From NCBI RefSeq assembly GCF_035594765.1, contig NC_085845.1, positions 29,320,024 to 29,384,023 on the forward strand: a DNA stretch of 64,000 bases, given 5' to 3'. Below are positions 1-64,000 of the stretch, in pieces. The notes beneath the pieces are model-generated. The model was not told the DNA's origin and did not search any database. It was given only the letters and a program-made list of their open reading frames with translations. This DNA is from Anolis carolinensis. Its lineage: Eukaryota. Position 1 is the stretch's first letter; each line of letters starts with the position of its first letter. Made by a program: the position numbers and the translations under genes.

Positions 1-1010
1 AGCAGCAGCCTGAAAATACGGAAAGGCATCCAGTATGTGGTCACCTGGGATTTGACCAAAAAGCATTTTGTGAAGTTTTGTGCTTGCTCAATGTATGCCT
101 TGTCTGGATAAATTTTAATTGAAACAAAAGATAAGAAAAATAAACATTTGAAGAACAGAAAGATCACAAATGGAGCTTACTCTGCTCTTTTAACTCTTTC
201 CTGGCAATTGCACTTGTAAATTTAGGTTCCATTTTATTGCACAAAAACTTGTGATAAAAATACATTGTTTTATGGATTTTGTTGTATTTTAATATTATGA
301 TAGTAGTACATGGTGTAATGGTTGAGCATTGGACTTGGACTCTGGAAACCAGGATTGGTATCCTCACTCAGCCATAAAACTAACAGGATGACCTTGGTCA
401 AGTCACTCTCCTTTAGGTTTAAAGTCACACAATAGCAAATCTTTTCTAAACAAATCTTTCCAAGAAACTCTATGATATGGTTGCCATAAGTCAGAAAAGA
501 CTTGAGAAAATTGGTACTACTGTTGTGTACCTTCAAGTCTTTTCTGAGAGCAATTATAGGCTGAAGGACCTGCTAATCTTCCTCCACTTTTGGTACTTGG
601 AGCAATTTCTCCCCTCAGCTGTCCTCCCTAACTTCCCGGCACTTACATTTCTGGAACAGTCAGAAAGTTCAAATGATGATTGGTTACTATTTGTGTATTT
701 ACCTGACAGGTGAATGACATGCCAAAATTCTGTTTAATCAGTTGTCCAAGTTTCTTGGCACATTGATAGTAACAGTATTGTGTGCGGACCAGAAATGGAA
801 AATGCTAATTTCCTGGTTCAACAGATCAGGGCAACAAAACTGAGATTTTTTAAAATCAACAAATAATGGTATCACATGACTGCTATCTTGTATAACTGCA
901 GGTAAAAGGTAGTACGGATTTCCTGACAAGAGGGAAAACAACAGTAGAGTTTGGTGGATTCCTTGTCATGGGGCAGTGACTCCATTTTGTGGTTTACTAT
1001 AGACTTTGAG

Positions 1011-1387
1011 ACTGGGGTCCCCAAAGTAGGGCCCACGGGCCGGATGTGACCCTCCAAGGTAATGTACCTACCTCTCTCCCTAAGCTTTAGACTTAGGGCT
1101 GCTCTAATGACTTGAAGGCATGCAATAACAACAATCCTAATTAACTTGACTATCTCATCAGCTAAAAGCAGCACCACGCTTCGCAGTGAAATACTAGCAA
1201 ATATATGTTGGTTAAAATTGTTCTTCATTTTAAATATTGTATTGTTCTTTCATTTTTTGCACTACACATAAAATATGTGCACTATGCATAGAAATTTGTT
1301 CATTTTTTTTCAAACTATAGTCCTGCCTCCCAACAGTCTGATGGACCATGAACCGACCCTCTGTTCAACAGGTTTGAGGATCCCTAC
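1011..1387. mobile_element. Non-autonomous hAT element (OC1/OposCharlie-like ends)
   Basis: degenerate CAGGGGTCC TIRs; subterminal 'caaactatagtcc..ctccaacagtctga' segment; same family as 62254-63383, inverted. Confidence 0.6.
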
Positions 1388-1945
1388 TTAAAGGAACTAT
1401 GCAAGATATTGAATCTGTTTCAATCCAGCTCTTTGGATAGTTCCTTTAAAGTGCAAACTAAAACCAAATTCACCACCAGAGGTGTTCATGGACAGTAGAG
1501 GGAGAAAATATGGGAAAAGGTATTAGCCTGGGTTAGATGGGATCACACTCTCCCTCAAAACACAGGTTCATACTTTGCATGGTATTCCTGGATAAGCCAG
1601 CTGGCTTTGTCTGATTGGTTGGGAGCAGGTGTAAGCTGGTGCTCACCTTGATTGGTGGAGGTGCTGGTGATGTAGATGGGGATCTGCTGGGCAGCTGGCA
1701 GCTGGATCTCTGCCGAGCTCCAGGAAGGTCCTTTGTCTCACAGATTGTGTCCCATCTCTGCTTCTCACACAAGGCATGGAAGGAGCATCTGGAATTGCTC
1801 AAGAAAGGTTACTGAAATACATAGGTTCATGTGCATTTGCCTTCATTTTATAGAGTTTAATAAATAATAACAACAACAATAGATAAAACTATAAAAGAGA
1901 GTTCATGTGGTGCTTGGTATAGACTCATAGAGATAAAAGAAGAGG

Positions 1946-2346
1946 CTGAACAGAACTGGGCATGTTTAGCCTGCAGAAGAGAAGGCTGAGAGGAGACATG
2001 ATAGCCATGTACAAATATGTGAGGGGAAGTCATAGGGAGGAGGGAGCAAGCTTGTTTTCTGCTGCCCTGCAGACTAGGACACGGAACAATGGCTTCAAAC
2101 TACAGGAAAGGAGATTCCACCTGAACATCAGGAAGAACTTCCTCACTGTGAGAGCTGTTCGACAGTGGAACTCTCTCCCCCGGACTGTGGTGGAGGCTCC
2201 TTCTTTGGAGGCTTTTAAACAGAGGCTGGATGGCCATCTGTCGGGGGTGCTCTGAATGCAATTTCCTGCTTCTTGGCAGGGGGTTGGACTGGATGGCCCA
2301 TGAGGTCTCTTCCAACTCTACTATTCTATGATTCTATGATTCTATG
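1946..2346 (+). mobile_element. CR1 LINE 3' end, 5'-truncated, young
   Basis: ORF2 C-terminus LFSLQKRRLRGDMI...WNSLP; (ATTCTATG)n tail. Confidence 0.95.
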
Positions 2347-4647
2347 ACAGTGAGGGTCTCACCATGGCTGAACCAGAGAGAGGAAACGTCATTTGCTATA
2401 TTTGCTTAGATTTTATCCCCTCTGCTCATGTGTACATTCACAGCAAATAAAAATAAAAAATAAAAAAATAAAAAGGAAGAAAAGAAAAGAAAGAAGATTA
2501 AAAGAAATATGAAAAGATACATAGTAGCAGCGGTTTGGGTAATAGGGGTGTTTTAGATATATTGTAGCCATCTGGCTTGTTTCTTAGCTGGGAGGGAAGG
2601 AGAGGATCAGCTGGGCGATCTCCATTAAGGCTGTGGAGATTCGCTGGAGCGGACCAGCTCGAGTCAAACAGCTGAGCAAGAGTGTGTGCCCATGTGCAGG
2701 GGCTCGGGGGGCTATGGAGCGTGGGCTGCTGCTGGTCCTTGGGAGGCTCGAGGGAGGTCATGGGGGCAAAGGCCATTTTCAATTCATCTGGCCTTTCATC
2801 CTTGGCAAATTACAATTCCTGCAGATCAACCTATGTGTTCTTTTTCTTAGGGGTGGGGTTGGGGTCTTTCATGTTACAGAGGTAAAATATGCTCAACACA
2901 GGCAAAGAAAGAAAAATAGCTTATTGTTTATACAAGTAGTTCATTTCTTGCAGATAATAGAAAAATGCCAGTAGAAAATGTAAAAGATTAAATGTATCAA
3001 AAGTTAAATTTGATTCATTTGCATTTCAATATTTACTCTTCCTTTCAAGTATAAATTAATTTTCTGTCAGTGTAGATGATTAGTGACAAGCTGCTTGCAG
3101 AAGCTACAAAAAGAACATAGAGCTCTTTCAAATACTTGAAAAGAAATGGGTCTGTATGCTTCTCTTCAGACTAAATAGTATTTTCATTAGGATTAAAGGT
3201 ATTGTGGGCTTTTCTCCATAAAGTCCTAAACTGGCCCACTTTTCATTGATTTGCCACCAGGCTTTTAACCTCCTCCTGACTGACATACTAAGATGTCAAC
3301 TATTAAGAGGTGCAAAACTCAGGCTATAGAGAAAAATCCTGGCCTCTTGTGATTCCATCTGATAGCCATGGCATATTTTTTTCTGTTTGAAAAGCATTAA
3401 GTGGTTTCTAGACTACCAGCTATTGGCAATAATAGCTTCAACCTAAATTATACTGGTTTTTTTCTCCTCCACCACAACTGAAATGTGGCCCCTGAATACT
3501 TTTCTGAAATTGAATTTGCTTCTCTGGCTAAAAGAGATTCTTCCTTTTGAGATCCTAGATGTTTTAGCAGCTGCCATCTAGAAAGGAATCCCTCTGTGAT
3601 AATTATGTTGTTTTTTTGGAACAGAAAATATTTCTAGAATTTCCATATTGTGTGTGTTTATTCAAAAGCAAGGCCTTCTTAAATCAGGAAAGCTTACTTC
3701 TAGATCAATATGCAAAAAATCAGACTACAGTATAACTGTTTCAGGAGCAGCTTTTAAACTTAGGCCTAGTTCTCCAAGCCTGATGCTGGTATCCCACCTT
3801 ATTTTCTCTGTGAACATTAAACCTGCTGAGTTTAGTCTCTAATATTCCTTGTCCAACAATGTTCACCAATTCACCATCTCTATAGGACTTCTTCCTCTTC
3901 TTCTTTTGCAATTGAACACTTCCAGATTGTCCTCCATGATCTTCTTGGTTCCTACTAGAGCTTGAAAAGTCACATCTAAAAAGTTGCTTCTGAACTTTGG
4001 ATCCTCCAACTACAACTAGTTGCAAATGTCATATACAGTAGGATTGGATGTGCAACATTTTTAGCAAATATATTGCAATACCAACAGATGTGAGAATGAA
4101 TTTGGACACTCTAGTATGCATTTTCTTCAGATGTCCCAATTTGGCAGATGTAGTCCTAATTAATCCTGGATAGTCCCAGATTGATGATGGTGGTGGTGGT
4201 GGTGATGATGATGATGATTAGGTTTTTAATGTTCTCTCTATTACATTGGAACAGCCAATGGCACCTCCTGGAGATTTCAGAAGACACTAAAAGCCATTGG
4301 TTGGTGCATTTTTCTCTGCCACCAAATTTCGGGGATGGCACAGACATTGTAGGGTGCTACATATTCCCTCAGCATTTTTATACCCCTGATCAAAGGAAGA
4401 GTGAAATTTTGGATCAGTCCTATGGCCCTGAATTCTATCAAACTGTAAAACAGGCTTCAGTGCAGATTGACAAAAGTGCAACCAAATTCAGGCCCTATCT
4501 AAACTGCCATATCATGCAGGTTGAAACTGGATTATATGGCAGTGTGGGTGGGGCTTCAGCCTCACTGCAGGGATGTCTATAACATAGAGGCTACGTGTAA
4601 CACTGTGAGCCTGTATAGGGGTTGCAAGAAACTATAGGAGACCTACA

Positions 4648-5346
4648 GTGGATCTATGCTGCAGAATTAATGCAGCTTGGAGCCATTTTAACGGCCATGG
4701 CTCAATGCTATGGAATTCTGGGATTTGTAGTTCGGTGAGGCACTAGCCCTTGCAAAGCTATAATTCCCTTGAGTCCATAGCATTGAGCAATGGCACTTAA
4801 ACTGGTGTCAAACTGCATTAATTCTACAGTGAGGCCGGGCTGTGGTACAGCTGGTTAGTAGCCAGCTGCAATAAATCACTACTGACCGAGAGGTCATGGG
4901 TTCGAAGCCCGGGTCTGATTGAGTGACCAACCATTAAATAGCCCCAGCTCATTGTTTGCCTAAGCAACCCGAAAGACAGTTGCATCTGTCAAGTAGGAAC
5001 ATTTAGGGACCACTTATGCATGGAGGTGAATTTAACTAATTTACGTCACTATAAAAATGTCCAGCAGCGTGCGTGGCCGAAGATGAGGAAGTACTACATC
5101 AAGGATTCGGCGTCACAGTGGATGATGAAGCAGCAGCTCCCCCTTGGGCCGGAATCGAACATAACCTCATAAAGCCAGAAGCTGGAAATGTTAAATAGCT
5201 TCTGTGTCTCTGTCTCTGTGTGTTGTATGTCTATGGCATTAAATGTTTGCCATGTATGAGTACATTGTAATCCGTCCTAAGTTCCCTTCGGGGTGAGAAG
5301 GGCGGAATATAAATATTGTAAATAAATAAATACAGTGTAGATCCAC
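4648..5346. mobile_element. Harbinger-like MITE (TIR GTGGATCTACACTGTAGAATTAATGCAG) interrupted by a SINE
   Basis: inverted termini; related copies at ~10268-10488, 25512-26005, 40262-40462, 57516-57746. Confidence 0.7.
4832..5330 (+). mobile_element. Full-length tRNA-headed SINE with L2-type tail (Anolis SINE2-like)
   Basis: A/B boxes (GGTTCGAAGCCC), L2 3' tail + (AAAT)n, 7-bp TSD TACAGTG at 4825-4831 / 5331-5337. Confidence 0.85.
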
Positions 5347-6108
5347 GCTGTGCCCCCAATCAGCCATGAAATTCACCAGATGACTTTGGCCGTTCGTGTT
5401 CTCTCATTCTGACGTGTTTAACAATATTTTCCTGGGCATAAAGTGGGAAGGGGGGAAGCATGGGACTAAACTGTAACTAAAACAACACAGTAATACCAAC
5501 ACCATGATGAATCCCTTCTTTCTAAAGAATGTAAATGGGAACTTTAGTATTTTTACCCCTTTGGAGTATAAAGTTTCCAGAACATATAAGTATGGGGATT
5601 CTAGGTTTGTATGGCAAGGTAGCCTTAACATTCTCTGTTCATAGTTGTGTTCTTTTGGCAACAGTGTAACATATCAAGGATATTACAATACAAACCCCAC
5701 TTAAACTTTTCTTTGGTGTATGCATTGCTTTTATTCAAATATAACATCTACGTACAACAATATGGACCTTTATAGAAGGTCATCAGAATTTAACAGTGGG
5801 TCAAATGAAAAATGTACTGAGTCGTAACTGGTAATATTCTGTGGCACAATCCAGGTAGAATTAACCACTTACATCATATTATTTTGGTAGGTATAAACCC
5901 ACAATTCTATATGCCCTTATTTAGAAGTAAGCCTTGCTAAATCTATCACAACTTACTCCTGAATAAACATATAAGATTATGCTATATATGTCTCTCATTG
6001 GAATTAATGGGGCTGAAAATACTTAACTGTTATTAGATTAAGGTTTAATGTTGTATACAATCTTTTATGTTTTCTTGTTGTCTGTAGGATTTATTTTCAT
6101 TTCCAAAA

Positions 6109-6444
<336 letters not shown>

Positions 6445-6844
6445 TTAGAGCAAGGGTGGAAAAAGAGTGGTCCATGAGTCTCATGAAGCCCTCAGTCCTT
6501 TCTAACCATCATGCCAATGACAAATGCTATCTCCAGAAGCTTCCAGGGCAGGGGGGACAGAGGGGAATGTATTGTCAGGGTCACTTTTGTGGCCCCAAGG
6601 GCCCCTCCTGGTTTTTTTTCCTTCTCCAAAATGCTTTAGAGAATGTTGGAGATTTTTTTCAATATTTTTGGCCCCATCTGGCTATTTCAGGGGGTGACCT
6701 GGAAATTAACTCAGAAGCATTTTTGCCACTGAAATACAGTCCTCAAAAAACTTGAATTCAAGCTAAAGATAATTCAAGACTCTTGGCCTGTTTGGTATTG
6801 GACTTATATGTTCATACAAACTCATGAGCCAAGTACATGCTTAC

Positions 6845-6946
6845 CTGCACATTCCATTCCTTCAAAATATCGATGTTTGTAGATGGCTGAACAGTTTTCC
6901 ATTAAATAAACGTACCCCCACTTAAGGGCATATTGTCTTGTAAAAG
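6845..6946 (-). CDS. CFI: CFI exon 12 (LKWGYVYLMENCSAIYKHRYFEGMECAG)
   Basis: manual translation; 102 nt, phase 1-1. Confidence 0.96.
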
Positions 6947-8009
6947 CTAGAGATAAAAAAATAGAGTGAAAATCAACACATGATATATTTTTGAAATTGT
7001 GATTTGCTGTACTACACGAACAAATTCCCTATAGACTGCCATCTCTCCCTGATACATCAAATGACCCCAAATCTACCCCATTCACCAGTGGCTGGAGTGA
7101 TCCAGCTTTACCCTTTCTAAGTCATTTAGCTGACATATCAACTACATGGAGCAGCAGTTAAGAACTCCCAGAAATGTAAGCAATCCAGCTTGCAGTAAGC
7201 AGAAACAAGAAACGAATGGGCACAGTCATTATAATGGAAGGAGTGCTTGTGAAAGAAGACTCTTTGAAGCTTAGCAAGAAAAGCAACTGGATGTGAGAAA
7301 AGGGCCTACCCAGGTTGCTTAAAGCACATGTGTCAAATGCCAAGGATGAATCCGGCCCACCATGTCATTTTATGTGGCCCTCCAGATGCTGGACTACAAC
7401 TCCGGTATTCCTCATCATTAGGTGTCATGATTAGAGCCGATGGGAGTTGTGATACATGAACATCTGGAAGGCTGCAGTTTGTTCTGTTTAGTCAGGATAG
7501 TGGGGATTGGTTTTAGATACATGGCTTGAGGATATGATGTCTGACGTTAAAATGTCCTTTATACTTTTCTCAACCTTAAATCCACAAGTGCAGTTGGGTT
7601 ACAATTCTCGTTATTCCCAGTCTACATGGTAGATAATAAAAAATGATGGAAGTTGTCATTCAATAACATCGGAGTGCCCAAACTGGGTAAAAACTGAACA
7701 GCACTGATCGCTATGTAAAAAAATTATAGTTGGTGCTCTGTATCCAGATTCTCTTTCCATGGATTCAATGGTCCCTTGAAGACAACTATAAGGCTAATGT
7801 GGCTCTCAATTAAAACTAGTTTGACATGATAACTTAGGTATTTTGCTGTCAGAAGCAAGGAAAGGTGCCCCTCCCAGTCATTCTCGGTATAGGAACTGAC
7901 TGGCAGCTAGCTCTCATTTTAACATTGGCAACATGTGAGTGTCTTTCACCAAGAGAGGGAAATGTCTCAGGAGTTTTAGGAGGAAAGATTTAGAAAGCGG
8001 TCACTTTGG

Positions 8010-8210
8010 TCTGCCAGCATATGAGGAGGCAGGGCAAAAAGGGGAAGCATGCCAAGAGGAAAGCATGTCAAACAAACCTTTCTCATGACACTCTTCCATC
8101 TAGAAATCGATGTCCTCATTGTGAAAGAACATGTGGATCCAGAACAGGTTCCCACCACCAAGACTCTACCCTTAGAACACAATCACACTTGGCCACAAGT
8201 GATTGCCTAT
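8010..8210 (+). mobile_element. RTE LINE 3' fragment
   Basis: CPHCERTCGSR zinc-finger-like tail; related copy at 38595-38770. Confidence 0.7.
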
Positions 8211-8228
8211 AGCTAGACAAAAGATTAC

Positions 8229-8503
8229 CTTCATCAAATCCCCAGCCAGAAACTTTGCACTGATGACCGCTTCTGAACATATATCGTGACCAAGGGATGC
8301 ATACTGGCACAGAATTGGGTGGTTGACATCTCCCCAGGTCCTTAGGTTTCAACTCCAGCAAAGCAATGTCATTTTTATATGTTTTGGAATCATAGTTTTC
8401 ATGGATTATCACTCTTTTTAAATTAAATGTGTCTATTCCATCATTTGTTCTTATTGAGTTTAACATTCCAGTAAATATCCTATACACATGTGTACGGCTT
8501 GCT
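8229..8503 (-). CDS. CFI: CFI exon 11 (NDIALLEL catalytic Asp; SGWG)
   Basis: ORF 8116-8619; 275 nt. Confidence 0.98.
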
Positions 8504-9302
8504 CTGCAGAAAGAAAAAAAAAGCAATATCAACTTCAAGTTCAGCCGAGAAAAGGTGTAAATATTACCCTGGAATAAATTTCCAATTATTGAATTTGGCA
8601 GACAGCTTATGTTTAACATAAAAACCTTCTGGTTTTCAAAATCACTTTTGTTTTCTTCAGGGATTCTTCAGTGATGTTATCTTGATCAGTAAAGTTCTAC
8701 AAATATATGTATAGTACTTTGTTTTAATCAGGTTATCACAAATCATATCCAGGAGACTTTATGATTCTTGTGGATGTCCAATTGGTAAAAATTGTCAGCA
8801 TCAACCTATATGTTTGTTAGAAGTTAAGAAGCCTCAATCCTGTAACAAGTAACCAGTTGATCAATAGCCTTGGTGGCCTTGGGTATCTAATTCCCTTTTG
8901 ACCTAAGAGCCTTATTACAATTGTGTTGTGTGGCCATAAAAATGCTATGCAATCAAGATTACTGTCTTCCTTGTGCACCTTCAAAATCATTCTGGGATTA
9001 CTGTGTCCATTAGTGCCCAAACCTTATCATACAGAGACTAACTCTTCCAACTTTATCTCAGCCCCTTCTAATTGTTTCTTTACCCTCCTTCTACCACGTT
9101 TGCGTTCATGTTGTTGTGGAAGGTACCTTGGGCATTACTCATGCATGGAAGGTCTTGGGTGAGAAAGGCGGGGTAGAAATGTTGTAAATAAAATAAAATA
9201 AATAAGGCAACAAGTAGAAAGTCAAAGTCAAGAACTGCATTCCTTTAACTTGTGTTTCCTTTCTACTTCGATTCTACATATTCTGGTTCTATAGCATCAT
9301 GG

Positions 9303-9306
<4 letters not shown>

Positions 9307-9346
<40 letters not shown>
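9307..9346. repeat. (GT)n microsatellite
   Basis: direct observation; second (GT)n at 9541-9582. Confidence 0.99.
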
Positions 9347-9354
<8 letters not shown>

Positions 9355-9538
9355 AAATGAGATGCTACCTTGGCATGGTAGCATTGGAACAACTGAGATT
9401 TCAGAAAGGGGCTAGATCTCCCACCCAAAGCACACAACTACTGACCATTCCTTGACCATCCAAAATCAACATAAGAGAACAGCTGAACTTTTGCACAGGG
9501 CACCATAATGTGAAAGAAGTGGGAAAGCAGATCAATAG

Positions 9539-9585
<47 letters not shown>

Positions 9586-9629
9586 GTAAAATGAATCAAT
9601 AGTAAAATGGTCTTCTACTGGACAAAATC

Positions 9630-9674
<45 letters not shown>
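9630..9674. repeat. (AAT)n microsatellite at an L2-type tail
   Basis: direct observation. Confidence 0.95.
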
Positions 9675-9677
<3 letters not shown>

Positions 9678-11112
9678 CAACTTTATTTTTAACCCACCCT
9701 CTCTCCCTGAGGGGACTCAGGACGGCTTCCAAAGACAAAAAAGGCAAAAATCCCAAACATTCAATGCCATGGGAATAACAAAATAAAACATTAAAACAAA
9801 CACTTAAAAATACTCAAACACAATAAACCACTCAGACAGTTAAAATAAATAACTAAACATCTAGGCTAAAGAAATACGTCAGTATGAAGAGCAACATGTC
9901 TCGTAGGAAGCTTTAGCAGAAGACACTATTATGCAGATACAATTTCACTTTACTTGCCTCATGCAATAAGGCCCTAAATAACCATTTTTAATATGTAATC
10001 TCCATTTTGGGCTTATTACTTTCTCAATCTTCAAGAATTTCTGTGACACATTAATATTTTACTTTTTGCAAAAAAAAAAAAAGTTAATACTTGCACATTT
10101 TCAATTTTTTTAATGTGAGCTGTTCATTTTTCCCCCTATATATACTAGCAGGAAAGTCATGTGCTGCATTTCATGTCTTCTTGTTTATTGCTGGTGAGCC
10201 ACCTTCTTTTAATTATTTTTTTTTAAAAATTCTGAGGTCTATCTTTTAGGCAACTGTCAGCCATTGAAGGCACATCTACACTGTAGAATTAATGTAATTT
10301 GACACCACTTTAACTGCCAGGCTCAATGCTATGGAATCCTGAAAGTTATCATTTTGTGAAGCCCAGGTACTCTCTGAAAGAGAAGGCTAAAGACCTTGTA
10401 GAAGTACAACTCCCACGATCCCATTAACATTGAGCCATAACCGTTAAGGTGGTATCAAACTGCATTACTCCTACAGCTGAGATGCACCATGAGAATGCAA
10501 TTTAACCATATCCTGTAAACATTAAATTTATTTGATATTAAAGTATTTACACAGTGGATAAGCATCTAACTTTAAAAACAAGGGATAAAGGTTTTGTGCG
10601 AAGGGCAGGTGAAAGCTAGGTACAAATGTGAGATAGAACTTCGCTGCATAGACTTTACAAGCACAATATGCCTTTAACTATTCCCACTTATTTCTGAAAC
10701 CATCTTCTAAATTTAAGAGGAAATACACATTATTTCATCATATATGAGGTCAGGATTTTGATTACAGTATATGCATATTTTGTTATTATGATAATTTGAA
10801 CTGTATTGGACATCAACTTGGAATGTATTGTGATTATACCAGAGCATAAAATACTTTGGAAAGTTAGGTTTTAAGGCGATATTCAACCAAATTCTCTGTT
10901 TTGAGTGGTTTGAATGAAAATTTAGTTAAGATGGTTTATCATCTTTTTCTTCAACCACACTATTTATTTTGATTCGTTAGAATTATAGTTTAGGCATGAT
11001 GATTTACCTTGAATTCTCCTTTTCTTCTTTTTTCCTCTATGACATAGAGTCAGTGTTGATTTTTAAAATAATTTTATTACAAAGGTTTTTCTCAAACCAT
11101 TCAAGCCACTTA

Positions 11113-11286
<174 letters not shown>

Positions 11287-12778
11287 TTACTATCAGTATT
11301 ACTTGTCAATATGCATGGCTTGTAGTATTTGTTAAGAGTTGTTCTTGCCAATTGTATAACTAATGAACAATTTGGAGTACTGACTATAACTCATAAATCC
11401 ATGTATGGCTCAGGTCTAAGCTATTTGCCAGATCATGTCTCCCTAGATGAGATGGCCTGGGCTCTGACAATGCAGTTTCTAACTGTGCCATATAGTTAGT
11501 GTAGACTCACAGAAAGCAGTTCAACTGTACGATATGAATCTGCAGTGTGGCCATAAAATGCAGTTTCAAACTGCATTATATGGCAGTGTTGATGGGACCT
11601 AAGTCCTGCCACCATCGCAAACACAATTCCTGGGAATGTCAGAGCACCTTCCTGGTGGCTGTTCTTAGACTTCTCAGTTCTCTTCCCAAGGAGGCCAGAA
11701 TGGCTGCCTCCTTGTATTTCTATCTGCAACCTTTTTTATTGTTCAGACAGGCTTTTAGAACAGGAAGGTTTTAAAAATACAATAGGATGCTACATTGTTT
11801 TAACTAAACTATTTTAAAGAGTTTTTCATCTTTTTACTTCATTTGATTCTTTTAACTTGAACTTTGATTTGTTTTAATACTTTAAATAGTTTACTTCTAT
11901 TGCTATGTTCACTTTTTATGTTTTAATTGTATTATACTTTTAAATTGTGAGCCTTATTGATTCCAATTTTTTTTGGAGGGGGAGTGAGATATAAATAAAT
12001 ACAACAATGATGATGAATGAACAAATAGGAATTAGCAAGCTTTTCCTTTTATACAGACAACATAAGTTGCCAAAACCTTAAATTTTTTAAGGATAGAAAT
12101 ATATGCGTTATGTACATTGCTGATGCAAACAATAAGTTAATTTTACAGAATGAATACTTTCATTTGGTACTTAGGTAGAACTAGTTATTAGCTACTTCCT
12201 GAATATCATGCCTGCATGTCATGAGTTTTCACTATCCATTATGTCTATCTGCCACTATATGTATGACTAATTTAGTCCTGCCATTATTAGCTCTCCACAT
12301 TTCAGGTTGAACTTTTGTAGATTAGATTAATCACAGATTTCATTGATGTATTCTGTCTGAAAATAGCTAGTTTCTCCAGTTGGACTATAAAGCTGTGTTA
12401 AAATACCATAGAGTCTCCTACAGTTGTATTCGCTCAACTAATAAACCCCAGCATTTTTAATTCACATTTTTCCACGTTTGTGCTCTCCTGCTCCTCTAAC
12501 CCCAGTGGATGTGGAGGGTTAACTGTAGCAGTTTTTTTTGCCAGCGGTTCACCTTCCTATTTATTTAATTATTTATTTACAACATTTATATCTTGCCCTT
12601 TTCACTTTGAAGGGGACTCAGGGCAGCTTACATGAGTGGCATTATTTCATGCCCAAACAACAATTTAAAAAATCCAGCAACAATTTAAAACAATGCTAAA
12701 ACAACATATGTAAACATTAGCCTATTATTGTCAAATGTTTACATATGTTGTAAAAGAAGATTATTGTTCTTCCTTTAC

Positions 12779-12882
12779 CTTTTGTGCCGTATTTCCTCCT
12801 AAGATTCGTTTCCAGCGAGTAATGGTGCGGTTTGCAATGCCACAGTGCAGTTGTGGTAAAAAAGTTTTTATCTTTCTTCTTT
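12779..12882 (-). CDS. CFI: CFI exon 9 (ERRKIKTFLPQLHCGIANRTITRWKR/ILGGNTAQK; heavy/light chain junction)
   Basis: 104 nt; furin site followed by ILGG protease N-terminus. Confidence 0.97.
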
Positions 12883-13845
12883 CTTTAATCAAAGAGGGAA
12901 ACAGTGTTATTTTTGTAGAACATTCACTTGGTTTATAATTTGCTTATAATTTGCTTCCTATTACTTTTTTTAAAGTTCCTCTAAGGGGTAATAAGTTATA
13001 GGAGGTCACTAGTACACCTTATTATGCAAGTGGAAGAAAGCACAATGAAAGGTTTAGGATTTATCAAGTTATTTACAAAATTGACCACATGAGAGTAAAT
13101 AGATTTTCAAAAGAAGTGCACAACTTCCAACAGGTATCATATTCCTAAAGAAAGCAACTTCCAGAGGAATAACCCAAAAATAGCAAGTTCAGCTTTTTTC
13201 TTGCATTTCTATGGCAAACATTTTCTCTCTTATTCTTTGTCTACTTTTTTTTCTGTCACCTTTTTGCACCCTGCTAGGTTACAGTCCAAAATCTATGCAT
13301 TATTTTGATATGCAGCGGAACACATTTTGTGCTGGAGGAGGGAATCGCCCTTGGGGAAGGAGAAGGCTGGGATGGAGGAGGCACTGGCAAACTGCCTGAG
13401 GTCTGCCCACCAGATGTTCTCCATCTTTGGCATACTGCCTTTGACCTTCTGTCCTGCAGCTTTGAAATGCCCTCCTGAGACAGACTTGCTCTGCTCTAAC
13501 TTTACTAAATGTTAGGATTTCATTGCTTTTATGTCTGATCTGTCAGACCATTGAATGTTTAATATTTCAGCCAGTTCTTGACAGATTCAAAAGAAGCTGT
13601 GAGGTTTGTTTTCAAGGTGCACCATCTGTTCACTACCCTGTGAGCATCCAACTTGACATGGGTGGACATACAATTTTTATATATTTCAGTAAATAAATTC
13701 AGTAAATATATATGGGGAAACAGTTATTCATAACTGCACAGTTGCAAAAGATCATCTGAGATCCCATTAACTTTTTCCATATCATGCCCAATTTTCTAGA
13801 CATCTATCATCATGTCCCCTTTAACTCCCATTTTCTAACCTAAAA

Positions 13846-14125
13846 GAAGCCTCCGGTGGCCTAGGGGATAAAAGCCTTGTGACTTGAAGGTTGGGTTGCT
13901 GACCTGAAGGCTGCCAGGTTCGAATCCCCCCCGGGGAGAGTGCGGATGAGCTCCCTCTATCAGCTCCAGCTCCATGCGGGGACATGAGAGAAGCCTCCCA
14001 CAAGGATGGTAAAACATCAAAACATCCGGGCGTCCCCTGGGCAACGTCCTTGCAGACAGCCAATTCTCTCACTCCAGAAGCAACTCAGTTTGCTTCTGAC
14101 ATGGAAAAACAAAAACAAAAACAAA
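13846..14125 (+). mobile_element. tRNA-derived Anolis SINE (ACASINE-like)
   Basis: B box GGTTCGAATCC, A-rich tail, 9-bp TSD AACCTAAAA at 13837-13845 / 14126-14134. Confidence 0.88.
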
Positions 14126-14178
14126 AACCTAAAACTACAAACTCTGTAGCCTTAAATGAAATTATACAGCAGATTTAC

Positions 14179-14214
14179 CTTCATCCATTGAGTCTTCTGC
14201 TTGTTCTGTTTCTT
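14179..14214 (-). CDS. CFI: CFI exon 8, 36-nt micro-exon (EETEQAEDSMDE)
   Basis: resembles human EETEILTADMDAE; canonical splice sites. Confidence 0.9.
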
Positions 14215-14476
14215 CTGCAGCAAAACAAAATTTTACAAATAATTAAACTATTGTTACTAAAATAGTGGCTCAAGCTGCGTAGTGTCATCCCCTTCAATGA
14301 TATGTCAATGTTTGTTATAAAGTTGTCAACTTTTCACTATTGGTTCCAGTTGGCCTTTAGCAGTTCTTTGATTTTGTTAGCATTAGCACAGGATAATGCT
14401 GAAAAAGCGGAAAACACTTGCATGTGAAATCTGTTAGTATGGGCTCAAGAGCAAAACAAGTTCCTAAATGCAATTA

Positions 14477-14799
14477 CAGTAGAGTCTCATTTATCCAACA
14501 CTTGCTTATCCAACATTCTGGATTATCCAGTGCATTTTTGTAGTCAATGTTTTCAATATATCATGATATTTTGGTGCTAAATTCATAAATACAGTAATTA
14601 CTACATAGCATTACTGCGTATTAAACTACTTTTTCTGTCAAATTTGTTGTATAGCATGACGTTTTCGTGCTTAATTTGTAAAATCATAAACTAATTTGAT
14701 GTTTAATAGGCTTTTCCTTAATGCCTCCTTATTATCTAACATATTCGCTTATCCAACATTCTGCTGGCCCGTTTATGTTGGATAAGCGAGACTCTACTG
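14477..14799. mobile_element. Tc1/Mariner MITE
   Basis: TIR CAGTAGAGTCTCA.TTATCCAAC, TA TSD; copies at 33601-33910, 37160-37630, 56275-56582. Confidence 0.9.
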
Positions 14800-15202
14800 T
14801 ATAGCCATTTAGTAAATGTCATCGCTGTATCCTATGGGATTTTGAGAATGGACGTCTGGTGAGGCTTTGGAACTCTACAGCAGAAAATACTACAAATCCC
14901 AAGTTTCCACAGAATGGAGCTTGAAGAAGTAACTTTCTATAGTACTTCTCTCAGAATACCCCAATAAGCACATTCAATGGTAATGCAGACCTGGGAATCC
15001 TAAAAGGTAACTTTTACAAGTTCTGGTGGTAAGGAGACTAGTTGCCATATTAATTAAACATCGTATAGAGTATTTTTCCAGATCTTACAACTTTACTGTT
15101 TACTTTGCACAACTGAGAAGGAACCATTCAATATGGTTCCTACTACCCTTTAAACATGAGATGGTAAATAGAACAAAATAATAACAATGCACAAAATATC
15201 AC

Positions 15203-15232
15203 CTTTTTCATTTTCCTCAAGTCTTCCATTAC
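15203..15232 (-). CDS. CFI: CFI exon 7, 30-nt micro-exon (C)NGRLEENEK
   Basis: CAG acceptor, GTGAT donor, phase 1-1; its first GT completes the Cys codon begun in exon 6. Confidence 0.75.
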
Positions 15233-16029
15233 CTGTTTGAAACAAACACATCTATATAAAATCAAAGATATAGAAACCAAGAGCATTCAAAATGACCAAG
15301 ACATACTAGGATAATTCTGTAGACTGGCTTTCTTTGTAAGCATTTGATTTGAGATACAGTAATACCTTCCAGATCATGTCTAATAGAGCAAAAGCTACCT
15401 TTAAACAGACTGATAGGTGAAGAAAAGGCTTATCATGCACAGAGACAAATGGGAACTTTAAACACAGATTTGTTTAATGACATTCTGCAATGATAATCAG
15501 ATCTTTGGATTTAAAATGTCCAGGGCACAATCCTGGAATGGAAAATAATTTTGGTAGAATAGAGATTCAAAATGAAAGCATCCATTCTGAATGCCTCGAC
15601 ACTTGTTGTGGGACAAAGCACACATTTCCTCAAGAATATATTCATCTGCTTGTTGTGAAGTCTGGAAGCATCTTGTGCTTTTCAAAGATATACAATATGT
15701 AGGGAAAAGGGATGTATTTTAAACAATGCAAACAGGTGAAACCGCAGACTAGTTTTGCAGGAATGGGAGTCATATAAATCTACAATTTAAACTGAAGATT
15801 GTGTTACATTCACTGTCTCCTCTTCCAATTGTAACATGACACTCCCTTTTGGTTTTCCTGTTGCACAAATGGACACTAATGGGCAAGGGGCGGTAGCAGC
15901 GTATCCCTTGTACTGAGAAGAACCAATAATGTCTCTGGCAAAACATCCTTTTACACAGGACTGGGAATTTAATTTGGCTGTGTGAAAAGCTACACTCTGA
16001 TGAACTCAGCAATTTTAATTAACTAAAAA

Positions 16030-16430
16030 GCTGCAATTTCTCAAAACCCACTTACACCAGGGAAAAATTACTATCTGAATCTAACCATAGATAATGAAAC
16101 ATTGGCTGAGATATGGAAAGAGGACCTGACCAGTAATGAGTTATACATTGAACACTGGATTAATTCAATAAAAAATTAAACACTTAACAACCAAAGAAAC
16201 AGAAAGGAAAATACTGACCAAATGGTATAGAACCCCAATTAAATTAGCTCACATAACTAAAACAACCACAAAATTATGTTCGCACAGATGTGGAGGAATT
16301 GGATCCTATATGTATATGTGGTGAGACTGCGATAAAGTTCAAAAAACTTTTAACAAGGTAAAGAAGGAAATGGAAGAATTGAAAGGAGAGCCAAATATAC
16401 ATCAGGCCGAATCAAGAAGAAGTGGGATCT
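16030..16430 (+). mobile_element. L1-clade ORF2 C-terminal fragment, degraded
   Basis: KWYRTP...C..RC...SYMYMW*DC zinc-knuckle region with stops. Confidence 0.65.
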
Positions 16431-16735
16431 GAAATGGGGAAGATTGATAGAGTTAAAGGAAAAGGAAAATACAGAGAACTGAACCATACACTCTCCATGA
16501 TAGATAAATTAAAATATTTGAACGAAAGAAAGTACTGTTCCCAGAGGGTGGGAGGGGGGGGGGGGGAGAGGGGAATAATATTGTCAGACACATGTGGGAG
16601 GTAAATGTGGAATCGGCAATGTCAAGAAACTTAAATGAATAATAGTGTTTGTACTATGAAATGGTTACTGGAACTGACATTATTTTACCTGTGTTTACAA
16701 TTCTAAAAAGAGGTAATTGAAAAGACTAGGCTTAC

Positions 16736-16846
16736 ACAATTGATGACTTTCATCTTCTCCTGTTAGGCAATCCCTTTCGTTGTTACAGCGGAGTTTGTTT
16801 GGAATGCACACACCTGAATTGCAGTAGAAGCTGTCTCCTTTGCATG
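16736..16846 (-). CDS. CFI: CFI exon 6 (LDLRA2, CKGDSFYCNSGVCIPNKLRCNNERDCLTGEDE)
   Basis: LDLRA motif; 111 nt, phase 1-1. Confidence 0.96.
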
Positions 16847-17251
16847 CTATTGGAACGATATTATCCATCTTATAAAAGGGTAAAACTCATAAATATCCAA
16901 AAGATTATACTAAGCTATTTACACATCAGATCAATGCATTTCAAGATATACTTGGTAAACAGTTCAAAGGAATTTTTAAAAATTCCAAGAAATGTGCTAT
17001 GAAAAACAAACCCTATAAGTTTTCACAGGTAAAAACAGTAACATGTGTCCAAGGAACATCAAAGTGTGGTCATAGTAAAGGTAATTAAAGAGGAAAAACA
17101 CACAAAATTAGAAAAGAATCCCACCCGTGGGAGAAAAGTGTGATGATAATGATAATGATATAATATGGCAGCAGATAGCTTTTGCCTGAGTCTACTGGGA
17201 AAAGCATGATTTTCCCGTCTCTATTGAATTAACTGAATGCAAACTACTGTT

Positions 17252-17790
17252 TGTCCTGTTTTGTCTTTCAAGAACAGCCTTAAAACAATATGGTAAGTAG
17301 TTGAAAACTGCTTTACTTCAGCAAAACATAAAGAACAGCACACTCAGTGGTATAATGCAAAAGAAAGCAAAGTAGTCTTAGAGCAAACACAGTTCTTAAG
17401 CCTCTGAGAAATTCACAAACCAAGTAGCAGTCTTACTTCAGACAAAGAAACAGCAATAAATCCTTAGGAGCAGTTTCCCAGATGCAGACTCGAAGAAGGC
17501 AAAAGGGGAGCCAAGGCTTAGGCATTAGAGTCAGTTTGTTGCCAGCAAAAGCTGACTGCACCTGCTTCTGCTTTATAGCCCTGAGTTCCCTCACATCTGC
17601 TAGGGCAGTTCCCAATTACTCAGCTGCATTTCTGGCAGCTATTCTAGCTGAGCGATGTCTCTGCTCTGTTTCCTTTCACCTCTCCTGAAATGTGGGTACT
17701 TGCAAAATCTTCTCCTCCGATTCCAACTCCCCCTCAGATTCATGAACATTTTCCTGCTCCCCTTCCTCTTCTGAAGAGGAATCCCTAACA
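17252..17790 (-). mobile_element. Solo LTR (Gypsy-like) in CFI intron 5
   Basis: TGT...ACA termini, perfect 5-bp TSD CTGTT (17247-17251 / 17791-17795), internal TATAAA on the minus strand. Confidence 0.8.
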
Positions 17791-18247
17791 CTGTTGCACT
17801 TTGTATTCAGTTTGCAACAAATATAGTAAACTGAAGACAAAGTGGGAAAATGTAACATGTAGTTAAAAAAGGGACAACAGGTGGTTAATTAGGATAGTAT
17901 TATGTAAAAAAATTTCAGGAGAGACTGAAAAACCTGTCTGAATAAAAAGGTATTAGACTGCTCACTGAGGGAGAACAGAAAGGGAGCTCTGGAAGGGAAT
18001 TCCATAATGTGGATTAAATCCTTAATTTAAATTTGGTTTAAAGACAGCATAATAATCTAATTACTTTCTGAACCAATTGAGAAACACAAGGTGTCTTCTA
18101 ATGTCTTGGTTAATAATCAATCGGTCTATAGACTGAATTTTTATGTATTTGTCTGATACAACTTTGAAGTATCTTTGAAGCATTTCATTTACTGGCCAAC
18201 AAATTATAAACAATGAAAAGGTATATATGAGGAGACATATAGTATAC

Positions 18248-18358
18248 CTTTGCAACATAGTTCATCGCTTAAGTCACCGCAATCATTGATTCCATCACAT
18301 GTTTTTTCTAAAGGGATGCATTTGTTATTGACGCAACGGAATTCACTGCGGGAACATT
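18248..18358 (-). CDS. CFI: CFI exon 5 (LDLRA1, [36 protein letters not shown])
   Basis: LDLRA DCxDxSDE motif; 111 nt, phase 1-1. Confidence 0.97.
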
Positions 18359-18836
18359 CTGTAAAATGAAATAAGAGTATTTTCTATAAGAAATTAAATG
18401 TCTATTGTTGCTTCCAGATTAGATTTTATTTTGCAAATGACCTGTCACAGAATGTTATGGAGAGTTCAGGCATTAAAATTGTCCACTTTTCTCTAACAAC
18501 TTTCCGACCTCTAATATTATATAGTGGTTTATGGTATCAAATTTGAGGTACTGAGGAGAAAAAGAAGATTTTATTCAGGAGGTTTCTAAGATTTACCAAA
18601 GCAGAAAATTTTAGAATCCTAGGAATGCAATCTTAACTCTCAAAACACCCCAATGAGAACTGACAATGTTTAGCAATGATAGAATATTGCATGTCTTATT
18701 GTAGTAACTCAGAAAACTTGATATATTCTAAGGCATGACATGGCTAGCCGGAGTATTGCATGTAACATGTTATTGCAAGTGTCACTATAACATCAAATTT
18801 GTCTGATTGTACTTCCCCTCAACTTGATATACCAAC

Positions 18837-19006
18837 CTTTATGTCGTGTGTGGCACAACACCTTTGCCAACTTCACATTACTTTGACTCAACCGACTTAC
18901 AGCACATTCAGCCAAACTGGTCTCTATCCCTCTGCATGTTGCCTTAAGGCATTCCTGCGGCTGTGAGGCTTCATCTGGATCAATGAGTTCTATACGATCA
19001 GCCCCT
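18837..19006 (-). CDS. CFI: CFI exon 4 (SRCR C-part, CRGIETSLAEC)
   Basis: ORF 18793-19065; splice sites in phase. Confidence 0.95.
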
Positions 19007-19877
19007 CTGTGCAAAGAAATATATACATTAAATATTTTCACTGTCTGAAGGACAACATGCACCATCTGTTTCTGACTTTAACTTCCTCAGTGGACAAAGA
19101 GGAAAAAGCATGTTCTTGCAAGAGTCTTGGAAACATCCCAGATTATATAGAGCCAAGCCAGCTATGGAGGGGAAGGAAGAGGTCAGAGGATTTAGTTTCT
19201 ATCACTGACTTTGGATATTGATTCCATACTAAGGACAATCAGGCATAGTTATGACAGCAATCCTATTTGGGCATTCATTCCTTTATGTGCGTAGACACTC
19301 TTGTCTTCTCCCTTTCACTTCTGATCTTCCCATGTTAGTGAAGGTCTAAGGAGGAGGCATATCTACATTCAAGTACAGTATATGCAGTTAAAAATCTCCA
19401 AACAACTGGAAGCAGTGTTTTATGGACTAGTGCCAGTCGCCAAATCTGCTGATCTGTGGTAAATGTCCAACTATTATACCAAATCCTTAGCCCATTTAGG
19501 GGGGGAAAGTTAAGTCTTTATATCGGATAACCTGAGAAGTTATTTGTTTGTTTCATGCACACCAGCATGCTGTTAGAAAGGTTCACAGCCCAATCATTCC
19601 CAATCCTGGTTATTTTCACTGATAATATTGCAGTGTAACAATGTAATAATATAGTTTCACAAGTGCCAGGTAACCCAGATTTGTTAAATGAGGGTTCACC
19701 ATGATGGGAGCTATCATAAAAACCTGGAGGGCACAGAGTTAGGGAAGGTTGCTTTTTTCTATAGCCAACCCAACCCAGAGGATTCTGATACTTTACTAAT
19801 TAGTGGTGCTATCCTTTAAAGATCACAGTCATCAGCTTCAAGATTCCTCCATTCCACTTTGTGCAAGAATTTCTTAC

Positions 19878-20028
19878 TCTGGAAAATTAAGCTCCTTGCA
19901 GGCTACGTTGGCCTCTTGTATACTCCATCCTTCTCCACATATAAATGCCTTCTCAGAGTCTTTCAATTCGACTTGAACAATTCCTTCTGAAGATGTATTT
20001 TTAGGCTCCAAAAGAACTTTAAAAGTCT
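19878..20028 (-). CDS. CFI: CFI exon 3 (SRCR/CD5 domain N-part, ...FICGEGWSIQEANVACKELNF)
   Basis: manual translation; SRCR WSxxEANVAC motif; AG/GT. Confidence 0.95.
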
Positions 20029-20607
20029 CTATTTAAAAAACATAATTATAGTTTATACCCATTCAATATATGAAGAATGGTTAAAATCCACAAGTAGCCG
20101 ACTAAGGTAGATGTACCCAAGAAAAGAACTGGAAAATGTAGTAAATGACCATGAATCACAAGATTGGAAGAGACCACAAGGGCCATCCAGTTTAACCCCT
20201 TGCCATGCAGGAACACATAACCAAAGCACTCCCAACAGAATAGTTGCTGAACTAAATGTAATTTACATATATTGTTAAATTAACATAAGAATCTACTTCT
20301 AAGTAAAGATAAATGGTCCCAATGAGATATTTTTTCTATTACAAATAATGCATGTGCCCCTTACTCTGCCATTCAAATCAAGAACGCATTCACAATCCAT
20401 CTTCCTCTGCCCCAATGCCAGTTCTTTTGCAAAGGAATGTCAACAATTGTATAAATTTGACCTATATAACAAATTTAAAAGTTGTTTGACACCACATTTA
20501 GTGAAACATTGAGGATTCTAATCTGCTTTCATTCTCCATCCTAAAAGCTTGTCCCTCTCCATGCCAATCATTGATACAAAACTCAAAAAGGGAAAGATTT
20601 TTTTTAC

Positions 20608-20863
20608 CTTGAAGGTTGCAGCTTCCTCTGTGCATAAACTTGCCCTTTTTACGTTGACATTCATAGCTTTTCTGTTGACAGTAAGTTCGGAAAGTTGTCT
20701 TGTCGGTTGTACAAACGGATGTCCCGTTTTTGGGGCATTGATAAGGCAGCTTACAGAGACAGGTCCCCTTTACACACCTCTGCCATGGATGGCAGAAAAC
20801 CTTCTCGCAAGAATTATGAGTATAGCTCTTGTTCACACATTCTTCTATCAGGTCTGTCTCTTG
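20608..20863 (-). CDS. CFI: CFI exon 2 (FIMAC domain, [13 protein letters not shown]...CKLPYQCP)
   Basis: ORF 20498-20836 Cys pattern; AG/GT boundaries, 256 nt. Confidence 0.97.
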
Positions 20864-21013
20864 CTAGAATAAAGAAACCCTTTTATGTAACATTTCTGTG
20901 TACTGCAGATCCATGACAGATATGTTCAAAGACATAAATAAAAATTATAAAGTACTGCAAATAAAAGCTGTCTTGCCACTAAACCAGAGATTTTATTTAA
21001 AACAAAATCTTAC

Positions 21014-21076
21014 CTCTTGTCCAAAAGTACAAAGTGAAAAGGATAAAATGAGAATCAGAGGGGACAACAGTTTCAT
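21014..21076 (-). CDS. CFI: Complement factor I exon 1 (signal peptide MKLLSPLILILSFSLCTFGQE)
   Basis: ATG at 21076, hydrophobic leader, GTAAG donor, 63 nt, phase 0. Confidence 0.9.
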
Positions 21077-21142
21077 GGTGAAGAGTTATCTGTATATTAG
21101 AGAACGTTTTTCCTCTAGAATTCTTCCCAGTTTCAGGTTTGT

Positions 21143-21172
21143 GTTTAATGATCAACCACTAACAAATATTTG
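21143..21172 (-). promoter_or_regulatory. Putative CFI liver promoter: HNF1-like (GTTTAATGATCAAC) and FOXA-like (AACAAATATTTG) sites
   Basis: motif resemblance 70-100 bp upstream of the ATG of a liver-expressed gene. Confidence 0.5.
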
Positions 21173-22862
21173 AAAAAAGACAGTTTTGAAATCAAGTGTG
21201 GGAAATCCCGCTTGCATTCATGGCTCCAAACTCTTCTGAAAGATTCTCCTGTTTGTTTGTTTCTAGCTCCAAAAAATGGGGAAAGAAGCAAGAAGATCAA
21301 GGACTGCAAGATCTCAGTAGGAGTTTACTGATCTGTGTTTATCTCTCATGTACTAGTCTCTACACTTTCATATTATTAAGGAGTTACTTCCTGATATATA
21401 CTTCTTTGGAACAGCTGCAAAGCACAAAGGAAGCATGATTTGCATATTTCTCTGAGTACAGGATAGACATTTCAAACTGTGCTTAGTTAGTTGCTCAATT
21501 CTTTAGCAAACTGACTGAAAAGGAGTATTGTGTGCTGTTCAATAATGGGAGTGCCAATTTCCGGGATCAACAGGTCAACACAGGAAAGCATAACATATGT
21601 TATCTGATCAACAAATAATGGGTCTTTCCTAGCACACTTTTAATTAAGAATAGCAGCAGGGAAAATGGTAACATGATTTCATTTTTTGAATGATGGTTCA
21701 GAAAGGGTTTGGACAATAGATCCCATAGGGATTTCTGTATTGATTCATGGAAATTCTTCTGTGTTCTTTTGTGGAACAGTGCAGGGCAGGTGAAATCACA
21801 AATGGAAGAAGAAATGCAAAGCTGCTATCTCTCAGAAAGGGGAAAGTTTGTTTTTTCCACCCTTCATGCATTTCAGAAAAAGAAAGCCTAACAAATGAGT
21901 TCATATGGAAGAAAAAGGTCCTCTCTGATCTTAAAAACTAAGCAGGTGCAGCACTGGTTATTATTTGGATGGGAGACCACCAAATTTGTTGTGTGCTTGC
22001 AGGTCTGAAGGCAGACTAAATAATCCTAGATAATCTACTTACCCAGACACCAATGGAGCTGAATATAGCCATATGTTTCAACACCTTGCTCATGAATTGC
22101 ACACTGCAGACTAGCCAGAAATAATCCCATATGGTGAGACTGAACTAGGGATATATTTTACACCGCTTTCTATATGGCCCAGTGGTTTTATAGAAAGAGA
22201 GGAATTCCAAGACAAACTTGGTAGGCTTCACCTCCATAGGGATCTTATGCTAAAATGTTGGAAGCCGCTTTGGGTCCCCATTGTTTGAGAAAAGCAGCAT
22301 ATATAGATTTATTATTGTTTTTGTTGTTGTTGTTATTGTTATTATCTTGGTAGGACTTGTGGAATATGAAAATTGAATGGTATCCATTACAAATATAGAT
22401 GTTGAGGTCAAGGTTAGATCTTGAATCACTTGTTTTGACAATTGCCTGAAAAATGTGCAGTGTTAAAACAGGAGGCCGGATGTGAGTGTTTACATTAGGC
22501 TCACTCTTTTTTTTCTCCCTCCGGTCAGATGTCCCCAAACATCTACATGGAAGAAAGACCTTGGAGCATTCAGGGCCGAAGAGGGCTCTGTGACTAAGTT
22601 TGGCTGGACACACTCACAAAATCAATGTGAACAGGAAATGGGATGCACAGTCCACTCCCCACATTCCAATTCCTACCACCCTATACATTGGAAGAGAAAG
22701 TTGGAAAGTTATAACACATTAATGTGGAATGACTCTGGAGACCAGGGTTTGAATCCCCACTCAACTGTGGGAACTGACAGAGTGAATGTGGGCAAAGGCA
22801 AACCCCATCTGAACCAACCTTGCCAAGAAAACCCAATTTTAGAGTCATTGCAGGTTGGAAAC

Positions 22863-23300
22863 TGTCATAACTCACCTTCTGGAGTCAGACGTCCAGGAAT
22901 GTGCACCTCCTGATGATAGGGATCTGTCCAAGACAGTGGGGAGCTTTGCAGGAGACTGAGGACATTGAAGACATGCCACCATCCTTTTTTGAACAAAGAT
23001 GAGGTACAGATTGTGTTGATCCTGGCAGCTGTTAAATAGGAGACATTGATTAATTAGGCACCTGCTGTTTTGGAGATAGTTGGCCATAAATCTACCAGAA
23101 ACGCTCCCACATTTTTGTTGTTCGCAACTATCTTATCTATGTGATTGATAGTACTCTCCTGGCATTTGTGTTTTCTTAACCTTGGACTGGCTATATTTTT
23201 GACAACTTTTGTTTACTGCTTGTTGGCTTCTATCTGGATGGCTAACTTGTAATATCAACTCTTGGTCTGGCTGATGTCACCCACTTATTTTGCCCTGAGA
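22863..23300 (+). mobile_element. LTR-like remnant
   Basis: TGTCATAA start, GA-rich U3-like then T-rich U5-like composition; 3' end and TSD unclear. Confidence 0.4.
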
Positions 23301-23342
23301 AACATAGTGTTGGAGAAGGCCCAAAGGATCACTGTCACTGTC

Positions 23343-23483
23343 CTGGCATGGGCAAACTTCAGCCCTTCCTCCAGGTGATTTGGATTTCAACTCCCACAAT
23401 TCCTAACAGCCTACTGCTGTTAGGCAGTGTGGGAGTTGAAGTCCAAAATACCTGGAGGGATGGCCGAAGTTTGCCCATGACTG
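23343..23483. mobile_element. hAT MITE (TIR C.GGCATGGGCAAACTT), palindromic
   Basis: inverted arms seen directly. Confidence 0.75.
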
Positions 23484-23771
23484 ATCTAGACACTATAGTG
23501 CTATTGATGCAGCTTAGAATTGCACTGGCTTTTTTAGCTGCTGCATCACAGTCTTGGCTCGTCTTGTTGGACAATCTGAAACTAGCCTGGAATGAGTTAA
23601 ATCTTCTACAGCTCTTGCATTCTAACCCTCTGATGCTAAATGAAGCAATATTTGTACTTGATGCTTTTGAGGATTTGCCTTTAAAAAGTGGGATATAGTT
23701 TAGTGTCAACAACACATTTGATTGGTTTGCTGTGAGTTTTCCGAGCTCTATGGCCATGTTCCAGAAGCATT

Positions 23772-23820
23772 CTCTCCTGACGTTTCACCTACATCTAGGG
23801 CAGGCATCCTCAGAGGTTGT
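23772..23820 (-). ncRNA. Minimal type I hammerhead ribozyme (Penelope)
   Basis: CUGAGGA-U-GCCUGC/GUAGGU-GAAAC-GUC-AGGAGAG. Confidence 0.65.
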
Positions 23821-24672
23821 GAGGTCTGTTGGAAACTAGTCAAGTAGGGTTTATATATCTGTGGAAAGTTCAGGTTGGGAGAAAGAACTCTTGTCTGTTT
23901 GAGGCAAGTGTGAATGTTGCAGGTAATGACCTTGATTAGTATTGAAAGCCTGGCTGCTTCCTTCCTGGGGGAATCCTTTGTTGGGAGGTGTTAACCGGCC
24001 CTGATTGTTTCATTCCTGGAATTCCCCTGTTTTCAGATTGTTGATCTTTATTTACTGTCCTGATTTTAGAGTTTTTTAAATATTGGGAGCCTGGTTTTGT
24101 TCATTTTCATGGTTTCCTCCTTTCTGTTGAAATTGTCCACCAAACTCAGTATCCAAACATGAATCAAGGAGCATGAAAGTCACTGCAGGCTAACTCAATT
24201 GGAGAAGTCAGCCATGGCAGAGCACTTGATGAACCAACCTGGACACAGCCTATTATTTGAGGACAGAGAAATGCTGGACCACTCTAACAACCACCATTTC
24301 AGACTACACAGAGATGCCACTGAAATCCACAAGCTTGCGGACAATTTCAACCGAAAGGAGAAAACCATGAAAATGAACAAAATCTGGCTACCGGTATTAA
24401 AAAACTTTAAATTCAAAACAGTAAATAAAGAATAACTCTCAGAAAACAGGGGAATTCCAAGCATAAAACAATCAGGGCCAGTTAACACCTCCCAACAAAG
24501 GATCCCCCCAGGCAGGAAGCAGAAAGGCTTTAAAGCTGCGAGGCCATCAAATGCTAATCAAGGTGATCAATTGCAACAGTCACACTTTCCTCCAGCAGAC
24601 AAGTTCTTTCTCTCACCCTGGACCTTCCACAGATATACAGTAGAAACCCCACTTGCCTAGTTTCCAACAGAT

Positions 24673-24722
24673 CTCACAACTTCTGAGGATGCCTGCCATG
24701 GATGCAGGCGAAACGTCAGAAA
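24673..24722 (+). ncRNA. Minimal type I hammerhead ribozyme (Penelope)
   Basis: CUGAGGA 24683-24689, perfect stem II GCCUGC/GCAGGC, GAAAC-GUC 24710-24717. Confidence 0.7.
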
Positions 24723-24948
24723 AAAATGCTTCCCCATAGCCTGGAAAACTCACAGTAACCCAATGATTCCGGCCATTAAAGCCTTCGACAACAAACTCAT
24801 TTCTGATTTATTTCAACCCTATCAGGGTTTTTGGGGTTTTTTTGGGGGGGGCGGGGGGGGGGGGAGACATTTACTCAGAAGGCGCTTGCTTGTGCAAGTC
24901 TGCAAAACCCTGGGAATGAAGAGAATCCTGGCTGAAAGTCGAACTAGC

Positions 24949-25162
24949 ACCGGAAGTTACAGTTCTTCTCAAATGCCCGTACCTCTTTGATCATTCTAGC
25001 CAATAGATTCGCAAAGGGAAAGAGGAGTCACTGTCAAACGGAAACAGATTGGGATTGGCTGGGCAGCTGCAAAGGGACGTTATTCGTTGACGTCATCAGA
25101 GGCGGCCGGCGCGCGAGTTTTGGGGGCCACGTGGGAAGCCAAAGGGGATCGGTGTGCTCAAG
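24949..25162 (+). promoter_or_regulatory. GAR1: GAR1 promoter and probable non-coding exon 1
   Basis: CpG-rich; ETS ACCGGAAGT 24949-24957, CCAAT/ATTGG boxes ~25000-25038, CRE TGACGTCA 25088-25095, E-box CACGTG 25128-25133, donor AAG|GTACC at 25163. Confidence 0.7.
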
Positions 25163-25254
25163 GTACCAGGAAGGGGTGTTTTGGGGGGACGTGTCATATA
25201 TTCATTCATTTCTGCGTTGTCTGGCAGGGTTTTGCCACTCCTTACTTTAAACCC

Positions 25255-25472
25255 TCCTGCCAACCTAGCAGTTCGAAAACATGCCAATGTGAGTAGATCA
25301 ATAGGTACTGCTCCGGCGGAAAGGTAACGGCGCTCCATGCAGTCATGCCGGCCACATGACCTTGGAGGTGTCTACGGACAACGCCGGCTCTTCGGCTTAG
25401 AAATGAAGATGAGCACCAACCCCCAGAGTCGGTCACGACTGGACTTAACATCAAGGGGAAAACCTTTACCTA
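25255..25472 (+). mobile_element. Sauria SINE, 5'-truncated
   Basis: family sequence with ACCTTT tail; others at 34315-34590 (+), 36499-36820 (-), 49640-49938 (+). Confidence 0.85.
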
Positions 25473-25511
25473 CTTTAAACCATCCAGGTGTTTCTGAATC
25501 CAGAACAGAAT

Positions 25512-26005
25512 TGCATCCACACTGTTGAATCAGTGCAGTTTGGTACTACTTTAACTGCCATGAGTCAGTGTGTGGAGGCTTGCAATTTAGGCCCCTTCTA
25601 CACAGCTATATAAAACACACATTGAACTGGGTTATATGGCAATATGGACTCAGATAATCCAGTTCAAACCAGATATTGTGGACTATCTGCCTTGATATTC
25701 TGGTTTATATGGCTGTGTGGAAGAGCCCTAAGTGAGGTGCCTGCACTTTTTGGAAGAGAAGGCTAAGGACCTTGTAAAACTACAACTCCCGTGATTCCAT
25801 AGTATTGAGCCATGGGAATTTAAGGGCCCTTCTACACTGCCATATAACTCAGAATATCAAGACAGAAAATCTCACAATATCTGCTTTGAACTGGGTTATC
25901 TGCCATATATTCCAGTTCAAAGCAGATAATGTGGGATTTTATTCAGTTGTGTGGAAGGGGCCAAAGTGGTGCCAAACAGAATTAATTCTACAGTGTAGAC
26001 GTGCT
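25512..26005. mobile_element. Harbinger-like MITE with two nested Harbinger MITEs (25590-25728, 25824-25962)
   Basis: GGGCCCTTC(C/T)ACAC TIRs with TWA-like target sites. Confidence 0.75.
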
Positions 26006-27583
26006 CTTAGACTCAGGAGACCAGGGTTTGAGTCAGGTCCATAGCCAGAAAAAAAATTGGGAGGGTTTTAATTCCCCCTATCCCATAACTTTTCAGGTCA
26101 GTGTCTTCTGATTAACAAGGCCCTGAAATTACCATCATTGTGCAAATGTTCTTCACAGGTAATAGGTCCTGAATCATCGCTCCCTCTTTAAGTCAATTGT
26201 TATAGACCACAAAGGACAATAGTTTCCAGAAGTTTCTTTCTGTTTTCTTCTTATTACCTTTATCATGATGACGGGTTACATCAAGATGTTTTCCACTATG
26301 AATTAGCAATAAAATTTCAGCCAAGCTCAAGTTGTTCTGATGGTACTGTACTCTGTTTTTTGGTGTCTATTGAAGACTTAGATTGCATTTTTCAATCACA
26401 CAAAATGGTTTAGCAACACTACTCAGAAAACAGAGGAATTCCAGACATGAATCAGTCAGGGCCAGTTGTCAGGAATTGTGAGAGTTGAAGTCCAAAACAC
26501 CTGGAGGGCCGAAGTTTGCCTATGCCTGGTCTACCCTGCTTGTCTACCCCCTTAGGGCTGCCTTAAGCCAAACATGACTTGAAGGCACACAACAATAACA
26601 CCATCTGTCTATGTTTATATATAGTGTATACACATATATATGTGGAGTTCATTTCCAAAAGGTACCAAATCCTTCTGAACACATTTCCTAGGAATCATGC
26701 CGAGAATGTGCATTCTTTTGTTATAAAATGCAATTTCACAAATCCTGTACTGAGTTGATTTGATTGTTTTCATATGTACATAATATTCCAAGCCTAGTCA
26801 ACAATGGGTTTAATACCTTGTGGAAACAAACTCCAAATATATATGCAAACACACAGGGCATCCCAAAATAGTATATCCCTTTAACAGCTTACAGTAGCCA
26901 TGGTAATGATGTAAAGACTAAGTGAACACATTTATCTTGAAGAGTGAATGTTACAATGATTGAATCAGATTTACAAATTCCCACTTAGCCGTAGAAACCA
27001 TAGAGGAAGGCAAACAAATCTTGCCCATTGTGATAGATAGATAGATCAGGTAATTCGGAAATGAAGTGAAGGCACTCCTCTTTCTAACATTTTGGTATTT
27101 CAATACAACAAATTCCATTGTACACCCATCTCGATACCTAGCAAGAGCTAGATTGACATTGCCATATCTACATATGTATGTTTTAATTTAATTCCAAGAT
27201 GCTGGGAATAGTGGAGTGTTACCTATTTGTTTTTGTTACAAAGCAACATGATAAAGTTTACACTGGTAGATTTTACATGAGTAAATAATTGTTATTACCT
27301 TTTTATCTTGATTGAGACACAAAGTGGCTCACAACATTAAAAAATGTGCTATTATTTTGCAGTGTATACATTTTTGCTGTTTCTCGTAGTAAAACTCTAA
27401 AATATAATTTCAGTGATCACTGAGCTTTTGGAAAGGCTTACAATGTGCTGTCTGCTGGACTGTTTTGTGGACTGTTCTGTGTTACCCATAACACCAGCTA
27501 ATGTGCCCGGCACAGACAATATTAAATATTTGCTAAAAATGTGTTGTTGTTGTTGTTATTTCTCTGTTAAACAGAAGGGAGGG

Positions 27584-27779
27584 ATGTCATTCCGAGGAAG
27601 AGGAGGGGGCAATCGTGGTGGCGGATTCAATCGTGGAGGTGGATTCAACCGAGGTGGAGGCGGTTTCAATAGAGGCGGATTCAGTCGTGGTGGTGGAAGA
27701 GGTGGCTTTGGACGTGGAGGAGGACGAGGAGGCTTCAACAGGGGTGGATATGATCAGGGACCCCCCGAAAGTGTAGTCA
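27584..27779 (+). CDS. GAR1: GAR1 (H/ACA RNP subunit 1) first coding exon, N-terminal GAR/RGG domain
   Basis: MSFRGRGGGNRGGGFNRGG...DQGPPESVV; acceptor AG 27573-74; GTAAGT donor. Confidence 0.97.
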
Positions 27780-27858
27780 GTAAGTGGTATTCACTCCTAA
27801 TCGAATTGGAAGAAAATATTGTTCCATGTTGACTGACTTCATGCTGTCTCTCTTGCAG

Positions 27859-28013
27859 TTCTGGGAGAATTTATGCACCCTTGTGAAGATGATATAGTTT
27901 GCAAATGTATCACTCAAGAAAGCAAAGTGCCTTATTTCAATGCACCAGTCTATTTAGAAAATAAAGAGCAGATTGGGAAAGTGGATGAAATATTCGGACA
28001 GATCAGAGACTTT
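27859..28013 (+). CDS. GAR1: GAR1 coding exon 2 ([16 protein letters not shown]...[24 protein letters not shown])
   Basis: Gar1 core domain; followed by U12-type donor GTATCCTTT. Confidence 0.98.
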
Positions 28014-28981
28014 GTATCCTTTGATTTATTAAACACTTGTATTCCGTCCTATATCATGGGCTCTCAGGATGACGTATAATGTAAGTAGTTTAAAACATTT
28101 TTGGATTAAAATGTTAATAATTTATACAAAATAAAAACATATTAAAGAAATAGTTTAAAACCATTGTAAAAACTGCAGTTTAAATCTATTTGCATGTATA
28201 CTTGAAATAAGTTACTATATATATTCATATATAAGTCAATTTCATGTATAAGTTCAAGACAGGTTTTGGGGCCAAAATCATGGACTTTGATATGACCTGT
28301 GAGTCATTTCAAGGAGAGGGGAAAGATTCTGTCAAGTGATTACTAAATAAATTATTTAGATATAGTACAGGTGCTCTGCTTGGGTAGTTACAGCTCAAAA
28401 AGTCCTTTCCCAATTCTACTCAGAAAAATTATTTATTCTTATCCAAAAAAAAAGGAACCATACTTTTTATTAAAAAGGCAAAAGCCAAGAGCTTAATCAA
28501 TCCTTGGGAAAATCTAAGTAAAGCATGAGCTCCTTCTACTCTTTGAGCTTCAAAGAGCCAATTATGCTTTTTCTACCACTGCCATTTTCCCACCCAGACA
28601 TGCAAAAAGCCGAGAATTGGCTGCAGTGGAAAGAGCAAAGTGAATGAACTTGAACTATTAAGTCCACTGTGTGTGTGAGTCATTACTGTCAAGTGATTAC
28701 TAAATAAGTCAAGAATCCAGGTTATCTGGTTTGAAGTGGATTATATGGTAGTGTAGACTGTATAATCCAGTTCAAAGCAGATAATGTGGATTGTCTGCTT
28801 TGATAATCTGGATTATATGGCAGTGTAGAAGGGGGCCTTAGAACAGACACACTGAAGTCAATGAGACTGTGGCCAGTCATGAGTAATGAGTGTGACTTGG
28901 GCTTTCTGTAAAAGTTAACTTATGCTTATGGAGGAGATATAAAATGCTTTTTCAAATGATTTCCTTAAGCAAATCTAATAG
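28014..28981 (+). other. GAR1: U12-type (minor spliceosome) GT-AG intron of GAR1
   Basis: 5'ss GTATCCTTT; branch-like TTCCTTAAG at 28961-28969, ~12 nt before the AG; no polypyrimidine tract. Confidence 0.88.
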
Positions 28982-29041
28982 TATTTTTCCGTCAAACTGT
29001 CAGACAATATGAAAGCGTCTTCCTTCAAAAAACTACAAAAG
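28982..29041 (+). CDS. GAR1: GAR1 coding exon 3 (YFSVKLSDNMKASSFKKLQK)
   Basis: 60 nt, phase 0-0. Confidence 0.96.
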
Positions 29042-29586
29042 GTAAGATTAAATTTATCTTCAGTAAATAAAGTACATAGCTTTACTTACAATGCTTTTGT
29101 CAACAAGTTTTAATCATGTGCATGAAATTCTTATACACAGAACGTAATTTAAGCATACCCAGTGGCTTCTTGAATGCATATGTAGCAAATAGGGTATTTA
29201 AATATTGCTACTTTAAAAATATGCAATTTCTCTAATGATAGCAGTACTCCAATGTGAGACATGTTTATTTAATAAAAATTGTAGCATCCAATGAACTGTT
29301 CATTGATACTTTGTTCATTAATATGCGTTACTGGTCCTATTTCAGCTAAAATTAAGTCATAAATAAAACAGTAATTCTGTTATGTTCATTGGAATTATAC
29401 TTGCTTAGGATTTCCCCAAGCATCTTATGGAAAATAGTGGAAATTTGTAAACCTTTGGCTAACTTATCACATTTGTTAAACAATGTTTAGTCATACTTAA
29501 CTGAATTACAAATACGTAGTAACATGTTGATCAATTGATTTGTAGTCCACAAAACTCAGGCTACAGTAATAGAAAGAAAATAGTTA

Positions 29587-30415
29587 TAGAATCATAGAGT
29601 TGAAAGAGTCCACAAGGGCCAATCCAGTCCAACCCCCTGCAAAGCAAGAAGACACAATCAAAGCACCCCTGACAGATGGCTATCCAGCCTCTGCTTAAAA
29701 AATCTCCAGAGAAGGAAACTCCATCACACACTGAGGCAGCATATTCCACAGCTGAATAGCTCTTACTGCCAGACTATTCTTCCTAATGTTTAAGTGGAAT
29801 CTCTTTTCCAGCAATTTAAATCAATTGCTCCATTTCCTAGTTCCCAGAGCAGCAGAAAACAAGCCCTTCCCCCTCCTCAGTGTAACATCCTTTTAAATAT
29901 TTAAATATATCTATCCCTTTCTCTCAGCCTTTTTTTTTCAGCCTACCCAGTTTCCTAAGTCATCCCTCATTGGGTTTAGTTTCCAAACTTTTGATCATTA
30001 TGGTTGTTCTCTGGATATGTTCAAGTTGTCAATATCCTTCTTGAACTGGACACAGTATTCCAAGTGATAGCAGAATAGAGTTGGACTATGACTTCCCTCG
30101 GTTTTGATACTATACTCCTATTAATGAAATCTAGAATTGCATTGGCTTTTTAGCTGCTGCATCACACTGTTGACTTATATTCAGCTTGTGATCTACTAAA
30201 ACTCCTAGATCCCTTTCACATGTACTGTTTTCAAGCCAGATGTCACCCATCCGATAGCTGTGCATTTCATTTTTATAGCCAAAGTATTGAAATACAGTTT
30301 ATTTGTTTTGGCCCAGCTCTCTAATCTGTAAAGGTCATTTTGATCTGGTCCTATTAGCTATCCCTTCTGATGTGGTGTCATCTGTAAATTTGATAAGCAT
30401 GCTTTCATCCAAGAT
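29587..30415 (-). mobile_element. CR1 LINE 3' fragment, older
   Basis: reverse complement of the CR1 tail (catagaatcatagagttg) and ORF2 end. Confidence 0.85.
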
Positions 30416-30532
30416 TTACTTCAATAAAACAAGGCTAATTTAATTTGACAGTCTAAAGGTGCAACATGACTATGGGTTTTGCAAATGATATTGAAAGAGT
30501 TGACAAATCCTAATACAAGCTTTCTGTTTCAG

Positions 30533-30671
30533 TTTTACATCGATCCAATGAAATTGCTCCCTCTGCAGAGATTTTTGCCACGGCCTCCTGGAGAGAAAGG
30601 ACCTCCTCGAGGCGGGAGAGGAGGCCGCGGAGGAAGAGGAGGAGGCCGAGGAGGAGGTGGTAGAGGCGGAG
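30533..30671 (+). CDS. GAR1: GAR1 coding exon 4 ([31 protein letters not shown]...)
   Basis: ORF 30479-30748; AG/GT. Confidence 0.97.
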
Positions 30672-30950
30672 GTAGGCAGCCTTCATTCTTGCATGTGTCC
30701 AGAGCAGCCTTTGCCAATCTGATGTTTTCTGAATGCGTTGGACTATAACTCTTGCAATCAGCTTGGGGGATTGTTGAGTTGTCATCAGGTGCCCCTGGAA
30801 GGGTTTTCTAAATCAGGCATGGGCAAACCTCGGCCCTCTAGTAGGCTGTTAGGAATTGTAGGAGTTGATGTAAAAAACATGGTTTCTACCAATATTTTTA
30901 TTTATTACCAAAAAATCTTAACTTGCCTTCCTGCGTTCTCTTATTTCTAG

Positions 30951-31028
30951 GTGGATTTAGGGGTGGCAGAGGCGGTGGAGGGTTCAGAGGAGGACGAGGT
31001 GGTGGAGGTGGTGGCCGAGGATTCAGAG
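30951..31028 (+). CDS. GAR1: GAR1 coding exon 5 (C-terminal GAR domain)
   Basis: GGFRGGRGGGGFRGGRGG...; 78 nt, phase 1-1. Confidence 0.95.
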
Positions 31029-31385
31029 GTAAGCATTTTCATATTAATTTAGCAATATTGATTTTTGAAATTGATAACCTGTAGTATTGTTTTTGTTCTG
31101 AGGAATGTTTAGTACTGTATTCTTTTGCTTATCAATATGGTTCAATTAAGGGAATATTCCAGGAATTCTTTGTAAGTTTATCATGGTATTCTTATCAGTT
31201 GTCGAAGGTAAATTTCTGTTCATAGATGCCGTGTCTGCCAATTTTCTCCCCATTCAACATGCAACCACAGAAGGAAATTGGTTGTATCTGTAATGCCTTC
31301 TTGATTATGTCAAAGCAAAGTGTGTTGCAGAATGACCTTGTGCCCCAAATTCCAGTTAATGTGGTGGGCCAAATAATGAGAAACT

Positions 31386-31525
31386 GAGGACCCTTTCAGA
31401 CAAGCCCTTTATCCCAGGATCTGATCCCAGGTTTTCTGTTTATCCCAGATTATCTGGCAGTGTGGATTCATATAATCCAGTTTAAAGCAGAAAACCTGGG
31501 ATCAGATCCTGGGATAAAGGGCCTC
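31386..31525. mobile_element. Palindromic Harbinger-like MITE in the last GAR1 intron
   Basis: GCCCTTTATCCCAGGATCTGATCCCAGGTTTTCTG arm with its exact inverse. Confidence 0.75.
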
Positions 31526-31699
31526 AGACATTTTTTGCAGGTCATACCCATCACTGTCCTTTGCTAAATTGTCACTAATGATGCAGAAATACTACACACT
31601 ATTTTTGAAGGAACTAGCTGTTAATTATAAGATATTTTGCAAATTTTCCAGATTAGATCTGAAGAATCTAAGTTTTTTTCTTATTTTCTTTCAAATCAG

Positions 31700-31713
31700 G
31701 CAGAGGACGTTAA
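31700..31713 (+). CDS. GAR1: GAR1 last coding exon (GRGR*); candidate polyA signal AATAAA 32148-32153
   Basis: pyrimidine tract plus CAG acceptor, TAA; total CDS 642 nt = 213 aa. Confidence 0.88.
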
Positions 31714-33954
31714 AATAAAACTACATTATGGCTGCATCTTCAAAATACAATGAGAGGATTTCTTACGAACTTGAATGGACAATTTGAAGCATACAGTAAT
31801 TTGAACTATTGCAACTATACTTCATGGATTTCTATTAAGATGGAACAGATTAAGAAGTGCAGCTGCTTATTTTGAAACTACTTGGATCTTACCTTGGGCA
31901 GCTGGATTTAGATGCAATGATATTTTACAACTTTTTTATCAATTTATTTTTATATCAAAAATCTCTTCTTGGTTTTGGGAAATCAGTTAACTTATAAAAA
32001 CAGTTTAAACATTTACGTCATAAAATACAAATGTTTCAGATTAATTTTTTTTGGTCTTTGTGTTTTAGTTATTGTCAGTTTTGATGTGCACCATGAAAAC
32101 ATGTATATCCAAATAACCTGAATATGATTTCAGGACTGCTAATTTGAAATAAATTATAATTTAAACCCTACAATGAATGATAAATGAAAGCTCAGATGTC
32201 TTAAATCAATAGTGTAATGTGGAGCTGAAACTACATTTATTGTGCCATAGTGCAAAGATACACATAATACTGATTGGCAAGCTGTGTGTGTTTTGCTTTG
32301 CATCTGATCCTCTCCCCTGAATAATGCTCTGTCAATACATTGTTTTTTAAATTTAGGAAAAAAACCTGAAGCAGCTTTATTAAGGAAACGAAGAACAATG
32401 TTGATTGATTTGCTGTAATTCAGCGGCCGTCTATTTTGGGAGATTGTTGAGGTATCTGATTTTGTTCTTCAGCTTTCAGAAGGATGGGCACTTAGCATTA
32501 AGGCACATTTGAGGTTTGGTTTTATATAGTATACATAGACAGGGCCGGTTTACCTTACGAGGCCAGTTAAGCTGCCGCCTCGGGCGCCGCCGCTAGGGGG
32601 CGCTGTCGACGCCTCGACAGCGTCCCGTAGCGCCGCCGCTGCCGCCGCGCCAAACTACAAAGCTCTGAAGTGGCTGGGATCCACCAGAGCAGGAGGAAAC
32701 GCGCCCAACCAGACCCTCGGGAGCGCCTTTCCACCCACTTTACAAACCCGAGGAGCGGCTTGAAGGGGCTCTGAGCCCCCCAAAATCTCCCCTTTGGGTT
32801 GGCGGGAGAAGAGGGCTTTGAGAACGAGAGGATCTTCAAGGCGGGGGCCCAGCTCCAAAACAAAGCCGGGAAGGAGATAGATGGGACCTGGAAGAAACCC
32901 TCCCGAGATCCTCCTCCTCCTTCCCTCAGGAGTCTGGCACCACTTGCACAGCGGCGGAAAATGAGGGAAGAAAAGACAGATAGAAAACGTGGGGAGTGGA
33001 GCCAGAAGCGCGCCTGCCTCCGTCCTTCTCCTCTTCCCTGCCTCTCACTTTGGGAGGTTGCGAGGCTCCCAGGCGCTTCCCCCACCTTCCAGCTCCGGAA
33101 AGAGGCTTCCCCGCTGAGGCTGAAGAAAAGGAGAGGCTGAAGGGGGGGAGAGACACGCCAAGCCTGGGGCGCTTCCTTCCTCCTCAGCGCCGCCTCAGCC
33201 CAACTCTGCCTCTTTCGTTCCCTCTCCCTCTTGGTCTCCCCGCCAGTGGAGGGCCGGCGCCTCCTCCCTGCAGCTCCGCAAAGAGAGGCGAAGAGAAGGA
33301 AGGCTCAGGGCTCGGCCGGGCAAAACAAAAACCCCGCGCGCTCCCAAAGAGACGAAGAAAGCGAGGGGAGGGGGACTTGGGGGAGGGGTGCCTGAAGGGG
33401 CGAGGAGGAAAAGCCCGCCTTCCAAAGAAGGTCTGCGAGGAGGAGACCCCCAGGAGACTCCCCTCCCCCAAGGGTCCCCTGTCATGCTCTTTCCACCTAA
33501 AGTGGAACCACAATAAAACCTTCAAACATTCAAGGTGTATAACAAATGCCACATCTACAAACACTGCATACATAGGCAGTAGACCAGAGCTTTCCAAATA
33601 AGTAGTCTCACTTATCCAACACTCGCTTATCCAATGTTCTGGATTATCCAACGCATTTTTGTAGTCAATGTTTTTCAGTACATTGTGATATTTTGGTGCT
33701 AAATTCTTAAATACAGTAGCATTACTGTATATTGAACTACTTTTTCTGTCAAATTTGTTGTATAACATGATGTTTTGGTGCTTAATTTGTAAAATCCTAA
33801 TCTAATTTGATTTTTAATAGGCTTTTCCTTAATCCCTCCTTATTATCCAACATATTCACTTATCCAATGTTCTGCCAGCCCGTTTATGTTGGATAAGTGA
33901 GACTCTACTGTACAGGATTTCACTTTTTTCACAGTTTTATTAGCAAACCAGTTA

Positions 33955-34209
33955 GGAGCCCCAGATGGTGTAGTTGACTAAAGGTTGGCTTGCTGACCTG
34001 AAAGCTGACAGGTTCGAATCCCACCCGGGGAGAGTGCGAATGAGCTCCCTCTATCAGCTCCAGCCCCATGCAGGGACATGAGAGAAGCCTCCCACAAGGA
34101 TGGTAAAAACATCAAAAACATCCAAGCGTCCCCTGGGCAACGTCCTTGCAGACGGCCAATTCTCTCACTCCAGAAGCGACTCAAGTTGCTCCTGACATGA
34201 AAAAAAAAA
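33955..34209 (+). mobile_element. ACASINE-like SINE
   Basis: same family as 13846; polyA; flanking repeat AGCAAACCAG at 33942-33951 / 34210-34219. Confidence 0.85.
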
Positions 34210-35724
34210 AGCAAACCAGAGGTTAACCCTTATAAGAGGTATGGAGAGTAGATTCCTAGTTAACCAGAACCCTCAAGGAACTGGCAAAAAATTGGAAGAA
34301 ATAATACTGTATTGACAGCTGAGCTGCTGAACTTGCTGACCGAAAGGTTGGCGGTTCAAATTCAGGGAGCAGGGTGAGCTCCCACTGTTAGCTTCTGCCA
34401 ACCTAGCAGTTTGAAAACATGCAAATGTGAGTAGATCAATAGGTACCACTCCATGCAGTCATGACGACCACATGACCTTGGAGGCATCTATGTACAACAC
34501 GGGCTTTTCAGCTTAAAAATGAAAATTAGCACCAACCCCTAGATTTGGTCATGACTAGACTTAATTTCAAGGGGAAACCTTTATCTTTAAAGTTTGTCTT
34601 TATTTGTCTTCATTTGTGTTTAATTACTGTATTTCCATAGTAATACCAAGTGAATACAGAGTTTTGGGTTTGGTACAGTACGAGGTATAGTGTTAGGCCT
34701 GTTTTAAAGAGTTACTCTCAAGCAGCCAGAAACTACATTCATTCAACAGCTAATTCGCACGGGTGCTGGTTAACTGAGGATCTACTGTACAATAACTACC
34801 CTATATACTTATGTATAAGTCTAGTACTTTTAGTAAGAAAAATACATCCCAAAAACTTGGGTTGACTTATCCACAGATCAATATGTCCTGTATCTTAATT
34901 CTTACGAAATAAGGAGCCATCAACTTTGAATGGAGTGACAAAAAGTGAAAGCCTAGTCCATCCCAAGATAACCTCAAAGATGCACCAGCCCCTCGAATCT
35001 CTGCACATGCCACCGCTTCTGAATACTTCCCTGGAAAAATGGGGTAGCAGGAGTTTTCCCTTCTCCACAGAAGAACCCTTGACTTATCAACAGGTGATAT
35101 CAAAATTCATAATTTGGGTGCCAAAGCCTGCCCTCACTAAGTTCACTAAATGAAACCAAAAAAACGGATTGTGTCACTTCCAACTGGCCAAAAGATACTT
35201 TCTCTGCTACAGTTATATAAAAAGAAACATTTATAATATCAACATGTATTTCTAGTTTAACTATTACACCTACAGCTACTTATTTTAACCAAAGCCTAAA
35301 GTTCATTCTGGGCTCCATTTATTCTTCATGTACTCAGTTGCCTCTCTCCCTCTTTTCAAGGCTCTTGCGGAATTCTAGCATTTTAACAGCTCCGCGTCTG
35401 GAAAGAGGGAGAAAGAATCGGCGTGAGGCCAGGGCCACCAGACGTTCACAACCCTCGCTTTGTCCTTGTTGTTTTCAGGCTGGACTGGGCTGTGCACGTG
35501 GTCCCAATTATGTTAGGATCTGGTTTGTATCTTTCTTGAAGTCTTGTGAGACTGCAGGAAAAGATAGGCCCAGCTCTGCCCTGTTTGTTTTGAGGGGTTT
35601 TTTAGTGGCTGAAGGCATTCAAAAAGTGGTGCTGTTTTAAGCTATTTCAAGATTTCCTCAATACAGTACCATGTAGTATCTTCCAGGTTGCTTTGAAGCA
35701 AGCTTCATCATACAAATATGGAAT

Positions 35725-36070
35725 CACTGAATCCTAGATTTGGAAGAAACCACGAGGACCAACCAGTCACACTCCCTGCTATGCAGAAAAATACAATCAA
35801 AGCACACATGACAGATAGTCACCCAGCCTCTGACTGACAGGTCGACAGTTCAAAGCCAAGGAGAGTGGTTGAGCTCCCTCTGTCAGCTCCAGCTCCCCAT
35901 GTGGGGACTTGAGAGTAGCCTCCCACAAGGATGGTAAAAACATCAAAACATCCGGGCATCCCCTGGGCAACAACCTTGCAGACCGTCCATTCTTTCACAC
36001 CAGAAGCAACTTTCTCAAGTCGATCCTGACATGGAAAAAACCCAGCCTCTGCTTAAAAACCTCCAGAGAA
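35725..36070 (-). mobile_element. CR1 3' fragment interrupted by a plus-strand SINE (35833-36039)
   Basis: 12-bp TSD ACCCAGCCTCTG at 35821-35832 / 36040-36051. Confidence 0.8.
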
Positions 36071-36395
36071 AGAGTTGTCAAAGGTGAGAGATTCCTTTAT
36101 GAAAAGTCATAAAGGAATTCAGTAACAAACACCCTTGAGACTAAGCTTTCCTGGATATCAATCCAGTGAACGTGGTATGTTCACTGCCAGGGCCGGTTTA
36201 CCTTATGAGGCTGGTTAACCTGCCACCTCGGGTGCACGCCGCTAGGGGGCGCTGTTGACGCCTCGACAGCGCCCCGTAGCGCCGCCGCTGCCACCGTGCC
36301 AAACTGCAAAGCTCTGAAGTTGCTGGACGCAGGCGCAGATCGGCCGGCCGATCCGCACATGCGCCCAGCCATTTAGGGCGACATGGTATGGATAT

Positions 36396-36447
36396 CTCAC
36401 AACCTCTGAGGATGCCTGCCATAGATGTGGGCGAAACGTCAGGAGAG
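36396..36447 (+). ncRNA. Minimal hammerhead ribozyme in a Penelope fragment inside the hAT
   Basis: CUGAGGA 36406-36412, GCCUGC/GUGGGC, GAAAC-GUC 36433-36440, stem I CCU/AGG. Confidence 0.7.
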
Positions 36448-37735
36448 AATACTTCTGGAACATGGCCACACAGCCCGAAAGACATACAACAACCCTAAAG
36501 GGTAAACGTTTTCCCCTGACATTAAGTCCAGTCATGTCTGATTCTGGGGTTTGGTGCTCATCTCCATTTCTAAGCCAAAGAGCCAGCGTTGTCCGTAGAC
36601 TCCTCCAAGGTCATGTGAGATGACTGCATGGAGCGGCGTTACCTTCCCGCTGGAGCAGTACCTATTGATGCACTCAAATTTGCATGTTTTTGAACGTCTG
36701 GGTTGGCAGAAGCTGGGGCTAACAGTGAGGGCTCACTCTGGTCCCCCAATTCAAACCTGCTGCGGCCTTTTGGTCCAGAATTTCAGCAGCTCAGTGCTTT
36801 CACATGCTGTGCCATCAGGGGATATTATTTCTTAAAGGTTGTGAATATACAATATTTCCAATTGTTTTTTTTTGTCTGTTAGAGGCAAGTATGAATGCTG
36901 CAATTAGGAAAAATGATAAGGATGTAATGGCCTTGCAGCTTTACAGCCTGGCTGTTTCCTCTCTAAGTGAATTTTTTGTTGGGAGGTGTTAGCTGGCCCT
37001 GATTGTTTCCTGTCTGGAATTCCCCTGTTTTCAGAGTGGTGTTCTTTGCGATATGGTATGTGCTTCTACCGTCTGTGGCCGTGAGAAAACAGAGGATTTA
37101 CCAGACTTTGATGATGGGAATACTTTGTTGGGAGGTGTTAGCTGGCCCTCTCACGATATATTGAAAACATTGACTACAAAAATGCGTTGGATAATCCTGA
37201 ACATTGGATAAGGGAGTGTTGGATAAGTAAGACTCTACTGTAATTACTACATAGCATTACTACGCATGGAACTACTTTTTCTGTCAAATTTGTTGTCTAA
37301 CATGATGCTGTGGTGCTTAATTTGTAAACTCATAACCTATTTTGATGTTTAATAGGCTTTTTCTTAATCTCTCCTTATTATACAACGTATTCGCTTATCC
37401 AACGTTCTGCTGGCCCATTTATGTTGGATAAGTGAGACTCTACAGTAGAGACTCTACTGTAGAGTCTCTGCTGTACTTAAAAAGTCCTCAAGTATAGCAC
37501 TGCTAGGAATAATGCTCAAATGCTTGGTCCATAACCATGTCTAGCAAGGCTATTCAATGCTAATCACCATTTTTTGATTATCCAATGCTCTGCTGGCCCA
37601 TTTATGTGGGATAAATGAGACTCTACTGTACTTGGATGGAGCTGCAGGCTGTATTTCTGCTGTGTTGTCATAAGCTGAAAGTTGTTCTGCGTCATTCCCC
37701 TTCCTTATATGACGAGTTGGGTTTTTTAGCAGAAA

Positions 37736-38047
37736 ATGTCAAGCAAGAAGAAGCCATCGGGAGCATTTCATCGTAAAAGGAGGTTGCAGCATAGCCAAGA
37801 AGATAAGAGTCAAGCTAAAGCATTGCAAAGGTTTTTCACGACTTCACCATCATGTCAGACAGGAAAGCCAGAGACAACAAAATTGACTGAATCAGATCAT
37901 GCTGATGATGGAAAGATACCAATCTCAGAGCCTCTACCAGGACCATCAACCAGTCAAGACCTTGTCACTGCGACTTCAGCAATACCATTTCCACCTTCCT
38001 GTATTGGCATTACTGGGACTGACACTGAAGATGTGGATTTGTGTTAA
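37736..38047 (+). pseudogene. 5' remnant of a hAT (Tip100/ZMYM1-like) transposase
   Basis: MSSKKKPSGAFHRKRR...KALQRFF N-terminus recalled as typical of this group; no catalytic domain; lies inside the TIR-bounded element. Confidence 0.6.
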
Positions 38048-40719
38048 GGAAAACTGGATGTTAAAATATCCACTCAAGTGAAGGGGCCATAGGCTGGCTA
38101 TGTTGCCACTCCCATTACAATGGTCCACACTGGCGTGGCACTTCTGAAGGACAAGAGTTCACTTCCTGAGAAAGGAAGTGTCTATTCTCCTGGGGCTGCG
38201 TTCTCCCAAAACAAAACTGATCTGAAGCTAGTCTGAAGTCTGAAAAATCTTCTGAAGAGATATCATGACCAGGAAACCTTTGTGTAGTACTTGTAGACTA
38301 GAAATAACAAAAAAATTAAAATTGTTGCAAAGTTTATTAAAATATTTAATTATTAAAATGCCAGATTGGTGTTAATTCTATGTAATGTTACTATATGAAC
38401 ATAATGTTGTTAATAAACTTCTGGTTGTAAGGTAAACTCTTTTATCCATTCTATTCACTTCTGCCTTTTATTTCTCGGTGATTGGGGTTTTTTTTGAGGG
38501 GGGCACCAAAATCCTGTTTCGCTTACACTTGAAAATTTCCTTGGGCCGGCCCTGTACATAGACTTGTGCTGTAGATTTTGAAGAGGCATGAATAAAGTGT
38601 GAAAGGGAAAAACATGCCAAGAGGAAGGTGCATCAAGTAAATCCTTGTCGTGACTGTCTTCCATCTGGAAATCTATGTCCTCATCGTGAACAACCATGCA
38701 GATTGAGACGGCGCCTCTACAGTCACTTACGGACCCACTGCCAAGACTTTACCTTTGGAAGACAATCAAAGAGCCAAAAAATGATTGAATATGAAGAACA
38801 GTTCCGGTGTCTTCAGCAGTATCATAGTATCAGCTATGACAACAACAACATAAACCAGAGTTCTGATTGGTGATATCCTAAAGTTAAAAAGCACACCAAT
38901 ATGTTAAAACTTATATATGCAATCGTTAAAGCATTGTGCAAAGTTCTATATGGCAGCTAGGCTGTTCCCTCCTCAATGATGTTAGGAAATATTAGTGGAA
39001 ATCTGTGTAAACAATTTTTTTTTGTGTGTCGGACCTAAGTTTTGAATTCTTAAAAATGAATTTCTGTACTGCTTACTGTATGAATGAGGCAAATCTATAG
39101 TATAGAAGGGCTCTTTCAGAAAAAAACCCAGATATTTGGAGTGCCCATAAACTTAAAACAATCTGCTTTGAAACTGTTAAAATGGCTTATGTACATATTA
39201 AGTTGAATTTAGGTATTAATTAAATCACGTAAGAAGTTAGTTATAGTTGGTCTACATTGAACTTGGTTTCATAACTTAGTTTGAGTGCAGTCCATTAATC
39301 TACAAAAGACTGGAAGATTTTGAAGAAGTTCACTGTAGCCAGTCTTTCCATTTCAGTAGGAATGAAAAATAACTTCAAGTTTTTATACAACTAGGATTTA
39401 GTTCTAGGATTGCCGATACCATAATTTGCTACATATTTTCCCAGGATTGCTGATATCATAATTTGCCACGTATTTTTCTATTGCAAGTACTATATTTTTT
39501 CTACCTGATGTATATTCCATAGTGCTTTGTTGTCCACTACATTTCCGTTCATATTTCTTGCTATACAAGCAGGGATGTGTTTAACTTGCATAGATACATC
39601 ATAAATTCCTCTGAGTATCTTAAGAATCCTAACAAAAAAATCATAGAAAACAAATTTGCAGCTATCCCATTGTTTTACTTCTTCAGAAAGCACTAATGTC
39701 TCAATATGAAATATATGGACCAACTTGACAGTGATTTAAAAGGATGTGATAACACAAGAAATATGCTTCTATTACATTTGTCCTTATATTGCTGGTTCCC
39801 ACATTCCTTCCTTGCTTGACTGCCTGAAAACAAACTTTTATTAGCCCTTTCGTATAGGATTGAAGCCAAGTCAGGGCCCCTTCCATAGAAAATGAGTGTA
39901 CCAGTGTGTCTTCAAGAAAGGAGGATTTTTTTTCTTCACTAGCCTTAAACAAGCTCCTTTTAGTTGGACAATGCATGGGAGATTTGCCTGATAAATGTTA
40001 TATGTCATCCTGATCAGGGAGTGTACACCTTTGAAAACTGTTTGATTGCCAGTTGGCTCTACTTTGGTAGAAGAGGAGGAGAGGATGAAAAAGCAAAGAG
40101 AACAAAAACCTTATCAGGAGACAAGTAATGGGGTCAGGCAGACATGAGGGGCACATGAAGAGTTAAGTGGAAAGAGCAATGAAAGGAGAGGAGAAAACAA
40201 CAGAAAATATGGAATGGAAACCAGAAAGAAGTGATAAAGAAAAGTGACAAGACTAAAGGGGTCGTGGAACAGTTTGACATCAGTTTAATTGCCAGGGCTC
40301 AATGTTACAAGGTCCTGGGATTTGTAGCTTGCTGAGACATTAGCACTCTGGCAGAGATGGCTAAAGGCTTTCTAAAAGGACAACTTCCCTGATTCCATAG
40401 CACTGAGCCATGGCAGTTAAGCTGGCGTCAAGCTGTATTAATTTTTCAATGCAGATGCATCTGAAAATTAAGGTTTTGCATTGGCCATATTTCATTTGGT
40501 TAAATGGTTTCTTAGATTCCAAGCAAACTATAATCTAAAATTCAACCCAGGAGAAATGAAGAATTCAATGTAGAGTATTTGTATCAGTGACATTATGTTT
40601 GTTTGGTTGCATGCTGAAATTCACGACTGGTGTGAAAGAATCAACTGTCTACAAAGATGTTGCCCAGGGGAAGCCTGGATGTGTTACGATTCTACGGGGA
40701 GGCTTCTCTCATGTCCTCC

Positions 40720-41428
40720 ATGTGAAGACATCTGCCATTGTGCTTTGCTACTCTGCTGCTGAGTACGCATGCCCAATGTGGAACAAATCTCACCACGTTA
40801 AAACAGAGACATGTCGCATTATCACAGGATGTCTACATCCTACAACACTGGAGAAATTATACTATTTAGCCAATATTGAATCACCTGACATCCACCAGGA
40901 AGTACCATCCAATACTTAAAGGACCAAGGCAATGACATTTCCAGCCCATTCCCCTGTTCGGATATCAGCCAGCGCGCCAACAGTTTTCTAAGATCTACAG
41001 AGATACTCGCAGGCACACCTCAGCAAGTGAGTCCAAAAGTGGCAGGCTAAAACCCGGATCCTCAATCAGTGGCTGACGCTGAATGAGAGTCTCCCTCTTG
41101 GGCACACAGAAAATTGGGTGACTTGGAAGGCGCTGAACAGACTTTGCTCTGGCTCCACAAGATGCAGAGCCAACCTTAAGAAATGGGGCCACAAAGTGGA
41201 GTCCACAACATATGAGTGTGGAGAAGAGCAAACCACAGACCACCTACTACAATGCAGTCTGAGCCCTGCCATATGCACAATGGAGGACCTTACAACACCA
41301 GAGGCACTCCCAAATGGCCAGCTACTGGTCAAAGGACATTTAGTGTAATGCCAAGTTTTTAACTTTGCTTGTGTTTTTAAATACATTACAACTGTACCCT
41401 CAGTTCACTTCTGATATGAAAAATAAAT
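40720..41428 (+). mobile_element. Vingi non-LTR retrotransposon 3' fragment
   Basis: LCYSAAEYACPMW...ETCRIITGCL; WKALNRL...CGEEQTTDHLLQC; frameshifted. Confidence 0.8.
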
Positions 41429-42052
41429 TCAGTGACATTGAAGTTTAAGAGGAAATGGCAAGTTTCAACATTTCAAATCTTTTTCGTATATATATATATA
41501 TATATACACACAACTTAGTTTTGTGTAAACTAGAGTGGATTTGTCCTGTTTGACGGAGGTGATGCTGAGAGCAGTATACTTTTGCTGGAGTACTGACTAT
41601 GGCTATCCTAGCTGTTCAAATTTCTGAACCAAGTTGAAAAAGTTATCAAATGTAGGCAAACTTTTTGCAACATTACATGAAAGAATGGAAACGGTGGGGA
41701 GGGGGAATAAAAGCTGGAAGTACAAAGTGTGGGGTTTATGTGATCGCTAATCTCTTCACTAATAAGGCCACGAAGCGTAAGCATTTTGTTGGAAATGCCC
41801 TCAAGCTCAGTGCTGTTCTTTGTTGAATTCACAAAGCCTCTCCCCCTTCCAAAGGCTGGGAATGTAAACCCCTTGGCTCTTTTCTTAAAATCTTGTTGGG
41901 AAGTTTTCAGCCGGGGAGAACTATACACTGTTTTGTAGCGCAAGAATTGGCCCAAATAGACTTGCTGTGGTGTTGTTTTTCAATTTCTTCTAGTGAATGG
42001 CCTTTTGCTTGTTAGCTCTGGAAACTTATTTTCCAATTTTCTTTCCCCTGCA

Positions 42053-42158
42053 ATGTTTTTGAATGATTCTGCTAACTCTTCGGAAAGTGACGATGAACCT
42101 CATTCTGCTTTTTCCCAGGCTGAACACAACATAGTTGCAGCTTATTTGATAACAGCAG
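42053..42158 (+). CDS. RRH: Peropsin (RPE-derived rhodopsin homolog) exon 1 (MFLNDSANSSESDDEPHSAFSQAEHNIVAAYLITA)
   Basis: N-glycosylation sequons, start of TM1, 106 nt, GTATG donor. Confidence 0.93.
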
Positions 42159-43502
42159 GTATGAATATTGATAGAATTGCTTAACGGAGTTGCAAAATTT
42201 CCAGAATTGTTGAAGTTTGTAGGGAAAGAATAATTTTGCTGGTTCTTTTTTTAGGGAAAAAATACATTTTTGGAGAAGTTTGAATGTGATTTTGGCTTCC
42301 TTTAAAGACTGAAAGCCACTTTGTTACTTTAGACATGTAAAAAGTATTACATATACATAACTTGGTTTGATATGTTTAATATATTATAAGTGGAGTTTAT
42401 TCAAATAATTACTAATTGAATTTGCTTCTTAATTTTTTTCATAACATGGAGAATAGCCGAACTGTAAGGAATCGCTATTGTGTTTCCAGTTTTATGAGGA
42501 GCTGGCAGAAAGCATTCAATTAAAGAAAGAAAATTATTTTGTATTTCTAGTCTGCTATAGCATCAAACATAAAGCACCAATTTCCATAAAAAGGACTGGC
42601 AAAAGAAACAAAGAACAGGAACTGCTTATGTCTTACATAAAAGTCTTCCATAGCTGTTACATAATTTTTAAGGTTTTTGGCAGTGAAATAACCATATGAA
42701 TACCTTGCCTCAAACATCTTATCCTTCTAAAGGGAAATATTCCATTATCCATTTACCATATTTTCAGGAAAATCATTGACGGATCCCCAAATCACTTTGT
42801 TTGGGGTGGTGGGAGTGGTGGAGGGTATTTATTTGGGAGTCAACATAGTAGTTTGACTGACTATGACTCTGGAGACAGGATTTGAATCTCCACTCAGTTA
42901 TGGAAACCTATTGGGCATGTCACACTCTGTCAACCTCAGAGGAAGGCAAATTCTGCCAAGAGAAGCCCATGATAAGTTCTTCGTAAGGTCCCTATAAGTT
43001 GGAAATGGCTTGAAGGCACACAATAACAATAAAGCATGTATTTGTTACTTCCTATTGTGTTGTATTGTAGCACTTATAATTTTTATTACTTTATTTGTAA
43101 TTGTTTGCAATAGTGAATGGCTAGTGCCATGGTTAGGAATACAGGGTAACATAATGCATAGGACTGCTGTCCTTTTACTAGTTGTGTTGAACGGCATTTC
43201 AGCAGGTGTGGCTTGTCATCCTGAGATCCTGATAACTTTAGCTCCGCCTCATGTTTCCTTGTGTGTATTTTATGGGAAATGGTACAACTGTCACGGGGGG
43301 GGGGGGGAACGGGGACTGGGTGGTAAGACTTTGAGTCTTGTTTCAGCTGTATGCTTCACTTGCAAAGGATTTGATAAGTTGTATAAGTTTGGAAAATGAT
43401 TGGTTGTACTCATCCATACACATAATGATGGCCAGGATGTGAAAAAAGGTCATCCAGGGAGTAATACATGATAGGCTTGTGACATACAGGGCTTCAGTCA
43501 GT

Positions 43503-44637
43503 ACCTCCAAGGAAGCCCCTCAGATACTGGACCAGTGCTTGGCGGCTGTGATGGGCTGGATGAGGGCGAACAAGCTGAAGCTTAATCCTGACAAGACAGA
43601 GGTCCTCCAGGTCAGTCGCATGTCTGATCGGGGTATTGGGTGGCAACCTGTGCTTGACGGGGTCGCACTCCCCCTGAAGGCGCAGGTCCGCAGCTTGGGG
43701 GTCCTCCTGGACTCATCACTGACACTTGAGGCTCAGGTGCCGGCGGTGGCCGGGAGGGCCTTTGCACAACTAAAACTTGTGCGCCAGCTGCGACCATACC
43801 TCGTGAAGTCTGATCTGGCTACGGTGGTCCATGCCTTAGTTACCTCTAGATTGGATTATTGCAACACACTCTACGTGGGGCTGCCTTTGAAGACGGCCCG
43901 GAAACTCCAACTAGTTCAGCGGGCGGCAGCCAGGTTCCTAACAGGAGCAAATTACAGGGAGCGGTCTACTCCCCTGTTCAAGGAGCTCCACTGGCTGCCG
44001 TTCACCTTCCGGACCCAATTCAAGGTGCAGGTGTTGACCTACAAAGCCCTGAACGGTTTGGGACCCACTTACCTTTCTGACCGCATCTCCCCCTATGAAC
44101 CCGCACGATCTCTTCGTCCGTCGGAGGAGGCCCTCCTCTCGCTTCCGCCTCCGTCACAAGCTTGGTTGGTGGGGACGAGGGAGAGGGCCCCTCTGGCTCT
44201 GGAACCCGCTCCCCAGGGAAATTAGGCAAGCTGCCACCTTGGATGTGTTCAGAAAGAGCCTGAAAACCTGGCTCTTCAAACAGGCCTTTGAAGAAGTACC
44301 GCCCACTGTTTGCTAAACCCTGGTACTAGCGGGTTCTTCTGACCAGTTGTTGGTTAACTCCTTGACATAGCCTCAGAGTTCACCCCAGTTTAAGGCTCTT
44401 CCCATGACGTTGTATCACCTTAATCTTCCAACTTGTTTACAAGTTCCACTCAGTGCACTTTGTCCAGCTCATTTTATGTTTTTATTGCTGTGTTTTTCAT
44501 GTGTTTTATAATGACCGTGATTTTTAATGCCTTTTAAATTTACTTGTGTGTTTTTGTAAAACCATATACTGTATGCTGGTTTTATATCTGTAAGCCGCCC
44601 CGAGTCCCTCTGGGGAGATGGTGGCGGAGTACAAAAA

Positions 44638-44640
<3 letters not shown>
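43503..44640 (+). mobile_element. L2 LINE, 5'-truncated
   Basis: RT C-terminal WMRANKLKLNPDKTE...VHALVTSRLDYCN; L2 tail GTAAGCCGCCCCGAGTCCC then (TTA)n. Confidence 0.93.

Positions 44641-44696
<56 letters not shown>
44638..44696. repeat. (TTA)n microsatellite
   Basis: direct; others: (CTA)n(ATA)n 45659-45733, (AAAT)n 59621-59662, (ATT)n 60003-60053. Confidence 0.98.
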
Positions 44697-44698
<2 letters not shown>

Positions 44699-44703
44699 TT
44701 GAC

Positions 44704-44838
44704 CAATGGTTCTGAACCTGTGGGTCCCCAGATGTTTTGGCCTTCAACTCCCAGAAATCCTAACAGCTGGTAAACTGGCTGGGATTTCTGGGAGTTGTAG
44801 GTCAAAACACCTGGAGACCCACAGGTTGAGAACCACTG
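44704..44838. mobile_element. hAT MITE (CAGTGGTTCTCAACC TIR)
   Basis: palindromic; near-perfect 8-bp TSD ACCTTGAC/ACCTAGAC; copies at 50486-50620 and 56619-56753. Confidence 0.85.
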
Positions 44839-45658
44839 ACCTAGACTGATGTGGGTTTGTTTTGATCTTGAAGGGTTTACATTGCTTCCCACAGGTGTTT
44901 TCATCTGGGGCAGTTGGCCAGACAGGTGACTGAAGATTTTCATGTTATTATTTAAACATTTTTATTTTGTAACAAAATATAACTCATTCCCAAGCACACA
45001 TGGTCAGTATCAGGGCAACAAAAGCAACATCATTATGTTGTTGGAGAACCAGCATGGACATAGTGATTTAAGTGTTGGACTACAACCAGGGTTGAAAGGG
45101 CCTTTTAAACCCACTGGTTGATCCTAGACAAGTCACACACTCTTATTACATGTTCTTCGTTCTTGCTATATTAGATTAATGTCTCTCAATTACATTTTTA
45201 AAAGGTGTCACTTCCCATATAAGAAAACATTTCAGTTTTAGTTCTGTATGAATGATACTAGATATTGCTAGTACCTGTCCTTGGTGGTCCAGGTCCATAA
45301 CTGATTGAAAATGTGTGAGGATATTCCCCTTTGTCAGTCCAGCACAAGCAACAATAATTGTCTGAGAAGCAATTCTCTTCCTGGATGCAGGACCACTAAC
45401 CAGTGTTGGCAACGAGACAAAACATACAAGTCTAGCTCATAGGAATGTAGCTCATAGCAATGATTGTGTTTTTAATTGAATGTTTTAATTTAATTTAATG
45501 TTTTATAATCTTATTATTAATTTGCTAATTGTGTTGTGGTTTATCTTGTTGGGTGTGTCATTAATTGTTTATTGTGTTTTTATGCATTTTGTTGTATTAT
45601 TCATACTGTGAGCTGCCCTGAATCCCCTTTGGAGATGGGGCAGGGTATAAATAAAGTT

Positions 45659-45734
<76 letters not shown>

Positions 45735-46682
45735 GACCTGAAATTGTCTAGGAGCAGTTAAGATTCCTTGGAGGCTTATTGCTGGGTGTTTTGCTTCATT
45801 TCAAGTTATTATTGCTTTCATTTTTCAACACAACAACATCTGATTATTTCATTTCCTAACTACATCAATTTTTGAGTTTCAGCTTGCAAGGGAGATGCTT
45901 CCTGGTGTTTTGTATAATTCTCTATTGTACAGAGAATATACAGGTGACCATCTGTTGATAGTCTGAATGGCTATTGAAAAAGATTAAGACATACGGAAAA
46001 CTGAGGGGGGTTTTATGCGTTATATTTCCTCTTGGAAACAAAAAAAAATAGATAGTATGCTGTTTTTCCACTAACCATCTGGCTTTCAAATTCTTGTGTA
46101 TATAAATGGACACTTTCACTGCCATATGACTTCTAGGTTATTTATTTACCTTGACTATCTTCTACTGTGCGGTGTTAGTGATGTTTTGTTGATTGTTACC
46201 CCAGTAAATAGAGGTGTGGTGGTGAGGTTATTAAGTTATCAGATTCCATTCTTTAAATGTATACATTCAAAGGTAAGTGGACAAGTGCAATTTTGACTGT
46301 GCTCATGACAATGTGAAAGAGTCTAAACAGTTTTAAAAGGTGGTTTCACATGGAAAGTGTTGTAGCAATACAGTTAAATGAATTAGGCACAGGCAAATAT
46401 TGTTTAGCATTATGTATGTATGGATAATTTGCATAGGAATGGTATGGTGGCTCCCACATTGGTCAGGTAGTGGATCCAAGGATCTATCCAAGGTGCTGAA
46501 TATCTAAAGCTTGGTACCTTGGATAGCCCCTTTAACAATCAATTTAAAATCCAGGGCAGAACATCTAATGAATCATTTCAAAATAGAGATCTAGACTGTG
46601 ATTTTTTTTGGGGGGGGGGTGGGTGGGTGGGTGAGATAATGTATACCAATTCTGTACTAATACTTTGTTTGTCTTTTGACAG

Positions 46683-46873
46683 GGGTCATAAGCCTTCTCA
46701 GTAACATAGTTGTGCTAGGCATCTTTGTTAAGTACAAGGAACTTCGGACAGCAACCAATGCTATTATTATCAACCTGGCTTTCACTGACATTGGCGTGAG
46801 TGGTATTGGTTACCCCATGTCTGCAGCTTCAGATCTGCATGGAAGCTGGAAGTTTGGCTACACAGGTTGCCAG
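46683..46873 (+). CDS. RRH: RRH exon 2 (TM1-TM2, LRTATNAIIINLAFTD...GCQ)
   Basis: ORF 46676-46888; 191 nt. Confidence 0.98.
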
Positions 46874-47720
46874 GTACTTGGATTTTAGCAAGTACTTGAT
46901 TGGTGAAATAAGCTCAACTCCATTAAAGGTTATATCACAGTAAATCGGTTAGTCTTTCAAGAGATATGAGGAGGCTGACTGCTGCATGGAAGCCAGAAAT
47001 GATGGAAAATAAAGATAAAACTGGTAACAGGTTGCCACTAGGTGGCTGCCTTAGCAAGATTCCTCTTATCCCTGCCTTGTTGTATCTCCATCTTTCAGCT
47101 ATTGTGCAGTGGTTAGTAGATCTTAACTGCTTTAGTTATGCATGAAGGTCAGCTTCAAGAAAACCTGTTTCTGGAAATATGGTCAGTTTATTCCAATGCA
47201 TATGCTTAATCTATACTCATATTCTATGTATCCTTCCTTTTCTTTTTTCAATAGAGGTTCTATAATTTTTTTAATTAAACATATGAAACAGAACAACCTA
47301 AACCAGAATTTTAAAAATGGTAGGATAAAAGCTAAGTAAAATCAGTGATGGAGGTAACTGTGATGTAAGTGATCGTATAAATACTTAAAAGTTTTTCAAA
47401 GCTAAAAAGGTTTGGGAAAATAAAAAAGAAAGCATTGGAAGCCCCTCTTAGAAGAATCTGCTTCAGTTGGGTGCTACCACCAAAAATATTGCCATTGCTT
47501 AGTTTGGCAAATGTGTTAAGAACAAACGTTGCACAAGTATTAGTGGTACCTAATATTTCATTCTTGAAATCTCATTGATGTTAGATTTGGATTGCTTAAT
47601 GGCTTATGATATCGAGAGACTATTAAATGGTTGTATCCACTGCTGAATACAATATGCAACAATGCATGGTAAGAAAAAATGAAGATTAAAATGATGTATT
47701 TCCCCCCTTTAAAATTTCAG

Positions 47721-47820
47721 ATCTATGCTGCTTTAAATATCTTCTTTGGAATGGCAAGTATTGGTTTGCTTACTGTTGTTGCTATTGATCGTTATCTGAC
47801 AATCTGCAAGCCGCATATAG
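47721..47820 (+). CDS. RRH: RRH exon 3 (TM3, DRY motif)
   Basis: IYAALNIFFGMASIGLLTVVAIDRYLTIC; 100 nt. Confidence 0.98.
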
Positions 47821-48504
47821 GTATGTTTTAAAAATATTTCACATTTAGAAAATCCATAATAATTTGTAATTAGGAATCCAATTTAAATGTTGGAATATTT
47901 CTTACTGGATAAATTTGTATTCTGTAAATTCTTATTTTGCATATAGAATCACAAATGGCATACACATAAACATCTCTATACTGATCTGGTAAGTTTTTGT
48001 GTCATCTGGGAATGCTTGAAAATAGATTTTGAGGCTTTAATGTCACCTAAAACACAAAGAAATGAACTTTCTCCAACATCGTTCACCCTGAGATTTGCCT
48101 TTCTGTTGAGAAATCCAAGTAAGAATAGCAATTTCCAGAGATTTCAGCCAGTTCTCTCTGATCTGTCAATTTTATTAAAATTCTTCAATGGTACAAATAC
48201 CAAAATTGTTTAGACTGGTATGGTAGTGTGCACTCCATGGAAAAAAGAAGGCTGTAAGGCAGAACATTTTAACAAAAGCTGGCATAGGGGTAATATTATG
48301 ACTTAAAATGATGCCACACCAGCCAAGTCTGTTAGACTTCAATCCCATGGATATTAGCATATATGAAAACTTTTCTGGAAAGTTTTTAATTCTGTTTATA
48401 GATTTTATGCATCTTGTTCTCTTTAAAAATCTTTGTGTGACTGCTTCAATTTCTGAAGTGATTGAAAAGTATAAGTAAAAGTAATATTGTATATTTGTCA
48501 ATAG

Positions 48505-48658
48505 GTAGTAGACTTACTGCAACCAACTACACAACCCTGATTCTTGCTGCCTGGATCAATGCACTTTTTTGGGCTTCCATGCCTGTTGTGGGGTGGGCAA
48601 GCTATGCCCCAGATCCAACTGGAGCCACCTGTACTGTAAACTGGAGGAAAAACGACAC
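48505..48658 (+). CDS. RRH: RRH exon 4 (TM4, ECL2 GWASYAPDPTGATCTVNW)
   Basis: ORF 48462-48686; 154 nt. Confidence 0.98.
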
Positions 48659-48947
48659 GTATGTTTTCAGTTGTGTGTGTTCATAGTCTTGTACTTGTGC
48701 TTCATAGTCTTGTACTTGGGTCAAGAACCAGTATGTGCCCCATAGAATTCAATGGAATTAATTCCTTAAACAGGTAAAAGATTGCCAGGTGTGTGTTTAC
48801 ATGAGGCTGAAATGTTGCTGCTGTTATGGAGTGTTGCATCTTAAATTCAAAATATTTTTAGAACATTTTAAAATGTTTGAGTCTAAACTGAAGATGAATC
48901 CAGAATGCAGACAATTTTCTAGTAATTTCTGTATTTTTCACTTTCAG

Positions 48948-49116
48948 ATCCTTTGTTTCTTACACTATGTCTGTAATTGCTGTTAATTTTGTTATTCCCT
49001 TATCGGTCATGTTCTACTGTTACTACAACGTTTCAAAAACGATGAAATACTACATGAGAAACAGTTGTCTCGAAAACATCAACATAGACTGGTCTGATCA
49101 AGTTGATGTAACAAAG
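48948..49116 (+). CDS. RRH: RRH exon 5 (TM5...DWSDQVDVTK)
   Basis: manual translation; 169 nt. Confidence 0.97.
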
Positions 49117-50103
49117 GTATGGTGATTTTTGCAGGGATGCTCTGACATGCTGTAATATGGAACAGGGCAAACAAAGGAGTTCATGGTGTGATGTTTCTCT
49201 CTCTCTATTTCTCTCTTCTTCTCAGGAGCTTATGGGAGGTGGAGCAATAAAACAGGGTTGAAGACCAGAAGTTTTACATGTGTTTTCAACCACAGCTCTG
49301 ACCGTTCCATAACATTGGCCATATTATTTGGGACTTCCTTGAACTGAAGTCCAAAACATCTGGAAGGCCAAACTCTCCCTGTCCCTGCAATATAAATAGT
49401 CTCTAGTTGACCTAGATGAGTGGTTAAGCAGTTCCTGTTTAGAGTTGTATTTAACCTCACTGACTTTACCTGCATTTCTATCTGCATTTAAATCTGATAT
49501 GTGCTTTGCGCAATACTGTACATTCCTTGGTCCACTCAGTTTCTTTTTTCCATCTATCATGTAGTGTTTATCCCCTGTGAATTTGACCTAAGTAGTAGTG
49601 ATACACATGCCCTCTAAATATTTTTGGTTTTGGGTTAAATTGTTGAGTTGCTGAACTTGCTGACTGAAATGTCGGTGGTTTGAATCCAGGGAGTGGGGTG
49701 AGCTGCCACTGTTAGTCCCAGCTTCTGCCAACCTAGCAGTTTGAAAACATGTAAATGTGAGTAGATCAATAGGTACCGCTCCAGTGGGAAGGTAATGGCG
49801 CTCCATGCAGTCATGCTGGCCACATAACCTTGGAGGCATTTATGGACAATGCCGGCTCTTCAGCTTAGAAATGGAGATGAGACCAACCCCAGAGTAGGGC
49901 ATGACTAGATTTAATGTCAGGGGAAAACCTTTACCTTAAATCTTAAATAATCTACATAGAAATGAATCAATGGTAATAAAAGACAAGTATGAGCAAAAAC
50001 GAAAGATGAGGTAGTTTGAAGATATTGAGAATGGGACAAAGACATGATGTTATAAAACCACAATTCTTTTGTAAGATTACCATATGTCTGTTCTCTTTTA
50101 CAG

Positions 50104-50282
50104 ATGTCTGTTGTCATGATTATAATGTTTCTATTGGCTTGGTCTCCATATTCTATTGTGTGTTTATGGTCATCCTTTGGAGACCCCAAGAAAATTTCTC
50201 CTGCCATGGCGATCGTAGCTCCATTATTTGCAAAATCATCTACATTCTATAATCCCTGTATTTATGTCATTGCAAACAAAAG
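50104..50282 (+). CDS. RRH: RRH exon 6 (TM6-7; retinal-binding Lys in AKSST; NPCIY)
   Basis: ORF 50104-50286; 179 nt. Confidence 0.98.
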
Positions 50283-51505
50283 GTAAGTTATTCTGTTGAT
50301 GGATGGAGTGGGGTCTGAGGAATACAATAGATCCTTTACCTTTTTCATAATGTATATCCTTGACTGTTCTGTGGGGAGAAGACAATTTATTGCTGAAACC
50401 ATGCTCTTTGGGGAGCAAAATGCATCTAAGAAGGAGGGATTTTCAGAAGGGCTCCCAGTCTGGACCACAGCTGCAAGTTCTAGGTCAGTGTTTCCCAAAT
50501 TTTGGTCTTCCAGATGTTTTAGATTTCAGTTCCTAGAAATCTCGACTCTTAACTAAGCTGGCTAGGGCTTCTGGGAGTTGATGTCAAAGTCAGCTGAAGG
50601 ACCACAGTTGGGGAAACATTGTTCTGGATTGCAGGGTTGTTGTGTGTTTTCCGGGCTGTTCTGGATTGTAGATACACAGTTATTTTACTTATTCAAAATA
50701 AAAGTTGCATCTTAAGCTTGCTTCTTACACATTTGAGTAATATCACATGCTATTTCACCCTTACGTTTTGATGTAGAAGTTGAGAATTTTTTAATACTTT
50801 TCTGTGTTCACATGATAAGGACAAGCAACTCTAGTATGATTTTATCATTTCTTGGTTAAGGAATCCCTCATGTCCATGCAGGATTGTTAGGTTTCTTTAA
50901 GGGAAATTTAATGCATAAAGGTAGAAGGAGGAAAAAAAGTGATCATGCCTGGATGCTTAGATTCACAGACCCATGCAAGTAGTCCATCACAATTAGATGA
51001 ATATGTTTTGGTTTTTAAATGATCAGATACTGAAGGGAAGATAAAATGTATCGTTATTGTTTGTCAGGGTCTACCAGAAGGGGTTGGCAATTTCTGCCCA
51101 AATCATTGCTTGCTTGGGAGTTCTGGCCACAATCCTTGGAGCTTCCCTTTTGCAGATGATTATCCTCCTTCTCCTTGCTGTTGCTTCTTGCTCACTTGCT
51201 CTCTTTAAGCAAGTGAGCAAAGAGAAGTTTATAGACAGTCAATGATTGTTGTACATCCAGTAAATAGAGGTGTGGTGGTTAAGCGATCAGATTCCATTCT
51301 TTAAATGTATACATCATCTTCTCCCTCTGGGAAGTGATTTATGAACAAGGCCTAAAGGGAAAGGCAAGGAAAAGTGATGACCAGGAAGAGGAGATAATGC
51401 CTCTGAGAAGGGAAACTGTAAAAGGCGAGGCACTATGCCAAAAGTTTTCTGAAACCACCATTGGCTTCCAAATGTTGATACTAAAACAATACCTCTCTTT
51501 TGCAG

Positions 51506-51608
51506 GTTTCGAAGGGCCATCCTTGCAATGATCCGATGTCAAACACGTCAGGAGATAACAATTAATAATGTCTTGCCAATGAGTGTCTCTCAAAGCACGA
51601 TTGCTTGA
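51506..51608 (+). CDS. RRH: RRH exon 7 (FRRAILAMIRCQ...STIA*); candidate polyA signal 52109-52114
   Basis: helix 8 FR motif; total CDS 1002 nt = 333 aa. Confidence 0.95.
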
Positions 51609-53506
51609 GGATGCTGATGGAAAAAGTTCTGCCACTATGTTTACTTGCTCATTATATCTTTTGTATGAAGACACCCTGGAAAGAATGTCACATCTTTTTC
51701 ACAAATAGCTATGTGTTGTAAAATAATGCTTTATTGAGAAAGCAAAGGTAGAATGGATTATCTTGTTTTTGTGACAGGTGCCAACTCTTGGTTTAGTCTT
51801 ATTTACCGTGCCATCTGATGGGACAAAGGAACTTGTATGCCCCATTCTATCTAAGACAATTTGTTGGAAGCTGCACGACTAATTCAAAAACTCACATGGC
51901 TTGCCTATCAACTTTGGCAAGCATACTTACTGCTGCTTTCTTCCTTGCCCCCCAATATATTTCATGTTTTCTTATTGTTTGTACATTACTGTTTGTTGCA
52001 TTAGAGCAAAATCCCAAAGAATTTTTCCAACACTGATGAAAAAAAGAAGTTTATCGATATGCACACTCCTGTCTCAAATTCAAATCATAGCACTGTTGTG
52101 ATTACAGGAATAAAATGGAGTTTGCTTCTGCTGGCCAGATGCTAAACAGATTTCCTTGGGAATAGGCACCAAACTGTTGTAGAAACAGATAATATATTTA
52201 AAAGTAAAAATAATAGAATGGGAATTTGTAATATGCGAATACATCTGTAATATGTATATGTCTAACCAGTAACTGGTGTGAGATAAAAGTCTGAGTGTTG
52301 GACTATAGCTCTAGAGATCAGGGTTCAAATCTCTGCTCAGACATGGGAACCCACTGGATGACCTTGGGCAGGTCACACTTTCCCAGCCTCAGAGGAAGGC
52401 AAAGGAAAACCCCCTCCAAATAAATCCTGGCAACAAATAAGTTCATACTGAGATTACTATAAATCAGAAATGACTTCAAGGCACAGATACCCCCCGATTA
52501 AAATTGTTTTTGAAAAAAAGGAAAGCTATTGTGCTTTCCTATAGCCATGATGCCCCGAATGCTAATGCCAGCCCTGTTTGCCATTGCCCTCCTTTCCTAA
52601 TGGCCTCCACTGCTTCTTTGGGAGCAGATCCCTGAATTTCATCCTTAAGTGCCAGACTAATTGTATTACTGATTGTGCCATTAGTGTCCATAATAAAACA
52701 AAAGGCAAGAAACATAGTTGAACAGTTAATAATTGTGTTTTTATTGGCCCGAGCACTAAAAGTTAAGCAAAACAATAACACTTAAATAAAAGCTAAAATA
52801 AAAAGTAAGAAATTACAGTCATGAACACATGCACAAATAATGCAATTTAATACAGCCTTTCTTGGTTATTTTGTTTGTTACAGAGTAATTCTTAACTGTC
52901 CAGATTAGCCTTAATTAAAAACAATCCTTTGAGATAACATAATTAGTTCTGAAAAACAGACTATGCTAAAAAGCACCTATCTGATTGTTTTTAAAGGAAG
53001 AGCAAAGGGTAAAGTCTGGGTTTCCAATTAATAGGGGGCCATTTCTCAAGACTAATAGCTGTTTGTTGATTATTGGTGCCATCTGCTCTTAATTATGACA
53101 TTTCATTAAACACTTACCAGTCTGTTTAAGTTCTTTCTGCTCGTTTCAGTCTCTGTATCTGTAAAGTAGATTAATCCAACTGTTATTTGTGTTTTTTAAA
53201 ATATTTTGAATAAGGCAGAAAAATATTCTTGGACCCAAGCTATTGTACTGAATTTTTGCTGCATAAAATGTGTCCTCTGTAAAAAGGCAAAATGTTTTAC
53301 TCATATTGTTTAGTTTAAACAGTAGATTACACTTGGTGGCAAGGTTTTTTTTATTTCAGTGTTTAATTTTTCATGTAAACAGTCTTATTTCAAGATGGAT
53401 GTAGTTTAAAGGCAATGCATTCCTTCTTTGACACAATAAAGAGCAAGCTGTTTCAACTGATCCTTTGCGGAATACATTTGAAGGTTAAGTAAATGCAGAT
53501 CTTAGC

Positions 53507-53522
53507 TAATCCAGCGTAATCT
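53507..53522 (+). promoter_or_regulatory. Tandem CRX/OTX2 (K50 homeodomain) sites TAATCC and TAATCT upstream of LRIT3
   Basis: exact motifs 105-120 bp upstream of the ATG of a retinal gene. Confidence 0.55.
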
Positions 53523-53626
53523 TCTTTTACTAAGGGGTACCTACATTCACAACCATAGCACAGAGGGTAAGTGCATGGAAATAAAGTCATAGATTTTAGA
53601 TGTATCAATTGTCTTGCAAGAAAGTC

Positions 53627-53742
53627 ATGTATCTGATTGCTGCCATCTGCATCGTGATGAGCTTTTTTGAAGAAGTGGAGAGTTTTTGTCCTTCTCAATG
53701 CACTTGCATTTACCATGGCAGAAGCGATGGCAGTGGAACAAG
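53627..53742 (+). CDS. LRIT3: LRIT3 exon 1 (MYLIAAICIVMSFFEEVESFCPSQCTCIYHGRSDGSGTR; signal peptide + LRRNT)
   Basis: manual translation, not in the ORF track; CPSQCTC; 116 nt, phase 2. Confidence 0.95.
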
Positions 53743-54039
53743 GTAGGTTTATATTTTCTTTCAGATCTCATAGATTCATAGGAAAACAACTGATTAAATT
53801 TAAAATAACCTCCAATGCCAACATGGGGAGGGGGGGAATCTATGGCATTTTATTCATTTCTTGCTGCATTGCAATATAAGTGGAAGAATTTGAATACGGT
53901 AGTTCGCAGCACTCTTATAATGAAGTACATGAACAGACGAGGTAGGTGGCCATGAAATCTGATCTAATTGGATTGCATGTGGCAATTAGGAGGTAGAAGC
54001 TAGATACTTCCCTGAAGAAATATTCCTGGCATTTTCATC

Positions 54040-54230
54040 CAATTCAGCTCTGGTTAGTACTTGGATGAGAAACCACTAAAGTAATACCAGGTATTGTCAG
54101 CACTATTTCAGAGAAAGGAACTGACAAGACCACCTCTGAGTAATCCTTGCCTAAGAAAACCCCATGAAACCCATTACGGTCCCTATGAGTTAACAGGTGA
54201 TTTGAAAGCATGTGCACACACATATTTTGG
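54040..54230 (+). mobile_element. 5S rRNA-derived SINE remnant
   Basis: CTGGTTAGTACTTGGATGAGA.ACC resembles the 5S internal control region; similar head at 21925-21982. Confidence 0.6.
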
Positions 54231-57200
54231 AAAGAGCTTTTTAAAAGCACTTAGCTGCGGAGGTGCCATTTACTTACATTTAATGATTCTGCAGAAAAGT
54301 GTAACTAGACAACAAGAAAAGGCAAGTGGAACTGGCAACAGTATGTTGGCACACCATGCTTTTTAATGAGACGCTCCATTCTGAATCAAGTTCTTTTACC
54401 AGGTCTTTAAGCAAACCCACTCCCATAACAGTCCACCAACAGTCTGTGCCCAGTGATCATGCCTATTCTTATTTGGCTGTTCTGAGGTGGAAGATGTTTT
54501 GATCCCATTAGCTTCCCCTTATGAATCTAATTTCTTCCTCTGAAATATTAGGATTCCTTCATGCTTGCAGATAGATGTGCATATGTAGTATGTGAGCTGT
54601 CATTTTTGCTGCTTAAGGAATAGTGTCCCAAAAAGTTAAGTTGCTTCTACCCATAATTTTTATTAGCCATCTCTTCCTTTTGATCAACTAATTGACTGAA
54701 AGCAAGTATAAACTGAGGAGCCTTTTACATTATGCAGATATAGCATTATGATTCCACCTTAATCCACTCCATGGAATAGCAGGATTTGCAATTTTAAAGT
54801 AAAGAATCTTTTTTCCAAGTTGCTTGTTGACTGAATTTCGTAGGGTTTATTTAGGAAATGAGAATTGAAAGCTAGTTTGCCATTGTCGTCCTCTGATTGA
54901 AGCCTACAGTAGCCAGCATTCCCTGGCAGTCTCCCTTTGCTTAGCTTCCAAGATCAAAAGTGATCCAGTGCCGGAGAGCTCTAGTGCGTCCCTAAAGTGC
55001 TAACCCCTGGATGCCACACAATGCAGCCATAACAGTTTAGGTAGAATCATTGCATGATTGTACAATCTTTCTATAACCGTAAAATATGTGAAAGGGCCCT
55101 GGAGAATTAGAGGAGAGAATTGGAGGAATTTAGAGGAGAATTTCTGAGTCCTTTGGTTTTCTTACGTATTTGGGCATCCCTTTGTCCAATCACCACAGCA
55201 CAACCATGAACAATGCTTAGGCTGGATTGGTTAATGAAATTTACTTCTTTGTTTGAAGTCAAAATGAAGATCTGGTATATGCATTCTGCCTTAGTACATA
55301 TTGTGTTATTTAAAACCCAAGCTTTAGGCCTATTTTAGGCCGTGGAAGTCATTGTCCATTTAATGTAGATTAAATGGAATGAGAAGGAACTGGCAAAATA
55401 ACTTTCTGGGTATTTCTTGTCTTACAAAACCCTATGAAATTCATGGAGTCACCATAAGTCAGCAGGTGACCTAAAGGCACACATGCACATATATTCACAT
55501 CACATGTGTTGGAGAAGCCAAGAGGTTGGATGTATAGAGTGAGAAAGGGTATGGCTTATTGCTGGAAAGATCAGAGAGAAGGCATGGAAAGACCCAATCT
55601 GCTTTATTGCACAGACAGAATCTGTCCCATTCTCGAGGAAGAAGAAATGCCTTGAACAAATACCACATTTGGATAGTTTACTGCATTGATTCTTTTCCTA
55701 TATAGTCATCTTCATCTGATTTCCCCCAATAATTTGGGGGGGGGGAGAGAGAGACTGAATCAATAACTTCCTCCTCCCATTATTGTTATGAGTCCATAAT
55801 CGGGCACAAACTCTGTATCTAATTTGAGAACAGATTCCCTATTGCAAAAGTAGAGTGCAGTTCCTTGAACACATACATAGCTGACATTAAGCAACACTCA
55901 ACATAGAACTTATTTCAGAGCAGAGGATTGATTAATAAGGACCTTACCTCACAGGGCTCTAAAAATGGGTCGTGGAGTTGCAGACGGTGTCTTGCTTTGA
56001 GCTGGAGCATGTCAGGATAGCCGCTCTTCTTATCGCACCAATCCTTTCCCCAAGTGCTTGAAGACCTTTAGGTTTCCAGAGCTGCCGGCGCCTGTCTCTT
56101 CCCAATCCATGCATTGCCCCTCTTCATCCATCCCCCCTTTCAAATTATTTTTCAAAATTGCATGAGATTGTGGTTTTGCAACATTGCTTAGAGTGGGACT
56201 TTGCAGCATCTGGCTGTTTTGCAAAACCAATAATGCAAAATAATAATAAAAAGGAAAGATATATTTTGAAATTACAGTAGAGTCTCACTTATCCAATGTT
56301 CTGGATTATCCAACGCATTTTTGTAGTCAATGTTTTCAATACATTGTGATATTTTGGTGATAAATTCATAAATACAGTAATTACTACATAGCATTACCGC
56401 GTATTGAACTACTTTTTCTGTCAAATTTGTTGTATAACATGATGTTTTGGTACTTAATTTGTAAAATTATAACCTAATTTGATGTTTAATAGGTTTTTCC
56501 TTAATTCCTCCTTATTATCTAACATATTCGCTTATCCAACGTTCTGCTGGCCCATTTATGTTGGATAAGTGAGACTCTACTGTACAAGCATTTCTCTGTT
56601 TTCTATATTCCCCAAGAGCAGTGGTTCACAACCTGGGGTCCCCAGATGTTTTTGGCCTTCAACTCCCAGAAATCCTAGCAGCTGGTAAACTGTCCGGGAT
56701 TTCTGGGAGTTGTAGGCCAAAAACATCTGGGAACCCCAGGTTGAGAACCACTGCTCAAGAAGGAAGTTTGCACAGGCTGAAAGAAATTTGCAACTGCTTA
56801 TTTTCAAACTGCTGGAGCATAAGTTGAAGATAGGTTGGGAGTGATTTCACAACAACATTATGTGAAGTTCTTCTGTTCATGCCTGGGGAGCATCAAAGCC
56901 ATGCTACAGGCCACATGCAACAATGTCCTAAGTCTCTGTGTGATCTTTTCAAATGCTCTAGCTGGGCTGAGGATATAAAATACCAAACCAACTCAGTTGG
57001 ATACAAATGTTTTAAAATGTTTCTTTTGAAAAAACTAAAGTTTTTCAGATGTAATGGGCTTCCTCTGAGTCTGACACAGTGTGACTTTACTAAGGTCACC
57101 CAGTAGGTTTCTATGGTTAAGTAGGGATTTAAACCTGGTTTTTCAGAATCCAAACAATCATCATTGATTGCCTGAGTTGATTGAACTGGCTAGCTAGGCA

Positions 57201-58094
57201 GCTGTCCTCTTTTCTTCTCACTACTTCATATGCATCTTTCCCAAAGCTACATACTCAGTGGGAATGGGAGAGGATGGGGCAGAATCTTGTCTACCAGGCA
57301 AAAGAACATTCTGATATTCCAGACTAATATGACTATATCTTTGGATTTTACCAGTTTGAGACTAAGGTAATTATGCTATGAGATAAAAATGAACTTAACA
57401 TTATCAGTGCAGATAATAAATAAAAGTCCGTTGACTAGAAGTGAGAAAAGTGTGGACCTTGTTCCTCAAAGGTCCCTGTGCCTCAAAGCCATTTTGGGGC
57501 ACCCAGTAAGCAGAGGTGCACCTATACTATAGAATTATTGCAGTTTCATACCATGTGGCTCAACACTATGGAATCATGAGAGTTACAGTTAGGTAAGATA
57601 CCCATATTCCTTGGCAGAGAAGGTTAAAGACCTTGTAAAACTCCTATAATTCCATAGCACTGAGTTGAGTTATGGTAGTAGTGTTGAAGGCATTGTATTA
57701 TGGAAGTGGTATCAAACTGCATTAATTATATAACATAGATGCACCCCAGCATAGGGAACCATTTGGGGATCATAAAAAGGCTTTGGAAAAGAAAATATTA
57801 AATGTGCTGTGTAGGCATGATGGGTGGTGACAGCGCATCCCTCCAAGGTTCCATGAATGGCGCTAAAATCTGGAAGTTGTTCAGTCTAGCTTTAGGCATA
57901 GGCCAACATTTGTGTAAAAACATGTGAAATGTACACTGGTCTTAGTTTTACTTCCATATGATAGCAATCCACTTAATGGTGAGGAAGAATGTTTTATTAC
58001 ACTGGAATTTTTTTTTTGCCCATTCAACCATTATGGCAACCCCTGTTTCCACACACGTCTTGCCAAGGGAAAATGTCTATAGAAGTGTGTTTTG

Positions 58095-58440
58095 TTGTCG
58101 AAGGCTTAAATAAGAAGCAACACTCTGAAAACAGAGGAGTTCCAGACATGAATCAATCAGGGGCAACTAATGACTCTGAACAAAGGATGCCCCCAGGCAG
58201 GAAGAAGCCAGGAGATGAAGCTATTCAATGCTAATTAAGGTGATTAATTACAACATTCACACTGGCCTCCAACTGATAAGAGTTCTTCTCTCACCCTGGA
58301 CTTTCCACAGATATATAAACCTTCCTTGTTTAGTTTCTCCATACCTCACAACCTCTGAGGATGCCTGCCACAGGTGTGGGTGAAACGTCAGGAGAGAATA
58401 ATTCTGGAACATGGCCATACAGCCTGGAAAATGTACAACC
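58095..58440 (+). mobile_element. Penelope pLTR fragment with hammerhead core (CUGAGGA 58355-58361, GAAACGUC 58382-58389)
   Basis: similar to 24430-24760. Confidence 0.8.
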
Positions 58441-59623
58441 ACGAAGTGTATTTTATTCCTTAACTTTGGGGAGGGTATACATGGGATTGATACACAGGAA
58501 TTTGTTTTTACCCTTTACAGTAAATTGAATCAAAATCTTTCTGTTTGTATAGATGCATTGCTGGCATTACATAATTCCTCACAATTAAAGTTTCATTGAG
58601 AGGGCTGACAAACAGATGTTTTTTCTCTTTGAGCAAGAGGCTGGATTATCTTGCTCTTGATCCTTCCAAGCTCCCTGTGTCTGTGGAAGCAGATGCCTTA
58701 TTTAAAACAATACAGCGAGAGGTGTATTCATCTGTAAGATAGAAATATATTATCCATGTCTTTTCCATGCAAGCTTAATTTCCTAATTATGGATATCTAG
58801 GCCTCCTCCTTAAAATATTAACTTTCTACCTTTGATAACAAGATGTTTTCTTAGTTATTTGAGATGTCTGTCCAAGTAAATCATAGAATCATATAGTTAG
58901 AAGAGACTATGTGGGCCATCTAGTCCAAGCTTCTGAAATAGTGCTGAGATCAGGATTGCCAGTTCAGGATTCTGCAAGGCCCTGATGTTTCTGGGCCAAA
59001 ACCTGAGACTCAATAATACCTCCTAAGCTAAGGCCATTAAGCATTGAGCTTCAATCACAGTAGCTCATGGTTTGTTATTCAAATGTGTGCACATATGCAT
59101 GTGCACACTCAACACACACACAGGTCACGTAGTATTTTCCTGTATGCTAAAGTGTCTATGCCAGATCAGGGTGAAATGAAGAGATGATTTCTTCTGACAT
59201 TTAATCTAGCCTATTTGTTTGTAGTCAAGTGGGTGCAAAGCAGAGCAGAACAGAGATCACATACAGAAACTGAAGACTCAAGGCTAGGCCTTGAAATCTG
59301 TCAGCTCTGGGTTGTTTTATCTCCTGTGACTATTTCATACCATATTGTACTACTGTTAATCCTGAAGTAGGACAACACCACTTCAGTGCAATGAGGCAAA
59401 AGCAGGAAACCTACTCCTCTGACCAGAGCCAGTATGGTGTCCTGAGTTGGTTTAAAAAACTGATTTGTAGATATAAGTGATTTTAATGTTTGTGTATATA
59501 ATTGTGTATATCTATAATTGCTTATGTTTTATTTTTGTACTGTGTACCGGCATTGAATTTTGCCAGATTGTGAGCCGCCCTGAGTCCCTTCGGGTGAGAA
59601 GGGCGGCATAGAAATGATGGAAA

Positions 59624-59662
<39 letters not shown>

Positions 59663-60002
59663 AATTGTTTTATGTCCCGGCATGGAGTACTGCCATATAT
59701 GTTGTGCTCCGCCCTAAGTCCCCTGTGGGGTGAGAAGGGTAGAATATAAATGCTATAAATAAATAAATAAAATAAAGCTGTACTGAGAAGTGCCCCTGAT
59801 ACCAGAGATGATATATGGCCATTAGGACCAGTAGCCACTGCTAGTCTTATCCTTCATGAATTTGTCTAATCCCCATTTAAAACTGTCCAAATTGGCAGCC
59901 ACCACTACAGATTGTAGTAGCATTTTAACCATGTACTGTTTGTGATGGTAGTTTAAAAAATGGGATTATGCATAATTATTGCAAAACCCAAGTGCACCAC
60001 TC

Positions 60003-60054
<52 letters not shown>

Positions 60055-60308
60055 GCCAGCTTTTTCTCTCTATAAAGAGACTCAAAGCAGCTCATAAGAA
60101 GATTCAACACTATTAAGTGAGCTTTTATGTATGTGCAAAGAATCTGTTCAAACTCTTGTAGCTTTGTTTGCTGTGCATGAAACCATTAACACTATCTGGA
60201 TGTTTTGGCACTTAATGATTTTGACATTAGTAAAACTTAACAAACATTTAGTATGCACTATCAAAAAGCCTCTTTATGATCAACTATCTCACTTTCTTTG
60301 TGGTTTAG

Positions 60309-60784
60309 GTCTGTGCTGTGTAATGATCCAGACATGTTTGAAATCCCTGTAAATGTTCCAGTGGACACCGTCAAACTCCGGATAGAAAAGACTGTTATAC
60401 GAAAGATCCCAACAGAAGCCTTTTACTACTTGGTGGATCTGAGATATCTATGGCTCACCTATAACTCTGTAGCAACCATCGACACCAGCAGCTTTTATAA
60501 TTTAAAGCAGCTACATGAACTGCGCCTGGATGGCAATTTGCTTTCGAGTTTTCCCTGGGAATCTTTGGCTGAGATGCCAAACCTTCGAACTCTTGACTTG
60601 CATAACAATAAAGTGACCAGCATTCCAGCTGAGGCTGGCAAATACTTGAGGAATCTCACTTACCTGGATGTTTCTAGCAACAAGCTAACTTCCTTGCCCT
60701 CAGACCTCATGGACATCTGGCTTCCTTTTTCAGAAACAGCACGGAACAGAAATACAGAATCTGTAACCCAGAGGGTCATATTAG
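60309..60784 (+). CDS. LRIT3: LRIT3 exon 2 (leucine-rich repeats); gene continues beyond the window
   Basis: SVLCNDPDM...LRLDGN...LDLHNN...LDVSSN; AG/GT in phase with exon 1. Confidence 0.97.
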
Positions 60785-62253
60785 GTAAGGCAGAAGACAT
60801 TTTAAGTGCCTTGTTTTGATCAATCAAGTAAGACAGAAAACATTTTAAGTACCTTGTTTTGATCAGTGCAGACAAGTCCTCCTTTGAGAAAAAAGTGCCT
60901 TTTTTGACTACTGCATATCTATTCTATTGGGGATTGTGGAACTTGAAACCTCATGAAGTAGCTTTCCCATACTCTGGGAATTTAAAAACTAAACAGGAAA
61001 GTGTGAGACGCTATATCTTAAAATCTATTAGGATGGTTTTAGTCAGTGCTTCTCTAGATGGACTGTAGTGCCCATGCTGATCTAGTGATCCCTGGATAGG
61101 TGGGCATGTGCCATTCCAGTATGGCTTGATAGGCTGACTTCTCGTATACCCAAGTCCTGACTAGGATCCTGCTGGAGACGTGTCTTACACTCACATGTTA
61201 CCACTAAGCAGCTTACTTGTTACATGAGCTGGTACACGTTTCGGTGATTTATTTATTCACTTATTAGTAGTTTCACTGCTATCTTTCCTTTGCTCCCGAG
61301 CTCAATGCTACATATGTGGCCACTCTTGCTTTCAACGTTATCCTTGCAACCACCCTGCAAGGTAGATCAAGGTGGGAATGATTGAATGACCCATTAACTT
61401 TTCATGGCTCTTTGGAGACTAGAACCCAGGCCATTGTTCAGAATGAGGGAGAAAACTGGCACAAAGCTATGGACTTTGGACTTTAAATGCTTAAGTGTAA
61501 CATGCAACAACCTACTTTCCAACTGTCCTGATTTGACAGGCACAGTCCTGCTTAATGCATTTTTGGCTGCTTTTAAAATGTCTTTTTTTTCCCTCCTCCT
61601 CCCACATTCCTCCTTTGTCCTCAGTTTATTTCTATTACTGCAAACTGAGTTCTGAATAGTTTGTACTTTGTAAACTTTACATGGAGAAGAAAGAAAGGGG
61701 GGGATTTATCTAAATCTTCTTGCCGTTGCTAGAAGACTTAGGTAAAATCCAGTTGCTGCAGCCTCTCCTAGCTTATCTGTTCTTCCTTATTAATGTTTTC
61801 CATTGTAGCCATGCTTTAATGTTGCTTAACTAACCATGTCCCAATTTTCATCTGTGAAATTTTGGAAGGTATGAATGGTGTGTAGAGCATGCTTATTGGT
61901 AGCTTCACCCACTAAGTAAATCAGTCACATTCTTTTCCAGGATATTCGTTCTGGTTTTCCATTCCCTCACTTGCAAAAGTCAACATTATTTACACAGAGA
62001 AAACTGAGTCACCCACTTCACCCCTTTAGAGGTTTTATAAAAATGTAAACCCTGGTGTTCCCTCATTCCTCTCTTATGTGTCAAAACTATGCTTTTTGGT
62101 TACCTTAACACTAAAACCAAGATCAAGTACTTGGACAAAACTGCCAGGTTTTGAAAGTGGGTTAACTCTTCACAGAGGTCCTAGGTAGTACCAATAAAAG
62201 CTCACTAGAGGGTGCTCTTTCTTAAGCATCACATAACTGCAAACCCTTTAAGG

Positions 62254-63383
62254 CAGGGGTCCTCCACTTTTTAAGTAGAGGGCCGGTTCATCTCCCTCAG
62301 CTTGAAAAAACATGAACTCATTCCTATGCGCAATGCACATATCTTATTTGTAGTGTAAAAAACCATGAAAGAATAATATAATAGTTAAAATGAAGTACAA
62401 TTTTAACCAACATAAACTTCCCAGTTTTTATTTTTTATTTTGTTTCAAAAGCACTGCACAATAAATAAGTTTAAAAGTGATAAAAGAAAGGAATCACAAA
62501 CAGCTAAATAGTTTTAGACCAAATGTGGGCAACAGCAACCACATTGTCTGTAGCTTTAAACAACTCTTCCTTCGTACATGAGGCAGGACATTGTGGGCAA
62601 GCATACATACGTGGAGTTGTTTGTTCTGCTCCACAGTCACACAAGGTGGAGGATTCCTCCACGTAGGGCCATCTTGCCAGGTTGTCTTTTGATCTACCCA
62701 CTCTGCTTCTGAGTCTGTTCAGGGACTTCTAAGTTGCCTATTCTTGGATTAGGTCAGGCCCTCATGGGGGTCATCCAGTTGGGATTGCCTGGTTTAGCTG
62801 CCCAGAAGGATACTCTTGCTGTTGCTGGAGGAACATTGAGAGGAGTGGTAGTTCTCATGAAGCTTTTCCTTGATTTGATTCTACTGGGAGGAGGCTGATA
62901 GTCATGCAGTGGATGGCTTTCACAGTGTTAAACCTTATTTCTCTCACAGCTAGCAGCAACTTCCCGTCGCACATGGGGGGGGGGGGCAATACCAGCTAGC
63001 TTGTAGAGTTTATTAACAGGTGTAGGTTTAAGGCATCCTGTGATTATTCTGCATGTTTCATTCAGTGTTATGTTCACCTGCTTTGCATGGATATACTTGT
63101 GCCAGACAGGACAGGTGTACTCAGCAGTTGAGTAAGACAAGGCCAGAGCTGACATTCTTACTCATTTTGGGTCTGTACCCCATGTGCTGCCAGTACGTTT
63201 CCATAGGATGTTACTGTGTGCAGCAACCTCCCAGCATTTCAATGGGAAGTGTGGGCCAGCTTTTGGCTGATGAGTTAGTCAAATTAATTAAAATTCTTGT
63301 TGTTGTGTGCCTTCAAGTCATTTCAGACTTAGGGTGACCGTAAGTCTAAAGTTTAGGGCGGGGGCTGGGTTTGGAGACCCGTG
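62254..63383. mobile_element. OC1-like hAT MITE interrupted by a Vingi insertion
   Basis: CAGGGGTCCTC start, GGAGACCC(G)TG end, degenerate 8-bp TSD CTTTAAGG/TTTTAAAG. Confidence 0.7.
62425..63228 (-). mobile_element. Vingi LINE 3' fragment
   Basis: ALALSYSTAEYTCPVW...LNETCRIITGCL; CDCGAEQTT...CPQCP; TSD TCCCAG at 62419-62424 / 63229-63234. Confidence 0.82.
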
Positions 63384-64000
63384 TTTTAAAGATACTTTTA
63401 GCAGAAGATGTTCCATAAGACTCCTGCATGTACTTCTGATTTCTCCTAGGGCATGATTCTTCTTCTTTTTTTTTAATCATGGCTTCTCACAAGCAACTGC
63501 TCCCAATCTTCATAATATTTAATAATATTCTAATCTTCAATATTAGGTTTCTTCTCAGCAATAATGTTTTTACACGTTTGTTGTTATCTGTTGCCAAGTT
63601 GACTTTGCCTTATGGAGATGTTAAGAATAAAAGACCTCACCTTGTTATTGCTCTGGTCTTGCAAACCCAGGACTGTGATTGTGTATAACTGTAAACTTGA
63701 GCATATTAAAATGTGCTTTTTGCGTGCACACACACACACACACCTAAAGTGTTGTGGTGCAATAAAGACTAATTAATTTTATTTGGCACCAGCTTTTATG
63801 GAACATAGACTTTTTCAACAGGTACAGTTATTTGCACTATTTCTGCACTACTAAACTGGTATGCAATGGCCGCAGAAATTAGAGACTAATTTTATTGAAT
63901 TATCAACATTCTGGATTGTTCTGAGTACATTAGGTTTCTGGAACAAAACCTGAGATGAAGAAACAACCTCTGATGATATTTTAAAGTGTTATCTATTAAG

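Follow-up and report, generated by a model that had tools for sequence, protein, structure and literature searches.

A 6,015-bp hAT unit (32540-38554) with two left ends and one right end was found between GAR1 and an RRH-like opsin gene, just downstream of GAR1, in the window, that is, the whole 64,000-nucleotide stretch of Anolis carolinensis DNA that was analysed. The unit is bracketed by a perfect 8-bp duplication (TSD), TACATAGA, and by 9-bp inverted ends (TIRs). Because the 6,015 bp are bounded by one TSD and one pair of TIRs, a unit with the two outer ends at 32540 and 38554 was inserted at the present site at some point. The best explanation, to which we give an even chance, is that a single transposition used the left end of one element together with the right end of another and relocated the intervening DNA. 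The more specific reading is offered tentatively: a natural vertebrate macrotransposition in which hAT-end pairing moved 3.5 kb of single-copy host DNA, including a 0.8-kb CpG-rich, promoter-like block, to a place behind GAR1, with the pre-move arrangement kept in a sister species diverged by ~3%.

Table 1. Features of the 6,015-bp unit and its borders, in window coordinates
Feature	Position	Strand	Remarks
Left TSD copy TACATAGA	32532..32539	+	identical to 38555-38562
Outer left end	32540..32677	+	CAGGGCCGG TIR and CpG-dense subterminal region with imperfect palindrome; 138 bp, then fused to unique DNA
GC-rich cargo block, GC 62-65%	32678..33480	.	without coding signal; one contig per run in X1, X5 and X10
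High-copy MITE, presumably Mariner-like	33604..33930	+	copies at 14483-14804 and 56284-56603; summed contig depth ~10^6
Two high-copy short interspersed repeats (33981-34215, 34319-34597)	33981..34597	.	from window copies and contig depth
Mostly low- or single-copy cargo	34598..35859	.	X1 34554-35669; X5 34561-35895; X10 34953-35889 (26 mismatches)
Second copy of the 33981-34215 repeat type	35860..36040	.	84% identity; contig depth
Unique 3' cargo end, terminating in TTCACTGC	36041..36187	+	in organism B runs into ~2 kb of other DNA
Inner left end	36188..36326	+	139 bp; 90.6% identity to the outer one; more CpG-decayed
Inner non-autonomous element of family type	36188..38554	+	2,367 bp; left end, repeat patchwork (36392-37631), family-specific right part (37631-38554), right TIR
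Right TIR CCGGCCCTG	38546..38554	+	reverse complement CAGGGCCGGCCC; agrees at 11/12 positions with the anole hAT-N6/7/8_AC TIR (PMC3014272 table 1)
Right TSD copy TACATAGA	38555..38562	+	identical to 32532-32539

The arrangement of the ends agreed with the original prediction, which had named left ends at 32540 and 36188, one right end at 38554 and a perfect TSD around the outer pair. The outer left TIR CAGGGCCGG begins at 32540 and the right TIR CCGGCCCTG finishes at 38554, and the similarity of the two ends of the unit is limited to these 9 bp. The TACATAGA pair has the 8-bp length of hAT duplications, and CAGGGCCGG and CCGGCCCTG are short TIRs starting YARNG, as is characteristic of hATs. 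For a fixed pair of ends, the probability of identical flanking 8-mers by chance is ~1.5e-5; in the window, TACATAGA occurs 6 times on both strands vs 2.3 expected. No second right end was found, since across the whole window the pattern CCG[GC]C[CT]CTG matched only at 38546 and 23995, and the latter match was rejected as a hAT end because it sits within the arms of an unrelated palindromic repeat. Matches of the left-end 15-mer at 23989, 24473 and 62278 were rejected as well; the first two fall within an unrelated high-copy repeat, in its inverted arms of ~330 bp, and a fragment of this repeat also accounts for GGCCCTG at 36995.

The two left ends are distinct copies with a divergence of 9% (alignment of 139 columns, E 5e-49), and beyond these columns the similarity was not significant (score 47.5; shuffles 36 +/- 6, maximum 64). 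As had been claimed, the inner CAGGGCCGG at 36188 is preceded by an 8-mer unrelated to TACATAGA, namely TTCACTGC (36180-36187), which does not recur elsewhere inside the 6,015-bp element. A single TSD around the whole unit and an unused internal terminus, as expected of a macrotransposon, were both found. The left ends differ at 13 of the 139 positions, and at least 7 of these differences are CpG decay in the inner copy; the CpG observed/expected ratio of the outer copy is 1.14. The inner copy departs from the family contigs (12-19 per conspecific run) at two listed positions, 36225 (A>G) and 36297 (T>C), and the outer copy carries the family majority letters at both corresponding positions (32577 and 32648). 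These letters, together with the 13 differences, indicate two separate family copies rather than a recent internal duplication. A tandem duplication of the two halves, suggested by collinear MITEs at 33717-33915 and 37252-37450, was rejected because these MITEs are 88% alike vs 87-91% for unrelated copies in the window; their spacing is 3535, vs 3648 for the left ends.

The right-hand part of the unit corresponds to the ~2.4-kb element that had been proposed there. Homology of the inner to the outer copy ends at 32677, and the family contigs go on past 36326 along the inner copy. The family right part is repeated, with the contig 37631-37824 identical in all runs at several times the single-copy depth, and the joint 37029>38103 is present in other family copies. 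The inner 2.4 kb have the structure that is typical of this small family. Short duplicated fragments lie inside it at 36969-37000 and 37118-37149. When only TIRs are compared, the 12-bp hAT-N6/7/8_AC TIR CAGAGSCGGYCC is matched at 11 positions by the right end (G for A at position 4) and at 9 by the left end. The target preference of these families, NTTRYAAN / NNTNNANN, was not matched by TACATAGA, whose third and sixth letters are C and A; TTCACTGC departs from it at both of these positions, the criterion being a weak one for single sites. The right end may originally have been the partner of either the inner or the outer left end.

The DNA between the left ends had been described as something other than transposase sequence, and indeed no Pfam domain was found in the 20 scanned ORFs of at least 60 aa. 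The hAT transposase dimerisation domain is absent from this copy, which is therefore non-autonomous. Of the contents listed in the original prediction, a repeat mosaic was recovered and the CR1 piece stays putative, whereas the 'CpG island' proved borderline (32680-33500: GC 62%, CpG observed/expected 0.52). The MITE at 33604-33930 we take to be Mariner-like from its first description and the appearance of its TIRs. Other copies of the repeats at 33981-34597 were found in the window at 13887-14119, 35860-36040, 49644-49940 and 25254-25471.

Copy number and junctions were studied with Logan contigs from public runs, which drop rare variants and do not give true copy number; placement covered 32760-38759, i.e., the element from 32760 and the first 205 bases of the right flank. 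The count of the inter-end DNA, which had been suggested as a check, gave one contig per run for the unique parts in X1 and X5 (conspecific) and in X10 (organism B, a close relative diverged by ~3%) at a likeness threshold of 85%. No second contig of at least 85% identity over 32760-33560 or 35160-35560 was found in these three runs at the contig level, at which identical copies may collapse. The depth in bins 35160-35559 was near that of one contig. Judged by these contigs, the 3.5-kb inter-end DNA appears in its unique parts to be single-copy and host-like. A single-contig cargo is the prediction of relocation and is contrary to copy-type capture; against the label 'Pack', which implies capture by copying, the single-copy status speaks for relocation.

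The depth of the GC block was 0.5-0.7 of that of the remaining cargo in three conspecific runs (vs 34.5-36.2 kb: 0.68 in X1, about half in X5 and X16) and not so in organism B (0.94 in X10). This deficit may be due to GC bias, or the rest of the cargo could be present twice. The X5 contig over the GC block reaches ~32633 and then breaks.

The junction between the cargo and the inner left end was spanned in independent conspecific runs by an X5 contig (36045-36258) and an X16 contig starting at 36045, each with 0 mismatches, so this junction is not an assembly artefact. Among the contigs listed, none crossed the right junction. Organism B also has the inter-end DNA. In its 2147-nt contig, only nt 1-139 match (36045-36187), and the divergence occurs exactly at the inner hAT terminus, 36187/36188; the ~2 kb continuation is absent from 32760-38759. 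The original reading of a composite hAT was supported in part, by one insertion with these ends, by the family-typical structure of the inner 2.4 kb and by host-like cargo in a relative without the inner hAT end. Because the GC-block contig of organism B reaches ~138 nt left of 32760, ending about where a repeated left end would break a contig, the outer left end may already have been joined to the cargo before the species split.

According to the explanation that we prefer, a non-autonomous hAT composite would have entered the GAR1/RRH-like interval by a single transposition, with outer termini from two elements of one small family. On one side the terminus would be a minimal left end of 138 bp, joined to DNA from outside the family; on the other it would be the right end of a 2.4-kb element, complete and typical of the family, that lay in the same orientation 3.5 kb farther downstream. 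This element would either have adjoined the left end or have sat nested in a longer element owning it. A transposase acting in trans would have paired both ends, and the intervening DNA would have been cut out and pasted here, yielding the TACATAGA duplication. The cargo of 3.5 kb of host-like DNA would have moved along, as would the left end that is now internal and unused. What had originally lain beyond the inner element would have stayed behind, and in the related species it would still be attached to the cargo. The cargo is proposed to have remained single-copy because the move was of the cut-and-paste type. The pairing of ends from two elements, the cut-and-paste mode and the order of events we infer.

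Counted in favour of the pairing were the TSD and TIRs around the whole unit, with an inner left end preceded by an unrelated, non-recurring 8-mer; two left ends that are separate family copies; family contigs that follow the inner copy past 36326, where homology to the outer copy has ended; the X10 continuation, which diverges exactly at the hAT terminus; the single-contig unique cargo; and published precedents from maize Ac/Ds (PMC9910405, PMC4270019, PMC3260210) and anole hATs (PMC3014272). Counted against it were the need, in the adjacent-element version, for a 'fractured' element retaining its left end alone, the poor fit of the TSD to the published hAT-N6-8 target consensus, the limits of Logan contigs given above, the depth deficit of the GC block, and the endpoint of the organism B GC-block contig near the left end.

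The last of these points is consistent with a nested insertion and a later deletion in place, in which the outer ends belonged together from the start, without any alternative pairing; we regard this as unlikely, although it is the strongest competitor. First, an older element bearing the cargo (a left end of 138 bp, the cargo, at least ~2 kb of further filler and a right end) would have produced the TACATAGA duplication on insertion; then a family member of 2.4 kb would have landed inside it at TTCACTGC, and recombination of the homologous right parts would have removed the inner right terminus, the second TTCACTGC and the leftover filler. This sequence of events yields the present sequence exactly. 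It accounts for an outer left end that consists of a minimal end plus filler, as in Ds2 and hobo-N (PMC3260210, PMC3014272), and for the organism B contig, which leaves the cargo at 36187 and goes on for 2 kb in other DNA; it also predicts a left end attached to the cargo before the species split. The repeated family right part (37631-38554) offers several hundred bp of homology, and inter-element recombination is documented in anole hATs (PMC3014272). However, this would require an earlier capture of the cargo as filler, yet neither species gave a source copy of at least 85% identity, and an insertion and a precise recombination would both be required within a short time. The element that came later should also look younger, but its left end is the more CpG-decayed one; this is weak evidence, since a cut-and-paste copy keeps its age.

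Improbable, in our estimate, is a chimera made by repair synthesis. Gap repair after excision of a young family member would have copied host DNA lying next to an old member, and re-annealing in the homologous right part would have given a left end, host DNA and the old element, formed or transposed here. Template switching is the accepted origin of the filler interiors of Ds2 and hobo-N (PMC3260210, PMC3014272), and the interior of the inner element, too, is a patchwork that includes short duplicated fragments. The half depth of the GC block in X5 and X16 fits 33.6-38.5 kb being present twice, but the ratios in X1 and X10 are equally given by GC bias. Taking cargo depth as a copy-number baseline was rejected here as circular, since such copying would double the inner left end together with the cargo. 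Moreover, the template should persist, yet the 1.1-1.3-kb cargo contigs had no bubbles or second variants (the depth of other letters was all or none), so two copies would have to be almost identical, and organism B is without the old element at the proposed template site.

A composite insertion through reversed-ends transposition and re-replication, like the maize P1-ovov454 derivatives, is very improbable. Facing termini would have been inserted at TACATAGA in S phase, each dragging a re-replicated element and its outer flank, and would have been joined inside the cargo. A truncated end, flank DNA, a complete element and an 8-bp TSD do mirror the published composites (PMC4270019), but duplicated flanks, a retained donor and a chimeric junction in the cargo are expected, and the analysis gave no second copy and no recognisable junction. 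A spurious second left end or TSD, through chance or an assembly artefact, is hardly credible in view of the E value and TSD probability given above, an inner junction seen in two independent runs, and a window with zero N letters.

Cargo-carrying hATs and recombinant ones are already published for A. carolinensis, as are macrotransposons for maize (Huang and Dooner 2008, as cited in PMC3260210 and PMC9910405; Wang et al. 2022, as cited in PMC9910405). The Ac/Ds macrotransposons and composite insertions, with 8-bp TSDs, excise and reinsert (PMC9910405, PMC4270019, PMC3260210). As is proposed for the anole unit, Ac/Ds macrotransposons pair the 5' and 3' ends of two hATs in direct orientation, and the interval of host DNA moves with an 8-bp TSD and with the unused ends inside. 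In maize, however, donor, footprint and reinsertion were followed genetically, whereas the anole case is known from its end product alone, has a bare 138-bp end instead of a whole element as left partner, and comes from a vertebrate host. Maize Ds-l4-483 (PMC3260210 fig. 5) is likewise a natural multi-kb element of a reference genome with one family end duplicated, and between its family termini lie transcribed host DNA and a fragment of a retrotransposon. It differs in having a complete element on one side, a truncated duplicate on the other and three copies of the same TSD, vs two in the anole; with their 9% divergence, the anole left ends are also not fresh duplicates. In the reversed-ends composite insertions (PMC4270019), termini similarly flank former flanking DNA with an 8-bp TSD, and later macrotransposon behaviour is possible, but these are segmental duplications with the donor retained, whereas the unique cargo of the anole unit appears single-copy.

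From the same genome come the anole hobo_AC / hobo-N and the orphan hAT-N6/7/8_AC elements (Novick et al. 2010, PMC3014272), which are non-autonomous, have filler interiors with other transposons and belong to families reshaped by inter-element recombination. The hAT-N6-8 TIR is the one that agrees with the right end of the composite, whereas that of hobo-N (TAGGCTT...) is unrelated. These families are multi-copy with family-specific interiors, in contrast to the composite with its single-copy cargo; an internal second left end, as in the composite, is absent from that paper. Novick et al. found no autonomous partner for hAT-N6-8 (PMC3014272).

If the alternative pairing is true, the unit would be a natural vertebrate case in which nearby non-autonomous hATs behave like a single large transposon. 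The DNA relocated in this way would be kilobases of unique host sequence, with regulatory sequence potentially among it. The share of anole hAT 'filler' (Novick et al. 2010) that comes from relocation vs repair copying would then become testable, as would the question of whether such moves bring CpG-rich, promoter-like DNA beside genes. If a nested insertion is true, the element would be what ordinary decay makes of two family members and would hold little further interest. To our knowledge, macrotransposon behaviour, well known in maize, is hardly described in vertebrates, and its mechanism has been worked out almost only in maize.

Exact look-ups with two cargo ORF products and word searches with one cargo ORF and one right-flank ORF gave no match, and a metagenome scan with the left end gave 0 matches. 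No tRNA was found in the element, and the sole RNA match was a sub-threshold one to snoU30. The GAR1 exon ORF, used as a query, found distant reptiles and birds only and no anole. The insertion lies 0.4-0.8 kb behind candidate GAR1 poly(A) signals (AATAAA), and its site adjoins a housekeeping gene (GAR1) on one side and a retinal opsin gene on the other.

A duplicated target site (TSD) of 8 bp, TACATAGA, was found directly outside both ends of the hAT unit, at 32532-32539 and 38555-38562. CAGGGCCGG started at 32540 and its reverse complement finished at 38554; the terminal inverted repeat (TIR) similarity between the outer left end and the right end was 9 bp, with none beyond. A further copy of CAGGGCCGG started at 36188, immediately preceded by TTCACTGC, an 8-mer with no other occurrence inside the element. 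The two left ends were 90.6% identical over 139 columns (E 5e-49), and a gapped local alignment of the DNA following 32677 and 36326 scored no better than shuffles. These matches at the ends and flanks define a unit of 6,015 bp with a single TSD, a single pair of TIRs and one additional left end inside it. From the TSD it follows that a unit bounded by the outer left end and the right end was inserted here. The original prediction had placed the TSD, both left ends and the right end at exactly these positions. It had also recognized only one right end, and a search of the full 64 kb with a relaxed right-end pattern agreed with this, matching only at 38546 and at 23995, inside an unrelated repeat. 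Each left end contained an imperfect 22+22-nt palindrome (32588-32635 and 36237-36284).

The site at 23995 was rejected as a right end because it sits within a high-copy repeat with two long inverted arms of ~330 bp each, found at 23700-24750 and also at 58112-58442. GGCCCTG at 36995 was rejected as a hAT end because it is part of the same repeat, fragments of which lie in the inner element at 36392-36495 and 36872-37149. An internal CCGGCCCTG of this repeat mimics the hAT right terminus, and loose contig ends indicated that the repeat consensus extends beyond 37047.

Features of the element and its neighbourhood (window positions)
Feature	Position	Length	Strand	Remarks
Complement factor I-like, trypsin-domain exon and cysteine-rich exon	8119-8619, 20498-20836		-	
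GAR1	27413-31040		+	Gar1-domain exon 27849-28013
Opsin-type exons, consistent with RRH	41960-50283 (~41.96-50.3 kb)		+	
Leucine-rich-repeat gene, LRIT3-like	60298-60816		+	
Cargo, total		3,510 bp		DNA between the left ends
Cargo, GC-rich block		0.8 kb		62-65% GC; CpG observed/expected 0.52
Cargo, MITE		~330 bp		
Cargo, short interspersed repeats				several
Cargo, low-copy DNA		~1.2 kb		
Inner element		2,367 bp		left end; mosaic of pieces from other repeats, including small internal duplications; 0.9-kb right part

Further GAR1 exons were located with GAR1 proteins of reptiles and birds as tblastn queries, at the level of exons rather than of a spliced protein. The final coding exon, which is glycine/arginine-rich, ends near 31040, and AATAAA at 31714 and 32148 are candidate GAR1 poly(A) signals. 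Judging from the positions of the GAR1 and opsin exons, the element is intergenic and starts 0.4-0.8 kb past these candidate motifs. The order complement factor I-like, GAR1, RRH-like, LRIT3-like is presumably that of the human 4q25 neighbourhood. The right flank at 38602-38698 is an old repeat, 77% identical to 8038-8133, with a summed depth ~100x that of single-copy DNA; a degenerate ...HLRTH motif resembling a zinc finger occurs in its open reading frame (ORF), comparable to LINE open reading frames.

No Pfam domain reached threshold in the 20 ORFs of at least 60 aa that were scanned, among which there was one sub-threshold TniQ match, and neither a tRNA nor an Rfam family at threshold was found in the element. 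The element is non-autonomous. The prediction that the DNA between the left ends is not transposase sequence was supported. Its list of contents stood with respect to the MITE and the short interspersed repeats, but the supposed CpG island is only borderline given its observed/expected ratio.

Contigs from four public runs were aligned to 32760-38759, with the likeness threshold set to 85%; this interval includes the right junction and begins past the left one. Three runs from separate studies were conspecific (X1, X5 and X16, organism A), and one carried another species label (X10, organism B, a relative). Such contigs are evidence of presence, not of absence, and rare variants are dropped from them. 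The junction between the cargo and the inner left end was found in independent individuals with 0 mismatches (X5 record 28, X16 record 22). In both X1 and X5, one contig per run covered the unique parts of the cargo (records 1, 3 and 25-27). Because no second, diverged contig aligned there, no donor or source copy of at least 85% identity was visible. The idea that the GC-rich block belongs to the hAT family was rejected, as this block is single-copy. Organism B has the cargo too, in single contigs with ~3% divergence (records 9 and 11). Its 2,147-nt contig (record 12) matched 36045-36187 without mismatch, up to the final base before the inner terminus, and continued for ~2 kb unlike anything in 32760-38759. 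The inner element and the present right flank are both missing at the 3' end of the cargo in organism B. Searches for other assemblies with ORF products of the element and flanks returned no anole locus, and a metagenome scan gave 0 matches.

The reference letter differed from all four runs at 32997, 33165, 33173, 34683, 34997 and after 35412 (+AAG). Since the relative is among these runs, the cargo of the reference haplotype carries ~0.3% private derived changes. The three conspecific runs had an extra T after 35597.

Contigs of other family copies tracked the inner element past 36326 (records 13 and 23), and the inner element is family-typical. The segment 37631-37824 was identical across all runs, and summed depth climbed toward the right terminus. 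In X1 and X5, contigs with a joint 37029>38103, at ~7-10 single-copy depth equivalents, indicate shorter family variants without 1,073 bp present here. At 36225 and 36297, family contigs (12-19 per conspecific run) matched the letters of the outer copy, and of the 13 positions at which the left ends differ, at least 7 reflect a CpG-to-TpG or CpG-to-CpA change in the inner one. The left ends are thus two separate copies of the family whose histories differ. The left-end family was small in organism A, at roughly 10-20 single-copy depth equivalents, and ~10x larger in organism B, figures that are not copy numbers. Relative to a single contig, 37631-37824 had a depth of ~3x in organism A and ~20x in organism B. 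By summed contig depth (36160-36360 and 37631-37824) the family in organism B was ~10x that in organism A, which suggests that it has been more active, or active more recently, in organism B.

The preferred reading, with about an even chance in our judgement, is that the 6,015-bp unit was made by alternative pairing of ends. Transposase acting in trans would have joined a minimal left end with the right end belonging to a complete family member, 3.5 kb downstream and located either beside that left end or nested in a longer element owning it, and the entire interval between the paired ends would have been cut and pasted here. The unrelated 8-mer that precedes the inner left end, the absence of a second TTCACTGC, the single-copy state of the cargo in both species and the ~2 kb that follows it in organism B and is missing here would all be accounted for with no extra assumptions. 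The original partner of the right end may have been either the outer or the inner left end. Alternative pairing is established for Ac/Ds, where macrotransposons of 10-100 kb are cut out, with footprints left behind, and insert again with 8-bp TSDs (PMC9910405, PMC3260210).

It is unlikely, but deserves some weight, that a family member entered an older cargo-bearing element at this site and that recombination between right parts removed the rest. Record 12 fits such a nested insertion equally well, and so does a hint that the organism B contig of the GC-rich block (record 9) stops ~55 nt into the expected outer left end, much as an X5 contig (record 25) does. However, the cargo source would then have to be lost or more than 15% diverged in both species. 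A chimera formed by repair synthesis is improbable, and a composite insertion of the maize type is decidedly more so. Each predicts a retained second copy, whereas the long cargo contigs had no second variants. The sole pointer to either was the depth of the GC-rich block (32760-33560), 0.5-0.7 of that of 34550-35900 in X1, X5 and X16; the block may truly differ in copy number, but GC bias accounts for this depth equally well, and the ratio in organism B was 0.94. An artefact or chance is scarcely credible, the chance of identical 8-mers beside fixed ends being ~1.5e-5 and the window having no N.

Anole hATs take up foreign DNA that includes other transposons, and they recombine mutually (Novick et al., PMC3014272). 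A full-text literature search for 'macrotransposon' returned plant work and one fish review only; a vertebrate case would therefore extend a known mechanism rather than found a new one. The hAT hallmarks of an 8-bp TSD and a CAG-type short TIR are present here. Both 8-mers, TACATAGA and TTCACTGC, depart from the target consensus of the orphan anole families hAT-N6/7/8_AC, and the right TIR agrees with theirs at 11 of 12 positions, a comparison restricted to the TIRs (PMC3014272).
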